Part shown: positions 1 to 64,000 of the stretch, in pieces
How positions within the stretch are numbered: position 1 is the stretch's first letter
Layout: each line of letters starts with the position of its first letter
Assembly: GCA_965242515.1 (NCBI GenBank)
Contig: OZ251448.1
Span: 326,512 to 390,511 of the forward strand
DNA from: Bdellovibrionales bacterium
Lineage (GTDB): Bacteria > Bdellovibrionota > Bdellovibrionia > Bdellovibrionales > UBA1609
Length of the DNA: 64,000 nt
Direction: 5' to 3'
Position numbers and translations under genes: made by a program
The notes under the pieces: model-generated
Told to the model about the DNA's origin: nothing
Databases searched by the model: none
The model's input: only the letters and a program-made list of their open reading frames with translations

Positions 1-749
1 TTGTGATTTTCATCTTGAGAAGAAGATAAAAATTCTATACTCTGTAAAAGTTTTTTCATACTTGGTAAAATATCTTTATATACAGAAAATTCAGCATGAA
101 CTTCTATATCTTTAATTTGGTTTTTTATAAGCAAAATAAGGTTTTTTGCTTTTATATTATCTTTTGTGCCTACATAGTTTAAATCGTTAGATAAATGCTT
201 TAATACTTGTTTAAAAAATTTCTGAAACTCATCATAATGATTTGAAAAAACCGCAAATAACTCATTTAACTGTTGAAGGTTATTAAGCACGGATTGTTCA
301 TGCTTTATGTTATAGAGGTTATTATTGTAAGTACGTGTAGTGTCCTGCGACCATCCCACTATTTGTTGTATTTGAGGTTTTAAGCGACGATGCTCGTGTA
401 AGACCCGTTGCAACTCCTGCATAGCAAGCCTTATGTGCTTAACATGCTTTTGACATTGATGTAAAACATTTTGTTTTTCCTCTTGAGAGTGCCAATACCA
501 ATCCACACTTCTTATTTTTTGCTTGCAATCCCATACAAACACATCCACATGAGGCGAAATACTATCATAACCACATATTGCATACTTTTTTTTAACAAAC
601 CACACAATGTTTGCTGTTGATAAATGGGTTTGTGCATTGTAATATATGATATGCTTGTTGTTGTGACATGTATCACCAAATATTTTAGCTTCCACCCCGA
701 AACAACAAAACACAGCTAATAAAAAATAAATAAAAAAATTATGTCGCAT
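1..749 (-). CDS. hypothetical secreted protein (partial; 3' end lies beyond window start)
   Basis: Absent from the ORF track because it has no stop in the window. Minus-strand ATG at 749..747 opens MRHNFFIYFLLAVFCCFGVEA (signal-peptide-like), and the frame stays open for 249 codons down to position 3. No family recognised. Confidence 0.5.
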   Translation of the reverse strand, partial: MRHNFFIYFLLAVFCCFGVEAKIFGDTCHNNKHIIYYNAQTHLSTANIVWFVKKKYAICGYDSISPHVDVFVWDCKQKIRSVDWYWHSQEEKQNVLHQCQKHVKHIRLAMQELQRVLHEHRRLKPQIQQIVGWSQDTTRTYNNNLYNIKHEQSVLNNLQQLNELFAVFSNHYDEFQKFFKQVLKHLSNDLNYVGTKDNIKAKNLILLIKNQIKDIEVHAEFSVYKDILPSMKKLLQSIEFLSSSQDENH

Positions 750-1668
750 TAATACTATCCCATAGTGCTTTATAGTCAGATTCACTTAAAATTAACCCTT
801 GATGAACAAAATAAGATAATGTAACCGACATTAAAACGGCAGTGTTTTTTATCTCTTGCCCTGTTAGTAGTGTTGTACCCGTACATAACTCATAAATAGC
901 CGAAGTTTCAACCCCTGATTTTTTAAAGTCTGAAGGTATTACACTGCCCGATACGATACTTATGATATGCTCTGCCATAATGAGTGCTATTTGAGCCTTA
1001 ACCTTACTTTTTTTATACTCCTTATCAGCAACCTTTAACATAGATAAACCACACACTCGAGCTTTCATCCCCTGCGGATGATAAGGATTAGCTTCATAGA
1101 GCTTGTGATAAAGCCCTTGCACTTTATCTAAAAACTCACCCTTTGGAGATTGAAATGAGTAAGGTTTTTCATCATCACCAGTATCAGCATCAGCATCAGC
1201 ATCACCACCATCACCACCTGCACCACCGCCAGTAGCACTACTTGAGGGGGTGGTTAAACTTTTATCTTCTAAAAATGCCAGCTCCCCTCTATTATACTTA
1301 GCTTTTAATTTGTTTTTTACAGCCTCCATAATGTTTTCTTCATAAAGCTTATGGGCTTGAGATTTCAACAAAGGCTCTACATTCATGTCTTCTGTTGATT
1401 GCACAGTGTGTTTAAGTGCTTTATTTAAAGCTTGTAAATCTTGGTTTAATTGCAGAGCTTTTAAATCAAGCTCTATTTTATCTTTATAAAACGCTTTAGC
1501 ATCAGAAGTAGGAGCAGGGGTGGATGGTTTTTCACCCAAAGCTTCAGTGGTAGGCAATTTACCTTGAGGTGGAGATGTTGTTCTTTTTTCAGAATCCCCG
1601 CCCTTATGAATCTTGCTACAGCCAATGAGTGTAACTAAAACAATAATAATAAAACTAATAGTATTCAT
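739..1668 (-). CDS. hypothetical lipoprotein
   Basis: ORF 739..1782. An internal ATG at 1668 gives MNTISFIIIVLVTLIGC (lipobox LIGC), the more plausible start. Contains a Gly/Asp-rich low-complexity linker. No family recognised. Confidence 0.6.
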   Translation of the reverse strand: MNTISFIIIVLVTLIGCSKIHKGGDSEKRTTSPPQGKLPTTEALGEKPSTPAPTSDAKAFYKDKIELDLKALQLNQDLQALNKALKHTVQSTEDMNVEPLLKSQAHKLYEENIMEAVKNKLKAKYNRGELAFLEDKSLTTPSSSATGGGAGGDGGDADADADTGDDEKPYSFQSPKGEFLDKVQGLYHKLYEANPYHPQGMKARVCGLSMLKVADKEYKKSKVKAQIALIMAEHIISIVSGSVIPSDFKKSGVETSAIYELCTGTTLLTGQEIKNTAVLMSVTLSYFVHQGLILSESDYKALWDSINAT

Positions 1669-1789
1669 TTTACGCTTTTTTACAATAAAAAACCCTTTAT
1701 AGATTACATAATATTTTTTGTCAAATATTTTATATATTTTTTTGTAAAATTTACATTCTATAATCTCACTTTTATATAACAATAGATTA

Positions 1790-2737
1790 TTAAGGAGTGA
1801 GCAAAGAGTTTAAATTTCTTTTTATATATTCTGCTTGAGCAAAAGCAGATAAATGAATGTCCGCATTATAATAATGCAAGCCCCAATCCTTAATACATTG
1901 CTCCGTTTGAGATTTTTGAAAATCTTTAACAGGATGGTACTTTTTTGAAGCCCATGCAAAAGACCAAAGCCCCCCAGGATACACCACATTAGAATAATGA
2001 TACAAACTAACTATAGGAAAAGCCGACTTAAGAGATTGTAAAATAAACTTTTGTGCTTTCTGCTCACGAGCAAAAAGAGGAGATTCCGCTTGCACCACCA
2101 ACACTCCATCTTTTGTCAATATACGAAACACATTTTTGTAAAACTCGGGAGTAAATAAAGAACACGCAGGTCCTAAAGGGTCAGTCGAATCCACTAACAC
2201 AACATCATACTTTTTTGTACTTCGTTTGACAAACTCTGCCCCATCCTCAAATAATAACTCTACCCGTGGATCTTTAAACGCCCCTGCCAACCTAGGAAAA
2301 TACTTTTTACTTACTTCCACCACCATTTTATCTATTTCCACATTAACAATGCCAGCAACATTGCTGTGCCGTAACACTTCTTTTGCACTACCCCCGTCAC
2401 CACCACCTATAATCAACACGGAGCAAGGTTTAGGGTGCGTAAATAACGGCACATGTGCTATCATCTCGTGATACACAGCCTCATCTTTCTCACTAATCAT
2501 CACAATGCCATCATTTAATAATAACCGCCCTTGACCTGCAGTTTCCACAACATCTATGTTTTGATAAGAGCTTTTAATAGAACATAAAACTTTTTTGCAC
2601 CTAAAGCGAGTGGCAAAATTTTTGCCATGTTGCTCTTCTACCCATAAGTTCATGTTGTTTTGCCCTTGACTTGCTAAAGTGTTGGCAAACTCTTTTAAAT
2701 TGTTGTTGTTGTTAGTGGTAATATTATTGTCAGACAT
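1790..2737 (-). CDS. speE: spermidine synthase (aminopropyltransferase)
   Basis: Motifs VLIIGGGDGG and VVLVDSTDPLGPA. Length and overall pattern are typical of SpeE. Sits directly downstream of the AdoMet decarboxylase gene. Confidence 0.9.
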   Translation of the reverse strand: MSDNNITTNNNNNLKEFANTLASQGQNNMNLWVEEQHGKNFATRFRCKKVLCSIKSSYQNIDVVETAGQGRLLLNDGIVMISEKDEAVYHEMIAHVPLFTHPKPCSVLIIGGGDGGSAKEVLRHSNVAGIVNVEIDKMVVEVSKKYFPRLAGAFKDPRVELLFEDGAEFVKRSTKKYDVVLVDSTDPLGPACSLFTPEFYKNVFRILTKDGVLVVQAESPLFAREQKAQKFILQSLKSAFPIVSLYHYSNVVYPGGLWSFAWASKKYHPVKDFQKSQTEQCIKDWGLHYYNADIHLSAFAQAEYIKRNLNSLLTP

Positions 2738-2752
2738 AAAAAATTCCTTTTT

Positions 2753-3730
2753 TTAAAGTATGGCTGAAGTGGTAGTGACTTGAAAAGGCGGGCGAGGGTA
2801 CTTGTAAGGTCTAAAAAAACTAGAAAATTGCACATGGTATCCACACTCTAAGTGCTGACCAAAAAATGAAGAGCGAATAAAAAAATCAGGTGCACTATAA
2901 GATACTAATTTTTGAGAAGAAAAAACCACCACATCCACACTCACTGGTTTAAAAAGAGATACCACTTTGTGGATAGTCTCTTCTAAAGAAAATTGCATAA
3001 TGTTCGTCTCAAAACTGACATAAAACCCTGGGTTTTGTGGCGTAACATGAATGGTGTAATAATCGTTATTTATCCCTATACCGTTTAAAGAATACCCTTG
3101 AGGATGAAATTTATAATCATCTATTTGAACATTGTTAAAAATCTTATCTATAGGTAATTGCGTTCTAATAGTATTTGCCGAAGCACTGTTAAAAAAAATA
3201 TCTTTTATAGAATCATCTAAATCATACATTAATATCTCGACCGTGCGATCGTTTTTTTGCGGTAAATAAGGAGCTAAAGAATGAAATAAATAAAAATGAT
3301 GCTCATCCGGGCTACCAAAACAAAAAGCCTTACCAGGGATTTTTGTTCTTATTTTATGAAAATCCTCTCCAAAAGAAGTTTTTTGGTGGCGGGGGAAAAG
3401 CTCGTTTTTTCTTTGATAAAAAAGTACTTGCACATCTTCCGGGCGAAGTTTTTTAAGCAAACTAAGCAATGCATTAATGAGAGAAGTGTGACCGCAAGTA
3501 AGCAATAACAAACGATGATCCCACACAAATAAACTGGATTCCGATAGCACATAAGAGTTGCAAAAAGAATGTGAGTAAGTAGATAAAATCCTAGCCCCGG
3601 CTTTGCGACACAACTTACGATAAAAGCCATCATCGTAATCACGCAAAGAAAGAGCCTGAGGAGCTAAAATAATCTCCAGCTTTTTTTCAGACGCTTCAAA
3701 GGGTTGCTTTTTAAAGCTCATTTTGCCCAC
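2753..3730 (-). CDS. speD: S-adenosylmethionine decarboxylase proenzyme, class 2 (eukaryote-type)
   Basis: 325 aa carrying the eukaryotic AdoMetDC signature blocks: FEASEKKLE, YVLSESSLFV (self-processing site E/S), LLTCGHT, FYQRKN, TVEILMYDLD, HPQGYSLNG, YYTIHVTPQNPGFYVSFETN and KVVSLFKP. Confidence 0.9.
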   Translation of the reverse strand: MGKMSFKKQPFEASEKKLEIILAPQALSLRDYDDGFYRKLCRKAGARILSTYSHSFCNSYVLSESSLFVWDHRLLLLTCGHTSLINALLSLLKKLRPEDVQVLFYQRKNELFPRHQKTSFGEDFHKIRTKIPGKAFCFGSPDEHHFYLFHSLAPYLPQKNDRTVEILMYDLDDSIKDIFFNSASANTIRTQLPIDKIFNNVQIDDYKFHPQGYSLNGIGINNDYYTIHVTPQNPGFYVSFETNIMQFSLEETIHKVVSLFKPVSVDVVVFSSQKLVSYSAPDFFIRSSFFGQHLECGYHVQFSSFFRPYKYPRPPFQVTTTSAIL

Positions 3731-4166
3731 TCTCCGTTTTAACTTATCCTGCTTAAAAATTTTAAAGTTTTACCTTCATACACTATTTTAATTTTTTTGC
3801 CAAGCCTAAATTGTAAAAATAGTGATGCATGAGTTAGGACATGCCCTAGGTTTCCCCGACCCTCCTCCCTCCCCTCCCCTGTCTACCTTCATCCAATCAA
3901 CCAAAAAAATTACCCCTTTGGCTTTATAAGTGTTAAATTGTAAAAAATGCTTTTGAGTGAGGTTTTTTCCCTTAAAAACAAGTGTCTATTTACTGCTACT
4001 TTAGGATAAATCGCGGAAGGAGAAGCTTTTAACACAGAGCATTAAGCTATTGATAGTAAAATATATTGTATTTGGGTATAATACATAAGGTATAGTACAA
4101 TTTATGAGTTGAGTGCAATTTTATGAAGCTCATTTATGAAACTGTAACTTTTGAGACTATAATTAT

Positions 4167-5120
4167 ATGAAACGATTAACATTTCTCTTGTTTTTAATAA
4201 GTGTTATGGCTTTTTCAGCCGAATCAGCGGTTATCATAAAAATCAAAGGTCGCAAAGCTCTTATAAAATTAGAAGGAGCTACCGCTGAAAAGGGCGACCG
4301 GTTTGATGCTCTTAACCTTTACGGAAAACCTTTAGGGCTATTGGAAATTAGAAAAGTAAAACGGGATAAAGCCATTGCTGTCTTAATTAAAGGCAAAATG
4401 GAAGTTAATTGGATACTAGACCCATCGGATGATAGCCAAAGCTCTTTTAAAGAGGAATCTCCCAGTGATTTTAAAGCTCCCAGCTCTCAAGCCAGTGCTA
4501 AAAGCCAATCAACGGCATCCTTACCATTATCACCCACTCTTACAGAAACAAAACACACTTTTTATGATCGCCAATCTCATAAAGCGTTAGGCTTATTTAT
4601 AGGGCCTTATTTAAACTGGGTGCGACTTTCTTCTAGCACTAGTGCGTCTGGCTTCAGCTGGAAAACAAGTGGCACTTTTGACCTTATTTTTAACCAATAC
4701 TTATCTGTGAGGTTAAATGCTGGTTATCAAACTCTGAAAGTAGAAGGTCAGGATTGCGACAATATCACTAATTGTAAATTAGTGTTGCATTATCCTGGTG
4801 CAGGTTTGCTTCTCCGGGTGAGTTTTTTAAAAAATACTTTGTTTCAGCCTTGGGTAGGTGTGGGAGGGCAATTATTTTGGCCCATCGTCAATAAACAATA
4901 CGATTTAGGCTTAGATGAAAAAAGCTTTAACGGCTTTCACGGCTCTTTACTTGGTGCTATAGGTGTGGATATTCAACTCAAAACAATTTACTTCCCCATT
5001 CAGCTAGAAATGGGCTGGATTAACCCTGTGCTTATATCCTTCAACCCTGTTAAAGAAGGTTCTAAAGAATTTAAACCACTCTATGTGGGGCTTTTGCTCG
5101 GCATAGGTTTCTACATGTAA
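4167..5120 (+). CDS. putative outer-membrane beta-barrel protein
   Basis: N-terminal signal peptide (MKRLTFLLFLISVMAFSAES). The C-terminal half has alternating hydrophobic beta-strand patterns and ends in GIGFYM. Ser/Pro-rich linker. Confidence 0.5.
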   Translation: MKRLTFLLFLISVMAFSAESAVIIKIKGRKALIKLEGATAEKGDRFDALNLYGKPLGLLEIRKVKRDKAIAVLIKGKMEVNWILDPSDDSQSSFKEESPSDFKAPSSQASAKSQSTASLPLSPTLTETKHTFYDRQSHKALGLFIGPYLNWVRLSSSTSASGFSWKTSGTFDLIFNQYLSVRLNAGYQTLKVEGQDCDNITNCKLVLHYPGAGLLLRVSFLKNTLFQPWVGVGGQLFWPIVNKQYDLGLDEKSFNGFHGSLLGAIGVDIQLKTIYFPIQLEMGWINPVLISFNPVKEGSKEFKPLYVGLLLGIGFYM

Positions 5121-5225
5121 GCTTTTTCTCCATATAAGGCTTTTTTATAAGACTTTTACATATACTTTTACATATACTTTTACATATACTTTTTTACATG
5201 TAAGATTGAGTTTTTTTTAAGAAAG

Positions 5226-5299
5226 TAGCGAGGGAGGGACTTGAACCCCCGACACGCGGATTATGATTCCGCTGCTCTAACCACCTGAGCTACCCCGCC
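5226..5299 (-). tRNA. tRNA with CAU anticodon (elongator Met, or Ile2 if lysidine-modified)
   Basis: The reverse complement GGCGGGGTAGCTCAGGTGGTTAGAGCAGCGGAATCATAATCCGCGTGTCGGGGGTTCAAGTCCCTCCCTCGCTA folds as a cloverleaf. It has U8, a GCTC/GAGC D-stem, anticodon loop AT-CAT-AA and a GGTTCAAGTCC T-arm. CCA is not encoded. Confidence 0.85.
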
Positions 5300-5433
5300 T
5301 TATAAAATGGCGTATTTACCATATTTATTACAACAGCCACTTCACAATATTTTATGAGTTTTACAAAACATACTCATTATTTTGTTTTATTGTATTTTTA
5401 ATCATTGGTTGTTATAGTTATTTATATAATAGC

Positions 5434-5907
5434 ATGAAAAGATGGTTATTGATATTTTTATTCTTCAGTTTATTCTTTAGTGGGTGTGTTTCTACACAAC
5501 CTCCTCGAGATATTATCGGACCTATATCCAAGGTATTTTACACCGATTACAAAAACACATGGCAAGCGTTAATGCTAGCTTTAGAAAACTACCCTCTTGC
5601 TGAAGAAGATAAAGAAACAGGTTATGTAAAAACAGAAACCATAAAAGGCGAAACTCTTTGGCAATTACCTTTCCAGACAAATACCGTACATGGTCTGCGG
5701 TATTCGCTTTATGTGCAGGTGGTAAAAGGTAGTGCGAGGGAAAAACCTGCAACGCAGGTGAGCATTACAAAAAAGCTACTTTCTAGAAAAGGTTTTATAG
5801 ATAGTTATCATCGTGTAGCATCTAACGGGTTAGAGGAAAAGTTTATTTTGTATCGCATTTTACGCGAAATAAACATTAACAAAATGATTGTAGCCAACCG
5901 CAAATAA
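5434..5907 (+). CDS. hypothetical lipoprotein
   Basis: Signal peptide with lipobox FFSGC. 157 aa. No family recognised. Confidence 0.55.
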   Translation: MKRWLLIFLFFSLFFSGCVSTQPPRDIIGPISKVFYTDYKNTWQALMLALENYPLAEEDKETGYVKTETIKGETLWQLPFQTNTVHGLRYSLYVQVVKGSAREKPATQVSITKKLLSRKGFIDSYHRVASNGLEEKFILYRILREININKMIVANRK

Positions 5908-6040
5908 CACTCTCTTTCCCCTTTATTTTTAGGTTCAAAAGACACCTTGAGTGGAAAACTCATGCCTTTTTAATTTAATAAGATTCACCGCACAAGCTTT
6001 TTTTTATTTTTTTTTAATTGCGTGTAAATATTACATAGTT

Positions 6041-6424
6041 TTAATTCGCCGGCGGTGTGGGGTTAGCTTTTAACCTGGCTTTTATGCGTTTTAAGTTTGC
6101 TGCCGTTTTAAGCCGAAAGTTTTCAGCACTACTTTTACTTTGATCAAACTGATATTGGCTTGAACCATCCGCTTCTTTTGGTACATTAGCAAGGTTGGGA
6201 GGGGGGTCTGATACTTCTGGACCTACTACTGGACTAGTATCTGCATCATCTTGTGGGGGTAATACACACATTGGATGTTTCCCTTGAGAAAGTGTACCTC
6301 CTTGTGCCTTACAACTATCTTTTAAAGTAACATACTCATCTGGTTTTCCTCCAATGCATTTGTCTTTATACCAAGTGCCTCCTTGTGCCTTACAACTATC
6401 TTTCATAGGTTTTACACATTCCAA
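6041..6424 (-). CDS. hypothetical protein with duplicated KDSCKAQGGT motif
   Basis: ORF with a TTG start. Internal duplication of KDSCKAQGGT(W/L). Pro-rich middle and basic tail. No signal peptide seen. Confidence 0.35.
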   Translation of the reverse strand: MECVKPMKDSCKAQGGTWYKDKCIGGKPDEYVTLKDSCKAQGGTLSQGKHPMCVLPPQDDADTSPVVGPEVSDPPPNLANVPKEADGSSQYQFDQSKSSAENFRLKTAANLKRIKARLKANPTPPAN

Positions 6425-6657
6425 CCGCCCTGTTTGTTTTTTTTCTAAAGTGTCTCAAAATGATACACTCCTTGCTTTATGTTCATATAGCTTTAAGCTT
6501 TAAAGCTTAGCAGAAGATACAGGCTTTGAGGCTATTTATCTTTTTGTAGCTTTGGTTTTTTTACAATATCTCTGGATATTCTTATGGGCTTTCTCTGTTA
6601 GATCATAGAAAGTATGTGGTGAGGTTTTTAAACTACCCTTAAAAGTTTAAAAAGCCT

Positions 6658-7104
6658 TTAATTTTTATTATTTTTTCTTAAAATATCTATTAGTAGCTTA
6701 TATATTTCTTTGTGACCGTTATGCACCTCTTTTTTTAGATCACTTATTTCTTTGGTAGTATCTGTAATATGGTTACTTAGTTTTTCATCTATCTTTTTTA
6801 TACTGCTTGCCATACCCTGAAACTTGTTTTCCATACCCTGAAACTTGTTTTCCATACCCTGAAACTTGTTTTCCATACCCTGAAACTTGTTTTCCATACC
6901 CTGAAACTTGTTTTCCATACCCTGAAACTTGTTTTCCATACCATGGGACTTGTTTTCCATACCATGGGACTTGTTTTCCACACCCTGAATTTTCTCGTTT
7001 ATAGCCTTAATATCCCATGATACCCTTAAAAGCAATACGATTACAACTACTATACCTATCGGCACGGATTGCTGAAATAAACTTAATAAACCTACTGTCG
7101 TCAT
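6658..7104 (-). CDS. membrane-anchored coiled-coil protein with heptapeptide tandem repeats
   Basis: N-terminal TM segment (PIGIVVVIVLLL), then 9 repeats of G(M/V)ENK(F/S)(Q/H), then a coiled-coil tail. Confidence 0.6.
   Translation of the reverse strand: MTTVGLLSLFQQSVPIGIVVVIVLLLRVSWDIKAINEKIQGVENKSHGMENKSHGMENKFQGMENKFQGMENKFQGMENKFQGMENKFQGMENKFQGMASSIKKIDEKLSNHITDTTKEISDLKKEVHNGHKEIYKLLIDILRKNNKN
6810..6998. repeat. 9 x 21-bp tandem repeat inside the CDS
   Basis: ccataccctgaaacttgtttt x6, ccataccatgggacttgtttt x2, and one degenerate unit. All three frames are open on both strands, which explains ORFs 6798..6983 and 6807..7004. Confidence 0.95.
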
Positions 7105-7230
7105 TAATTTGAACCTCCTCTTTATTTTTCGGATAAACTATAAAACCATAAAAAACAATAGGTTTTTTTAAAATTTCTTAAAAATTCTGTAAGATTTTCA
7201 CACAATACCTCGGTCTTGCTCATTATCGCC

Positions 7231-7288
7231 CACATGAAGGTAGAGCATCATGCTAGTGGTGCATCACAAACCCTCACCTTTTTGGGTG
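7231..7288 (-). repeat. family D repeat (reverse orientation) overlapping the 3' end of the HEAT-repeat CDS
   Basis: atgaaggtagagcatcatgctagtggtgcatcacaaaccctcacctttttgggtg resembles the D copy at 35735..35800 (ggatgaggttagggcatgcagtgcatcaaaagcaaccccctttgggggtg). Confidence 0.55.
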
Positions 7289-8013
7289 TTAATTTTCTTT
7301 AAAGCAGATAAGGCTATGGAGTGTAATCTAGGGTCAGGATCTTTAAGTAAAGAGACAAATAGTGCTTTGTCACCAGATATGGCAAAATCGGCTAGTGCGG
7401 ATGCGATATGGTGCCTAATCCAAAGGGAGGAGTTTTTATAAAAACTATCTTTAGCGTTAAGTTTTTCTATCAATCGCAGTTTATAGCGGGAGGCTTTTTG
7501 TCTGCGAATCAAGTCCACTGCAGCTGTGCGTACTACTAAGGATGGGTCATCTAGTAGTTTATCGGCGTACTGAAGAGCTAAACGAGTGTCTACTACTTCC
7601 ATAGCCAACAAAGTGGCATTGCGGACAAACCACACTGGATGACTAAATAACGAGCGTAACACAGCCCTTGCTCTATAAGGCTCCACACTATGAGCTAAAC
7701 TGATTAATGCATTCCAACGAGTGTGCATACTTTCTCTATCAGAAAGTGCAATCTTTTTAAGTAGATAGAATAATAAATTAGTATCATACTTTAAAAAAAC
7801 ATGTGTGCGATTTTCTAAAGGAAGGTTTAAAATCATTTTAATATCAGCCCTGTTTTGTTTGAATGCCCCGTAAGATGTTTTTAACGCCAATGAGTAAGAA
7901 TAATGACCACTTAGTAACATCATTATCAAAACCCCTACTAATAAAAATGCACGATATTTAACATTGTGTAGCATGGACTTTTGTATAGGATTTTTATAAA
8001 AAAATAGCAACAT
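7264..8013 (-). CDS. HEAT-repeat protein with N-terminal membrane anchor
   Basis: Repeated helical units of HEAT type (DPSLVVRTAAVDLI, DPDPRLHSIALSAL, HPVWFVRNATLLAM). Hydrophobic N-terminus. Confidence 0.6.
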   Translation of the reverse strand: MLLFFYKNPIQKSMLHNVKYRAFLLVGVLIMMLLSGHYSYSLALKTSYGAFKQNRADIKMILNLPLENRTHVFLKYDTNLLFYLLKKIALSDRESMHTRWNALISLAHSVEPYRARAVLRSLFSHPVWFVRNATLLAMEVVDTRLALQYADKLLDDPSLVVRTAAVDLIRRQKASRYKLRLIEKLNAKDSFYKNSSLWIRHHIASALADFAISGDKALFVSLLKDPDPRLHSIALSALKKINTQKGEGL

Positions 8014-8137
8014 ACAATGACTACATGCAACATGGTAATTATTCCTGCTTATGAGCAGGACTCTAGAAAGTCATTTTTAAAGTAAAAAAAGTAAGTCAAA
8101 ATCAGTGTACCGAATTTACTTGTAAAAAAATCTCATC

Positions 8138-8257
8138 GCAGAAGGAAAAACCATGCTCAAAACGAGTTCGGATTTGACGCAAAGTGATAAGCTAAAAGCT
8201 TAACGCTTTTGCGGTAAACCGCAGTCCAAAGATCTGGAGTGAGGTTTTTCTTTCTGC
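8138..8257 (+). repeat. family A palindromic MITE-like element (type copy)
   Basis: Terminal inverted repeats gcagaaggaaaaacc / ggtttttctttctgc. Conserved core aaaacgagttcggatttga. Central hairpin cgcaaagtg-ataagctaaaagctta-acgcttttgcg. Confidence 0.9.
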
Positions 8258-8416
8258 AAAAGAGCTTTTTGAATAATAAACTAGACTGGATTCTTGCTTT
8301 CTGCTTGCTTTTCTCACTCAAAAGTGTTCTAATCAAAAAAATGCTTGATGGTGCTGATTAATTAATTAATTAAAAGGCAATAAACAAAAAAGAGGTAAGA
8401 GAATGGTTGGTAGAAT

Positions 8417-9142
8417 ATGCAATTAAGTAACTTTAGGGCAATAAATAAAAAAATAAGAAACATTATTATTTTACTACTTGTAGTACTGATGTCGGCTTGT
8501 CATTTAGTGGGAAGGCGAAATAATAACAACAACTCTCAAAACAGACCTTCAGGGCAAACTCAAGCAGGGCAAGTGCCAGCTAACAACAGGCTTGCTCAGT
8601 CCAACCAAAATGCACAGGGTGGAGGGAATGTGCCATCTACTGTGGCAAATGGTTCGGGTGGTGGCAATCGTCGTCGGGTGATTAGCAGTCCTCATTGTTC
8701 TTGGGGTTTTGTAGGACCTAAAAAAATACATTGTTTAAACAACACTTATGTTTATGGTTCTGTTATATGTGGCATAGATTCTCACAAAGTATTTTGCCAA
8801 GAGCAATTTACCACTGATATCCGACTTTGCATTGCAGACAATGCACCCAACACTTTAACTTGCGAGCAACAAACAAGGGGGGTAAGAAGTGGTAGTTCCT
8901 CATCAGGTGGCAATCAACCAGAGGTATCAGAAATACCCGACCCTAGTTGTAATTGGGGTTTTGTAGGACCAAGGCGAGTGCAGTGTCGTGGTAAAACTTA
9001 TATATATTCTCCTTCTGTAATATGTAGTTCAAAAATTTACGATCAAATATTTTGCGAGGCACGGTTTATCTATAACATCAATCTTTGTAAGGGAGATAAC
9101 CAGCCGGACACCATAAATTGCTTTCATCAGAATTTTCCATAA
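8417..9142 (+). CDS. putative lipoprotein with two Cys-rich repeat domains
   Basis: Lipobox VLMSAC and a Gly/Asn/Gln-rich linker. Two ~60-aa repeats: (P)xCxWGFVGP(K/R)(K/R)(I/V)xC...TY(V/I)Y...VIC...FC...LC..DN.P(N/D)T(L/I).C. Confidence 0.6.
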   Translation: MQLSNFRAINKKIRNIIILLLVVLMSACHLVGRRNNNNNSQNRPSGQTQAGQVPANNRLAQSNQNAQGGGNVPSTVANGSGGGNRRRVISSPHCSWGFVGPKKIHCLNNTYVYGSVICGIDSHKVFCQEQFTTDIRLCIADNAPNTLTCEQQTRGVRSGSSSSGGNQPEVSEIPDPSCNWGFVGPRRVQCRGKTYIYSPSVICSSKIYDQIFCEARFIYNINLCKGDNQPDTINCFHQNFP

Positions 9143-9151
9143 ACACCGAAG

Positions 9152-9433
9152 CTAGGAGTGGTGGCTTTGAATATCCACAATAGTTTTGTGTTTTTTTTGT
9201 GCATTGCACGCCTTACAAGCTACAACGATATTGTTTTTCGTACTATGCCCTCCACGCACTAGTGGGATAACATGGTCCATACTAAGCATTTTTTTACAAA
9301 ATGTTTTTTGGCAATAGTAGCACACTTGGGCTTGCAGTTTAGTTTGCCACCATTTAGTTTTTTTTAGTTTTTGAGCTTTTGCCCTTTGTTTTTTGATATG
9401 TTGAGGGGGGGCTGGCACAAACAAATTTTGCAT
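9152..9433 (-). CDS. small HNH endonuclease
   Basis: CYYCQ...DHVIPLVRGGHSTKNNIVVACKACNAQK is a canonical HNH/Zn-finger pattern. 93 aa. Confidence 0.8.
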   Translation of the reverse strand: MQNLFVPAPPQHIKKQRAKAQKLKKTKWWQTKLQAQVCYYCQKTFCKKMLSMDHVIPLVRGGHSTKNNIVVACKACNAQKKHKTIVDIQSHHS

Positions 9434-9477
9434 AATGTTATTTTGTAATAAAAGTTATATATAGTAAAGTATTCTTT

Positions 9478-11160
9478 ATGTTTGTTTTTAAACCTAGTCA
9501 GTATCAGGTGCCATTTAAGGGTAAAGATTTTTTACAATCCTCCCCTCAAAAACCAGATTTAGAGCTAGATGTGTTATTTATTGGAGGGGGACCTGCGGGG
9601 TTAAGTGGTGCTATTCGGTTAAAGCAATTATGCCAAAAGCATAATTTATCTAATATTCAAGTGGGGGTAATGGAAAAGTCGGCTCAATTCGGGGGGCATA
9701 TTTTATCAGGGGCGGTTATCAACCCTGTGGCTTTTCACAGCTTGTTTCCAGATGTGAAGGATTTACCTTTTCGCCAAAAGGTGAAAAAAGAAAAGCTATT
9801 TTTTCTCACAAAGAATAAGAAAATACCTTTACCACTTCCTCCTACCATGAAAAACAAGAACTTTTACACAGCCTCTCTTTGTGAAGTTATCCGTTGGATG
9901 GCAAAAAAAGCCACTCAATTAGATATTACTCTTATGCCTGCTTTTACGGCACACAAGCTATTAGTACAAGACAACAAAGTCAAAGGCATTAGCACTTATC
10001 CGTCTGGTTTAAATAAAGATGCTACTCCTTCAAGCTCTTATCAAAAACCTGTGAGTGTGCAAACAAAATTATTGATTTTAGCAGACGGTTGCCGTGGGCA
10101 TTTATCTCAAGCTTGGAGGGAGTGGAAAAACATTCCTTCCCACTACCCTGCAACTTATGCATTAGGGGTAAAAGAAATATGGGAGTTAGCTCATCCCTTG
10201 CACAATAAACACACTATTTATCACACAATGGGTTGGCCCTTGCCATCAAATTGTTTTGGTGGTGCATGGCTTTATCCTTTAGATAGCAAAACACTTTCTT
10301 TAGGTATGGTGGCAGGGTTGGATTCCTCTCTTCAAAATTTAGATGTGCATTTAAAATTGCAACAATTAAAAACTCACCCTTTGTTTGCAGATATTTTAAA
10401 AAATGGCAAATGTATAGAGTGGGGGGCAAAAACCATACCTGAAGGAGGTTACCATAGTATACCTCAAAGGTTATGTGATGATGGTCTTTTAATAGCAGGC
10501 GACAGTGCCAATATGGTTAATGTACCTGCTTTAAAAGGTATTCATTATGCGATAACAGCTGGTATGCTGACAGCTCAAACTGCACTTTCTGCTTTAAAAG
10601 CTAATGACTTTTCTTATTCTGTACTGAAAGAATATGAACACAAAGTACGACACAAAAGTTGCATTGGAAAAGAGCTGTACCCCGTACGCAATGTGCGTCA
10701 GGCTTTTCGTAAAAATCTTTTTTTGGGGCTTGTGCAATCTGGAATGATGTTTTTAACCAAAGGCATGTTCCCTCCTGACAGAAAAGCACTCTTTAGTAAA
10801 AAAGAAGATAACAAAACAGAGGATGCATATAAAACCCGTCACACACAAACAATTAACACTTCTGACAGTCAAAGTAGTGTAAATAGTGCAAGCACTACGA
10901 TTAACAAAACAACAGCTGTATATTTATCGGGTAATAAAACTCGTGATGATATTCCGATGCATTTAAAAAGCAAGTCTATTGTGCCTAAAGAGGTGCAAAA
11001 GTTTTATACTTCTATGTGTCCGGCGGGGGTGTATGAGCAAAAAGACGAGCAATTTATTATCAATGCTCCAAATTGTGTTGACTGTAAAGCGACAGATATT
11101 TTAGGTCCTCGTTGGACACCCAAAGAAGGTGGCACAGGTCCTAACTACCAAAAAATGTAA
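9478..11160 (+). CDS. electron-transfer flavoprotein:ubiquinone oxidoreductase (ETF-QO)
   Basis: N-terminal FAD fold DVLFIGGGPAGLSGA. C-terminal 4Fe-4S region CPAGVYE...NCVDCKATDI...WTPKEGGTGPNYQKM. Length 560 aa. Confidence 0.85.
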   Translation: MFVFKPSQYQVPFKGKDFLQSSPQKPDLELDVLFIGGGPAGLSGAIRLKQLCQKHNLSNIQVGVMEKSAQFGGHILSGAVINPVAFHSLFPDVKDLPFRQKVKKEKLFFLTKNKKIPLPLPPTMKNKNFYTASLCEVIRWMAKKATQLDITLMPAFTAHKLLVQDNKVKGISTYPSGLNKDATPSSSYQKPVSVQTKLLILADGCRGHLSQAWREWKNIPSHYPATYALGVKEIWELAHPLHNKHTIYHTMGWPLPSNCFGGAWLYPLDSKTLSLGMVAGLDSSLQNLDVHLKLQQLKTHPLFADILKNGKCIEWGAKTIPEGGYHSIPQRLCDDGLLIAGDSANMVNVPALKGIHYAITAGMLTAQTALSALKANDFSYSVLKEYEHKVRHKSCIGKELYPVRNVRQAFRKNLFLGLVQSGMMFLTKGMFPPDRKALFSKKEDNKTEDAYKTRHTQTINTSDSQSSVNSASTTINKTTAVYLSGNKTRDDIPMHLKSKSIVPKEVQKFYTSMCPAGVYEQKDEQFIINAPNCVDCKATDILGPRWTPKEGGTGPNYQKM

Positions 11161-11235
11161 CACAAAAAAAGGTAAGAGAATATGATTGGAAGGCATTGCC
11201 ACGAAAGTATCTTCAGAGCAATAAATTAAAGAATG

Positions 11236-11460
11236 TTATGTGGTTATGTCTTTTTTTATTTTTTGTGCTATATGTTTTGCAAAATTAACAGGCACAGCAT
11301 TACCTATTATTTTATATCCGTGGGCTATATGTACATATTTAAAGATAAAATCATCTGGGAATGTTTGAATTCTTGCACATTCTCTAACAGACAGGCGTCT
11401 ATATTTGTTTTCTTTTCCTGGACAAAGATTCTTTTGTTTTGAGAAATAAATTGCATTTTT
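11236..11460 (-). pseudogene. C-terminal remnant of a DNA (cytosine-5) methyltransferase
   Basis: The minus-strand open frame has no start codon. It encodes ...[24 protein letters not shown]...[21 protein letters not shown], which is C5-MTase motifs IX-X only. Three stops lie immediately upstream, and motifs I-VIII are absent. Confidence 0.75.
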
Positions 11461-11480
11461 TTACTATAAGGCTTAAAAAT

Positions 11481-11680
11481 CTCAATTTCTGCTCAAAAAT
11501 ACTCATTTTTGAGCAGGTTCTGTAGTATCTTCTCAAAAAAGTTGATTTTTGAGCAGGTTCTGTAGTATCTTCTCAAAAAGAGTGATTTTTGAGCAGGTTC
11601 TGTAGTATCTTCTCAAAAAAGTTGATTTTTGAGCAGGTTCTGTAGTATATTCTCAAAAAGAGTGATTTTTGAGCAGGTTT
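11481..11680 (+). repeat. 5 x 40-bp direct repeat array, each unit with an internal inverted repeat
   Basis: Period 40 bp exactly (11521, 11561, 11601, 11641). Unit: tctcaaaaa(a/g)(g/a)(t/g)tgatttttgagcaggttctgtagtatct. IR: ctcaaaaa-N5/6-tttttgag. Ends 45 bp before the fic start. Confidence 0.95.
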
Positions 11681-11724
11681 GAAGTAGCCTTGTTTAAGAA
11701 TTAACTTTATGAGAGTTATTTTAT

Positions 11725-12777
11725 ATGAAAGTTTTAATACCTTTACCTACAAGAGTTCAATTAGAAGCTCATAGTATTGTAAAAGAGCTAATATTAGCTC
11801 ATCGCTACTTAGCAGAGCTTAAAGGGATTATTCCTATTTTACCCAATGAAGATATTTTACTTTCTAATTTAGTTTTAAAAGAAGCACAAGATAGCTCCGC
11901 TATTGAAAATATTGTAACCACTCAAGATAGTTTATATAAATATCAACTGAATATGGACTCTAAACCTACAGCTGATAAAGAAGTGTATTGTTATAAAAAA
12001 GCTTTAAAATTAGCTTATGGACAAATTAAAAAACAAGGGGGTTTATCTCGCAATACTATTTTACACATTCAAAGCATTATAGAACCAAAGCGTTCGGGTT
12101 TTCGTAAAGTCCCTGGGACGGTTATTAAAAACACTGCTACCAATCAAGTTATTTATACTCCTCCATCACCTGAAAAAATACCATCTCTTATGGATCAATT
12201 AGAAAAATTTATTCATAATACAAATTCTATAGACCCTATTATAAAAATGGCTATCATTCATCATTATTTTGAGAGCATTCATCCTTTTTATGATGGCAAT
12301 GGTAGAACAGGTCGTATTATCAATATTCTTTATTTAATCCAAAACAATCTTTTAGACAGCCCTGTATTATATCTTAGTAAATATATTTTAAAATATCGAT
12401 CTAATTATTATAAGCTTTTACAAGAAGTAAGAAAAAAAGAATATTGGACTAATTGGATTATATATATATTACGATCAGTTTCTCATACAGCAAAAGACAC
12501 TATACAATTAATTAAACAAATTAATTCTTTATTTAAAGATTATAAATATAGTATTCGTAAAAATCATAAATTTTATTCTCATGATTTAATTAATAATATA
12601 TTTACTTATCCTTATACAAAAGTTAAGCTTTTAGAGAAAGAAATAAAAGTATCACGAGCAACAGCTACTCGTTATTTAGATTTATTGGCACAAGATGGTG
12701 TTTTAAAAAAACAAAATATAGGACGAAAAAGCTATTATGTTAATACTAAGTTACTTAATTTATTACAAAAATGTTAA
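11725..12777 (+). CDS. fic: Fic family protein (AMPylase-type) with N-terminal inhibitory motif and C-terminal wHTH
   Basis: Fic motif HPFYDGNGRTGR. N-terminal SSAIEN matches the (S/T)xxxE(G/N) auto-inhibition motif. The C-terminal region SRATATRYLDLLAQDGVLKK is wHTH-like. Confidence 0.85.
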   Translation: MKVLIPLPTRVQLEAHSIVKELILAHRYLAELKGIIPILPNEDILLSNLVLKEAQDSSAIENIVTTQDSLYKYQLNMDSKPTADKEVYCYKKALKLAYGQIKKQGGLSRNTILHIQSIIEPKRSGFRKVPGTVIKNTATNQVIYTPPSPEKIPSLMDQLEKFIHNTNSIDPIIKMAIIHHYFESIHPFYDGNGRTGRIINILYLIQNNLLDSPVLYLSKYILKYRSNYYKLLQEVRKKEYWTNWIIYILRSVSHTAKDTIQLIKQINSLFKDYKYSIRKNHKFYSHDLINNIFTYPYTKVKLLEKEIKVSRATATRYLDLLAQDGVLKKQNIGRKSYYVNTKLLNLLQKC

Positions 12778-12884
12778 AAGAATGTATTTTATGGCGTAAT
12801 TTGTAAGGTTTGCCGAACAGCCTTGTATATTATAATTAATGGTTTTTTGTTAAATTAAATGATATATTTCTCTCCATAGTCATT

Positions 12885-12975
12885 CCTTTGGAAAAGGGAA
12901 TCCAAAATGTACCTTTTACGCGTACAATCCTGGATTCCTGCCTTCGCAGGAATGACCACTGACGAAAAAATATCA
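12885..12975 (+). repeat. family F repeat (cattcc..ggaatcc / ggattcctgccttcgcaggaatgac hairpin pair)
   Basis: Shares its flanks with 37451..37620. The internal 28-bp core (12904..12931) is inverted relative to that copy. Confidence 0.85.
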
Positions 12976-12987
12976 CTTTAAATTAAA

Positions 12988-13065
12988 GAGCGGGAGGGGA
13001 ATATTTTAAGGGTCCAAGCCCCCAAAGGGGGTTGCAGGCGTCCCTATAAAATCTTCCCCTCTCGC
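12988..13065 (+). repeat. family C hairpin repeat
   Basis: gagcgggaggggaatattttaagggtccaagcccccaaagggggttgcaggcgtccctataaaatcttcccctctcgc. The outer arms gggaggggaa / ttcccctc are complementary. Related copies at 25328, 30781, 35888, 37838, 29655(-) and 35637(-). Confidence 0.85.
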
Positions 13066-13128
13066 TTTGTGTTTGGTTTAATTTTATATGTTTTGAATTG
13101 TACGCTTTTACAAACTGTATATTATACT

Positions 13129-13260
13129 GACTTGATAAGACTTGATAAGACTTGATAAGACTTGATAAGACTTGATAAGACTTGATAAGACTTGATAAGA
13201 CTTAAACTACTCATATTAGCAATTATAAATATTTTTTCATAAATTGCAAGCTTTTGTTTA
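13129..13260 (+). repeat. family G: 7 x gacttgataa tandem repeat plus conserved ~55-bp tail
   Basis: gacttgataa x7 (13129..13198), then gacttaaactactcatattagcaattataaatattttttcataaattgcaag. A second copy with 9 units is at 19722. Confidence 0.95.
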
Positions 13261-13331
13261 AAAAACTACAATATAACTAGACTTTCTATCTGTTTTTTAC
13301 TTATACTACAATAAGAAAAATAACTTTAAGC

Positions 13332-14132
13332 TTACGGCAATAAACCACATGCCCTTAACTCTTCGTTAGATAATGTACTAGCATATTGCTTTGCTTGCTC
13401 TAAATCCTTCTTCGCATCACTTAACTCCAATAGGTCAGGACGCCTCTTTGCCGTTAATAAAATAGATACAAAATACTGAAACCGCTTAATGTCCCCATCA
13501 TGACCTGAACGCAAAAGCTCCGGCACAACATGCCCTTCAATGTGCCAAGGTCTTGTCCACTGCGGACACTCTAATAAATTCTGATTTTCAAAACTTTCAT
13601 AAGTGCTAGATAACTCATTACCCAAAACCCCCTTCACAAAACGACAAAGCGAATCTAATATCACTAAAACCGCCCCCTCACCACCTGTTAAAATGTAATT
13701 ACCAATGGATACCTCCTCATCCACTAACTCGTTTATAACCCTCTGATCAATGCCCCCATAACGACCACATATCAATGTATACTCCTTACCCTCCCTCGCC
13801 CACTGGCGAGCTAAACTGTGATCCCATAACCTCCCCTGCGGACTTAAATAACATACCAAACCTTTAGAAGGTAGTGCACTAATAGCCCTCTTCAAAGGCT
13901 CATACCTAAGTAACATCCCATCCCCACCACTAAAAGGTCTGTCATCTACCCTCCGATACTTGTCATCCGTAAAATCCCTAGGATTAGTAAAATCTACCTC
14001 CAATAACCCCGAACGAATAGCCCTCCCCACTACACCCACCCCCAACGGCGAGCGAAAATAATCCGGAAATAAACTCACAACATGTACTTTTAATTCGGTT
14101 TTTAAATTCGGTATAGTTACTTTTTTTATCAC
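13332..14132 (-). CDS. trmD: tRNA (guanine37-N1)-methyltransferase
   Basis: VVSLFPDYF, CGRYGGIDQRV and SIGNYILTGGE are TrmD blocks. The track start is a GTG lying inside the family E repeat, so the true start is uncertain. Confidence 0.9.
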   Translation of the reverse strand: MIKKVTIPNLKTELKVHVVSLFPDYFRSPLGVGVVGRAIRSGLLEVDFTNPRDFTDDKYRRVDDRPFSGGDGMLLRYEPLKRAISALPSKGLVCYLSPQGRLWDHSLARQWAREGKEYTLICGRYGGIDQRVINELVDEEVSIGNYILTGGEGAVLVILDSLCRFVKGVLGNELSSTYESFENQNLLECPQWTRPWHIEGHVVPELLRSGHDGDIKRFQYFVSILLTAKRRPDLLELSDAKKDLEQAKQYASTLSNEELRACGLLP

Positions 14133-14296
14133 TTAGTTACTTCCTCCCAATACAGTTACTCAGTATCAACCCTTATGCTCGATACTTTTTTGCTTTATTT
14201 TGTAAATTCAATATAGTTACTTTTTCTATCACTTAGTTGCTTCCCCCCAATACAGTTACTCAGTATCAACCCTTACGCTCGATACTTTTTTGCTTC
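14088..14296 (-). promoter_or_regulatory. family E leader-like repeat, two tandem ~100-bp units immediately 5' of trmD
   Basis: Units 14104..14196 and 14204..14296. Each reads aaattc(gg/aa)tatagttacttttt(t/c)tatcacttagtt(a/g)cttcc(t/c)cccaatacagttactcagtatcaaccctta(t/c)gctcgatacttttttgc. Confidence 0.8.
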
Positions 14297-14317
14297 AAAA
14301 ATAAATACTTCTTTTGA

Positions 14318-14433
14318 GTAGAAGGGGAAAAACCATGCTCAAAACGAGTTCGGATTTGATACAAAGTAGTAAGCTGAAAGCTTAACACTTTTGCGGTAAA
14401 CCGCAGTCCAAAGATTTTGAGCTCGGTTTTTTT
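14318..14433 (+). repeat. family A element
   Basis: gtagaaggggaaaaaccatgctcaaaacgagttcggatttgatacaaagtagtaagctgaaagcttaacacttttgcggtaaaccgc...ggttttttt. Confidence 0.9.
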
Positions 14434-14517
14434 ATTCATACAACCCACAAAAAAATCGCCCTTTCTCGCCGTGATTAATTACATACAAGACACTTTTTGT
14501 CGTCCCAAGCTTTTGAA

Positions 14518-15957
14518 CTATTTTTTTATCTTCTGTAAATAATACCTTAAAGCCTCCTTGACTTTTCCACTCAGCAGTAAAACCCCAATTAAATTAGGTA
14601 AAGCCATACTTAATATCATAAGATCACTAAATTGAATGGCATTTTTAGAAGTAGCAATAGAACTCATAAACACAATCACTAACAATATTATCTTGTAAAT
14701 AAAAGACTTAGAATCACTAAATAAAAACACAAAACACCTTTCCCCATAATATGCCCAAGATATAATAGTAGAAAAAGCAAACAAAAACACTGCCACACTT
14801 AATAATATAGGGAACCAACTAACCACCTCACCCATAGCTTGAGAAGTTAAAGCCGCACCCTTTTGATGACTCACTAAATCAGCATAATCCGGATTACCAA
14901 CCACACCCGTAATAATAATCACTAAAGCTGTCATTGTGCATATACATACGGTGTCAATAAAAGGCTCTAATAAGGCGACACTCCCCTCCTCCACCGGGTG
15001 CTTTACCTTAGCTACGGAATGAGCAATAGCAGCAGAACCTAAACCCGCCTCGTTAGAAAAAGCCGCCCTCTGCACTCCTGTAACCAACACACCAATAAAA
15101 CCACCATAAGCACTATTAACAGGAGAATAAAAAGCCCCTTCAATAATAGACCATAACGCTTGTGGAATATGATCGTAATGAGCAATTAAAATAAATAATG
15201 ACATTAAAATATACATGCCACACATAAAAGGCACAATTCGACTAGCCGTTACCGCTATACTCTTAATACCCTTCAATATCACACTGGATACTAATAAAGT
15301 CATAATAATACCATATATCCACCCATGCTTATCCATAGCTGGTATAATTTGTGCCACAGCATGCATCGACTGATTAACCTGAAAAGCCGTGCCACCTCCA
15401 AAAGACCCACCTATACACATTAAACAAAATGCAATAGCAAGTAACCTGCCTAAACCACTAAACCCTATCTCTGATAAACCTTTCTGCAAATAAACCATAG
15501 GACCACCCATAAGCTTTCCGTCTAACCTCTTTTCTCGATACATAACCCCTAAAGTGCATTCTGTAAATTTCACATTCATACCCAATAAACCCATAACAAT
15601 CATCCAAAAAGTAGCCCCCGGACCACCAACAATAATCGCTACCGCAACCCCCGCAATATTACCTAAACCAACGGTGGCCGATAAAGCCGTGCTTAAAGCT
15701 TTAAAATGACTGATCTCACCTAATTTCTCTGTTGAAGTAGCTTTTATAGATTGCACAACTAATTTAATAGCGTGAAAAAATAAACGAAAATTGACAAACC
15801 TCATTTTAATAGTGAAAATCACACTCGCTGTAAAAATAACAAACACTATGAGGGGACATTTAATACCATCTACAAAAAACAATACATCAAAGAAAAAAAC
15901 CTTGGTTATAACCGCATTCACTTGGCTGAAAATATTGTTGATAAATTGCTGAATCAT
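14518..15957 (-). CDS. alanine/glycine:cation symporter (AGCS family)
   Basis: 479 aa polytopic membrane protein with AGCS blocks LGNIAGVAVAIIVGGPGATFWM and FSNEAGLGSAAIAHS. Confidence 0.85.
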   Translation of the reverse strand: MIQQFINNIFSQVNAVITKVFFFDVLFFVDGIKCPLIVFVIFTASVIFTIKMRFVNFRLFFHAIKLVVQSIKATSTEKLGEISHFKALSTALSATVGLGNIAGVAVAIIVGGPGATFWMIVMGLLGMNVKFTECTLGVMYREKRLDGKLMGGPMVYLQKGLSEIGFSGLGRLLAIAFCLMCIGGSFGGGTAFQVNQSMHAVAQIIPAMDKHGWIYGIIMTLLVSSVILKGIKSIAVTASRIVPFMCGMYILMSLFILIAHYDHIPQALWSIIEGAFYSPVNSAYGGFIGVLVTGVQRAAFSNEAGLGSAAIAHSVAKVKHPVEEGSVALLEPFIDTVCICTMTALVIIITGVVGNPDYADLVSHQKGAALTSQAMGEVVSWFPILLSVAVFLFAFSTIISWAYYGERCFVFLFSDSKSFIYKIILLVIVFMSSIATSKNAIQFSDLMILSMALPNLIGVLLLSGKVKEALRYYLQKIKK

Positions 15958-16028
15958 AGTTACTTTATTCTGTTATAAGATGCTAATACGAACAAGAAGA
16001 TTTATTTTATTTAGCCCTAAGTCGTAAT

Positions 16029-19000
16029 TTATAAACTTAAACTTTTGCTGGATTCGTAAAGGGCTGACACAACAGCCACTGCTGCATCCCTTTGCGTAAT
16101 GCACGGCACACCCTGATCCAAACAACTCCGCCTAATGCTAAAACTAATCTCAATAGACCTTCTGCCCGATGTGGTGTTAATCACAAATGCCACCTTGCCA
16201 GAGCGAATGCGATCCACACAATGCGGACGCCCCTCATGCACCTTCTTAACCCTCAAACAAGCAATACCTGCATCCGTCAAACACCTAAAAGTACCACCCG
16301 TTGCCGATAAACTATAACCCATATCCACTAACTGACGAGCCACAGGTAATAATAATTTTTTGTCCTTATCCCGCAAAGATAAAAACACCTCGCCACTTTT
16401 AGGCACACTCAAACCCATGCCCGCTAACGCCTTTAATAATGCCACAGGATAGCTCTTGCTTCTACCCATAACCTCACCAATAGACTTCATCTCCGGACCT
16501 AAAATAGAATCCACATCCTCAAACTTCTTAAACGGAAATACCACCCCCTTAACACATACCTGCTCGCAAGCTTGCCAATTATACTGACTAGGAGTTATAT
16601 CTTTTGCCTTAAACTTTAACATAGCTTTGACCGCTAAATCTGCTAAGGGAATGCCTGTCGCCTTAGAAACATAAGGCATACTACGAGAACTCCGCGGATT
16701 AGCCTCCAATACATAAATGCAGTCATCCTTAATAGCTAACTGTAAATTTAAAAACCCTAAAATGTTTAAATTACGAGCAAGTAAAGCCGAACACTTTTCA
16801 ATCTTTTCCCATATCACTTGCTTTAACCTCTGCGGAGGTAACACCCCCATACTATCCCCACTATGTACACCTGTACCCTCAATATGCTCCACAATACCCC
16901 CTATTACTACCCAGTCAACACCACACACTAAATCCACATCCACCTCTAACCCTTCTAAAAATTGATCCATTAAACACGGATTTTCTTGAGATATAAAATG
17001 CTGATAGCGAGAAAAATAACTCCTTAACTCCGATTCATTTTCTATCAACTCCATGCGTCTCCCACCTAAAACATAACTCGGGCGACAAAGTAAAGGGTAG
17101 CCTACATACTTGCTGACTGTAATGGCAGACGATATATCAGTCGCCACCCCCGCCTTAGGTACCCTTAAACCTAAATCAGTACATAAAGATACAAACTGCC
17201 CTCTATCCTCTGCCCTGTCAATATCACGAACCTTCGTGCCGATTAACTTAAAACCCTCCTTCACCAAAGGTTTTGCTAAACCAATAGGGGTTTGCCCCCC
17301 TACTTGAGCCACAAAACCAATGGGTGATATAAACCTTAATACCTCTATCACATGCTCTTTGGTTAAAGGCTCAAAAAATAACACATCCGCTGTGTCATAA
17401 TCGGTAGAAACTGTCTCCGGATTGGAATTCACCATAACCGCCCTGTAACCTGCACGCTTTATAGAACGCACACTGCGAACACAAGAATAATCAAACTCAA
17501 TGCCCTGCCCTATCCTGTTCGGACCACTACCTAAAATCAATATAAAATTACCACTCTTAACCTGACCCTCCTGACTACCACTCGTAGTGTTTATATCTGT
17601 TGTAGTATTCCCTAGAGCTTCATCTGTAGATTTATCTGCAGATTTACCGATAGCTCCATCGATAATTCCACTATGCCAATAAGTGGAATAATAATAAGGC
17701 GTTGAAGAGGCAAACTCGCCGGCACAAGTGTCCACCTGATAAAAAGCAGGTACAATACTATAGCTATGCCTGAAACTTCGTATTTGCTCTTCAGACTTAT
17801 TACACCAGTGAGCTAACATAAAATCCGAAACCCCAAAACGCTTAGCCTGCCTTATAGATTCTTTAACACCCTCTTTTGTTTCACCTGTTATATCATCTTG
17901 TATAGATTCTTTTATATCTTTTTTTTGTATGTTTTGTGTTATATCACAAACTTTTTTGCTTTTTTGTGTATCTTTAAAGGGTAATTTTCCAGCCTGTGCT
18001 TTAATCTGTTTTTCTAACACAATAAGTTTATAAAATTGCTCTAAAAACCAAGGGTGGATTTGTGTCCACTCCTGCACTTGCTGAACCGAATGCCCCCTTC
18101 TAAAAGCCTCTAAAATACTATACAACCTGCGACTATTAGGGTAAGTTAAATTCTTTAAAGCAAAATCATCAACCCCTACCAATAAGTCATCGTGCTTTTC
18201 TAACGATACAACAGCCTTCATACAAGCCTCTAAAAACACTCTCCCTATACCCATAACCTCACCCACACTTTTCATCTGTGTGTTTAATACATCCTTAGAA
18301 CCTTCAAATTTCTCAAAGTCAAAACGAGGGATTTTAAACACCACATAATCCAAAGCAGGCTCGTAACAAGAAGGAGTAGCCCCACCTGTTATATCATTTC
18401 GAATCTCGTCCATAGTCAAACCCACAGCTACCAATGCTGCCACCTTCGCAATCGGAAACCCTGTTGCCTTACTGGCTAAAGCTGAAGAACGACTGACACG
18501 CGGATTCATCTCTATCACTAACCGCTTTCGTGTTTTGGGATGTACGGCAAACTGAATGTTGGCACCCCCTGTTTCTACCCCCACAGCTGAAATAATACGC
18601 CCTGCCTCATCACGCATAGCCTGATACTCCACATCCGATAATGTCTGCTGTGGAGAAACAGAACAACTATCCCCCGTATGCACACCACAAGGGTCCATAT
18701 TCTCCACCGAACATACCACTACAAAAGTCCCTTTACTATCACGCATAACCTCTAACTCAAACTCACACCAACCTAATAAACTCCTCTCCACTAATACCTC
18801 ACTTGTAGGCGACTCCCTTAACGCCTGTACTAACTTCCTCTCATACTCCTCAATAGAATGTGCTACCCCACTGCCCCCACCACCTAAAGTGTAATTAGGA
18901 CGAAGTACTAAGGGAAATGTCATACCACTTGCCACCTCCATACCCTGCTTAAAGCTCCTCACTAACTCACTTTCCGGATAGCCCGCCCCTATACTCTCTA

Positions 19001-19406
19001 ATAACTGCCTAAACTCCTCCCTGTTTTCAGCCTTCCTAATAACCTCAGGCTTTGCCCCCAATAACCCTATGCCTAACTCCCTTAACACACCTTTTTTGTC
19101 TAACTCTAAAGCTAAATTTAAAGCTGTCTGACCACCTAATGTAGGTATTAAATGCGACGGGCGTTCTTTTCTTAAAATGCCCTCTACAAAAACACTTGTT
19201 AGTGGCTCAATATAAACGCGAGTGGCTGTCTCCGGATCCGTCATAATAGTCGCCGGATTAGAGTTGATCAATATCACCTCTAAACCCCTTTGCATTAAAG
19301 CCTTGCAAGCCTGTGTGCCAGAATAATCAAATTCACAAGCCTGACCTATCACTATAGGACCACTGCCTAATACAACAACCCTCTTTATATCCTTACTAAT
19401 CCCCAT
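16029..19406 (-). CDS. carB: carbamoyl-phosphate synthase large subunit
   Basis: 1125 aa with two ATP-grasp halves (GSGPIVIGQACEFDYSG; GSGPNRIGQGIEFDYS) and a C-terminal MGS-like domain. Two low-complexity inserts in the linker. No carA adjacent. Confidence 0.95.
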   Translation of the reverse strand: MGISKDIKRVVVLGSGPIVIGQACEFDYSGTQACKALMQRGLEVILINSNPATIMTDPETATRVYIEPLTSVFVEGILRKERPSHLIPTLGGQTALNLALELDKKGVLRELGIGLLGAKPEVIRKAENREEFRQLLESIGAGYPESELVRSFKQGMEVASGMTFPLVLRPNYTLGGGGSGVAHSIEEYERKLVQALRESPTSEVLVERSLLGWCEFELEVMRDSKGTFVVVCSVENMDPCGVHTGDSCSVSPQQTLSDVEYQAMRDEAGRIISAVGVETGGANIQFAVHPKTRKRLVIEMNPRVSRSSALASKATGFPIAKVAALVAVGLTMDEIRNDITGGATPSCYEPALDYVVFKIPRFDFEKFEGSKDVLNTQMKSVGEVMGIGRVFLEACMKAVVSLEKHDDLLVGVDDFALKNLTYPNSRRLYSILEAFRRGHSVQQVQEWTQIHPWFLEQFYKLIVLEKQIKAQAGKLPFKDTQKSKKVCDITQNIQKKDIKESIQDDITGETKEGVKESIRQAKRFGVSDFMLAHWCNKSEEQIRSFRHSYSIVPAFYQVDTCAGEFASSTPYYYSTYWHSGIIDGAIGKSADKSTDEALGNTTTDINTTSGSQEGQVKSGNFILILGSGPNRIGQGIEFDYSCVRSVRSIKRAGYRAVMVNSNPETVSTDYDTADVLFFEPLTKEHVIEVLRFISPIGFVAQVGGQTPIGLAKPLVKEGFKLIGTKVRDIDRAEDRGQFVSLCTDLGLRVPKAGVATDISSAITVSKYVGYPLLCRPSYVLGGRRMELIENESELRSYFSRYQHFISQENPCLMDQFLEGLEVDVDLVCGVDWVVIGGIVEHIEGTGVHSGDSMGVLPPQRLKQVIWEKIEKCSALLARNLNILGFLNLQLAIKDDCIYVLEANPRSSRSMPYVSKATGIPLADLAVKAMLKFKAKDITPSQYNWQACEQVCVKGVVFPFKKFEDVDSILGPEMKSIGEVMGRSKSYPVALLKALAGMGLSVPKSGEVFLSLRDKDKKLLLPVARQLVDMGYSLSATGGTFRCLTDAGIACLRVKKVHEGRPHCVDRIRSGKVAFVINTTSGRRSIEISFSIRRSCLDQGVPCITQRDAAVAVVSALYESSKSLSL

Positions 19407-19408
19407 AT

Positions 19409-19500
19409 TCTTAATTCGGTATAGTAGCTTGTGTGCATCACTTAGCTACTTTTACCCAGTATAGTTACCTCTTATCAACCTTTCAATAATAAACATCACT
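19409..19500 (-). promoter_or_regulatory. family E leader-like repeat immediately 5' of carB
   Basis: ttaattcggtatagtagcttgtgtgcatcacttagctacttttacccagtatagttacctcttatcaacc begins 3 nt beyond the carB ATG. Confidence 0.75.
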
Positions 19501-19543
19501 TTTAAATAGAATACCACTCAATAAATACTTTCTTTGCGGTTAT

Positions 19544-19657
19544 GAATGAAAAAACCATGCTCAAAACGAGTTCGGATTTGACCACAATGCAGTAGCCAAC
19601 GGCTAATGCGTTGTGGCAAACCGCGGAGTCCTAAGCTTTTGAACTCGGTTTTTTCAC
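19544..19657 (+). repeat. family A element
   Basis: Core cgagttcggatttga, hairpin ccacaatgc-agtagccaacggcta-atgcgttgtgg, then caaaccgc. Confidence 0.9.
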
Positions 19658-19721
19658 TTGCCACACATGATGTGGATATTTTTTGAAAGTCTGATTTTGT
19701 GAAAAACTATGTACTATACCT

Positions 19722-19862
19722 GACTTGATAAGACTTGATAAGACTTGATAAGACTTGATAAGACTTGATAAGACTTGATAAGACTTGATAAGACTTGATA
19801 AGACTTGATAAGACTTAAACTACTCATATTAGCAATTATAAATATTTTTTCATAAATTACAA
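19722..19862 (+). repeat. family G: 9 x gacttgataa tandem repeat plus conserved tail
   Basis: gacttgataa x9 (19722..19811), then gacttaaactactcatattagcaattataaatattttttcataaattacaac. Same orientation as 13129. Confidence 0.95.
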
Positions 19863-19915
19863 CTATTTTTTTAAAAAAAACCTAGACTTTTATATGCAAT
19901 TTAAGATATTTTTTT

Positions 19916-20983
19916 TTATCTTGAGTGATGCTTTTTTTGTAGCTTTTTAATGTCTTCTTCTGAAAGCCCCATCACCTTCGCAATAAACGGAATATCTGCA
20001 TTTTCTTGAAACATATTCGCAATCACTTGTCGTCTTTCTTCTTCCCTGCCTTTTAGCTCGCCTTGTAAAATACCCTGTTGCATACCCTGTTGCATACCCT
20101 GTTGCAGGTACTTTTGTTTGCTTTGCAACATACCCTTCTTTATACCTTTTGCCATAGCCTCATCTAATGAGTATTGTAATGGTGCCATAACTCTTTCCTC
20201 CTTATCTGTTATTGTTTTAGCCTCTATTTCTCGAACGACCGTCCAACTAAAGTGTGGATCATATCTGCTTATATAATCTGCAACCTTACCTATTAACTTC
20301 CTTCTCTTACCTATACTTATAACCTGGCTTAATATAAATAAATCTCTTATCGTGTTATACTCTAAATTCCATATATTTTGTAGTATAAACAGTACCGGGC
20401 GAGAAAGCAAGCTTTCTGTCTTGGCATCCCTTACATTAAGCTTACTTATGTTGAGTAACCTGTAGCTAAAATTAAGTACATTATTACCAAAGTGCTGTTT
20501 TAAACTACTTTGAAAGCCTTGTAAGCTATCTTGAAAGGCTAAAGGCTCTTTCCAGTGCTTTTGCCTGCCATGGTAGATAACAATAGGGATAATAGGTAGT
20601 TTCGTTTGCTTGTAAATAGATACTTGATACTCCAGTAACTGTTGATGAATATTCGGTGCAGGTGAGCTTTTATGCTCAACCAGAAAAAGCATGCCTACTG
20701 TTTGGTTTTGAGCTTCTTTTAACCTTGCAGAAAGAAGTAAGTCTGTGCGTTTTTCTTTAGAATCTTGGTCTATAAAAGTAGTAACTTCTGATTTAAGAGT
20801 GTTCCAATCAAAAAGAGCCATTTCTTGTGGAGTAAATAATAAATGGAAAAGATCTAAGCAGTGCTTAGTTTGAGTGTAGATTTCTTTAAAGAAAATATCA
20901 TGCAAAAAAGCTTTGCTTTTCTTGCCCTGCTTTGGAGATGGTTTTTTAGCTGTGTCTTTACTTACAGCTTGTTTATTCCTCAT
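19916..20983 (-). CDS. Rpn/YhgA-like PD-(D/E)XK recombination-promoting nuclease (putative transposase)
   Basis: N-terminal HDIFFKEIY...CLDLF, and the nuclease core DLLLSA...MLFLVEHKS. The C-terminal tail has QQGMQQGMQQGILQG repeats and a terminal ...IPFIAKVMGLSEEDIKKL helix, typical of this family. Confidence 0.75.
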   Translation of the reverse strand: MRNKQAVSKDTAKKPSPKQGKKSKAFLHDIFFKEIYTQTKHCLDLFHLLFTPQEMALFDWNTLKSEVTTFIDQDSKEKRTDLLLSARLKEAQNQTVGMLFLVEHKSSPAPNIHQQLLEYQVSIYKQTKLPIIPIVIYHGRQKHWKEPLAFQDSLQGFQSSLKQHFGNNVLNFSYRLLNISKLNVRDAKTESLLSRPVLFILQNIWNLEYNTIRDLFILSQVISIGKRRKLIGKVADYISRYDPHFSWTVVREIEAKTITDKEERVMAPLQYSLDEAMAKGIKKGMLQSKQKYLQQGMQQGMQQGILQGELKGREEERRQVIANMFQENADIPFIAKVMGLSEEDIKKLQKKHHSR

Positions 20984-21202
20984 AACTTATTCCTCCCCTT
21001 TGTGTTTCATAATGTTACCCATAGTACATCTTAAAAAGATGCACCTGCATAAACTACATGCAAAATCGATTCCCACTTTAAATTAAAGAGTAGCAAAGAG
21101 GATATTTTGCAGGTCCAAGCACGCATAATGTGTTTTATTTGATGCAATCCTTACAATACCCCCCTACCTTCACCTAATCCATAGACTAATAAATGTACGC
21201 TT

Positions 21203-21315
21203 TAGAAGGGAAAAACCATGCTCAAAACGAGTTCGGATTTGACCACAATGCAGTAGCCAACGGCTAATGCGTTGTGGCAAACCGCATGTTTGAGCTTTTG
21301 AGTGAGGTTTTTCCC
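21203..21315 (+). repeat. family A element
   Basis: Central part identical to 19544. Termini gaagggaaaaacc / ggtttttccc. Confidence 0.9.
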
Positions 21316-21680
21316 TTAAACAAGCATGCTGTTACTAAACCTCCGGGGCATGGCAAACCGTGCAAACATAAGCTTTTGATGCTACGGTTTGAAGCAAAAA
21401 TAGCTATAACAACAATGCTGATAATAAAAGTGTCCACTTTTTGGACAAAATTATGTGCATATAATGCACACTTTATACACTTTTTTATAAAATATGAGTT
21501 GGTATGGGGTAAATAGTCCTCAAAGCACAAGGCTTTTTACTAAAGTTGATGTGAAGCGGTGTGTCGCACAGAAAAGTATGGAGTCCTAAGCTTTTGACTT
21601 GCTTTTCTCACTATAAAAGTTAGATTCCCAAGCTTTTGAGCTCTTTCTTAATATCTCGAAAAAAGTTACTTACTCTTTTT

Positions 21681-21755
21681 TTAAAGGTCGGTTTTTGGGT
21701 TGTCACTAAGTAAATAAGTTGTACCAGTGTCGCACAAAACTGCACCTGATATTCC
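21681..21755 (-). pseudogene. duplicated 3'-end fragment of the 22927..23649 gene
   Basis: ttaaaggtcggtttttgggttgtcactaagtaaataagttgtacc...tcgcacaaaactgcacctgatattcc matches 22927..23001 with a few mismatches. No upstream gene body. Confidence 0.7.
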
Positions 21756-21917
21756 TGCTTAAAGCAAAAACAGCTATAGCAATAAATAAAGTATAAAAAA
21801 TAACTTAAGCTTTGCGTGTAAAATTTACCCACAGCTAAAAATATTTTGCAAAAAAGGGCTGGCTCATGTATGACTTTTACTGAAAATCAATTTTTTTAAT
21901 AAAAGGAGGCAAAAAAA

Positions 21918-22202
21918 ATGAAACCAATTATCCGATATTTAATTTTAACAGCTATGTTTTTACCCTTATTAGCTTTGGCAAGGGATGTGGATGACAATAT
22001 GGTTATGGTATACGAAGATGTTAAAGTACATTATCAAGTAGATGGCGAGTGGTTTGAAAAACAAGGGACAAAAATTTGTGCTTATGAGAAAAATACAGAA
22101 AAGCCTTATGATTATTTTTTCAAAACTTGTACTGTATATTTTAATGATGAAGATCAGGAACGAGAAAAACAGAGTAAACGGCTTGAAAGAAATACTGACT
22201 AA
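21918..22202 (+). CDS. small secreted hypothetical protein
   Basis: aaaggagg SD 8 nt upstream of the ATG. Signal peptide MKPIIRYLILTAMFLPLLALA. 94 aa. Confidence 0.55.
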   Translation: MKPIIRYLILTAMFLPLLALARDVDDNMVMVYEDVKVHYQVDGEWFEKQGTKICAYEKNTEKPYDYFFKTCTVYFNDEDQEREKQSKRLERNTD

Positions 22203-22276
22203 AAAAATACAAAATATTTCCAAACCAAACCGCATGCAGGGCGTGTTTTATGTTGATGTCCCTCCCAAAGAGACAG

Positions 22277-22552
22277 CTAGTTTTTAGCAGAAGAAGTTGT
22301 ACGAGAGGTAGAAGACTTAGTTTTTCGTGCTTTTTTTGGCACAAAATGTGGCTTATAGGACTGATGCTGAACCGTAAGGAAGATTAACTTATCTAATTTG
22401 CTATCTAAATGATCCATGCGAGTTTCTACCCGATGAATATCTTCTTTAATGGGTGTAATACGTGCATCTAACATGGCATTAAACGACACCAACAATAAGC
22501 TTAAAAAACCTATTAAAAAAATACCTGCTGTAAATAAATCTCTTCTATCCAT
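22277..22552 (-). CDS. small membrane-anchored coiled-coil protein
   Basis: N-terminal TM (FTAGIFLIGFLSLLLVSF) followed by a coiled coil. Same architecture as 6658..7104 but without the tandem repeats. Confidence 0.5.
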   Translation of the reverse strand: MDRRDLFTAGIFLIGFLSLLLVSFNAMLDARITPIKEDIHRVETRMDHLDSKLDKLIFLTVQHQSYKPHFVPKKARKTKSSTSRTTSSAKN

Positions 22553-22614
22553 ACCTTACTAAGTATAACATAAACTAATCCATATATAAAACAGTTTTTT
22601 TAAAAAAGTAAAAA

Positions 22615-22690
22615 ATTCAACCCCCAAAAGGGGACGCTTTTGATGCTACTGCTTGCACGCCCTACCCTTCATCCAATCCACACACACCAT
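22615..22690 (+). repeat. family D repeat
   Basis: caacccccaaaaggggacgcttttgatgctactgcttgcacgccctacccttcatccaatccacac, followed by a truncated family A end (22696..22713). Confidence 0.7.
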
Positions 22691-22926
22691 TTCTAGGTGA
22701 GAAAACCATGCTCCCCACAAAGGAGGTTGAGATGTACCAAAAAGCCTTGTATATTAAAAGGTAGCAAGTCTTTTTCACCTCGAAAAGCTACCAGCTCTTT
22801 TTATTTTTTTACTACATAAACTAATGTAGCACACAATAACTATATAATACAACAATATTTTAAGGCTTAAGGGGGTTTTCACGATACTGCATAATCCCAT
22901 GCCTTAATACCAAAAGTTCTTTTTTA

Positions 22927-23649
22927 TTAAAGGTTGGTTTTTGGGTTGTCGGTAAGTAAATAAGTTGTACCTTTTTCGCACAAAATAGCTCCTGATATTC
23001 CACCAGTTAGTCCATAAAAAGATAAAAGGGGTATACTTCTGGGTGGTTTTGCATAAAGCTCTGGGTGTTTCCTTGCTACTATACTCATACTTAGTTCTTT
23101 GGCAAGAACTGGTGAAAAAACCAGACCACTTGGGAATCCAGCAAATACAGATAGATAGTTCTTTACTCCGTCTTCATCGGATTGTATGTCGGCTCTATGT
23201 TTTCTACAGTCATTAGTATTACAGCGTGATATAGGGAAAAAAAGTGTACTGAGATAACCATATACACTAGAAATAAATACACCGAAGAAACAGCCATAAG
23301 CAAACCCTCCTGCTATAAGTGCTACAGCACCTGCTGTTTTTTGTGCATGCCCATTGATAAGATAAGAGTTTTCAGCTTGTTTCTGAAAGTCTTTTTGCTC
23401 TCTTAAGTTACAAACGGGTATATCACTTGAGGTAAGCGGGTCGCTACCACCTGAAGGTTTTATAAAATCAGGTGTGAGCTTATTATTCCCTCTAACATCA
23501 ATTTGACAATAAGTCCCGTCTGATAATTGCTTAAAAGCTACAACCGCACCCATACTGGGTAATAGGCTATGTACATCCCAATTATCTTCATTTTGAGCTG
23601 TACTAAATAAACTAAATAACAAACAAATACTAATAAGTGATTTTTTCAT
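22927..23649 (-). CDS. hypothetical membrane protein with signal peptide
   Basis: ORF 22927..23772. The internal ATG at 23649 gives MKKSLISICLLFSLFSTAQ. Gly-rich TM segments in the C-terminal half. Confidence 0.55.
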   Translation of the reverse strand: MKKSLISICLLFSLFSTAQNEDNWDVHSLLPSMGAVVAFKQLSDGTYCQIDVRGNNKLTPDFIKPSGGSDPLTSSDIPVCNLREQKDFQKQAENSYLINGHAQKTAGAVALIAGGFAYGCFFGVFISSVYGYLSTLFFPISRCNTNDCRKHRADIQSDEDGVKNYLSVFAGFPSGLVFSPVLAKELSMSIVARKHPELYAKPPRSIPLLSFYGLTGGISGAILCEKGTTYLLTDNPKTNL

Positions 23650-23970
23650 AATTTGCCCCCTTTTATTTAAAACATTCAGTTTAATACAATTTCCTGAATT
23701 TTCGTATATCATATTTTGGTATGGATGCAAGGTTTTTTTTAATTTAAATCTGTATGCATGTAAAAAATACACAACTTAAAAAATATTGTATATTTTAAGC
23801 CTTTTGTGTCTTAGAAAAAGCACAAAACAAAGGTTTTTTTAAGAGCTTGTAAAATTTACAAGGTGGATAAAAAAAGCTTAAAAAGCTTGTGTCTTTTTTG
23901 TTTTTATGAGACAAAAACATAATAACAAATCGTCTAAAAATAAACTATAAACAAAAAGGAGGAATTTATT

Positions 23971-24693
23971 ATGAAAATGTTATTTACTGCAATCTCACTT
24001 TGTTTGTTATTTAACTTTACAAGTCTTGCTCAAGCCGATACTTGCTCTAGTAGCTTTTCAAATAAATATAGAACATCCTTACTTATAGCGATTAAAAACG
24101 GACAACTAGAGAAAGTAAAATCATTATTAGAAAAAGGAGCGGATCCCAATGCTAAAGACGATGATGGAGTAACAGCTTTAATGTACATATCTACAAAAAA
24201 TGATACAGAGACAGTAAAATTATTGTTAGAAAAGGGGGCGGATCCCAATGCTAAAAACAATGATGGAAAAACAGCTTTAATGTACGCATCTGGCAATGGT
24301 CATACAAAGACAGTAAAATCATTATTAGAAAAGGGAGCTGATGTCAATGCTAAAAACAATGATGGAAAAACAGCTTTAATGTACGCATCTAATAATGGTC
24401 AGTCGGATATAGTAAAATTATTATTAGAAACTGAAGCAGATCCCAATGCTAAAGACAATGATGGACAAACAGCTTTAATGTACGCATCTTATGATGGTAG
24501 TTCAAGGATAGTAAAATTATTATTAGAAACTGAAGCAGATCCCAATGCTAAAGATAATAATGGAAAAACAGCTTTAATGATAGCATCTTATAAGAATGAT
24601 ACTGCATGGATAATAAAATTATCAAGCCGATTTAGAAAAGGGGGCGGATCCGATGATGGAATGCTAAAAACAATGATGGAAAAACAGCTTTAA
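23971..24693 (+). CDS. secreted ankyrin-repeat protein, N-terminal ORF of a frame-disrupted gene
   Basis: Signal peptide MKMLFTAISLCLLFNFTSLAQA, then 33-aa ANK units (G.TALM.AS..G....VK.LLE.GADPNAKD.). The frame is lost at about 24618..24660. Confidence 0.8.
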   Translation: MKMLFTAISLCLLFNFTSLAQADTCSSSFSNKYRTSLLIAIKNGQLEKVKSLLEKGADPNAKDDDGVTALMYISTKNDTETVKLLLEKGADPNAKNNDGKTALMYASGNGHTKTVKSLLEKGADVNAKNNDGKTALMYASNNGQSDIVKLLLETEADPNAKDNDGQTALMYASYDGSSRIVKLLLETEADPNAKDNNGKTALMIASYKNDTAWIIKLSSRFRKGGGSDDGMLKTMMEKQL

Positions 24694-25262
24694 TGTACGC
24701 ATCTAATAATGGTCAGTCGGATATAGTAAAATTATTATTAGAAACTGAAGCAGATCCCAATGCTAAAGACAATGATGGACAAACAGCTTTAATGTACGCA
24801 TCTAATAATGGTCAGTCGGATATAGTAAAATTATTATTAGAAACTGAAGCAGATCCCAATGCTAAAGACGATAATGGAAAAACAGCTTTAATGCACGCAT
24901 CTTATAATGGTCATACAAAAACAGTAAAATCATTACTAGAAAATGGAGTAAATCCCAATGCTAAAGATGATAAAGGAAGAACAGCTTTAATGATAGCATC
25001 TTATAAGAATGATACTGCATGGATAGTAAAATTATTATTAGAAAAAGGAGCGGATGTCAATGCTAAAGATAATGATGGAAAAACAGCTTTAATGTACGCA
25101 TCTCATAATGGTCATACAGAGACAGTAAAATCATTATTAGAAAATGGAGCAAATCCCAATGCTAAAGATAATGGTGAAGACACAGTTTTAGTGTACGCAT
25201 CTTTAAAAAATGATATAGGGACAATAACATTATTAAAAAAATATGGAGCTAAAGATAATTAA
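24693..25262 (+). CDS. ankyrin-repeat protein, C-terminal ORF of the same disrupted gene
   Basis: Continues the same 99-bp ANK units in another frame. About 5.5 further repeats. Confidence 0.8.
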   Translation: MYASNNGQSDIVKLLLETEADPNAKDNDGQTALMYASNNGQSDIVKLLLETEADPNAKDDNGKTALMHASYNGHTKTVKSLLENGVNPNAKDDKGRTALMIASYKNDTAWIVKLLLEKGADVNAKDNDGKTALMYASHNGHTETVKSLLENGANPNAKDNGEDTVLVYASLKNDIGTITLLKKYGAKDN

Positions 25263-25327
25263 TGCCAGATGCAACTTTTTGGGGGAAAACCAAGCGGGAA
25301 GCATGTAGTGTTTTTATACTCAAAAAA

Positions 25328-25407
25328 GCAGGGAAGGGAATATTTTAAGGGTCCAAGCCCCCACAAAGGGGGTTATAGGTGTTCTACAAAAATCTTCCCC
25401 TTCCCGC
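25328..25407 (+). repeat. family C hairpin repeat
   Basis: gcagggaagggaatattttaagggtccaagcccccacaaagggggttataggtgttctacaaaaatcttccccttcccgc. Confidence 0.85.
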
Positions 25408-25546
25408 TTGCTTCGTGCCTTTGTGAAAAAGTTTCCTACTCAGTTTTTGCCATAAAAATAGCTGAATGACACTAGTTAAAAAAATAAAAAAGGTGATGCT
25501 TTTTAACACCACCTATTAATTTAATAATATAATTACTAAACAGCTT

Positions 25547-26167
25547 TTAATCTTCTACTTTATAGCCACTTTCTATACCCTGTGTTTTTAAGTAATTTGC
25601 TAATGACTCACTAACTATCGTATCTTTAAAGATTGCATCTTTAAAGTTCGTACCTGTAAATTTCACTTCTATTAAATCAGCTTTTGTTAGATTTGCTTCT
25701 GTGAGATTTGCTTCTGTGAGATCTGCTCTAAATAAAACTGCTTCTGTGAGATTTGCCCTTGTGAGATTTGCTTTATATAATTTTGCAGAGACTAAACCCG
25801 CTTTTGTTAAATCTGCCTCTGTTAGATTTGCCTCAATGAGGCTTGCTCCAATAAACAATGAACCTGTTAGATTCAACTCGCTTAAATTTCTCTTACTTAA
25901 AGGACAGCCAGATAAATCGTATCTCCCCAACAAAACCTCTTTGTTATCAATAGCTTTAAAAAACTTTCTCAAAGTTCTTATATTACATTCAACTTTATTC
26001 TTATTCTTAGTCTTATTCTTCTTATTCTTATAAGCTACTTTTCTGGTAATTTTAACTTCTGAAGGTTTATCCTCCATTTTATCCCCCATTGAGGATTGCT
26101 TGCTTAGTTTAGTAGTAGTACAAGCTACAAGGCTTAAAAATAATAACAAGTAAATAATATGTTTCAT
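25547..26167 (-). CDS. pentapeptide-repeat lipoprotein
   Basis: The ATG at 26167 gives MKHIIYLLLFLSLVACTT (lipobox). The C-terminal half is A(D/N)L(T/S)xA pentapeptide repeats (ANLTEADLTKAGLVSAKLYKANLTRANLTEA...). Confidence 0.8.
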   Translation of the reverse strand: MKHIIYLLLFLSLVACTTTKLSKQSSMGDKMEDKPSEVKITRKVAYKNKKNKTKNKNKVECNIRTLRKFFKAIDNKEVLLGRYDLSGCPLSKRNLSELNLTGSLFIGASLIEANLTEADLTKAGLVSAKLYKANLTRANLTEAVLFRADLTEANLTEANLTKADLIEVKFTGTNFKDAIFKDTIVSESLANYLKTQGIESGYKVED

Positions 26168-26232
26168 AATATCCTCCTTTTTGATAAACAATTTTAAAGT
26201 ATTCTTTTATTATTTGATTCTATTTTTTTTTA

Positions 26233-27507
26233 TCATTTTTTTATTAAATTTGCTATTTTTATAGATAAATTAGTCTTTAGTCTTAATACGAATGGAGTGT
26301 TTTTTTGACAAACAATAATATATTCATAAAGCATTGTAGGTACTTTTTTACCTGTAACATTAGTAGGAGAATTTTTTAATGGCATCGTTTTTGAAGAAAT
26401 AGTACGTCTATATGTTAAAACATGCTGAAACCCAAATTTTTCAAATTGTTCTGCAATAAATTGATCTGTCGGTAAAGTGATATTTTTAACAGTTCTATTG
26501 CCTACAACATATATAGCAAAACCTCCAGGTACAATAGCTTTAGCTACTTCCTTAATAGAATGTGCTAAATCTATGTAAAAAGCAGATACTTCTAAAGCTC
26601 TTTTTAAGCTTACTGTACTAATGTTTATAATGAATGGAGCTACAATCCCTTTATCATATAAAATACTAGATTTTTTACCACCCATAAGCAGAGAATCTAT
26701 TTTTCTAGCACGAGAAAACCCCATCCACTCATTAGAAAGAGTAGAAAATTGCCCATAAGCCACTGTCGTTCGACTATCGCCATAAGGTGGGCTAGTTAAC
26801 ACCGCATCGTATTGACTCTTATGATATGTAAATGCATGATTATAAAAGTAAAATTTTTGATGTTTCAACAAAGGTAAATAAAAACTTATGTATGTTTGCA
26901 ATACTTTATTTAAAGTTTTAAAGTAAATACTTTTTACATTAGGTTTAAATGATGCATTTTTTTCTTGTGGCATTTTATAAAGCTTAAATTCATTGTTTCT
27001 AGTATAAGACACAAACCTTACTGTTTCAGAAAAAGCTACCCAAAACAAAGCTTGATATTTTTTAATACTAACTTCTTCTATAATGGTTTTCCTAATAACA
27101 GCTAACTCTTTAATAACTTTCTTAGAAAACCAAAACCCAATATTAGTAATAACAGGAGGTGCTACTTCTTTATTGTGATGATAAACTACATATTCTATGT
27201 TTTTTTTGTATTCTAACAGTTTAATTGTATTTAATTTTTTGTATCTAGCTTTAGCTATTAAAATGGCTAAAGGGTTAATGTCAAATCCAGTAAATTCTGA
27301 AAAACCAGATGCTATACCTGCTAAAGCAGAAGAACCTGTTCCACAATAAGGGTCTAATAGACGGTGACGAGTTAGTTTTAATTCTTTAAAAAGCTCAATA
27401 CCAATTTTTGGAAGCATGGTTGCTGGATATTTATGTAGATTAGGAACATGACTTGCATAAGTCTCATCTTTAAAATCGTAAGTTTTGTTAGGGCATACCT
27501 CATACAT
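26233..27507 (-). CDS. DNA methyltransferase (SPPY catalytic motif; N4-cytosine or N6-adenine type)
   Basis: HKYPATMLP...LLDPYCGTGSSALAG...GFDINPLA (AdoMet-binding motif I region), followed ~175 aa later by LTSPPYGD (motif IV). No nuclease gene adjacent. Confidence 0.65.
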   Translation of the reverse strand: MYEVCPNKTYDFKDETYASHVPNLHKYPATMLPKIGIELFKELKLTRHRLLDPYCGTGSSALAGIASGFSEFTGFDINPLAILIAKARYKKLNTIKLLEYKKNIEYVVYHHNKEVAPPVITNIGFWFSKKVIKELAVIRKTIIEEVSIKKYQALFWVAFSETVRFVSYTRNNEFKLYKMPQEKNASFKPNVKSIYFKTLNKVLQTYISFYLPLLKHQKFYFYNHAFTYHKSQYDAVLTSPPYGDSRTTVAYGQFSTLSNEWMGFSRARKIDSLLMGGKKSSILYDKGIVAPFIINISTVSLKRALEVSAFYIDLAHSIKEVAKAIVPGGFAIYVVGNRTVKNITLPTDQFIAEQFEKFGFQHVLTYRRTISSKTMPLKNSPTNVTGKKVPTMLYEYIIVCQKNTPFVLRLKTNLSIKIANLIKK

Positions 27508-27704
27508 AATATATCACCTTATTATAGCTTTATTTCTGATATATTAGAAAATAAGTTTATTAATTTATTTTGTTGCACTCTAAATTGTAGTTATATTTTC
27601 ACAAAATACCGATACAAAACCACAATAAACTAAATCTAAGATTTAACGCAAACATAGTTATTATGCCATGCGTTATGTTGTGTTTTAAGCTTTAAAAAAG
27701 TAGA

Positions 27705-29489
27705 TTAAAGAGTGTTGTTTAAAACGATAGGGAGTAAGTCTTTTAAGTCTTGAGCCATGAGGGTATCTGCCACACCTTTTGTTCTTAAATGCTCGTCAGC
27801 TAATGCCCCATGGATAAAAGCCCCCATAGCCAAAGCCTCTACGGGGGATACTTTTCGTGCCATTAAAGAGGCTATGAAACCTGTAAGTACATCCCCAGTG
27901 CCAGCTTTGGCTAATGCACTGTTACCTGTGGGAATAACCCCTAACGAGTAAGGAAAATGCTCGCTCGTTTGCGTACTCGGTATGGCTATTACAGAATGAA
28001 AGCCTTTTAATAAAAGAGTGCAATTTAATTTTTGCATAGCTTGAGTGGCATAATAAGCTTTATTTTTATCTATTTCACTTCCCTTTAGTTTAAATAAGTA
28101 AGCCAGCTCCCCACTATGCGGGGTTACTACCCAGTGGGAAGGTAAAGGATAAAGTTTTTCTTTTACACAAACCCTAAAGGCTGAAGCATCTACTACCACC
28201 GGTAAATCTAATTTTTTTAATTTAAGTAACAGCTGTTTTGTGGACTCCCCTACTTCTAAACCCGGACCAATAGCCACAGCAGTTTTGTTTTTAAATAAGT
28301 CAGAGTCGTCTATATCTTGTGTCAATATATCCGGTGCTATCCTCTCACCCCTAAAATCCTGCTTTTTTACCCATGAAAAGAGATTCTGTTGCGTTATCTT
28401 TTTTGTTAATAGCATCTTAAATAGTGAGAAAACCAATTCAAAACGAGTTCGGATTTGACCACAATGCGGAAAGCCCAAAGGCTTAACGCTTTGTGGCAAA
28501 CCGCATGTCCGAGCTTTTGACTTGGTTTTCTCACTATTAAGCATTTTTTGTTTTTGCAAAGATGATGATGTGGCTAAAGTCACATAACCACAGCCCATAC
28601 GCAAAGCTGCCTCACTACATAACTGCCCTGCCCCCTCATAACCACAAGAGCCCGCAATTACCAACACATGCCCCTGCTGTGCTTTGTGACTGGCAATCTT
28701 TCGCTTTGGCATTCGCGAAGATACCCATTTTTTTGTTACCACACATGAGTTAACAACATTTTTTTGAGTTACTAAGTTAAAAGGGTAGCCAATAGATAAC
28801 ACTTTTACAAAACCCGTGTGCTTCGGACCCTCTTGCAAATAAAACCCAAGCTTTGTCAAACCATAAGTTAAAGTCATATTGGCACAAATACCAACCCCCA
28901 CACATAAGCCTGTGTCCACATTTAAACCCGATGGCACATCTAAAGAAACAACATAACTTGATAAACTATTAACATAGTTTATTAAATCAACATAGCCTCC
29001 CCTTACCTCACCCTTTAAGCCCACTCCAAATAAGGCGTCTATTATTAAAGAAGTTTCTTTAATTTCTTTTTTTATCTTATTAAAATCACTTAAATTATAA
29101 GTAGGTATATTTTGCAACAACAGCCTGTTTTTTTGCTTTTTTACTAAGTTAGATTTGATATCATCAGCTACAAATACTTGAACCTTAATACCTTGAGAAT
29201 GCAGGTGCCTTGCTACCACCAACCCATCCCCCCCGTTATGCCCCGGACCACAAAGAAGTACCACACTTTTTTTGCCTGCAATAAGGGTGCTAAAATACTG
29301 CAAAATACTATCTGCCGATTTTGCCCCTGCAAGCTCCATTAAAACTTCAGCCGATAAATTGTATTTTTCTTGTGCAATACAATCTATCGTAGCACTGGTT
29401 TGAGCATGAGCTACACCCTGTAACAACAAACCCGATTCAGAAATTAATTTATTATTTTCCACTCCCATTTTTTTATCTATTACCATCAA
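27705..29489 (-). CDS. nnr: bifunctional NAD(P)H-hydrate repair enzyme (epimerase/dehydratase) carrying an in-frame repeat insertion
   Basis: YjeF_N motif CGPGHNGGDG. C-terminal kinase-like domain GHVLVIAGSCGYEGAG...AVAIGPGL...GTGDVLTG. 594 aa, roughly 80 aa longer than usual. Confidence 0.85.
   Translation of the reverse strand: MMVIDKKMGVENNKLISESGLLLQGVAHAQTSATIDCIAQEKYNLSAEVLMELAGAKSADSILQYFSTLIAGKKSVVLLCGPGHNGGDGLVVARHLHSQGIKVQVFVADDIKSNLVKKQKNRLLLQNIPTYNLSDFNKIKKEIKETSLIIDALFGVGLKGEVRGGYVDLINYVNSLSSYVVSLDVPSGLNVDTGLCVGVGICANMTLTYGLTKLGFYLQEGPKHTGFVKVLSIGYPFNLVTQKNVVNSCVVTKKWVSSRMPKRKIASHKAQQGHVLVIAGSCGYEGAGQLCSEAALRMGCGYVTLATSSSLQKQKMLNSEKTKSKARTCGLPQSVKPLGFPHCGQIRTRFELVFSLFKMLLTKKITQQNLFSWVKKQDFRGERIAPDILTQDIDDSDLFKNKTAVAIGPGLEVGESTKQLLLKLKKLDLPVVVDASAFRVCVKEKLYPLPSHWVVTPHSGELAYLFKLKGSEIDKNKAYYATQAMQKLNCTLLLKGFHSVIAIPSTQTSEHFPYSLGVIPTGNSALAKAGTGDVLTGFIASLMARKVSPVEALAMGAFIHGALADEHLRTKGVADTLMAQDLKDLLPIVLNNTL
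28420..28538 (+). repeat. family A element inside the nnr coding sequence
   Basis: aatagtgagaaaaccaattcaaaacgagttcggatttgaccacaatgcggaaagcccaaaggcttaacgctttgtggcaaaccgcatgtccgagcttttgacttggttttctcactatt. Translated in the nnr frame it gives ...KTKSKARTCGLPQSVKPLGFPHCGQIRTRFELVFSLF... Confidence 0.9.
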
Positions 29490-29584
29490 TATAATGTCAC
29501 TATATAATAAAAATCTTCTTTATGTAAGGGAAAAAACTTAAGTTCAAAACCTGTATCAGATTTACTTGTAAAAAGAGCTTCATC

Positions 29585-29717
29585 GTAGAGGGAAAAACCT
29601 CACTCCAGAGCTTAAAACTCAACATTTTGCCACAATATATTAGTATTTAATAAACCGGGAGGGGCAATTTTTTTGTGAGACGCTACGCTTGGACTCAAAA
29701 AAAATTCCCCTCCCGGC
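29585..29717 (-). repeat. chimeric repeat: family A half-element joined to a family C hairpin
   Basis: gtagagggaaaaacctcactccagagcttaaaactcaacattttgccacaat, then linker attagtatttaataaa, then ccgggaggggcaattttttt...aaaaaaaattcccctcccgg. Confidence 0.75.
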
Positions 29718-29916
29718 TTTTATTTAATAGTGCTTATGTTTGTAAAAGACTTGAACTAGCATTTTTTAGCTTCCGATCTATAGTAATATTTGTAATATTT
29801 ACACATGTTTAAAATTAATATCAAATATTCTTTCTTTTTAAGTGATTTGATGCTAAAAATAATGCTCATTAACAATATTTTTAATTTTAACCAAATAAAA
29901 TTAGAAGGAGTAAAAA

Positions 29917-30525
29917 ATGACAGAAAAAAAACTAAGAATAAGCTTATTAATATCAATGTTAATCTTACCTGTTATTGTACAAGCCGGTCCCGGTACTAGG
30001 ATACTTGGAGGTGAAGTTTCTGGAACGGAGGATTATGCAAGCCTGATGGAGCATTATGAAAGCCTGCTTGAGAAGGAAGTGTTTGATTTAGTAAAAAAAG
30101 AGCCTTCCTTTGCTGAAAAGTCAGCTATAGCCTTAAACAACGAGGGCAAATTACAAAACTATGTAGAATTATCAAACTTATCTTTAGAGATTCGCAGAAT
30201 CTATACAACAACAGGTAACTTAGAAAAAATAGAAAAACATATCAAAGAAACTTTACCACCTATTATACAAACGGCTAGTTATTCTTCTATACAAACAGCT
30301 AGTGATTCTTCTTCGCGGGATGTATTAAAGAATATAGCTTATCATGCACTAATGGCAAAACTCTTAATTAGTACAAAACTTCGATATTTTTTAGACACTG
30401 AGCGTATTACAGAAAAACAATACAAAAAGATAGTGAATTTAGTATCTGAAACAGCTAAAACTGCTATAAGTAAAAAACGAAATAGTTGTCAAATAAGCTT
30501 TAAAGAGCCTGGTAATGCTGTGTGA
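29917..30525 (+). CDS. hypothetical secreted protein
   Basis: ggag SD upstream. N-terminal hydrophobic signal (LLISMLILPVIVQAG). No family recognised. Confidence 0.5.
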   Translation: MTEKKLRISLLISMLILPVIVQAGPGTRILGGEVSGTEDYASLMEHYESLLEKEVFDLVKKEPSFAEKSAIALNNEGKLQNYVELSNLSLEIRRIYTTTGNLEKIEKHIKETLPPIIQTASYSSIQTASDSSSRDVLKNIAYHALMAKLLISTKLRYFLDTERITEKQYKKIVNLVSETAKTAISKKRNSCQISFKEPGNAV

Positions 30526-30649
30526 TGATTAAAGGAGCATAGCTGTAATATTTAATAGCTGGTTGTCTGATTAATACCCCAAGACTTTGACCAGTCCTTT
30601 TTTAATGTGACTTCAAGTAGTCTCCAGCTAATATCTGTCAATGGTACAA

Positions 30650-30850
30650 AATACATGCTGGATTCTAAGCTTCCGCAGGAATAACCATACTCTGTCATTA
30701 CCGTGAAAACTTAGAATCTAGTGTGGGGCGAGATTCCTGCCTACGCAGGAATGACGATAAATGCAGAAATAACTTGAAGAAGGAGGAAAAAGGTGATTTT
30801 TTAAGGGTCCAAGCGAAGCGTCCCTCTAAAAAATTACCCTTGCCCTCCTT
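30650..30850. repeat. family F-like plus family C repeats between the 29917 gene and glmM
   Basis: ggattctaagcttccgcaggaataac ... gattcctgcctacgcaggaatgacgataaatgcagaaataac, then aggaggaaaaaggtgattttttaagggtccaagcgaagcgtccctctaaaaaattacccttgccctcc. Confidence 0.7.
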
Positions 30851-30899
30851 AAGGTGAGATTTTACTTCCTCTTTCTGCTGGGTTTTCTCACTTGTGTCT

Positions 30900-32435
30900 C
30901 TAAAGTTTTTTTTGCAAAAAACGCACAATATCATCTGCTACTTTCTTAATTAAACTATTGTCACTGCCTTCCACCATAACCCTAATCACAGGCTCCGTCC
31001 CCGAAAGCCTGACATACAACCGAGCTTTATCTTTTAACCGCTTTGTCATGCCTTCCATAAAGTTTTCATACCCAGATATTTCAGATAACTTACTCAATTT
31101 TGTTTTTTGAATCTTGACCGTACAATGCACTTGTGGCACCTCCACTAAAGTTTTTCTTAAACTAGATAAAGTTTTATTTGTATCACGCATAACAGCTAAC
31201 ACATTCAAAGCTGCTACACACCCATCCCCCGTCGTACTATGCTTTAAAAAAATAATGTGACCTGAAGATTCCCCCCCTAAACAAATATCACGCTCTTTCA
31301 TATACTCTACCACATTCCTATCCCCTACCTCCGTACGCAATAACTCAATGCCCTTTTTTCTTAACATATCCTCTAAACCCTTGTTAGACATATATGTCGC
31401 TACCACCTTGCCCTCATCTAATTCCCCCCTTTTTTGTAAATTAAAAGCACATATACCTAAAATGTGATCGCCTGTTACTAACTCGCCCCTCTCATCTACC
31501 ATCAATACACGATCCCCATCCCCATCTAAACTAATGCCCACATCCGCCTTGTGCTTTATCACCGCCTGCTTTGTCTTCTCCACACACAATGCCCCCGACT
31601 GACGATTAATATTGTAACCATCAGGCTCTTTTCCCAATACAATAAGCTCTGCCCCTAACTCTTCAAAAATCTTAGGAGCTACCTTGTAACAAGCCCCATT
31701 GGCACAATCTAAAACAATACGCATCCCCTCTAAATCTTGCTTCAGCTCAAAAGTGTTCTTCACATGCACAATATACCTGCCAGCAGAATCGTCAATCCTA
31801 CGGCTACGCCCTACCCGATGCGAAGACGCAATCAAACTATCTAACTCCTTAGAAAATACTAAACGCTCTATCTCCTCCTCCATCCGATGCGATATCTTAA
31901 AACCATCTTTGTCAAAAATCTTTATGCCATTGTCAGGATATAAATTGTGAGAAGCAGAAATTACAATACCAGCTAATGCCCTCATATTACGAGCTAAAAA
32001 ACCAATACCAGGAGTTGGCAACGGTCCCGTCAACTGCACCCATACCCCCATAGAATTTAAACCGCTCGCTAATGCTTGCTCTAACATATAACCAGAAAGC
32101 CTAGTGTCCTTCCCAATCAACACCACCCCCATAGGGGGCTTTTTTTGACCCACTCCTTGCTCACCCCACCTATCACTTGTCAATGATGCTGAAGTTGTAC
32201 TTATCTGAGGTAACTTACTATCCCCCAAAGGGGGCTTTTTTTGACCCACTCCTTGCACGCTCCACCCACCATCTGTCAATGCCCCTTTAGCTTGAACACT
32301 CTGCTTTAATAAATACCCAAGAGCCTGCCCTACCCTTAATATAATATCCACCCGCACAGGAAATTCATTAGAAATACCCCTGATCCCATCCGTCCCAAAT
32401 AGATTTGATTCGGTATAGTTACCCTTGTGTTTCAT
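30900..32435 (-). CDS. glmM: phosphoglucosamine mutase carrying an in-frame repeat insertion
   Basis: FGTDGIRG, GKDTRLSGYMLE, GIVISASHN (active-site Ser), SLDGDGDR and GGESSGH. 511 aa against the usual ~445. Confidence 0.9.
   Translation of the reverse strand: MKHKGNYTESNLFGTDGIRGISNEFPVRVDIILRVGQALGYLLKQSVQAKGALTDGGWSVQGVGQKKPPLGDSKLPQISTTSASLTSDRWGEQGVGQKKPPMGVVLIGKDTRLSGYMLEQALASGLNSMGVWVQLTGPLPTPGIGFLARNMRALAGIVISASHNLYPDNGIKIFDKDGFKISHRMEEEIERLVFSKELDSLIASSHRVGRSRRIDDSAGRYIVHVKNTFELKQDLEGMRIVLDCANGACYKVAPKIFEELGAELIVLGKEPDGYNINRQSGALCVEKTKQAVIKHKADVGISLDGDGDRVLMVDERGELVTGDHILGICAFNLQKRGELDEGKVVATYMSNKGLEDMLRKKGIELLRTEVGDRNVVEYMKERDICLGGESSGHIIFLKHSTTGDGCVAALNVLAVMRDTNKTLSSLRKTLVEVPQVHCTVKIQKTKLSKLSEISGYENFMEGMTKRLKDKARLYVRLSGTEPVIRVMVEGSDNSLIKKVADDIVRFLQKKL
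32126..32281 (+). repeat. two family D repeat copies plus spacer inside the glmM coding sequence (156 bp, 52 codons)
   Basis: Copy a is 32126..32185 and copy b is 32221..32281: cccc(c)a(t/a)agggggctttttttgacccactccttgc(t/a)c(a/g)c(c/t)ccac...tgtcaatg. Compare the intergenic D copy at 62056..62110. Confidence 0.8.
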
Positions 32436-32640
32436 TTAGTTACATCCCCCCGGTACAGTTGCATCGTATCAACCCTAACGCTCGTTACTTTTTAATTCAA
32501 TAAAGTAATTTGTGTTCATCACTTAGTTACATCCTCCGGTATAGTTACCACTTATCAACCTTAACACTTGTTACTTTTTAATTCAATAAAGTAATTTGTA
32601 TCTTCAAATTAGTCACTCTTTTAATTCAAATTATACCAAT
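32405..32640 (-). promoter_or_regulatory. family E leader-like repeat (two units) overlapping the glmM start
   Basis: ttcggtatagttacccttgtgtttcatttagttacatccccccggtacagttgcatcgtatcaaccctaacgctcgttac..., followed by a second unit. The glmM ATG (32435) and its first 9 codons lie inside the repeat. Confidence 0.8.
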
Positions 32641-32667
32641 CAATGCCATTCAATAAAATGTAACTAT

Positions 32668-32787
32668 TTAAATAGTGAGAAAACCAATTCAAAACGAGTT
32701 CGGATTTAACGCAAAGTAGTAGCCGTAGGCTAACACTTTGCGGTAAACCGCATGTCCGAGCTTTTGACTTGGTTTTCTCACTTTAAA
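32668..32787 (+). repeat. family A element
   Basis: Termini aatagtgagaaaacc / ggttttctcac. Hairpin acgcaaagt-agtagccgtaggcta-acactttgcg. Confidence 0.9.
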
Positions 32788-32815
32788 AGCTATAGTCCCA
32801 AACAGTTTTTTTACT

Positions 32816-32900
32816 TCGGTATAGTTACCCTTGTGTTTCATTTAGTTACTTTCCCCCGGTACAGTTACCACTTATCAACCTTACCACTCGTAGCTTTTTT
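32816..32900 (-). promoter_or_regulatory. family E repeat with a decoy copy of the glmM start
   Basis: 32816..32850 is identical over 35 nt to 32409..32443, including the ATG (32841..32839). On the minus strand it opens a ~50-codon ORF that runs into the family A copy. Confidence 0.8.
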
Positions 32901-33030
32901 AATTCAACAATAAACTCTTTCTATGTACACAAGTGAAAAAACATGCTCAAAACGAGTATCGCACCCAAAGGGTGTTCATTATTATCATAATACTACTATA
33001 TAATTTCTCAAAGTGATAATTACATGCTTT

Positions 33031-33142
33031 AAAGGGGAAAAACCATGCTCAAAACGAGTTCGGATTTAACGCAAAGTAGTAGCCGTAGGCTAACACTTTG
33101 CGGTAAACCGCATGTTTGAGCTTTTGAGCTCGGTTTTTCCCC
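33031..33142 (+). repeat. family A element
   Basis: Central part identical to 32668. Termini aaaggggaaaaacc / cggtttttcccc. Confidence 0.9.
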
Positions 33143-33295
33143 GAAAGAAGTTTAACTATCTCACAAAAATCTTCCCCCTCTCACTTCGTGCCTCAAAAAG
33201 CAAAAAGCTTCCCCCTTGGTTTTCTCACTTTAAAAGCTATAGTCCCAAGCTTTTGAATTTTAAGTTTTCTCACTTATACCTATTAAAATAGCTAC

Positions 33296-33360
33296 TTTTG
33301 TCTATCACTTAGTTACTTCTTTCCGGTACAGTTGCCACTTATCAACCTTAGCAATTTTCA
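33296..33360 (-). repeat. family E repeat unit abutting the ftsH stop codon
   Basis: ctatcacttagttacttctttccggtacagttgccacttatcaaccttagc. Confidence 0.7.
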
Positions 33361-35358
33361 TCAATTAAGAGCAGGAGTGGGATCTCCTACAGGTTTCACA
33401 TCACCACTAGAAGAAGTGTCCTCTTTTTTATCACTTACTTTTTTTTGTTTTTCTTCAGCTACTTGCTTTCTTTCTTCTTCTATCTTAAGGGCATCCTTCT
33501 TCCTGTTACTTTCTAAATCATCTAATTGACTACCATCCATCATCATATCTACCTCATTACCTGTAATGGTTTCATACTTTAATAAAGCTTGTGCCATTAT
33601 CTCTAATGTCTTCTTATTCTTCTTTAAAAGATTAAGAGCTATCTTGTGAGCCGTGGAAATTAAACGATACACTTCTTTATCCACCTCTTCCGCCTTAGCT
33701 TCGGAATAATCCCTCCCCTTTGTATACTGAATACCTAAATAAACAGGAGTATCTTTTTTGCCCAAAGTAAGAGGGCCTAACTTCTCACTCATACCCCACT
33801 CACAGACCATACGGCGAGCTAAAGCTGTTGCCCGCTCAATGTCATTGCCTGCCCCCGTGGTGTAGTCCTTAAATATAAGCTCCTCTGCAGCCCTGCCCCC
33901 AAATAAAAAAGCCAAAGTGTTTTCTGCCTTGCTTTTGGTTAAATTCAACCGCTCCTCCTTAGGTAAGGTTTGTGTTAAACCTAACGCCATACCCCTTGGT
34001 ATAATAGTAACCTTATGCACAGGGTCTAAATTAGGAAGCAATTTACCTACAATAGTATGCCCCGCCTCATGATAAGCCGTAATACGACGGTCTTGTTCAC
34101 TAATAACCATAGATTTTCTTTCTCTACCCATAAGCACCTTATCTTTTGCTTTTTCAATGTCAGACATCTCAATCTGTTGTTTGTCAGATCTGGCAGCCAT
34201 TAAAGCTGATTCGTTAACCAAATTTTCTAAATCCGCTCCCGAAAATCCAGGTGTACCTCTGGCAATGGTCTCTAACTCCACCCCTTTAGATAAAGGCACT
34301 TTCTTCGTGTGTACTTTTAAAATCTCATGCCGACCATTTAAATCCGGAATGTTCACCACAACCCTTCTATCAAATCGCCCAGGTCTTAATAACGCAGGGT
34401 CTAATACATCAGGTCTGTTAGTAGCTGCAATTAAAATAATATTGGTTGTGCTTTCAAAGCCGTCCATTTCTACTAATAGCTGATTAAGAGTTTGTTCCCT
34501 TTCATCATGCCCCCCGCCCATGCCAGAGCCACGGTGTCTTCCCACTGCATCAATCTCATCTACAAAAATCACACAAGGTGCATTCCTCTTACCTTGCAAA
34601 AATAAATCCCTAATCCTAGAAGCCCCCACCCCTACAAACATCTCTACAAAATCAGAACCAGAAACAGTAAAAAAAGGTACTTTTGCCTCACCCGCTACAG
34701 CCTTCGCCAGTAATGTCTTACCCGTGCCAGGCTCGCCTATCAATAACACCCCTTTAGGGATACGCCCCCCTAACCGTGTGAACTTTTTTGGGTCTTTTAA
34801 AAAATCTACAATCTCTCGTAATTCGTCTTTAGCTTCTTCCACACCCGCTACATCTTTAAAAGAAACCTTTTTCCTGTCTGCTATTAAACGAGCACGACTT
34901 TTACCAAAAGATAAAGCCTTGCCACCCCCAATTTGTAACTGGCGAATAAAGAAAAAAAACACCCCCACTAATAATAAAATAGGCACCCAACTTAAAAACA
35001 AAGAAGCCCAAAAAGTATTGTCCGTGTTGATGTAAGAAGGAGTTATGCCATGCTTATCTAAAATCTCAAAACCCTTATCAGTTACATTGCCCTGAATGCG
35101 AAATTTTTTACCATTATACTTTAAAGCTCCTTTTTCAGTGAGCTTACCCGAAATTCTCTCCTTATTAGTATCAAATACCACACTATCTTTTTGAATGTCC
35201 CCATCAGCTAAAGCTTGCACAAATTTAGGGTAGTTAAAATCTGTGGCGTAATGCCTTTTTTGATACTCGTAAGATTGAAAAAACACCAAACCAATGACAA
35301 GAAAACACAACCATAACAAAAACACTTTTTTACTATTTCGCCGTTTTATAAGTCTCAT
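33361..35358 (-). CDS. ftsH: ATP-dependent zinc metalloprotease FtsH
   Basis: Walker [19 protein letters not shown], the SRH region and Zn motif HEAGH. Two N-terminal TM segments. Lys/Glu-rich C-terminal tail. Confidence 0.95.
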
Positions 35359-35569
35359 TTTTTTACTCCTTACTTAAAAGTTTGCCTCATTATCCCCTTA
35401 TCCCCACACACCTTATACTCCTATCTTACACTTTCTTTCTCATCTTCACCTTCTTTTTTAGCTTTTTTTTGAACAGGTTGATACACTTATCGGGTTATAA
35501 AACCCATTAGTTAAATTATAATATAATACCCCCTATTTTGCAACCATACTTTTCATCCAAACTTATGAA

Positions 35570-35821
35570 GTGAGAAAACCAAGTGGGGAGCTTAAAACTC
35601 TGCAGTTTGCCACCACAATACATTAGTTCTTATTTATTTACAGGTCGGGAGGGGCAGGTCCTTAAAGACACACTTCGCTTGGACTCTTACGGACCTCCCC
35701 TCCCGCCCTTTACTTTTAATTTGCATTTATTAGTATATGGATTGGATGAGGTTAGGGCATGCAGTGCATCAAAAGCAACCCCCTTTGGGGGTGAACTCGT
35801 TTTGAGCATGGTTTTCTCACC
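35570..35821 (-). repeat. family A element whose centre is replaced by family C and family D modules (nested/chimeric)
   Basis: A left end gtgagaaaaccaagtggggagcttaaaactctgcagtttgccac...; C hairpin gtcgggaggggcagg...cctcccctcccgcc; D ggattggatgaggttagggcatgcagtgcatcaaaagcaaccccctttgggggtg; A right end aactcgttttgagcatggttttctcacc. Confidence 0.8.
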
Positions 35822-35887
35822 TAAAATACATATTTTGTGAATAAAACTAATACTTATCATTAATAGTAATTTTTAAAATATAAAAAG

Positions 35888-35962
35888 ACAAAGGGGAATT
35901 TTTTAAGGGTCCAAGCCCCCAAAGGGAGTTGCAGGCGTCCCGCAAAAATCTTCCCCTTCCGC
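35888..35962 (+). repeat. family C hairpin repeat
   Basis: acaaaggggaattttttaagggtccaagcccccaaagggagttgcaggcgtcccgcaaaaatcttccccttccgc. Confidence 0.85.
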
Positions 35963-36077
35963 TCTAACATAAGAAGTGTTATCGCAGGCATAAGTTTTTG
36001 AACTTGATTTTCTCACTTCATAAAAGGTGCTTTCTGGATTTTTAGATATGGATTGAATTCATAAGCTGAAAGAGTAT

Positions 36078-36734
36078 TTAAGCAAAATCTTTGGGTTTAA
36101 AGTTTTTATTATTTGTAATGCAAGCACTATCTCCCGTAGCCTTTATCACAAAAAGCCCTTTTCTTTCTGCATATATGTCAGCCCCATGTTGTACCTTCAA
36201 ATAGGCTGTTGCCCCATATACCTTCCTACCCTTATACTCTGGGAAAAACGAAAAAAAATCTTTTAATACCTCTAAATAATGATCCACATCTTTTTTCCCT
36301 AAAGTGGACTTAACCTCGGTTGCTACTAACTCATTGCCATTACGAGCTAAAATATCAATCTCACATCGCTTATCTGGTTGTGTAGAATGTGTGGCATTGC
36401 TCACATTAGAAAATAAAGCTGTAACCTCTATACCCCTTTTTCTAAGAAGCCTTATCAAACAACCAGAAACTAAACTTTCTACTAAAGCACCCCAACCATT
36501 AGTGAAAAGATGTTTTAATTTCTTGTCCTCCTTAGCTAAGGATTTTATTAGACGATCATTTTCCTGCATGCGACGATCATTTTCCTGTATCCGGCGATCG
36601 GTGTCTTGCCTCCGGCGATCGGTTTCTTGCATAAATGCCTTTAATTTACGATCAGTATCCTTTTGGCTAATAGCAGTTTCTTTTAAAATAGCCCAAATCT
36701 CTGCAAAATTAGGTGCTGATTCTGATTTGTTCAT
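36078..36734 (-). CDS. PD-(D/E)XK nuclease-fold protein with N-terminal coiled coil
   Basis: N-terminal repeats DTDRKL/ETDRRR/DTDRRI/ENDRRM/ENDRLI. The C-terminal core CEIDILARNG...VATEVKS fits the D...(D/E)xK arrangement. Confidence 0.5.
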   Translation of the reverse strand: MNKSESAPNFAEIWAILKETAISQKDTDRKLKAFMQETDRRRQDTDRRIQENDRRMQENDRLIKSLAKEDKKLKHLFTNGWGALVESLVSGCLIRLLRKRGIEVTALFSNVSNATHSTQPDKRCEIDILARNGNELVATEVKSTLGKKDVDHYLEVLKDFFSFFPEYKGRKVYGATAYLKVQHGADIYAERKGLFVIKATGDSACITNNKNFKPKDFA

Positions 36735-36878
36735 AATTTAATTCTCTCCTTTTTTTAACTTTAAACCTATATACTACATATAATGTAACACAAAATAACT
36801 GCATAATACAATAATATTTTAAAAAAGTTTTAAGTGAGATTTTTTATTTCAATCTGTGAAACTGTTTATTAAAGTTTT

Positions 36879-37304
36879 TTAATGGGATGGATGTGGATAG
36901 AAATGTTTTTTAGGTTGTGGCGGTGGTGCTGTCGGTGGTTGGGTAGTAGGTGCGGGTGGCTGTGTGGTTGACGGAGTAGGAGTGCTTACGGGTTGTTTTA
37001 CAGGGCTTGTAGGTGGTGGTACGGGGGCTTGAGGGGTTTTAGAATCACATCTTTTTTGCATTCTTTTTAAAACTTCGGGGAATCTTTCAGCTTGGATTTT
37101 AGCACATTCTTTATTCAGTTCTTTTGGGTTTATTTCACCTACAGTCGCTTTTTGTAGCTTACCTAATTGCAAAAAAAATGCTTTATTACATGTAAGTTTT
37201 ATTTTTTCTACTAACTGGGTATCAATATCTATGCTCTGACAAGAGTGCTTTTGAGTTTCTTCTTCAATACAGGTAAGATAAGTCTCTACACCACTATTAC
37301 ACAT
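36879..37304 (-). CDS. Pro-rich hypothetical protein (probable lipoprotein whose signal peptide is out of frame)
   Basis: ORF as given in the track. Upstream in frame lies ...LSLILGLTACDSKK (lipobox), but the only ATG (37395) is offset by one frame. Confidence 0.5.
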   Translation of the reverse strand: MCNSGVETYLTCIEEETQKHSCQSIDIDTQLVEKIKLTCNKAFFLQLGKLQKATVGEINPKELNKECAKIQAERFPEVLKRMQKRCDSKTPQAPVPPPTSPVKQPVSTPTPSTTQPPAPTTQPPTAPPPQPKKHFYPHPSH

Positions 37305-37450
37305 AGTAGTTAGTTTTGTTGGCTTAGTTTCTGTTTTCTTACTATCACAAGCTGTTAAACCTAAGATAAGTGATAAATATAATTTTCCTATTCATTTCTT
37401 ATTACCCTATTTTTATTTTTTAATTAATTGCATTTTTATTTTAATATATA

Positions 37451-37620
37451 GGTTTTTGTTAAATTAAATGACATATTTTCCTCCATAGTCATTCCCGCGA
37501 AAGCGGGAATCCAGGCTTGTACGCGTAAAAGGTACATTTTGGATTCCTGCCTTCGCAGGAATGACGGCTGACGAAGAAATGACAATAGAGATAGAAATAA
37601 CAGCTGACGAAGAGAGTAAC
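37451..37620 (+). repeat. family F repeat followed by a degenerate 18-nt periodic tail
   Basis: ggtttttgttaaattaaatgacatattttcctccatagtcattcccgcgaaagcgggaatcc, then the core, then ggattcctgccttcgcaggaatgacggctgacgaagaaatgac... Confidence 0.85.
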
Positions 37621-37646
37621 AGGCTAATGAAAATATATACTTTACA

Positions 37647-37761
37647 GGTGAGCAAACCTCACTCCAGAGCTTAAAACTCTGCAGTTTGCCACAATGCGGT
37701 AAGCTGAAAGCTTAACGCATTGTATCAAATCCGAACTCGTTTTGAGCATGGTTTTCTCCCC
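37647..37761 (-). repeat. family A element (reverse orientation)
   Basis: ggtgagcaaacctcactccagagc...ccacaatgcggtaagctgaaagcttaacgcattgtatcaaatccgaactcgttttgagcatggttttctcccc. Confidence 0.9.
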
Positions 37762-37837
37762 TAGAATATGTATATCTTGTTAAGATAACCAATGATTCTT
37801 AAATTAACATAAATATATTTATTATATTATACAAAAA

Positions 37838-37899
37838 GACAAAGGGGATTTTTTTTGAGTCCAAGCGAAGTGTGGCACAAAAAAATTGCCCCTTTGGCT
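37838..37899 (+). repeat. family C hairpin repeat (short variant)
   Basis: gacaaaggggattttttttgagtccaagcgaagtgtggcacaaaaaaattgcccctttggc. Confidence 0.8.
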
Positions 37900-38004
37900 T
37901 TGTAAGTAATTAATTTGGTAATTGGGTGATGCATGCAAGTAATAGCATTAGGGTAGAGAATGGTTGGGAGGCATTGCCCATAAAACAACTGATAGGCACG
38001 AGTT

Positions 38005-39015
38005 TTACATCTCTTTTTTTGGGGGGGAGGGGAAAGATACGATATTGTTACTTACAGTCCAGGTTTTACCTAATAAAGAGAATGTGAATTTTTTTCTTTT
38101 ATTTTTAAGTCTTTTTATAAGTTCTAGCACATGTGTTTGTTGATAATGCAAAAACCCTGATTGACGAAAAATCCCAGCTAATACACTTTGTTGATAAATG
38201 AGAGGCAATGTCAATAAAGCCTTCCTCTGAAAAGTATTGGATTGATAAGCAATATATTGATAAAACCAATCTTCTAACTGTTTATTTTCTACTTTTTGAA
38301 CAATAAGGTGTAAAGAGCGAGCAAGCGACTGAGTAGCCCCAGAGTGCCTTTTTTCTAAATCAGGTAACCATTTTAATCGTATCCAATTTCTTAAACTCAC
38401 TTTAGGGTTGCTGTTGCTAGGATCTTCACACCAAGTTATATTTTGTTTTTTAGCGTAAGCTTCAATTTGAGTGCGACTAATTTGCAATAAAGGTCTTAAA
38501 ATATTTTTGCCTTTAACAAACATAGCACTTAAGCCTTGCTTGCCCGTACCTCGGATAAGTCGTAAAATCCGTGTTTCTAATAAATCACTTTCTGTATGAG
38601 CTAAAACTAAATAATTCGCCTTTAATTTTTTTAAATAACTATTAAAAACACGGTAACGATACTTTCTCATACCTTCTTCTGTCATAAGATGTTTTTTCAC
38701 AAACTCTTGAGATAACACTTTTGAACTATAAAACTCAACACCTTTTTTATCGCACACACTACCCACTAACTTTTGAGCCTTTTCTTGAAACATCCTTTGT
38801 TTTTTACTAAGTGTCCCATGGTTCACATGCACCACATATAACTGCCAATTAAACACACTCTTGAGCTCCAATAACAAACTGAGTAAAACCATAGAGTCCA
38901 CCCCACCCGATACCCCTACCACTAAACACTTTTTCTTTAAAGCTTTTTGCCTCAATAGATTTAATAAAAAATGAAACAAAAAATGCCCCGACTTTTGTTT
39001 GACCTTTTTCCTCAT
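38005..39015 (-). CDS. tilS: tRNA(Ile)-lysidine synthase
   Basis: PP-loop VGVSGGVDSMVL, plus the HTESDLLETRILRLIRGTG and RPLL blocks. 336 aa. Confidence 0.85.
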   Translation of the reverse strand: MRKKVKQKSGHFLFHFLLNLLRQKALKKKCLVVGVSGGVDSMVLLSLLLELKSVFNWQLYVVHVNHGTLSKKQRMFQEKAQKLVGSVCDKKGVEFYSSKVLSQEFVKKHLMTEEGMRKYRYRVFNSYLKKLKANYLVLAHTESDLLETRILRLIRGTGKQGLSAMFVKGKNILRPLLQISRTQIEAYAKKQNITWCEDPSNSNPKVSLRNWIRLKWLPDLEKRHSGATQSLARSLHLIVQKVENKQLEDWFYQYIAYQSNTFQRKALLTLPLIYQQSVLAGIFRQSGFLHYQQTHVLELIKRLKNKRKKFTFSLLGKTWTVSNNIVSFPSPPKKEM

Positions 39016-39147
39016 AATATTTTTCTGCCCGCCATAAGTACTTTTGCCCTATAGTATTATTTTGCCCTATATCTTTTATTGCCTCATAACTGCCTTTATA
39101 GAATTTGTATTTTATAAAACTCTAAAAGCAATAATTAAAAAATTACT

Positions 39148-40536
39148 TTAAAAAACACATCTTATCTGTTGAATATCCTTTAATTTATTAAATATCATAA
39201 ATAAACGCTCCAAACCTAAAGCCACACCAACACTTGGGGGCATAGATAGTTGTTTCATATTTTGTAACAGTTGTTTATCCATAGGGATAGGGGTTTTTTG
39301 CTTTTGTTTGCGTTTAAGTAGTTGTATTTGAAATTGCTTTTTTTGTATATGATGGCAGGTAATTTCATCAAAGCCGTTAGCGAGTTCTATTGTTTTCCAA
39401 TACAGCTCAAAGCGTCTTGCCCAGCCGGTGCGGGGGTCTAAGCGTGCATAAGCTCTTTGAAAGGGAGGATAGTTATAAACAATGGTTGGGGTTTTTAAGT
39501 GTTTTTCTATTCCATTTAAAAACAATAAATAAAATAAATCATCAATAGAGGCTTTAGAGGGTAAAGGAATAGACATTTTTTTTAACTGCCGAGCAAAATC
39601 TTGTTTAGAAGATGCAGGTGTTAAATTAAAGTTTAAGTATTTTTTAAACAGCTGCTCCATAGTTATTTTTTGCAACCGAGGGAGTGTAAATTGGTACCAT
39701 TTTGCTAAAGAATGCAACAAGTGTTCTATATCTTCCATAACACTTAACCAGTTGGTATGTGAGCGATACCATTCTAACAAATAAAATTCGTTAGTATTTA
39801 AAGGTCCTAATTCGTTATTTCTAAAGCATTTTTTAATTTCGTAAAAATCTGTAAATCCTTGGCATAAAAGTTTTTTTAAACTGATTTCAGGACTAGTAGG
39901 CAGAAATAAAGATTGTTTTTTACCTGCATGGTATTGAGTGGTTTTAAAAACTTCTAAATCAGCCTCTACACCAGGGCATGTTACTAAAGAGGGTGTTTCT
40001 ACTGGTTGCAAAGCTTTTTTTAAAAGTATTTGATGCACTTTTTGAATAAACAAAAACCACTTTTTTTGCCACTTTATATTAAGAGGTAAAGGAGATATAT
40101 TGTCACTTTCCACTAAGGCACTTAAGATGACGATAGCACTTTTTAGTTTGTAACGAGAATGATTTTTTTTTAAAGTATGTTGGTAGATAAACACACTATC
40201 ATTTGGTTTTAGTAGAGAAAAGATTTTTTGCCATTTAAAACTTTTTTGTTTTTGAAAATCTAAAAAAACCTGACAATCTGGGTTTAATTTAACTTGTACT
40301 TGGTAATTACTGGTGCTTAAAGTAAATTGACTAGCAGAAATAGGGGCTTTAAGGCGACCCCCTAAATAAAAGTTTTTTTTATGTGCGAGAGTGTTGTTTT
40401 TTAACAAATTAATAGAGTAAGCGTTAGGCGGTATAATGGAGAAGCTAAATTGACGCATAAGTGTTTTTCGTGTCATAAGCTTTTTTGTAGCCTGTTTAGT
40501 AGTAGAAGAAGTGTCGCGAGGGCAATTATTTAACAC
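39148..40536 (-). CDS. epmA: EpmA (GenX/PoxA)-like class II lysyl-tRNA-synthetase paralog with N-terminal extension
   Basis: The C-terminal ~310 aa matches the EpmA pattern (VETPSL, FLPTSPE, CFRNNELGPLNTNEFYLLEWY, RRFELYWKTIELANGFDEI, MPPSVGVALGLERL). About 150 extra N-terminal residues. The start codon is uncertain. Confidence 0.7.
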   Translation of the reverse strand: MLNNCPRDTSSTTKQATKKLMTRKTLMRQFSFSIIPPNAYSINLLKNNTLAHKKNFYLGGRLKAPISASQFTLSTSNYQVQVKLNPDCQVFLDFQKQKSFKWQKIFSLLKPNDSVFIYQHTLKKNHSRYKLKSAIVILSALVESDNISPLPLNIKWQKKWFLFIQKVHQILLKKALQPVETPSLVTCPGVEADLEVFKTTQYHAGKKQSLFLPTSPEISLKKLLCQGFTDFYEIKKCFRNNELGPLNTNEFYLLEWYRSHTNWLSVMEDIEHLLHSLAKWYQFTLPRLQKITMEQLFKKYLNFNLTPASSKQDFARQLKKMSIPLPSKASIDDLFYLLFLNGIEKHLKTPTIVYNYPPFQRAYARLDPRTGWARRFELYWKTIELANGFDEITCHHIQKKQFQIQLLKRKQKQKTPIPMDKQLLQNMKQLSMPPSVGVALGLERLFMIFNKLKDIQQIRCVF

Positions 40537-42034
40537 TGCTACTTCCGTGAGCTGGAATGCGATCTGGAGTAGAAGCCCCTCCTATTGATGTTGGGTTAGT
40601 GGTTGCCTTTGGTATTTTTTTAGCTGGTATTTCATGTACACTTATTTCGCATATATGATTCACACAGCGAGATTCATACCTTTTTTTCGGAGGGTTTTCT
40701 CCCTCTTCTACAGGTACAGTTTCCGTATTACCACACCGACACGCCTCATTACAAGCAGGAGGAGAATTTCCGTCCCACGACCATTTTAAATAACACAATT
40801 CAGCTGCATGTTTATTATATGGTTTAAATTTTTCACTACTAAAAGTATTACCAATCAACTCAAAAAAACCATCATTACCACAGCTTTTATTAGGAACTAA
40901 AGTACAATCCGCATCAGACTTACAGTACAAATGGTTGCCATCTCTATTATATTTATAGTTTATAGCTTTATAAGTGGCTAATGCTCCTTTTGCATCCTCG
41001 TAAAAACCAGCTGACCTATAAATACAAGCTATGTTTCGCCATAAATCTGCATTGTGCGGGTTGAGAAAAGCTTGTTTTCTTAACTCTTCAAAAACCTTAG
41101 CTTTTCTATCACACCCGGGTTGCCATTTATTAGAAGACTTTTTTATTTTATTACACTGACTATCACATTCGGGAAAACTCCTCCTTATTTCTAATAATAA
41201 AAACTTATCGGGAGGGGGAAATTTATAAGTGTTAGGGTTATTTATCCCTTGGCTAAAACAAGAGGCACTTTGACCACATTGTTTTTTTAATTTTTTGCCC
41301 ACCATAGCTAATTTATAAGCGTTCACCATGCCATGCCCGTTTTGCCCATATCCAGGTCCTCTTTCCACAGAAGATGGCACAGGGATTGCTGTATTTTTTA
41401 AAAGTGTTTTAGCTTCTTTTGCTGTGGGGTGGTAACCTGCTAAGGTTTCAAAAGTGCCTAAACTGCCTGTTACTAAAGGGGCTGCTCCACTTGTTCCGCT
41501 AAAATCTGTTTTGTCACCATCATAGTCTAAAGCAGTAATATAACTGTCAGAAGGTGCTGTTATAAAAACTTCAGACCCTTGACTAGAAAAATCACTTTTA
41601 TCCCCATTAGGGGCTAAACTGCCAACTAAAATTACATCAAGCTCTTTGGAGCTTTTTACATTTATAGGTTCTAGAGGGTGAGGATGTTCATTCCCAGAGG
41701 ACATCACTACTACAGAAGGAGGGGATAATTTTCTGAACACATAATGCTTTGTTGCACTGTTACTGCCTCCCATTGAGAAATTAATGTAAGAAGGGTATTT
41801 TTGAGCTTTACATTTCTGAATACGATTACCATTTGCCACAATAGGGGTTTTAATACTATTTGGTATAGTTGGTTTAGGTAATTTTTTTGTTGGTCTACTT
41901 TTAAAAGGTAAAAAGTCAAGCAGTGTCCAAGGATAAACTGTAAAACAAGTTAATATTACCAATAATAAACCAATAGTTTTTATTTTGTTTAACCCCTTAA
42001 AACTATTTTTAGCTATGGGTTTAATTATATACAT
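40526..42034 (-). CDS. S8 subtilase C-terminal half (Asn/Ser motifs) plus Cys-rich/TPR-like domain
   Basis: N-terminal TM segment, then YINFSMGGSN (compare INMSLGG), VVVMSSGNE (oxyanion Asn) and FSGTSGAAPLVTG (catalytic Ser). Long Cys-rich C-terminal region. Confidence 0.6.
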   Translation of the reverse strand: MYIIKPIAKNSFKGLNKIKTIGLLLVILTCFTVYPWTLLDFLPFKSRPTKKLPKPTIPNSIKTPIVANGNRIQKCKAQKYPSYINFSMGGSNSATKHYVFRKLSPPSVVVMSSGNEHPHPLEPINVKSSKELDVILVGSLAPNGDKSDFSSQGSEVFITAPSDSYITALDYDGDKTDFSGTSGAAPLVTGSLGTFETLAGYHPTAKEAKTLLKNTAIPVPSSVERGPGYGQNGHGMVNAYKLAMVGKKLKKQCGQSASCFSQGINNPNTYKFPPPDKFLLLEIRRSFPECDSQCNKIKKSSNKWQPGCDRKAKVFEELRKQAFLNPHNADLWRNIACIYRSAGFYEDAKGALATYKAINYKYNRDGNHLYCKSDADCTLVPNKSCGNDGFFELIGNTFSSEKFKPYNKHAAELCYLKWSWDGNSPPACNEACRCGNTETVPVEEGENPPKKRYESRCVNHICEISVHEIPAKKIPKATTNPTSIGGASTPDRIPAHGSSSVK

Positions 42035-43170
42035 TGACCTATCCCTACTTTATGATAAGACTTCCCAGTAGGACATTGTAAGTCCATACACATTGGGTTA
42101 GGGTAATCTCTACAACATTGCCTAACATCACTTTCAGATTCAGAATCAACCGAAATATCAAGACCTAATTCCATCTTTCTCATAAAAGAATTGGAACTGT
42201 AATCTATATAAAAACCCGGTGGACAAAGCCCTTTATAATCTTCACCTTTTTCCCAGTAGCAGTGGTTGTTACCGTTTGTCTCAATACTTTTATAACTGTC
42301 TACCAAGTGTTTTATTGTGGGTGTGCCGTAAAAAGTTATATGCTCCCCTAAATTTGGCATGACAGCTTGTTTGCCTTTATCTGATATTAGACTCCTTACT
42401 GCTGCCCCGTGGGACATAGACCCAAAGCTATAATTTATTGGTGGAGCGTCAAAAACTGCTATGAGATGGTCTTTAACAGGCAGGGTAAATAACAATAACT
42501 CTTTGGATAAATCTGCACCTATCATTCTTTGAGCCCAATAGTCTGATAATCCCCCACCTTTAAGATCTAATTCTTCAGAAATGACTCCACAGTTACGAAA
42601 GTTTGTAGTATTTGACCCCCCACCCTCTCTCCTAATTGAAGCAGAATTATCAGCTACTAAAATACTTTTTTGTGTATTGGAATGTAGTTTTAATATTTCG
42701 TTAATATCACAATCTGTTACAAAGGGGATTTTTTTAAAATTATCACATGCTGTTTTTGCTTTTACAGCTGGATACCACTTATCCCAAAAAAACATCCATG
42801 CTTTTATCTCTTTAACCCTCTCTTTAGTTTTAAAACCTTCTTCTTCAGCCTTTTGTAAAAGTATATCTCTTTGTTTTTTCATTAAAGGGAACTGCTTAAA
42901 AAACACAAATATCCCGTTTGATTGAGGGTTTTTAAGGTCATATTTTGGCAAGTTTTTTATATCTTTTGGTATTAAAACCCCTTTTTTTTGTGGTTTTTCA
43001 GCTTCTGATGATACATCCCTTTTTGCAGAGGGTTGAAACCAGCTTTTTATCCCTGTGGACGGATTCCGTATAGCTATAAAAGTTATTACTCCAATAACCC
43101 CTATTACTATTAAACCCTCAGGTACAGAAAAGCCTTTACTACTTTTTTTAAATCTGAACATATATAGCAA
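42025..43170 (-). CDS. S8 subtilase N-terminal half (Asp/His motifs) with prepilin-like leader
   Basis: N-terminus KKSSKG/FSVPEGLIVIGVIGVITFIAI (G, then E at +5, then a hydrophobic helix). IAVFDAP (catalytic Asp) and SHGAAVRSLI (catalytic His). Cys-rich tail. Overlaps the next ORF by 10 nt. Confidence 0.55.
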   Translation of the reverse strand: MLYMFRFKKSSKGFSVPEGLIVIGVIGVITFIAIRNPSTGIKSWFQPSAKRDVSSEAEKPQKKGVLIPKDIKNLPKYDLKNPQSNGIFVFFKQFPLMKKQRDILLQKAEEEGFKTKERVKEIKAWMFFWDKWYPAVKAKTACDNFKKIPFVTDCDINEILKLHSNTQKSILVADNSASIRREGGGSNTTNFRNCGVISEELDLKGGGLSDYWAQRMIGADLSKELLLFTLPVKDHLIAVFDAPPINYSFGSMSHGAAVRSLISDKGKQAVMPNLGEHITFYGTPTIKHLVDSYKSIETNGNNHCYWEKGEDYKGLCPPGFYIDYSSNSFMRKMELGLDISVDSESESDVRQCCRDYPNPMCMDLQCPTGKSYHKVGIGQCI

Positions 43171-43326
43171 GTATCGGCAGATTAAATTAAAACTTTAGCT
43201 TTTTTAGGATACTTTAAATATTTTTTAAAAACAGACCTTTGTCTTAGTAAAATTATCATATTATTTATAATATACACTAAATAAATCAAATACCCTAAAT
43301 TTATTTCAGTGTATGGAAAGCCAAAA

Positions 43327-44643
43327 TCACAATATCAACTGCCTCCAAGCTGATGCTAATACAGATTGTATAGCTGGTATTGTTTTTTGCACTGTTTGAG
43401 GGATAATGGGAGTGTTTTTAAAATAAAAACTTTGATGCTCTATGTTATTTAAATGAGTGACGATGATGTGGACGATTTTGTCTTTAGAATGTCTTATAGC
43501 ATACTTTAACTGCAACTGGACTTTTAATAGATAAGTGTCTGGATAAATAGGTTCTTTATTATTTTCCATACTCCAAGCTAATAAAATTTCTTGTTTTATA
43601 CTAGGTAAAGCAAGCTGTAAAACTTGTCTAAATTGCGACTTATTGATTCCTGTGTAATCTGTTTGATGAGTGTGAAAAGTAATATAATCATAAGATTGTA
43701 TGAAAGCAGCTTTTATACGAGATGTTTGTTGATCAATGATCTCAGTGATTTTTTTTCCTGTTTCAGATTTTAATTTATGAGATTGAATGAGTAATTTTCT
43801 ATGTGACTCCTCTTCTGACCAAGTGCGGTGTTCATCAAGTAACTTATTAAACATTGTTGTAAAATTTATTAAATCTGTTTTGGTTTGAGTGTTATTTTCT
43901 ATATGTGTTTTGTCAACAAATTGCTCAATAATAGATTGGTCGTATTTTATGATATCGCGAGATGAGGTTTTAAGTCTTTTTTGCACAAAACTTGCGAGCT
44001 TACTTTGTAAGTCTTTTGGATTTTGATAGGGCATCGCCTCTATTATTGACAGTAACATTTTAGTGTATATTGGCTCGTTAATAAGTGTTTCTACCCATAT
44101 TTGAGAATCCCTTTCACTGATATAAGGTTGTAACTTATCTCTGATATTTAAAATATCTATGTCGTTTTTAATAATACTTACCACCTTAAATATCCTTCTG
44201 ATTTGATTTTGAGCAAAAGGTGTCATTTTTAACACCACTTGGACAAGCTTGACACTTTCTTGTTTAAAATAATGGTCTTTTTTTTGTGTAAATTGTTTTA
44301 AATCTTGCAATAGCTTGTTGTGTGTCTCTAACCATAGTGTATCCACATAACCTGTTGCATGACCTATGCGATCTTTTGAATAAGTGGTTTTGTGTGTGGG
44401 TTTTAACCCTTCTTCCCCTTCTTCCCCTTCCCTCCCGATGGGCTTTGCTTTTGGTTTTTGTGCAACCATAGATGTGTTATCTGCTTTTAAACTACTATGA
44501 CCATTATCTATGTTTAAAACACCCTGGTCTGAAAAAGCTTTATCTTTTGAGGATAGCATAAATTTTTGATGACACTCATCCCCTGAAGCATAAAAGCTCA
44601 TAACCATAAAAAATGTAAAAGCCACACTTACTACAAACGGCAT
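43327..44643 (-). CDS. hypothetical secreted protein
   Basis: Hydrophobic N-terminus MPFVVSVAFTFFMVMSFYASG. 438 aa, mostly helical-looking. No family recognised. Confidence 0.5.
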   Translation of the reverse strand: MPFVVSVAFTFFMVMSFYASGDECHQKFMLSSKDKAFSDQGVLNIDNGHSSLKADNTSMVAQKPKAKPIGREGEEGEEGLKPTHKTTYSKDRIGHATGYVDTLWLETHNKLLQDLKQFTQKKDHYFKQESVKLVQVVLKMTPFAQNQIRRIFKVVSIIKNDIDILNIRDKLQPYISERDSQIWVETLINEPIYTKMLLSIIEAMPYQNPKDLQSKLASFVQKRLKTSSRDIIKYDQSIIEQFVDKTHIENNTQTKTDLINFTTMFNKLLDEHRTWSEEESHRKLLIQSHKLKSETGKKITEIIDQQTSRIKAAFIQSYDYITFHTHQTDYTGINKSQFRQVLQLALPSIKQEILLAWSMENNKEPIYPDTYLLKVQLQLKYAIRHSKDKIVHIIVTHLNNIEHQSFYFKNTPIIPQTVQKTIPAIQSVLASAWRQLIL

Positions 44644-44836
44644 GAAAAAACTCCTTATATATGTTTTAGATGAAAGCTGTAAGTTTATCAGCCCTCCATC
44701 CTGAACTTATTTACCAGTAATTTCTTACTCAAACAAGAATAAACATTAAAAAAACTGTAGACAATATAACTGTAAATACTCTTTTTATAAACTTAAGTCG
44801 CAAGAGCTATGTAATATTTACACTACTATATGATTT

Positions 44837-46219
44837 TTAAGAGAATTTGTTGACTAATTTCTCAAACGCTTGACCACGCTCTTCATAAGAATTAAATATG
44901 TCAAAACTAGGACACCCGGGGGATAAGAGTACTGTATCACCAATACGAGATTTTTGATAAGCCACTAGTATCGCTTCTTCAAAAGTGCCTAAAAGAAAAG
45001 TTTCTGAATAATCCCCAATCTGACGATTGATTTTTTCTTTCGCCTCCCCAATGATAATGAGGTTTTTTACCTTCCGTTTAATGTTGTCTTGTAGCATTGT
45101 GTAGTTAATGTCTGTATCCTTGCCACCCATGATTAAAATAACATTTTCCTCAAAAACATCTAAAGCCCTTTGCACAGCATGGGCATTGGTCGCCTTAGAG
45201 TCGTTGTAAAACTTAACCCCACCTACTTTTCGCACATAACTTAACCTGTGGGCTCGCCCCTTGTAATTATTAATCACTTTCTGGATATGAGTTACTTGAG
45301 CACCGTTTTCTCTAGCTGCTAAAATAGCTGCCATCACATTCTCATAAGAATGCCCGCCTAATAAACTATCGTTATCCATAGAATAGTACTCTATATCCGG
45401 ACCCGTGCGCACATGTATTTTATTGTCAATTAAAACAGCACCACCAATTTTCATAACCTGAGATTCCAAAGCTTTTTTTCTAGAAAAATAACATAGCCTG
45501 CCTCTTTGTACCACAGGGTCTTTTGCTAATTCTAAAATACCTTTATCATCAGCATTTAAAATACTAGTTGTGCTGACTGATGTGTTTTTAAATACCTGCC
45601 GTTTGGCACTCACATAATCTTCCATGCTACGATAGCGGTCTAAATGGTCTTCTGCTAAATTAGTAAATACAATGTTTTTAGGGGTCATTTTTTGTACATG
45701 CTCTAGCATAAAACTAGATGCTTCTATCACCAATAAGCCTGCCCTTTTACCACGGTATAAATAATCACTTAACGGGTCTCCAAAATTACCCCCAGCCCAA
45801 GGATTGCAACCCGCTTCTTTTAACGATTGATAAATTAAATCCGCTGTGGTGGTTTTACCATTTGTGCCGGTGACAACCAACAAAGGCTCTTTCACAAAGC
45901 GAGAACAAAATTCAAACTCCCCTGTCACCTCCACCCCTTGAGACCTGGCATAATCAAATAACTTTAAATAAGAAGAAACCCCCGGACTTAAAATAATATA
46001 ATCCTTATTTACAAAAGTTTTAGGAGTGTGCCCTTCTAACTCTAAATGCACAGATAAATCCGACACCTCACTTAAATAATCTTCTAACTCTGCTTGTGAT
46101 TTATGGTCGCTAATTGTAACCTCTGCACCATAAGTCACTAAAAACTTAGCTAAAGAAATACCTGTTTTAGCTAACCCCACTATAACTATCTTTTTGCCTT
46201 TTATTTCATGTAGCTCCAA
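44837..46219 (-). CDS. murD: UDP-N-acetylmuramoylalanine--D-glutamate ligase
   Basis: VGLAKTGIS, VTGTNGKTTT, and a Mur ligase C-terminal domain. Positioned after mraY. Confidence 0.9.
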   Translation of the reverse strand: MELHEIKGKKIVIVGLAKTGISLAKFLVTYGAEVTISDHKSQAELEDYLSEVSDLSVHLELEGHTPKTFVNKDYIILSPGVSSYLKLFDYARSQGVEVTGEFEFCSRFVKEPLLVVTGTNGKTTTADLIYQSLKEAGCNPWAGGNFGDPLSDYLYRGKRAGLLVIEASSFMLEHVQKMTPKNIVFTNLAEDHLDRYRSMEDYVSAKRQVFKNTSVSTTSILNADDKGILELAKDPVVQRGRLCYFSRKKALESQVMKIGGAVLIDNKIHVRTGPDIEYYSMDNDSLLGGHSYENVMAAILAARENGAQVTHIQKVINNYKGRAHRLSYVRKVGGVKFYNDSKATNAHAVQRALDVFEENVILIMGGKDTDINYTMLQDNIKRKVKNLIIIGEAKEKINRQIGDYSETFLLGTFEEAILVAYQKSRIGDTVLLSPGCPSFDIFNSYEERGQAFEKLVNKFS

Positions 46220-46295
46220 AACAAACTCCTCCCCTTACTCTATAAGTAATTGTGAATGTTATTATGCAATTTTATCACCTCAATGTACATCTTTA

Positions 46296-47372
46296 TCATC
46301 TTAACTTTAAAGTAGCTAAACTAATAACCGCTAGTAGACAAGACATAATCCAAAAACGAATAATAATTTTAGACTCATCCATACCTTTCAATTCAAAATG
46401 ATGGTGCAGTGGTGCCATGGCAAAAATCCTCCTCCTTGTGAGTTTAAAGCTCAACACTTGTAAAATAACAGACAACGCTTCTGCCACAAATACCCCTCCT
46501 AATATAATCAATAATAGTTCATTTTTTGTAAAAACCGCTACTGCCCCTAAAAAAGCCCCTAAACTTAAACTGCCCACATCTCCCATAAAAATTTGTGCTG
46601 GATGTGAGTTATACCACAAAAAACCCAAACCTCCAGCTGATACTGCCATAGCTAACGGAGTGATCTCCCCTGCCCCCTCTATATAAGGTATACCTAAATA
46701 ACCCGCCACACTAAAATGCCCTGCAATGTAACTAAATAAACCCAAAGCCCCTGCACATACCATAACTGGCACAATGGCTAAACCATCCAACCCGTCTGTT
46801 AAATTAACCGCATTGGCACAACCTGTGATCACAAAAGCTCCAAATAAAACATAAAACCAAGATAAGTTAAAAGAAAGATTCTTAAAAAAAGGCACATACA
46901 ACACCGGCTCTATATAACCAAATACAATAAACATAGATAATAAAGCACCTGAAATTAAAAACTCATAAAACAACCGCCACCTAGGTGGAATCCCACGAAA
47001 ATCCCTCCACCGGCTTTTTAACAAATCGTCCCAAAAACCTATCGCTCCAAAACTTAATAACAGTAACAACACCCCCCATACCAATGGCTCTGACATGTCC
47101 ACCCATAACACGCAACTAAGTAACAAAGAGAGTAAAATAAGCCCGCCCCCCATTGTGGGAGTGCCTTTTTTTTTCTGATGCGAACCGGGACCATCTGTAT
47201 TCACCTCCTCCTTAATGTTTTTCTTATTTAATTTATCAATAAAAAAAGGAGCAAAAATCCAACAAACCAAAAAAGCTGTTAAAAAAGATAAAAAAGCACG
47301 AAAAGTAATGTAACGAAAAACATTAAAGCCCGATACACTATCTGCTAACTGAAAAAGCCACTTATAAAGCAT
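46296..47372 (-). CDS. mraY: phospho-N-acetylmuramoyl-pentapeptide transferase
   Basis: Polytopic membrane protein with NAVNLTDGLDGLA, MGDVGSLSLG and APLHHHFE. Confidence 0.95.
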   Translation of the reverse strand: MLYKWLFQLADSVSGFNVFRYITFRAFLSFLTAFLVCWIFAPFFIDKLNKKNIKEEVNTDGPGSHQKKKGTPTMGGGLILLSLLLSCVLWVDMSEPLVWGVLLLLLSFGAIGFWDDLLKSRWRDFRGIPPRWRLFYEFLISGALLSMFIVFGYIEPVLYVPFFKNLSFNLSWFYVLFGAFVITGCANAVNLTDGLDGLAIVPVMVCAGALGLFSYIAGHFSVAGYLGIPYIEGAGEITPLAMAVSAGGLGFLWYNSHPAQIFMGDVGSLSLGAFLGAVAVFTKNELLLIILGGVFVAEALSVILQVLSFKLTRRRIFAMAPLHHHFELKGMDESKIIIRFWIMSCLLAVISLATLKLR

Positions 47373-49023
47373 GAAAATTCACCGGTTGAAATAATTGCAA
47401 TACATTTTCCATTTGCACCTTTCGCGAAGCCTTAAAAGCCAACACAAAAGACTTATCTAACATAGAATGAATTTTATCGGCAAGCTCTATATCTGCTTTT
47501 TTAGATAAATACACCCTAGGTAACGCCAACACATAAGCCTCTGCTTTGCCCCTACCTGACATATCTGCATCGGGCATACTTGCATCTGGCACAAAACCCG
47601 TTTTACTTTTTAGCAAAGCCTTTGATAAGTCTTTTGGTAGGAAAGAAGATTCACACACCTTTTGCCAGCCTGCTTTAGCTAAAGCTTTGGCAAATAACTC
47701 TGCTTGAGAGCCTATAAACCATACAAGATGTAAGCCACAAGCTTCATCTGCTTGGCTTTGAAATTGACAAAGCACTTTGGCTAAATCCTGATGCCATTTT
47801 TGTAAAAAAGAACCAAGCTCTAAAAAATCTCCTAAAATAAGCACCTTTTTACCCCGGACCACAGGGGATAAAAAATGCTCTAACATACCCATTACACTCT
47901 CTGGCGAGGCATTGTAACCATCAAACAAAGCCCTCGCCCCACAATGTAAATTCACCCACTGATTTCTACCCATAGGCATTGTGCAGTGGGCTAACCCCTC
48001 CCATAACTGAGAAGGCGAAACCCCTGCTGCTACTGCCACAGCCACAGCCGATAACAGGTTGTTTAAATGAGCCTTACCTGTAACAGGCACTCGCACCTGT
48101 TTTGACACACCTTGGATATGCCCTGTCAGTACTAAATAATCTAACCCTACTGTTTTTACTTGCAAAAAAACATCTGCTGTTTTGTCTTGACAAGAAAACC
48201 CTACTGCTCGCTTGGCTTGTTTTTTAAACTTTTCGTACATTTTGCGGGTATAAACATTGTCTTTATTAAACACTAAAGTAGCATCATCGTGAGCGTGCCG
48301 ATAGATTTGTGCTTTTTCGTAAGCGATATCTTTTTTTTGCCCCAACATACCAATATGCGAAGTGCCTACTTGTGTGACAAGGGCTATGTCTGGCTTGGCT
48401 ATTTTAGTTAAAAAAGCTATTTCACCTTGACGATTCATACCTATTTCTTGAATAAAAAAATCTAAATCCTTAGGTGCTGATAATAAACTAAGTGGCACAC
48501 CATAGTAATTGTTGAAACTTTTCACACTGGCAAGGGTCTTAAAATGCCTTTGCAAAAGTTGCAAACAAAAGTGCTTTGTGGTGGTTTTTCCTACAGAGCC
48601 CGTAATGCCAATAAGCTTCCAGTGGTTTTGCTCTCTCCAATAACTGGCTAAAGCCTGCAAAGCCTTTAAAGTATCTTTAACTAAAATAACCGGAGGGGTA
48701 GGGTTTGCTCCGCTTTGTGCTATACTTTGTGTTTTGCTGTTATGTGAAAATGCCAAAGTGTGTTTTATTTTTTGCCAAGTAGTGGCACAAAGCACTAATG
48801 CAGAGGCTTTTTTTACAATCACTTCTTTTAAAAAATTATGCCCGTCAAAACGAGAACCTTTAATGGCAAAAAATATTTTACCTTTAAGATCCTCCTCCCT
48901 AGAATCAATACTGCTCTTAAGGGAAGAAAGATAGCACCTACTTTGCTCTTTGTCATTAAGGGGTGGGTTTGCCCACTGACCTTGCACAACCTGACACAAA
49001 CTTTTTACATCAAAACGAGCCAT
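47362..49023 (-). CDS. murF: UDP-N-acetylmuramoyl-tripeptide--D-alanyl-D-alanine ligase
   Basis: GITGSVGKTTTK, and a Mur ligase middle domain. Overlaps the mraY start. 553 aa with a C-terminal-domain insert. Confidence 0.85.
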   Translation of the reverse strand: MARFDVKSLCQVVQGQWANPPLNDKEQSRCYLSSLKSSIDSREEDLKGKIFFAIKGSRFDGHNFLKEVIVKKASALVLCATTWQKIKHTLAFSHNSKTQSIAQSGANPTPPVILVKDTLKALQALASYWREQNHWKLIGITGSVGKTTTKHFCLQLLQRHFKTLASVKSFNNYYGVPLSLLSAPKDLDFFIQEIGMNRQGEIAFLTKIAKPDIALVTQVGTSHIGMLGQKKDIAYEKAQIYRHAHDDATLVFNKDNVYTRKMYEKFKKQAKRAVGFSCQDKTADVFLQVKTVGLDYLVLTGHIQGVSKQVRVPVTGKAHLNNLLSAVAVAVAAGVSPSQLWEGLAHCTMPMGRNQWVNLHCGARALFDGYNASPESVMGMLEHFLSPVVRGKKVLILGDFLELGSFLQKWHQDLAKVLCQFQSQADEACGLHLVWFIGSQAELFAKALAKAGWQKVCESSFLPKDLSKALLKSKTGFVPDASMPDADMSGRGKAEAYVLALPRVYLSKKADIELADKIHSMLDKSFVLAFKASRKVQMENVLQLFQPVNFHAL

Positions 49024-49200
49024 TATGTTTTTCTTAATGTCTGATTTAATCTGTTAATTGTGGTGTAAATTAATCTGTTAATTATGGTGCAATTTACAGA
49101 TTTAATAGCGGTTTTAATAATTATTTTCATCGTGGTTTTAATGGTTGCATCTATGACCTGAAGAAGATATATTACCTGAAGAGAACATATTATAACAGAA

Positions 49201-49288
49201 GCCTTGGTGGCGGAATTGGTAGACGCGCATGACTCAAAATCATGTGTTCTTACAGAGCATGGGAGTTCGAGTCTCCCCCGAGGCACCA
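49201..49288 (+). tRNA. tRNA-Leu (CAA)
   Basis: GCCTTGGTGGCGGAATTGGTAGACGCGCATGACTCAAAATCATGT, then a long variable arm, then GGGAGTTCGAGTCTCCCCCGAGGCACCA. Type II tRNA with encoded CCA. Confidence 0.9.
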
Positions 49289-49410
49289 GTTTTATAGCCA
49301 ATAACACCGGCTCACTTCTTTCATATACATTGTGCAGTTATGATTTTTACCTATTTATCTGCTGTTTTTTATTGTAATTTTTTATTGTAATTTTTAGTTC
49401 AGTTTTTAGT

Positions 49411-49620
49411 TTAGTTTTTTGCTGGAGAGTTTTCTGGTGGTTTTTTGTTTTTATGAAAGACCATGCCATCATGTTGCCTCCAGTCGTATTCTGCACCGTG
49501 CTGGTACCTGTTATTCCACTCAGACCAACGCTTTGTGGCTAATTGATGCTCTACCTCACCCTTTTTATTAAAAATAGGGGGGAATTTTCCAAAAAGAAAG
49601 TTTTTAAGCTTTTCTAACAT
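49411..49620 (-). CDS. small hypothetical protein
   Basis: 69-aa Trp/His-rich ORF. No family recognised. Confidence 0.35.
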   Translation of the reverse strand: MLEKLKNFLFGKFPPIFNKKGEVEHQLATKRWSEWNNRYQHGAEYDWRQHDGMVFHKNKKPPENSPAKN

Positions 49621-49681
49621 CGCAAGCTTTATGTTATCACTATTATAATTTTTTGTCTATAGCTTAAACCTAAAGTCACTT

Positions 49682-50599
49682 TTATTGCAAAAAGGTACTG
49701 GTTGTGTGAAATACAATATCTTTCTTAAAATTAGCTACATAAGCCCTTTTTTTATTGATAAAGTAGCCGTGAAAAATCAATTGCACACGATAAGAAGGCA
49801 AGCGATCTAAAATATACTCATCTTGTTGTACGGCTTCTTGAGCCCGGATAGCAGCTGCTCTTGCAGTTGCAGCCCTTGCTCCTGCTCCTGTTCCTGTATT
49901 CGTGTTATCGTCTGCCGTAGCAGTGCTACCTGCTTCTTCTGTTACAGGAGGACCTGTGGGTATGGGCACACCATCTACATATAAAATTAAATTACCTAAG
50001 TGGCTTCTTACATAAGGTTCAAAATGTATTCGCTTTTCCGGCACAATAATATACAAAGGGTCGGTACCTTCGCAATAACCAGAACCAATCTCTTTGCGAC
50101 CTGTTAACACTTGATTGCCCCATTGAGCTTTCATAATAAAAACTAATTGTTTTATAACTAAATGATACTTAGATAAATTAGCAAAATTAAGCCCTATGGA
50201 AAACCAATTATCACCTACATTTTCATAATGAATTTTGTTTTGAGAAGATATCCCATCTTGTGCTGTATTATTATCAGAGTTTTCCGATTCTTCTGTGCTG
50301 TCTTCATCTGATGAGGTGTCCTCGTCCCCTTCAGTAGCGTCAGTATCTGCATCTAAGCCATAATCTAAAGCAGAAGGCTGACCTCTTCTACAAACAGCAT
50401 TTTCTTTAGCATGTAAAAATACTTCAGGAGATTCCCCTGTAGGAGCTATCTCTATTAACACCAAATCAGAAGTAGGCACACGACCACTCCTAGCACCCTC
50501 AGTGCTGGCACTAATTTGCACACCGGTTAAACCACAACCACTGGTTAAAAACACCACACAAAAAATAAAAACTAACTGCGAATACCTCATTGCCCACAT
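49682..50599 (-). CDS. hypothetical lipoprotein
   Basis: Lipobox LTSGC after a hydrophobic leader. Acidic low-complexity stretch (DADTDATEGDEDTSSDEDSTEESENSD). Confidence 0.55.
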   Translation of the reverse strand: MWAMRYSQLVFIFCVVFLTSGCGLTGVQISASTEGARSGRVPTSDLVLIEIAPTGESPEVFLHAKENAVCRRGQPSALDYGLDADTDATEGDEDTSSDEDSTEESENSDNNTAQDGISSQNKIHYENVGDNWFSIGLNFANLSKYHLVIKQLVFIMKAQWGNQVLTGRKEIGSGYCEGTDPLYIIVPEKRIHFEPYVRSHLGNLILYVDGVPIPTGPPVTEEAGSTATADDNTNTGTGAGARAATARAAAIRAQEAVQQDEYILDRLPSYRVQLIFHGYFINKKRAYVANFKKDIVFHTTSTFLQ

Positions 50600-50748
50600 A
50601 TCCTAAATAGTAAAAACCACCACCATAAGCTTTGTCAATAGTAACAAGCCCTAAGGCTTGAAATTTTGCACAAATACACTCATTGTGCGAAAGCTTAGAA
50701 TGACGGCTGACGACAAAAATAACGGCTGACGAAGAAATATATGCTTTA

Positions 50749-50866
50749 GAGGGGAGCAAACTCAATTCAAAACGAGTTCGGATTTGATACAATGCAGTAG
50801 CCTTTGGCTAATGCGTTGTGGCAAACCGCAGAGTTTTAAGCTTTTGAGCTTTAAGTTTGCTCACCC
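50749..50866 (+). repeat. family A element
   Basis: gaggggagcaaactcaattcaaaacgagttcggatttgatacaatgcagtagcctttggctaatgcgttgtggcaaaccgc...gtttgctcaccc. Preceded by a family F tail (50700..50745). Confidence 0.9.
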
Positions 50867-50990
50867 GTAAAAGATGCAAAATTCGTTTTGCAAAAATCTT
50901 CCCATGCTACTCTAAAATAAGCAGTGTTATTGCAAAGTATTGAACTCTGGAGTGAGGTTTGCTCACCTGCGAAAACAAGTGGAAAGTAAG

Positions 50991-53708
50991 TTAAAAAGTG
51001 ATGGATGTGAGTTTCACATCAGTTTGACTTAAATCATCACTCACTGATATACGCACAGCTAATGGATCTTTAACGCCTGTAGCTCGCAATATATCGTCAC
51101 TCGCCATATCCCACAAGCTCTTACCCTGCTCGCTTAACTGCATACTTAAAAGCTTTACCGGTGTGGATAAACTTTTTTTGTAAGATGTTTTTTGAGATCG
51201 CACTTGTTCTAACACATTAAAAGCAAATTGTAATACATCACCCTTTTTTTTATCTAAAGCTAATTTGCTTTTATCAAAATCGCAGGTTTTAAAAATATCC
51301 CAATCAGACGAATGTACAGAGGCACTTTCTTCACCGTACCTTTTAAGCCATAACTCTTCTGTCACATAAGGCATAAAAGGGGCTAATAACTTTATAAACA
51401 TATACATACTAAAATCTAAACAAAAAATGGCTGACTGCCCCTCTTGTTTATCTTTTAACTGGTAAGCCCTGGCTTTTACTAATTCCAAATAATTATCGCA
51501 AAAAAGCCAAAAAGTTTTTTCTATCTCTTCTAAAGCTTGTGCGTAACAAAATTGCTCCATATACTGACTTACTATTTGCCACTTATGGTAGATATGCCCT
51601 ACCCATGCTTTATCTACATCATCAGTAACTTTACTAAAAGATACCCCCTGCCACGGCTTGCCCTCTACTTGAATTGTCATAAACCGAAAGGCATTACATA
51701 ATTTTACCACTAACCTTTGACCTGTTTTTACCATGTTTTCGTCAAATACGGTGTCTTGCCCAAGCCTTGCTTTACCTGCCCAATACCGCACAGAGTCCAC
51801 TCCGTATTGGTTCATTAACTCTTCGGGTTTATAAGTATTACCTTTAGATTTACTCATTTTAGCACGGTGGGGGTCCATAACCCAACCACTGACAGCAATG
51901 TTTTTCCACGGCACACACTTGTGATGGAAATATGACTTTACAATAGTGTAAAAAGCCCAAGTGCGAATAATCTCGTGAGCTTGGGGGCGTAAATCCGCCG
52001 GAAATAACTTCTGATGCCGAAATTCGTCACTTCCCCAATGACTGTTAATTTGTGGCGATAAAGAAGAAGTAGCCCAAGTGTCCATAACCGCCTCATCTGC
52101 TATAAAGCCATAAGCCCTTCCTCTTTTGGATTCTGTTAAATTTTTAATAATATCCATGGAATGTGTACTGTTATTACTATCGGTAAAATTTTTATAATAA
52201 TCTGCCGGGGCTGACATTACAGGATCTACAGGACAACAACTTATAGGTGCCAGTAGGGGTTTATCATAGTTTGGTTTTTTATCACTATCTAATACATACC
52301 ACACGGGAAAAGGCACTCCAAAATACCGCTGACGCGAAATACACCAATCCTGATTTAAACCCTCTACCCACCCCCTATATCTTTTTTGCATGCTCTCAGG
52401 GTGCCATTTAATTTTTTCACCTTGTTTTAATAAAGTTTTTTTATGTTCTAATATCTTTACATACCACTGGCGAGTAGGTATAAGCTCCAAAGGATGCTCT
52501 CCTTTTTCATAAAACTTTACAAAATGCTCTGTTGCTTTCCTCTCCCCTACCAATGCTCCTGATTGAGCTAATAAATTTATTATCTTTTTACGAGCAGGCT
52601 TAACATACAAACCACATAAATCAGCATAATATTTATTAGCTAATTCCGGGTTTAAACTAACAAACAAAGAAGATAAAACACTATCAAACACAACATTCAT
52701 TAACTGTCCGTTTTTGGCAATAATTTGCCTTAAAGGGAGTATGTGGTTTTTTTTATGTTGCTCCCAAAAACGCACATCTTCTTTATCGCCAAAAGTACAT
52801 ACCATTAAAATACCTGTCCCTTTTTTAGGGTCTGCATGAGCAGACGGCACAATAGGCACAGGGGCAGAAAACAACGCCGTTACAGCAAACTTGCCAAATA
52901 AATGTTTGTAACGATGATCTTCAGGGTGAGCTGCTACTGCCACACAAGCCGGTAATAACTCGGGTCTAGTAGTGGCAATCACAAACTCTTTATCAGATAA
53001 TGTTTTTTTATCGTGACTGACTTTAAACTTAATTTGATAGTAAAAAGTTTGTTTTTGTCTATCTTCTATATCAGCTTGAGCCACTGCTGTTTGAAATTGT
53101 GTATCCCAAAACACAGGGGAAAAACGACTTTCAATAAAACCTTTTTTATATAAATCTAAAAAAGATTTTTGCGAAATACCACGGCAAAAAGCCGAAATTG
53201 TTTCGTATTCTAAAGTCCAATCTACTGACAGTGCGAGCTTTCGCCAGAGTTTTTCGTAAAGTAATTGGTCTTCTTTAGTTTGCTTTTCACAAAGGCGAAT
53301 AAACTCTGACCTAGAAACACTAAGGTACTGTGCAGAATCTTGATTTTGTTTATCATTTGAATCTGGTTGTTGACTACTGGATGTTAATAACGGATCGCAC
53401 ACCACTTTATGTACACTTTGCACACGCTTTTCCGTAGGTAAGCCATTGTTGTCCCACCCCATAGGGTAAAACACATTTTTCCCCCTCATCCTTTGATAAC
53501 GAGCAATAATATCCGTTTGCGTATAACTAAATAAATGCCCGATATGTAAAAAACCAGATACTGTAGGGGGTGGTGTGTCAATTACAAACACGGGGGCTTT
53601 AGAAGTAGCAGAGTATTTATAGACAGATAATTTCTCCCATAAGTCTTGATATTTTTGTTCATCAATGCTGTTTTTAAAAGTGTTTTTTGGCTTTAAAGGG
53701 GGCTTCAT
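50991..53708 (-). CDS. valS: valyl-tRNA synthetase (class I; variant with GWDNNGLPTE block)
   Basis: PPPTVSGFLHIGH (HIGH motif), YPMGWDNNGLPTE and KMSKSKGN. 905 aa. Assigned to Val rather than Ile/Leu on overall pattern only. Confidence 0.8.
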   Translation of the reverse strand: MKPPLKPKNTFKNSIDEQKYQDLWEKLSVYKYSATSKAPVFVIDTPPPTVSGFLHIGHLFSYTQTDIIARYQRMRGKNVFYPMGWDNNGLPTEKRVQSVHKVVCDPLLTSSSQQPDSNDKQNQDSAQYLSVSRSEFIRLCEKQTKEDQLLYEKLWRKLALSVDWTLEYETISAFCRGISQKSFLDLYKKGFIESRFSPVFWDTQFQTAVAQADIEDRQKQTFYYQIKFKVSHDKKTLSDKEFVIATTRPELLPACVAVAAHPEDHRYKHLFGKFAVTALFSAPVPIVPSAHADPKKGTGILMVCTFGDKEDVRFWEQHKKNHILPLRQIIAKNGQLMNVVFDSVLSSLFVSLNPELANKYYADLCGLYVKPARKKIINLLAQSGALVGERKATEHFVKFYEKGEHPLELIPTRQWYVKILEHKKTLLKQGEKIKWHPESMQKRYRGWVEGLNQDWCISRQRYFGVPFPVWYVLDSDKKPNYDKPLLAPISCCPVDPVMSAPADYYKNFTDSNNSTHSMDIIKNLTESKRGRAYGFIADEAVMDTWATSSLSPQINSHWGSDEFRHQKLFPADLRPQAHEIIRTWAFYTIVKSYFHHKCVPWKNIAVSGWVMDPHRAKMSKSKGNTYKPEELMNQYGVDSVRYWAGKARLGQDTVFDENMVKTGQRLVVKLCNAFRFMTIQVEGKPWQGVSFSKVTDDVDKAWVGHIYHKWQIVSQYMEQFCYAQALEEIEKTFWLFCDNYLELVKARAYQLKDKQEGQSAIFCLDFSMYMFIKLLAPFMPYVTEELWLKRYGEESASVHSSDWDIFKTCDFDKSKLALDKKKGDVLQFAFNVLEQVRSQKTSYKKSLSTPVKLLSMQLSEQGKSLWDMASDDILRATGVKDPLAVRISVSDDLSQTDVKLTSITF

Positions 53709-53804
53709 AGTTTTTTTTACCTTTTTATGTTATCTATCTTTTTTAAGATTGTAAGAACAGGTAATAATAAAATAACTCTTAACAGTATATGTTTATGTAA
53801 TGAT

Positions 53805-55100
53805 TTATAACGCAGAAGGAGCTTTAGCTACTCTACTAAGAGAAATAATAATAGGAGTGTATTTTATATTTTGCGCTTGCACACTAGTACTGCTACTTTC
53901 CGGTTGCACAACAATGACTTCGTCTTCTCTAATAACATACACAATACTTCTTCGTTTACCAATGCGGTCGTTTTTTTGAAGATAAAACATCTTTCCGTCA
54001 GGAGCTTTAAAAAGTGCCGTTGGTGTAATAATACCCGAACCCCAAGTGATACCTATGAGCTTCATGTTTTTTAAAGAATATTGTTCTGCCGGAGTTAAAG
54101 AAATTTTTTTCCTAACTGACTTTTTATTGTAAAAAGATTTAAAAGGGTTTCTCCCATGTTGGTCAATGTTATAGACAGAATTAAGCTCATTGTGAATATT
54201 CACCACCCTTTTGCGAAGTTTTTGAGCTGTATCTTCCGTATCACTGTCTTCATCACTTTCTTCTAATGCATTCTCATCACTAGTGATATGCCTTGCACTA
54301 CCCGTAGTATTACTGTCACTATCAACACTTCTGCTGGAAGGCAGTTCCACAACAGGTGGTGGTGAAGGCACTGATGTAGCTTCATTTTCTGGTACAGAGG
54401 TGCCATTTTTTACGGCTTGTGCACTGGTGGCTGAGGCAGGTATCCTTTTAGGAGGTGGCTCTTTTGTAGAGTTATTGTGAAAATTGTCATCATCTTTTTT
54501 TGTAAGCTCTAAGGTCTGCTTATTTTGACTATTTTGATTATCAGGCTTACTTACTTTAACCGCATTATCTGGTGTGTCCTTCTGGCTTAATGTTTGAGCT
54601 TTTTTTGTTGATGGTTGGTCTATAGCAGGTTGCGGTTGTTGCGACAATGCCCCTGCTACCTTCTCCTCCTTACCAAGAACTGGAGGTGGAACTGACACTC
54701 CCTTCTCTTTTACGGGTGATACACCCTCTTTTACAGGTGACTTCCCACTTTCTTTTACAACTGATACATCCACTTTTTTTGCAAGCGATATACCACCTTC
54801 TTTTGGATTTGTTGTAATAATAGTATTATCACTTTTTTTTGCAGATGATATACTTGTATGTTGCTTGCTCCTAGGAGTTGCAACAGGTGTTGTAACAGGT
54901 GCTGCTTTAGGTGGTAACACAGCATGAGATACAACAGGAGTAGGTACGGTAGACTTTTTTTCCACTTTTTCTAAAGAAGCCTCTTCTTTTGCCACAGCGG
55001 GAGTTACCATAAAGGATAAATGCGATAACAACCACACCGTAAAAAATAAAGAACAACCACCACAAACTACATACAATAGACTAAAAATAAGTTTTTTCAT
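53805..55100 (-). CDS. pilP: PilP-like pilus assembly protein with long Pro/Ser/Thr-rich linker
   Basis: Sits after pilM/N/O. N-terminal TM. C-terminal ~90 aa (LKNMKLIGITWG...ALFKAPDGKMFYLQKNDRIG...VIREDEVIVVQPE) fits the PilP beta-domain pattern. Confidence 0.5.
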   Translation of the reverse strand: MKKLIFSLLYVVCGGCSLFFTVWLLSHLSFMVTPAVAKEEASLEKVEKKSTVPTPVVSHAVLPPKAAPVTTPVATPRSKQHTSISSAKKSDNTIITTNPKEGGISLAKKVDVSVVKESGKSPVKEGVSPVKEKGVSVPPPVLGKEEKVAGALSQQPQPAIDQPSTKKAQTLSQKDTPDNAVKVSKPDNQNSQNKQTLELTKKDDDNFHNNSTKEPPPKRIPASATSAQAVKNGTSVPENEATSVPSPPPVVELPSSRSVDSDSNTTGSARHITSDENALEESDEDSDTEDTAQKLRKRVVNIHNELNSVYNIDQHGRNPFKSFYNKKSVRKKISLTPAEQYSLKNMKLIGITWGSGIITPTALFKAPDGKMFYLQKNDRIGKRRSIVYVIREDEVIVVQPESSSTSVQAQNIKYTPIIISLSRVAKAPSAL

Positions 55101-55126
55101 TTTTTCACTTCCCCCTCTTTAAAGAT

Positions 55127-55717
55127 TTATAAAATATCTTGTTTTTGTGTTACATATCTATAACTGTAAATATCCATAGTCATTTTTAATTCGTTCAAAA
55201 AACTACCGTGTAGGTTTTGCGAATGGGTGTTTTCAATCGTGAATTTTTCCACCGTAATAATAATTTTTAATTCAGTAAGTTTAGATAAGAACATTAAAAT
55301 TTCTGTAAAAAACCCCCTAATAACCATGTGGATTTTTAATTTCTCATAAAATTTCTTTTTTGTCATCACCCCATGGTTTTTAACATCTTCTAAGTTCACA
55401 CCTGATTGTTTGGTGAGGCTATTTAAATACTTTAACACTTTTGATGAAGTAAGCTCGTTAGGTATGTAGTTGTAAAGTTGCTCAACCTCGTTGGCGGTAT
55501 CGTTCATCACTTTGTCTAAGTCTTGTAAATTAGCCTTAGTGGTTTTTAACCTGGCTATGTCATTTTGGGTTTGATTAACATCATCTTCTAACTGCTTAAT
55601 GTTAGACTTAATACTTTGGCCACTATCAAATTTCCAAAAATAATACCCGCCCGCTAAAAATAAACTAAATAAAATAATAGAGCCTACTGGCATGTCTGAC
55701 ATTATTTTAAGCCACAT
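55127..55717 (-). CDS. pilO: type IV pilus assembly protein PilO-like
   Basis: One N-terminal TM plus coiled coil plus a ferredoxin-like C-terminus. Gene order pilM-N-O. Confidence 0.55.
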   Translation of the reverse strand: MWLKIMSDMPVGSIILFSLFLAGGYYFWKFDSGQSIKSNIKQLEDDVNQTQNDIARLKTTKANLQDLDKVMNDTANEVEQLYNYIPNELTSSKVLKYLNSLTKQSGVNLEDVKNHGVMTKKKFYEKLKIHMVIRGFFTEILMFLSKLTELKIIITVEKFTIENTHSQNLHGSFLNELKMTMDIYSYRYVTQKQDIL

Positions 55718-56382
55718 TAGTTGATCGCTCCTTTTTTATCTTTAACACTAAATGTTGTTTCTACAGAAAAAGTTTTCTTTTTAAAAGTGTTTTTTGCACT
55801 AGCTTGCTGCTCTTTAACCTCGTTTAAAGTGACTGTAGAAAATATCTGTCTTTTTTCCATTTGCTCTACAAAAATTTCAATTTCCTTAGCACTCACACTA
55901 GTGCCTTCAATCTTAAATTTCTTATTATCATATTGGATACGATTAAGCCATACTTTTTCTGGAATGGCGTTTTGTATTTGATCCAAACCTTTAATCGCTA
56001 AAGAACGATCAGTAACAATACGCTCAATAATATCCATCCTCCCACCTAATTGATCCGATTGCTCTGATGAGCTTTTAAAACCTTTTATATCTTTTTCTAA
56101 CGCTTGTTTTTGCGTTTTTAAATTAGCTAATATCCCCTCTGCAGTAGTTTGTTGTTTGTTGAGGGTTTTTAAATTATGCTTTTCGTAAATCTTAAGCCCA
56201 ATAACGCCACATGTAATTAACACTGCCCGCACTCCTAACCGCACCCACTGTGCTGCTGTAAGGTCTAAACCTAACTTATCTACCCAGGGCTTGCCAACTT
56301 CATCAAACTCTAACTCACCAGGGTCTACTGTGTCGGCTACCACAGTTTGAGCTTTGGTTTTTCGTAAATCTAACCCCTTCAT
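55717..56382 (-). CDS. pilN: type IV pilus assembly protein PilN-like
   Basis: Single TM (AVLITCGVIGLKI) plus coiled coil. The start chosen at MKGLD overlaps the pilM stop. Called from position in the operon. Confidence 0.55.
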   Translation of the reverse strand: MKGLDLRKTKAQTVVADTVDPGELEFDEVGKPWVDKLGLDLTAAQWVRLGVRAVLITCGVIGLKIYEKHNLKTLNKQQTTAEGILANLKTQKQALEKDIKGFKSSSEQSDQLGGRMDIIERIVTDRSLAIKGLDQIQNAIPEKVWLNRIQYDNKKFKIEGTSVSAKEIEIFVEQMEKRQIFSTVTLNEVKEQQASAKNTFKKKTFSVETTFSVKDKKGAIN

Positions 56383-57440
56383 TGTATCCCCCTTAAACAT
56401 AAACCTACCGATATGGCAGAAAAATTCTTAATATGAACTTTTACATCCTCCATAACAGTATTGCACTTTATAAATTGCAAAGGGTCTAAAATATTAACCG
56501 GCACTTTAAACCTTTCTTCTAAATCTTTGGTAAGGTCCGGAGCTTGGCACCCTCCTCCTGTAATATAACACTCTGATAGCTTCATACCTGGGAACTGGTT
56601 TTTAAAATACTCATTGCCTACAATCATCTCGTCACACAAAACAGTGTTGTTAGACCGCATAATGGAAAGCACCTCCTCCGGTACCTCCTCACCAGAACAC
56701 ACACCTTGCTTTAAAGACTCTGCAGACTGATAATCTAAATTCATATCCTTCATTAAATAATCATTATAACTAGAACTCCCCATAACAACAAAATGACAAA
56801 AAATTAAATGCCCCCCATGTAATACAATAAAATGAGTGCCGATTTTACCAATATCTAAAACGAGTACATTTTTCCCCTTTTCTTTAATGTGAGGGTGAGC
56901 CATAGATATACAATCCGCTATCGCAAAGCCTCCCATATCTACCCTATCACACTCGTAACCTGCAGAACTCACTAAACGATTGTAATTGTTCACAACTTTC
57001 TTTTTAGCAGCTATGAGTAAAATGTTTTGCCTTTCTTTTTGCTCCGTAGGTAAAAAATCCATCGGCTCATAAGTGTAATTAATGTCCTCCATGTTAAAAG
57101 GTAAAATGTGACGAGCTTCCGACTCTACAAGCTCATCTTGCATTTGCTTGTCTACTGTGGCGATTTCTATTTTTTTCACAATCACCGCCCGCCCTGTAAT
57201 GGCTAAACATAAACGAAAAGCATCACTGGTGTTTTTTTTGATAAATTGAGAAAAAGACTCTTGCAAAGCATCTGATTCCACAATGCCCTCAATGGTCATG
57301 TGATCCTCTGGTATGGCAAAATGAGCAAAATTCTCTAAAACAGGCTTTTTCTTTTGAATAGAAAAATCCGCAAGCTTAATCGTATTGCTACCTATGTCTA
57401 ATGTAACAATGTTCTTTTTTTTAAAGCTAAAAAATGGCAT
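56379..57440 (-). CDS. pilM: type IV pilus assembly ATPase-fold protein PilM
   Basis: Actin-like fold pattern: VTLDIGSNTIKLA, VLDIGKIGT and ITGGG. 353 aa. Confidence 0.8.
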   Translation of the reverse strand: MPFFSFKKKNIVTLDIGSNTIKLADFSIQKKKPVLENFAHFAIPEDHMTIEGIVESDALQESFSQFIKKNTSDAFRLCLAITGRAVIVKKIEIATVDKQMQDELVESEARHILPFNMEDINYTYEPMDFLPTEQKERQNILLIAAKKKVVNNYNRLVSSAGYECDRVDMGGFAIADCISMAHPHIKEKGKNVLVLDIGKIGTHFIVLHGGHLIFCHFVVMGSSSYNDYLMKDMNLDYQSAESLKQGVCSGEEVPEEVLSIMRSNNTVLCDEMIVGNEYFKNQFPGMKLSECYITGGGCQAPDLTKDLEERFKVPVNILDPLQFIKCNTVMEDVKVHIKNFSAISVGLCLRGIQ

Positions 57441-57663
57441 GCCTTAAATAATTCTCCCTTTCTGTGTTATCCCCTTCTGTTTTGTTTTCTTCTGTTTTCT
57501 TTTATTTTCTTCTGTCTCTTTTTAGCCCCTTCTGTTCTCTTTTATTTACTTCTGTCTCTTTAGCCCCTTCTGTTTTCTTCTTCCCCCTTTACGCACTGCT
57601 TTAAGTTCTTTATATAGCTATTAAGTGTTATTAAAGGGGATGTTGGGTGAAAAGTCAAAATAA

Positions 57664-58551
57664 TTATAAAAATACTGGGTGGATAAAAGCTGATAAGTAC
57701 CATGTAGATAGTTGAGAGCCGAAAAATATATATATTAATGCCGATAAAGATAAGTAAGGGCCAAAGGGGATGCTCACATTAAACCAACTGTTATCTTCTG
57801 TGTTATCTTCTGGAAGGGGTTGCCCCTTCAGATGCTCTGTGTCTTCTTCCATTTGATTATTGGTAGCTTTTTCTATATGTTTTCGCACTTTCAAAAGTAA
57901 AGTTAAAGATACACACATCCCAAAAAAACAAGATAGTAAAATCACAATAGGAATAGCTTGCCATGTAAGCATAGCCCCAATCCAAGCTAATAGTTTAATA
58001 TCCCCACCACCTATACCATCTTTGCCACGCACACTATAATAACATACGGCAATGAGCCACAAAAAACCCCCGCCCATAAGCATCCCAAAAAAAGAAGACC
58101 AAAAAACTCTAGTGCTTTCTGGATTGATAACTGCCCCCGCTAAAGCTAAAACAATACCCGATAATGTTAAAAAATCTGGCAAAATCATACGCTCTAAATC
58201 AATCGTACTTGCCACCACTAAACCGAAAATAAAAACACTATATTCCAATAACACATAGTGCCAACCTATCTTGTAAAACAAAGCCACAAATAAAAAAGCC
58301 ATAATCAACTCTATAAGCAAAGGACGTACGGGTAGATGAGCATGTTTTAACTTTTTTAAAAAATAAAATACCGGTAAGTAACCCCAAGCTTTTTGACACT
58401 TTATAAAAAAAGACACAAAATTTACTTTAATCTGCCCACTATCGTCTTGCACAGCATACACCAACACAGACCCTACACGACCTGCCACTAACCCCAACAC
58501 TAAAAATAACAAAGCACCATATATAGAATGTTGCGTAAAAAAATCAAGCAA
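57664..58551 (-). CDS. pilD: prepilin peptidase (A24 family)
   Basis: Catalytic Asp contexts STIDLERMILPD and GIGGGDIKLLAWIG, ending IPFGPYL. The N-terminal four-Cys region is absent, and there is an acidic insert before IPFGPY. Confidence 0.8.
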   Translation of the reverse strand: MLDFFTQHSIYGALLFLVLGLVAGRVGSVLVYAVQDDSGQIKVNFVSFFIKCQKAWGYLPVFYFLKKLKHAHLPVRPLLIELIMAFLFVALFYKIGWHYVLLEYSVFIFGLVVASTIDLERMILPDFLTLSGIVLALAGAVINPESTRVFWSSFFGMLMGGGFLWLIAVCYYSVRGKDGIGGGDIKLLAWIGAMLTWQAIPIVILLSCFFGMCVSLTLLLKVRKHIEKATNNQMEEDTEHLKGQPLPEDNTEDNSWFNVSIPFGPYLSLSALIYIFFGSQLSTWYLSAFIHPVFL

Positions 58552-59305
58552 TATCTGTTCTCCTAAACACTATATACACACAACATAACACAAACACCAT
58601 ATAGGCAAAAGAATAAACACTTGCCGTTAACACATCTGTAACCGATACAAAATCTTGATACAAAGCCTGACTTCTCCAGTTAAGTTTTTCAAAATTAGGT
58701 AATAAATAAGTTATCATCAAAGTCACCGTTTTTAAAAAACCTTTTTCCATATACTCTATAAAAAATACCATACTACTTACACTATGACCTATCATAAAAA
58801 TCAAAAACGAATACACCATTGTTAAAAAGGGCGAGGTTACTCCACTTAAATAAAAAGCTATGGCTACTAATACCAAACATTCTAACCATATACCATAAAA
58901 AGCTATAAATAATGTAAAACCCACTATTTGGTAACTATAAAACCAATGCACAGCCATTGCCACTGCCACTAAACAAACTAAAATATAACCTAATACCATG
59001 CTAAGGCTTAAAAATTTGCCCGCAATATAAGTGCTATATGAAAGTGGTTTGGTAAATAAAACAAGGGCTGTTTTTTGCCTGATTTCTGAAGATAATAATA
59101 AACTGCCAAAATATATACTCGTAAGCACCATAGCTAAATGACAAGCACTTAAAGAAAAATTAATGCTAAGCCTTACCTGCTCGTTCACACTTAAAGGACC
59201 TAACACAAACCCTGCAAAAAGTATCATAACCACACTGGCTATTAAAATGTAAAAAACCCTCTGATGAAATAACTCCTTGTGCGTATGACAAATAATCCAC
59301 CACAT
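58544..59305 (-). CDS. ABC-2 type transporter permease
   Basis: Six predicted TM segments. Overlaps and follows the ATPase gene. Confidence 0.65.
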   Translation of the reverse strand: MWWIICHTHKELFHQRVFYILIASVVMILFAGFVLGPLSVNEQVRLSINFSLSACHLAMVLTSIYFGSLLLSSEIRQKTALVLFTKPLSYSTYIAGKFLSLSMVLGYILVCLVAVAMAVHWFYSYQIVGFTLFIAFYGIWLECLVLVAIAFYLSGVTSPFLTMVYSFLIFMIGHSVSSMVFFIEYMEKGFLKTVTLMITYLLPNFEKLNWRSQALYQDFVSVTDVLTASVYSFAYMVFVLCCVYIVFRRTDIA

Positions 59306-59310
59306 CTGTG

Positions 59311-60060
59311 CTACCCTACATCTTTCTTCTGCTTCAAAGCTAAAGAGCCATCAGCTGATAGTTTTTTTAGCACAATACGATGATGATATTTTAACTCACA
59401 CTCTTCTAAATTATGACAGCTAAAAAGTACACTCGCATGATGCTCTGTTACCCTCTCTTCTAAAAGCTCGGCTACACGCAAATGACTTTTCTTATCTAAA
59501 CCAGAAAAAGGCTCATCTAATAATAACAATAAAGGCTCGTGAAGAAGTGCTTGAGCAATACCTAACCTTTGCACCATACCCCTAGAATAGCTTCCGATTA
59601 ATTGATCCCGCATTTTATATAAATCTAACTTCTTTAATAAACTACGAGCCTTAGACTGAAGCTCCGCTAAAGGAGACATGCCATGCAAACGACCATAAAA
59701 TAACAATAACTCCTCCCCCGTTAAATACTCGTAAAAATAAGGATTTTCCGGTAAAAAACCAACCATTTTTAAAACAACAGGCGATAAATTTTGATTAAAA
59801 AATAATACCCTCCCACTATCAAAACGCATGAAATTTAATAAACACTTGAAAGTCGTACTTTTGCCCACACCATTCTCACCACATAAGGCTACAACCCTGC
59901 CTGCCCCTATTGAAAAACTTAAACCATCTAACACCACCCTCCTACTACCACCTGAAAGCTTGCCACCCCTACAATAAGACCATAACGAACGAGCCAGAAC
60001 AAAACTCTTCGTCAACCCCTCCACACACAAAGTGTGTTTATTTTGATGCACTACTTGCAT
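59311..60060 (-). CDS. ABC transporter ATP-binding protein
   Basis: Walker A GENGVGKST, signature YSRGMVQRL and Walker B LLLLDEPFSGLD. The first ~9 codons lie in a family D repeat. Confidence 0.9.
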   Translation of the reverse strand: MQVVHQNKHTLCVEGLTKSFVLARSLWSYCRGGKLSGGSRRVVLDGLSFSIGAGRVVALCGENGVGKSTTFKCLLNFMRFDSGRVLFFNQNLSPVVLKMVGFLPENPYFYEYLTGEELLLFYGRLHGMSPLAELQSKARSLLKKLDLYKMRDQLIGSYSRGMVQRLGIAQALLHEPLLLLLDEPFSGLDKKSHLRVAELLEERVTEHHASVLFSCHNLEECELKYHHRIVLKKLSADGSLALKQKKDVG

Positions 60061-60086
60061 ACTCTACCTCCATCCAATCCATATAC
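60032..60086 (+). repeat. family D repeat overlapping the ABC ATPase start
   Basis: gtgtgtttattttgatgcactacttgcatactctacctccatccaatccatatac. Compare 62165..62225. Confidence 0.75.
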
Positions 60087-60094
60087 TACTTCTA

Positions 60095-60207
60095 GGTGAG
60101 AAAACCATACTCAAAAGCTTAGGACTCCGCGTTTTTCTACAAAGCGTTAAGCTTTCAGCTTACCGCATTGTATCAAATCCGAACTCGTTTTGAGCATGGT
60201 TTTCTCA
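60095..60207 (-). repeat. family A element (reverse orientation)
   Basis: ggtgagaaaaccatactcaaaagcttaggactccgcg...gcgttaagctttcagcttaccgcattgtatcaaatccgaactcgttttgagcatggttttctcac. Confidence 0.9.
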
Positions 60208-60244
60208 CTTACAAAAGGTGGTGTTTTAATGCCACTTTTTTTGT

Positions 60245-60392
60245 CAAAAGGTACTTTCTGGATTCCTGCCTCCGCAGGAATGACGGCAGAGGCAGAAATA
60301 GCTACAGAGGTAGAAATAGCGGCAGAGGCAGAAATAGCTACAGAGGTAGAAATAGCGACAGAGGCAGAAATAGCGACAGAGGCAGAAATGAC
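60245..60392 (+). repeat. family F hairpin followed by a 6 x 18-bp tandem array
   Basis: ctggattcctgcctccgcaggaatgac, then (g/t)(g/a)cagagg(c/t)agaaat(a/g)(g/a)c x6 (60285..60392). Confidence 0.9.
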
Positions 60393-60430
60393 AGCTGATA
60401 CAATAAATGATAATTTAAAAATGGAAACGA

Positions 60431-60691
60431 CTACCGTCTTCTTCCTCTACCTGACTTCTTTCTCCTAACCGAACGCACTTTCCTCTTCTTACCACTACTA
60501 GCTGTGTGCCTGTTCGATGGGCTTATGGGAATACCCTCACGAGAAGCCTTCTTATAAACAGATAATAAAGTTCTACCTAACTTAACGCTAATAGAAGAAG
60601 TAGGATAACCCTGCTTAGCTAACTGCTTAAGTTGTTTAATATCCTTCGATGTCCAACTTTTGCCATCGTTTTTTCTAGATTTTTTTGACAT
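60431..60691 (-). CDS. small basic HTH protein (C-terminal Lys/Arg tail)
   Basis: Core SWTSKDIKQLKQLAKQGYPTSSISVKLGRTLLSVYKKASREGI, then tail GKKRKVRSVRRKKSGRGRRR. Paralog of 60821..61174. Confidence 0.65.
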   Translation of the reverse strand: MSKKSRKNDGKSWTSKDIKQLKQLAKQGYPTSSISVKLGRTLLSVYKKASREGIPISPSNRHTASSGKKRKVRSVRRKKSGRGRRR

Positions 60692-60820
60692 AATATGTTA
60701 CCTCCTTCAAAAAATGTTAAAGTACTGTTGTTTTTATTCTTATCTATAACATAATCACTTACTTATTGATTAGTCAAGTAAGAAACAAAGTTTTAAAATA
60801 CTCACCTTTTCAAAAAAAAA

Positions 60821-61174
60821 TCAACCCCTATAAGGTCTGCCACTCTTTAGCCGTAAAGAAATATTCTCTCTAGAAGCTTTAATGTAAATAGATGGCAACG
60901 ACCGACCTAATTTGACACTAATCTCCCGAACAGAAATCCTTTGTTTTGCGAGCTTTTTTAACTGCCTAAGATCAGCATTGGTCCAGTGTTTTTCACTCTT
61001 TCTGCCACTTTTTTTGGTTTTTTTGACCTTTTTTGATCTACGACGCCCCACAACCCTTTTCTTAGACTTTCTGACCTTACTAGATCTTCTTTTTTTACCT
61101 GCTTTTTTTCTGACTTTACTTACCTTCTTAAGCTTTTTTCTGCCTTGTTTTTTAGATTTTTTTCTTTTTGCCAT
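60821..61174 (-). CDS. small basic HTH protein (N-terminal Lys/Arg tail)
   Basis: About 60 aa of K/R-rich sequence (MAKRKKSKKQGRKKLKK...), then core HWTNADLRQLKKLAKQRISVREISVKLGRSLPSIYIKASRENI. Confidence 0.65.
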   Translation of the reverse strand: MAKRKKSKKQGRKKLKKVSKVRKKAGKKRRSSKVRKSKKRVVGRRRSKKVKKTKKSGRKSEKHWTNADLRQLKKLAKQRISVREISVKLGRSLPSIYIKASRENISLRLKSGRPYRG

Positions 61175-61364
61175 AATAAACTACCTCCTCTTATGAAGAT
61201 ATAACTGAATAAAAACCCAGTTATAGTAAATTTTTACAATACTACAAGCTCAAGTTTTATACCAATTTTTAAAATATATCAAATATTTTTTATAAAAATT
61301 ATGACTATATGTGTCAATCTAGACTTTAGCTCTTTGCAACAATGTGTCATAATTGCATATAACA

Positions 61365-61883
61365 ATGCGTGCCATAACAATAAAATACTTTTTATTAGCC
61401 TTTTTATTCGTTTCAACTAGTCGTTGTAATTCTGTCACACAACAAACAACAAAGTGGAGTAACTTTCCCTTAGCCTCCGCCTCCGACCCACCACCAGGGC
61501 GTGCAGCCGAACCGGGTAAAGATTCTGGTATTTACCTCGGACGCTATAAAACTTGTAAAGAATATGGCAAGTTTTTTGAAGCTCAATTTGGCTTTTTTAC
61601 AAGATACTTGGTTTTTCCCGTTGTAAAAAGCTTTGTAGGATTTTCCTCTTTTGCTTTGGTCAAATGTCATATAGCCCATACCTGCCATTGTAAAAATAAT
61701 GTGTACTTTATAGAAGACGACCTCAAACAACCCCTCTTTAGATGCGTAGAAACACCCCAAGCTAATGTAGAATCAAAAGAAATTTACGAAGCTAACGACA
61801 CCTTCCCCGAAAACGGAGTGATTAAATTTGCCCTACCACAATCATTCTGCCAAAACCAAGAAAAAACAGACCAAAATCCTTAA
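61365..61883 (+). CDS. hypothetical secreted Cys-containing protein
   Basis: The track ORF starts at a TTG (61353). The ATG at 61365 gives MRAITIKYFLLAFLFVSTSRC (signal). No family recognised. Confidence 0.5.
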   Translation: MRAITIKYFLLAFLFVSTSRCNSVTQQTTKWSNFPLASASDPPPGRAAEPGKDSGIYLGRYKTCKEYGKFFEAQFGFFTRYLVFPVVKSFVGFSSFALVKCHIAHTCHCKNNVYFIEDDLKQPLFRCVETPQANVESKEIYEANDTFPENGVIKFALPQSFCQNQEKTDQNP

Positions 61884-61894
61884 ATAACACAAAA

Positions 61895-61971
61895 TGGTCG
61901 GACCGACTGGATTTGAACCAGCGACCTCCACCACCCCAAGGTGGTACGCTACCAAACTGCGCCACGGTCCG
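61895..61971 (-). tRNA. tRNA-Pro (GGG)
   Basis: The reverse complement CGGACCGTGGCGCAGTTTGGTAGCGTACCACCTTGGGGTGGTGGAGGTCGCTGGTTCAAATCCAGTCGGTCCGACCA gives a cloverleaf with anticodon loop TT-GGG-GT. CCA is encoded. Confidence 0.9.
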
Positions 61972-61974
61972 CAC

Positions 61975-62230
61975 GATTTGCGGGTTGCTTTTGATGCGAC
62001 TGCTTGCCCCCAACACCTAATACCAATCCATATACTATGTAATTATTGTCCGTCAACTACAGCCCCACCCAAAGGGTGTTGCTTTTGATGCACCCCTTGC
62101 ATACTCTACCTTATATCAGTCAATGTTACTACATATTATAACTGCACCACACAGCCCGCCTGCATAGAGCGTGTTTATTTTTGATGCACCCCTTGCATAC
62201 TCTACCTTATATTAGTCAATGTTGTATGTG
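61975..62230 (+). repeat. three tandemly arranged family D repeat copies downstream of tRNA-Pro
   Basis: ttgcttttgatgcgactgcttgccccc...aatccatatac; cccaaagggtgttgcttttgatgcaccccttgcatactctaccttatatcagtcaatg; gtgtttatttttgatgcaccccttgcatactctaccttatattagtcaatg. Confidence 0.8.
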
Positions 62231-62309
62231 GTGCAAAAATCCAAAAAAGCACCTTTGAACGGCAATACTCCGTTTTGAAAGATAAATCCCACACAGAAAT
62301 TTATCTAGT

Positions 62310-63050
62310 TTATTTTACAGAGCCTGTAGGTTTATCTAATTCTCTTTCATAGTGGCTTTGTTCCTTATTTAAACCAACTTTAAGATCATAAAGTTCAAAA
62401 TCAGCTTGTCTATATTCATGCAAACTTTTTAAGAATTTTTTTTCAATTTTTTGACATTTTGTTTCCGTATCTTTTAGTTCTTTAAAAGCCTTATAAACAT
62501 TAGGGTCTGGTGTTTTTGCACCACAAACTCCATTATGAGAATCATATAGTTTTTTCCATAAATCACCCTTCCTTTCTCTTTGTGCTTGTGTTAAATTCTC
62601 CCATTGTTCCCTAAAATATTCTAATTTATTATCTTCCTTTTTAACCTGCAAATGATCAGAGTAAAATTCCCCTCTAGCTTTCCTGTATTTCCTGCCAATA
62701 GTAGTGCTCCTTTCTAATCTTCTAATTTCATTATCAATTTCCCTATAAGCTTTATAAACTGATGCTATAGAAGGATTTTTTGATTGACGACATGCTGAAA
62801 ACCATACATTAAATAGCCTTTCCTGCTTTGTTGGGTTTATATGTAGTTTAAATAATGATTTGTTATTATCTGACATAACATTAACATGAGAAACAACTTT
62901 ACAAATAACTCGATATTTGCTTTTTATTTTTTTCATTTTAGAAAAAGCATTTTCTTGCCTCTTTTTTAATGACCTAAAACTATGACCTTCATGCCCAAAA
63001 CTTAGGCTTGGTAAAGCTAAAATTGCTAAAAATAAAATAATGTGTTTCAT
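62310..63050 (-). CDS. hypothetical secreted protein
   Basis: The ATG at 63050 gives MKHIILFLAILALPSLSFG. Lys/Glu-rich helical body. No family recognised. Confidence 0.5.
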   Translation of the reverse strand: MKHIILFLAILALPSLSFGHEGHSFRSLKKRQENAFSKMKKIKSKYRVICKVVSHVNVMSDNNKSLFKLHINPTKQERLFNVWFSACRQSKNPSIASVYKAYREIDNEIRRLERSTTIGRKYRKARGEFYSDHLQVKKEDNKLEYFREQWENLTQAQRERKGDLWKKLYDSHNGVCGAKTPDPNVYKAFKELKDTETKCQKIEKKFLKSLHEYRQADFELYDLKVGLNKEQSHYERELDKPTGSVK

Positions 63051-63240
63051 AATACACTCCTCCATTTAATTTTAATATTAAAATTATTTATTTTAAATTC
63101 TATAATTGCAAGCTTTATTTTTTAAAAATAAGCAAAAACTAGACTTTCATATAGAGTTTTAAGTTTATTACCCATTTAAAATGCTTTAAAAATAACCCGC
63201 TTAAGTTGCCTTGAACCAAGATTAGTATATAAATTTTGTT

Positions 63241-64000
63241 TCATGAAGATTTATTTTCTCTCAAAATACTATTTAAAGTGTTTTGCCACTTATCTTCAAG
63301 AATTAAATCAAAGGTCATTTTTTGATCTTGAATTTCAACAGTACCAGCATTTATGGATTTTTTAGAATATTTAGTAAATAAATCAAATAATTTCTTTTTA
63401 TAACTTGTATCGGGGTTTCCTAATAAGTGCTGTCCTTTTGTTTCTAAAATAGAAAAACAAGCATGCCCCTTTTTAGAAGATTTTACACAAACTAAAAAGT
63501 CAGGATAAATTTTTTGCTTTTGCCAACCTTGTAAATGCCAATCATGCCTCTCTATAATCCTATGCCACCATTTTATAACAGAATTTTTATCGTCTAAATA
63601 CCATGCTATGTTTTTTTCTAAATTGTTAAACTTAAGCTCTTCCTCATAAACATCTTCAAATAAAGAAAGCTGTAAATTTTTGTTATTTCTTTTTCTTAAA
63701 ATTTTGCTATCTTCAGATACAGATAGGTTTAAAGTTTCAGCCATTTCCCAGTTGAGGTCCGGATCACCAGCACTTATTAATTTAAATAATATTTCATTGT
63801 TTTTTAACTTTTTTCTAAAAATATCTTCTGTTTTTTGACTGATTTGTTCTTGAAAATCACGCCTTATGTGATCTAAAATAAAAAACTTATTTGCATAAAC
63901 TTTTTCTTTTCCATATTTTTTTCTCAAAGAAGATAAAATTTTATCTAAAATAACATAAGCCTGCCAAGAATTAGGAATAATGTCAGAAATTCTTTGACAC
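63241..64000 (-). CDS. C-terminal part of a restriction-type helicase/nuclease (partial; 5' end beyond window)
   Basis: The frame stays open upstream of the track start, up to the window edge (...CQRISDIIPNSWQAYVILDKILSSLRKKYG...). The C-terminal block WWHRI..R...L.G....IYPDFLV......F.ILETKG is a PD-(D/E)xK-like module of the kind found at the end of type III Res-like/DEAD-box enzymes. Confidence 0.5.
   Translation of the reverse strand, partial: CQRISDIIPNSWQAYVILDKILSSLRKKYGKEKVYANKFFILDHIRRDFQEQISQKTEDIFRKKLKNNEILFKLISAGDPDLNWEMAETLNLSVSEDSKILRKRNNKNLQLSLFEDVYEEELKFNNLEKNIAWYLDDKNSVIKWWHRIIERHDWHLQGWQKQKIYPDFLVCVKSSKKGHACFSILETKGQHLLGNPDTSYKKKLFDLFTKYSKKSINAGTVEIQDQKMTFDLILEDKWQNTLNSILRENKSS

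Follow-up and report, generated by a model that had tools for sequence, protein, structure and literature searches.

In-frame insertion of a dispersed, non-palindromic repeat dimer within glmM of a Bdellovibrionales bacterium

Selfish DNA inside coding genes is classically represented by the RPEs of Rickettsia. These elements, described by Ogata et al. 2000, measure 105-146 bp, carry terminal inverted repeats and form a long stem-loop, and 19 protein genes of Rickettsia carry them as in-frame fusions (PMC2229807; PMC10969869). A guanylate kinase bearing an RPE is still active (PMC2229807). Intragenic ERIC elements and Correia/NEMIS MITEs also supply an open frame that is fused in frame to host genes, and BOX elements show a modular architecture of tandem sub-units (PMC2229807, PMC10969869). 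For the lineage studied here, in-frame repeat insertion was not described in the literature we searched.

We analysed a stretch of 64,000 nt from a Bdellovibrionales bacterium, referred to below as the window. An earlier note had reported that two copies of a dispersed repeat, family D, lie in frame within glmM, the gene of phosphoglucosamine mutase, an essential enzyme on the way to cell-wall precursors. Our analysis of this locus makes it likely that glmM carries a tolerated, in-frame selfish-DNA insertion of a family D dimer, which would be translated as a GlmM loop predicted to be disordered.

A family D dimer in the reading frame of glmM

The glmM frame (Table 1) contains two 60-nt units, g1 and g2, which the repeat search aligned as direct copies with 87% identity and a start-to-start distance of 96 nt. 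The frame is unbroken across both units, as the earlier note had claimed; its placement of the first copy at 32126..32185 stands, and the second copy starts at 32222, 1 nt away from where it had been put. The likeness between the units is unevenly spread, with the initial 35 nt matching at 34/35 positions and the remainder being 72% identical. A search for the 29-nt core AAGGGGGCTTTTTTTGACCCACTCCTTGC gave two matches in the window and 0 in 100 shuffles. For the linker between the units, blastn-short returned no second copy within the window.

Table 1 Repeat features and the glmM gene in the window (positions count from the first letter of the window)
Feature	Position	Strand	Remarks
glmM ORF, phosphoglucosamine mutase, intact	30900..32435	-	511 aa; ORF list, Pfam, AF2
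Family D dimer within glmM	32126..32281	+ (antisense to gene)	156 nt; encodes residues 52-103, ALTDGGWSVQGVGQKKPPLGDSKLPQISTTSASLTSDRWGEQGVGQKKPPMG
D unit g1	32126..32185	+	hairpin CCCCC-ATA-GGGGG, C+T7, GACCCACTCCTTGC...TTGTCAATG; terminator-like on + strand
Linker between g1 and g2	32186..32221	.	36 nt; encodes DSKLPQISTTSA
D unit g2	32222..32281	+	hairpin CCCCC-AAA-GGGGG, C+T7, GACCCACTCCTTGC...CTGTCAATG; terminator-like on + strand
Intergenic family D dimer	62066..62221	+	units 62066-62125 and 62162-62221; 156 nt, 96-nt period
Family D unit, tail ..CCAATCCATATACTA	61969..62037	+	first of three-unit array by tRNA-Pro
Family D unit	60024..60088	+	overlaps 5' end of ABC ATPase ORF 59311-60060 (-)
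Family D unit	35730..35791	-	between ftsH and its upstream gene, co-directional with both; terminator-like
Family D unit, intergenic	22621..22685	+	D profiles
Diverged family D unit	21119..21188	+	136 nt upstream of YhgA-like transposase gene
Diverged family D unit	7236..7285	-	overlaps 3' end of HEAT-repeat gene
P family palindromic repeat in nnr/YjeF	28417-28540		in frame

The 156 nt of the insert equal 52 codons, entered in codon phase 1. Deleting exactly this segment joins QSVQAKG in frame to VVLIGKDTR, and the earlier claim that the frame is kept holds. Of the six frames of the insert, the one used by glmM is the sole open frame; where the matching frame of intergenic D copies has TAG (in GGTAGAG), both glmM units read TGG. 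The GC content of the insert is 50%, compared with 41% in the remainder of glmM. The encoded peptide consists to 71% of Gly, Ser, Thr, Pro, Gln, Lys and Asp, and its diagnostic tryptic peptides would be LPQISTTSASLTSDR and GALTDGGWSVQGVGQK. A search with the 52-aa peptide gave no candidates and missed GlmM itself too, which makes it a weak negative.

We asked whether the repeat could have been misplaced into glmM by the assembly of this repeat-rich genome. Such an artefact is exceedingly unlikely: the source contig is 1.76 Mb long, both junctions are in frame, and g1, g2 and the linker are variants seen at no other locus in the window, so they were not copied from another window locus.

Comparison with homologous proteins shows how exceptional the segment is. 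Among the best 120 GlmM matches, both anchor motifs were located in 115; FGTDGIRG and IGKDTR stand 34-42 residues apart in all 115 and 86 residues apart here. The net gain is therefore 44-52 residues, a range because the native loop between the anchors itself varies in length. As the earlier reading of an insertion had implied, the segment is absent from all 115 homologues with both anchors, the closest of which are MAGs labelled Oligoflexia or Bdellovibrionales with 65-72% identity. In an alignment with 29 relatives, all are gapped across the entire insert, and in B. subtilis GlmM (7ojr) the residue aligned directly after residue 39 here is residue 42. The statement that bacterial GlmM has few residues here is borne out by the solved GlmM structures, with 2-4.

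To place the insert in the protein, we used an AF2 model whose input was a 29-sequence alignment. The model (pTM 0.82) has a confident GlmM fold outside the insert and matches 6gyz, 3pdk and 7ojr with TM values of 0.87-0.92, normalised to target length (Foldseek). Residues 52-97 have a pLDDT <50. The insert sits between helix 29-54 and strand 104-109 of the model. Its assignment to domain 1 by the earlier note was right and can be refined to the connection between helix 1 and strand 2, which lies 58 residues ahead of the Ser loop in sequence; the inserted loop would be on the GlmM face away from the active site.

Outside the insert, the protein has the hallmarks of its family. All four domains of the PGM/PMM architecture, PF02878, PF02879, PF02880 and PF00408 (PGM_PMM_I-IV), pass the Pfam cut-offs with E values of 1e-12 to 1e-36. 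In the alignment with 28 homologues, SASHN (S160-N164), DGDGDR (D304-R309), GGESSGH (G387-H393) and SGTEP (S478-P482) fall in invariant or nearly invariant columns, so the catalytic phosphoserine, metal, sugar (GExSGH) and phosphate loops are all present. After SASHN, L165 takes the place of a near-universal Pro. Since mur, mraY and murD genes are also encoded in the window, glmM is probably still needed in this bacterium. From its sequence and model, GlmM with the insert is presumably an otherwise normal enzyme that has retained its activity.

These data bear on whether glmM is instead an inactivated or crippled gene, an early pseudogene whose open frame is a leftover before decay. The genome is small, repeat-ridden and host-associated in appearance, such genomes gather degraded genes, and the L165 substitution also speaks for this reading. 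Yet we regard it as highly improbable: the reading frame runs intact over its 511 codons, even though the insert is closed in five of its six frames, the catalytic motifs are all invariant, the GlmM fold is predicted with confidence, and the genome has UDP-GlcNAc-dependent genes (mur, mraY and murD). In addition, TGG in both units in place of the family's TAG is as expected under selection for an open frame.

Family D and other repeats of the window

Read on the + strand, a family D unit consists of a 4-5-bp GC hairpin with a loop that is usually AAA, a T-rich run, the core GATGCACCCCTTGCATACTCTACC and a tail. Two types of tail occur, ..TCAGTCAATG and ..CCAATCCATATACTA, and both glmM units have the ..TCAGTCAATG type. 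A first profile, seeded with the glmM copies and those near 62 kb, found more members at about 60022, 35793 (-), 22620, 61980, 7285 (-) and 21120. Membership of the glmM units was then tested independently, with only six intergenic D copies used to build an nhmmer profile. This profile matches the two units with E=2.4e-9 and 1.2e-8, and the similarity to intergenic D copies that the earlier note had proposed is thus significant. Besides the two glmM units, the window holds at least 8 copies. The intergenic example offered earlier, at 62056..62110, was misplaced; the copy is at 62066-62125 and is followed by a second unit (Table 1). Together these form an intergenic dimer that aligns collinearly with the glmM dimer and shares both its length of 156 nt and its period of 96 nt. 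The linker of the intergenic dimer is unique in the window and non-homologous to the glmM linker.

The GC-rich hairpin followed by a T-run is a conserved part of family D. A consensus scan called it a terminator-like element in the two glmM units and the copy at 35730..35791; in glmM the calls, with T7, fall on the + (non-coding) strand at 32126 and 32221, and the same scan gave a weak terminator-like site on the glmM sense strand at 32139-32125. Hairpin stems differ among copies and still pair at 96.7% of positions, with 2/5 pairs compensatory, in a set of six sequences only. In the unit beside tRNA-Pro (61969..62037), the left arm of the hairpin includes the initial 3 nt of the tRNA, and the unit at 60024..60088 is read, within the ABC ATPase ORF, in the same frame as the glmM units. 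These overlaps raised the idea that the left arm is an inverted copy of the target flank, which we rejected as a general rule, since the same arms, CCCCC and CACCC, recur in D copies at unrelated sites.

Family D copies adjoin palindromic repeats of another family, P, and we examined whether D itself is palindromic. The repeat search found 0 inverted repeats in 31900-32500. The RNA fold of the 156-nt insert has a z of -0.98, and single D units range from -2.6 to +0.6. Because it has neither inverted repeats nor a long stem-loop fold, family D is non-palindromic and, by structure, is not an RPE or a MITE.

We also considered other identities for the repeat. Rfam contains no D family at the gathering threshold over the whole window, or at E<=1 over 59900-62400, and a sigma-70 scan gave no promoter inside D copies. 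By eye, TTGACA occurs in sense orientation without a -10 element, and the GG-N10-GC spacing does not match a sigma-54 site. A tRNA-derived (SINE-like) origin, prompted by GGTAGAG, was unsupported by ARAGORN and Rfam. CRISPR arrays consist of many identical repeats of 23-50 nt separated by unique spacers of similar size; family D has 2-3 units per site, its 60-nt units are 87% identical, neighbouring stems differ and single units are scattered, and we therefore rejected a CRISPR-like array. The only transposase-like gene in the window, a YhgA-like Transposase_31 at 19916-20983, showed no link to family D in the window.

Additionally, we looked for family D beyond the window. In each of five relatives, the roughly 21 kb surrounding glmM contain no copy of it. 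Two D-specific patterns run against JGI metagenome contigs gave one chance match only, in a contig of 20% GC, and a degenerate pattern of the D core gave single chance matches in unrelated taxa of the genome collection, which are uninformative on D's range.

Family D is not alone in entering coding sequence. The gene next to glmM, in the adjacent operon position, is nnr/YjeF, whose P family copy falls in a segment of about 65 additional residues. The claim that a second housekeeping enzyme has been hit by a second repeat family is therefore upheld: the repeat in nnr is in frame, different from D and palindromic, with an RNA fold of -59.5 kcal/mol and z = -9.0. In a relative from a related genus (L121), Nnr, GcvP and a third ORF contain a different repeat of 60-80 nt, read in one and the same frame (DTGKHNLQ...). 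Repeats make up about 10% of the window, and the ftsH-glmM spacer is 925 nt long here versus 10-78 nt in relatives. The glmM start codon lies within a third repeat family. Since the window encodes ankyrin, Fic, pentapeptide and HEAT proteins as well as a eukaryote-type AdoMetDC, at a GC content of 36% and on a 1.76-Mb contig, the data suggest a host-associated lifestyle. In such a setting, selfish repeats would be expected to build up.

Origin and persistence of the insert

Taken together, these observations fit a course of events in which a 156-bp piece of genome-specific D sequence entered the DNA for the helix-1/strand-2 loop of GlmM domain 1. Its transcription and translation would yield a 52-residue loop with much Gly, Ser, Gln, Lys and Pro, which is predicted to be disordered and to hang off an otherwise normal, presumably active GlmM. 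The insert would then be a tolerated passenger, selfish DNA that is presumably neutral, and not a new functional domain. It probably survived because its length is divisible by three, because, placed in this direction and phase, it has a single open frame that matches the frame of glmM, because its terminator-like hairpin and T-run are on the non-coding strand, so that the glmM transcript would not be terminated, and because it entered a loop that is length-variable in homologues and expected on the surface. In the opposite orientation, the same DNA would put a terminator and stop codons within glmM.

We next weighed whether the loop has been co-opted, either as a GlmM surface for a new partner or for regulation, or as a DNA element that tunes glmM through an antisense terminator or an mRNA hairpin. 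The near-identity of the first 35 nt of g1 and g2, set against 72% elsewhere, could mean constraint; the antisense hairpin with its T7 is strong, the sense strand has its weak terminator-like site, and the stems of D hairpins co-vary. The 35-nt conservation, however, is equally explained by recent homogenisation or by DNA-level constraint on the repeat. All 8 codons that differ between g1 and g2 differ nonsynonymously, and for this reason the peptide sequence bears no sign of purifying selection apart from staying open. Moreover, the peptide is predicted to be disordered, the insert occurs in no relative examined, and the peptide search, weak as that negative is, returned no similar sequence. 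We consider co-option improbable and retain the tolerated passenger as the preferred reading.

How the two units came to lie in glmM is a separate question. The earlier note spoke of two inserted copies; two copies are indeed present, and they are most simply explained by the insertion of one 156-nt dimer. We favour arrival as one pre-formed dimer over two separate hits because the intergenic dimer has the same layout of 156 nt and a 96-nt period. The boundary of the insertion can slide by 4 nt because CCCC stands both at the start of the insert and directly past it; no such repeat is found at the intergenic dimer at 62066-62221. Duplication of a 96-nt tandem unit in situ was considered and set aside, as there is no second copy of the linker or the flank. 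The glmM units nevertheless share CT7GACCCACTCC, versus TTGCTTTTGATGCACCCC in the other copies of the window, and these shared derived states may also fit in-situ duplication or another source subfamily.

A further complication lies at one junction. The repeat-encoded QKKPPMG (CAA AAA AAG CCC CCT ATG GGG) resembles the native KK[A/P]PM that directly precedes VLIGKD in many relatives, with AAA AAA CCT CCG ATG GTT (L125) or GAA AAA GCT CCC ATG GTT (L126) there. We favour coincidence or survivorship as the source of this likeness, and we treat the g1 hairpin as repeat-derived because each D copy brings a hairpin and T-run of its own, with arms recurring at unrelated sites. Given the likeness, a clean insertion of 156 nt may misstate where the true boundaries lie or how integration took place. 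A native KK(A/P)PM stretch (AAAAAAGCNCCNATGG) could have served as microhomology, or one unit could have been duplicated later in place; on both versions, part of g1 would be native or hybrid. On the antisense strand, AAAAAAGCNCCNATGG mimics the D T-run and hairpin end; codons of the L125/L126 type stand exactly where glmM has AAA AAG CCC CCT ATG GGG; the g1 loop is ATA (Met, as in relatives) and not the family's AAA; and g1 and g2 are each other's closest relatives. On the other hand, the hairpin and T-run stand before the core in every D copy, the CCCCC/CACCC arms are found elsewhere, excision of 156 nt yields a plausible native loop in one step, and the 36-nt linker has no flanking duplicate. 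Either version is rather unlikely, and we keep the insertion of a ready-made dimer as the simplest account.

The same likeness allows a bolder proposal, which we put forward as quite doubtful. Family D might be an undescribed, non-palindromic mobile repeat that spreads as fixed 156-nt dimers or 96-nt arrays and enters targets mimicking its own end, an A-run plus hairpin, such as the native KKxPM stretch in glmM; its insertion would be guided by microhomology and independent of a transposase. If true, this guided route would put repeats into coding sequence while regenerating native-like residues. In-frame colonisation by repeats would, if the proposal holds, characterise an entire clade of Bdellovibrionota relatives with small genomes, since in a second genus Nnr, GcvP and a third protein contain another in-frame repeat.

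Comparison with known repeat systems

The glmM insert extends the presence of selfish DNA in coding genes from the classical RPEs to an unrelated lineage of small-genome relatives of Bdellovibrionota/Oligoflexia, which are apparently host-associated, and to a repeat without palindromic MITE structure. Within a single window of 64 kb, the neighbouring housekeeping genes glmM and nnr carry repeat families of different structure. For annotation, such insertions should be read neither as frameshifts nor as pseudogenes. For protein evolution, they offer natural loop-insertion experiments in essential enzymes, and for genome evolution they bear on how the proliferation of repeats tracks an intracellular lifestyle.

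Family D and the RPEs alike are short repeats dispersed through a small genome of intracellular type. Both occur between genes and also in frame in conserved housekeeping enzymes, where the frame is kept and the added peptide lies at a tolerant site. Like RPEs and MITEs, which are non-coding elements of about 100-200 bp in many scattered copies, D is a small multi-copy element, here a 156-nt dimer, that has been fused in frame to a conserved host gene. In contrast, D lacks the terminal inverted repeats and the long stem-loop that define those elements and that the P family displays (z = -9.0); it is built from direct 60-nt units with a 96-nt period, each with a 5-bp hairpin and a T-run. It also belongs to another phylum, that of the Bdellovibrionota/Oligoflexia relatives, and the comparison is by description. 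Because family D is not palindromic, the glmM case is RPE-like in consequence only. The P family shares with D its genome and an in-frame position in a housekeeping gene, but P is a true RPE/MITE-like stem-loop and D is not.

Other described elements resemble D in single features. Pneumococcal SPRITEs are, like D, non-autonomous dispersed repeats with a terminator-like hairpin and T-run that adjoin other repeat families (PMC10969869). They are described as intergenic and come from an unrelated organism (PMC10969869), whereas D, compared with them by description, lies in a coding gene; no report of an in-frame coding SPRITE insertion was found in the literature searched. With ERIC and Correia elements, D shares an open frame fused in frame, and with BOX elements the modular tandem units. 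ERIC and Correia elements, however, end in inverted repeats and are flanked by TA target duplications, whereas D has no inverted termini and, at glmM, an ambiguous 4-nt CCCC.

Repeats on either side of glmM

Another dispersed repeat contains the start codon of glmM and roughly its first 14 codons (MKHKGNYTE...). This repeat includes a Shine-Dalgarno-like run (GGGGGGA), either ATG or GTG, and GTAACTATACCGAA. Since there is no alternative start ahead of the conserved FGTDGIRG, initiation of glmM appears to fall within repeat-derived DNA. This start-codon family also adjoins the trmD ORF at its 5' end. Repeats also make up almost all of the ftsH-glmM spacer, where the start-codon family is joined by the P family (a separate, palindromic dispersed repeat) and a lone CACCCAAAGGGTG hairpin. 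This spacer measures 925 nt in the window, whereas it is only 10-78 nt in five relatives.

Between glmM and the neighboring nnr lies a 202-aa ORF without a Pfam match, bordered by repeats on both sides (29525-29728 and 30732-30839). In the five relatives examined, the glmM-nnr gap is 17-62 nt, or the two genes overlap.

Coordinates of the features described (window positions unless L121, a relative, is named)
Feature	Position	Strand	Remark
Start-codon family, copy at glmM start	32392-32503
Start-codon family, further copies	32795-32910, 32510-32599, 33288-33350, 14106-14290
trmD ORF	13332-14132
ftsH-glmM spacer	32436-33360
Lone hairpin in spacer	32961-32975
202-aa ORF	29917-30525	+	strand opposite to glmM and nnr
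D unit over 5' end of ATPase ORF	60024-60088
ABC-transporter ATPase ORF	59311-60060	-
D array	61969-62221		three units, head-to-tail
tRNA-Pro	61895-61971	-
YhgA-like Transposase_31 gene	19916-20983	-
Small HNH endonuclease gene	9152-9433	-
S-adenosylmethionine decarboxylase (PF01536)	2753-3730		eukaryote-type
Fic protein	11725-12777
Pentapeptide-repeat protein	25547-26191
HEAT-repeat protein	7264-8013
Ankyrin-repeat ORFs	23971-24693 and 24693-25262		abutting
63-nt tandem repeat	6804-6989		three units
ORF with 63-nt tandem repeat	6658-7104	-	148 aa, hypothetical
P-family copy in nnr	28417-28540		palindromic, ~120 nt
nnr/YjeF ORF	27705-29489	-
L121 repeat inside ORFs	12405-12486; 2589-2649 (-); 18317-18396		60-80 nt

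Family D beyond glmM

Family D, the non-palindromic repeat carried in frame by glmM, also overlaps an ORF for an ABC-transporter ATPase at its 5' end. This ORF starts at the ATG within the D core (ATGCAAG) and continues through the D hairpin, using the reading frame that glmM uses as well (MQVVHQNKHTLCVEGLTKSF). Because its Pfam ABC_tran match begins only at residue 44, family D may be the source of an N-terminal extension or of the start codon of the ATPase. In addition, a D array with a period of 94-96 nt sits directly upstream of tRNA-Pro, and the hairpin of its first unit draws on the initial three nucleotides of that tRNA for its left arm.

Apart from the YhgA-like Transposase_31, which has a diverged D unit 136 nt upstream, and a small HNH endonuclease, the window encodes no transposase-like or nuclease genes. 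Nothing connects either gene with the mobility of D.

Gene content and tandem repeats

Genes for the PF01536 decarboxylase and for Fic, pentapeptide-repeat and HEAT-repeat proteins occur beside type IV pilus and mur genes, and this gene content suggests that the window derives from a host-associated, small-genome relative of Bdellovibrionota/Oligoflexia. Tandem repeats of ~99 nt, with 77-83% identity among them, build up two abutting ankyrin-repeat ORFs, which could be a single gene split by a frameshift or a sequencing error. A hypothetical ORF contains a 63-nt tandem repeat with units 85-93% identical.

In-frame insertions in nnr and in a relative

L121, a relative with about 65-70% GlmM identity and a 1.56-Mb contig, harbors its own repeat inside three ORFs (Nnr, GcvP and a third), all in one reading frame; the encoded peptides are 'DTGKHNLQSSDIDAAESRRNI' in Nnr and 'DTGKHNLQGSDMYAAESRLN' in GcvP. 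In Nnr the L121 repeat occupies the inter-domain linker, as does a P-family insert in the window's nnr. In-frame repeat colonization may characterize the entire clade.

The window contains 10 or more copies of the P family, and the repeat folds with -59.5 kcal/mol (z = -9). The copy in nnr is inserted in frame where a linker joins the YjeF_N and Carb_kinase domains, within the ~65 extra residues that this ORF has relative to its L121 orthologue. The nnr insert is a true coding insertion of the type known from Rickettsia palindromic elements (RPE/MITE-like).
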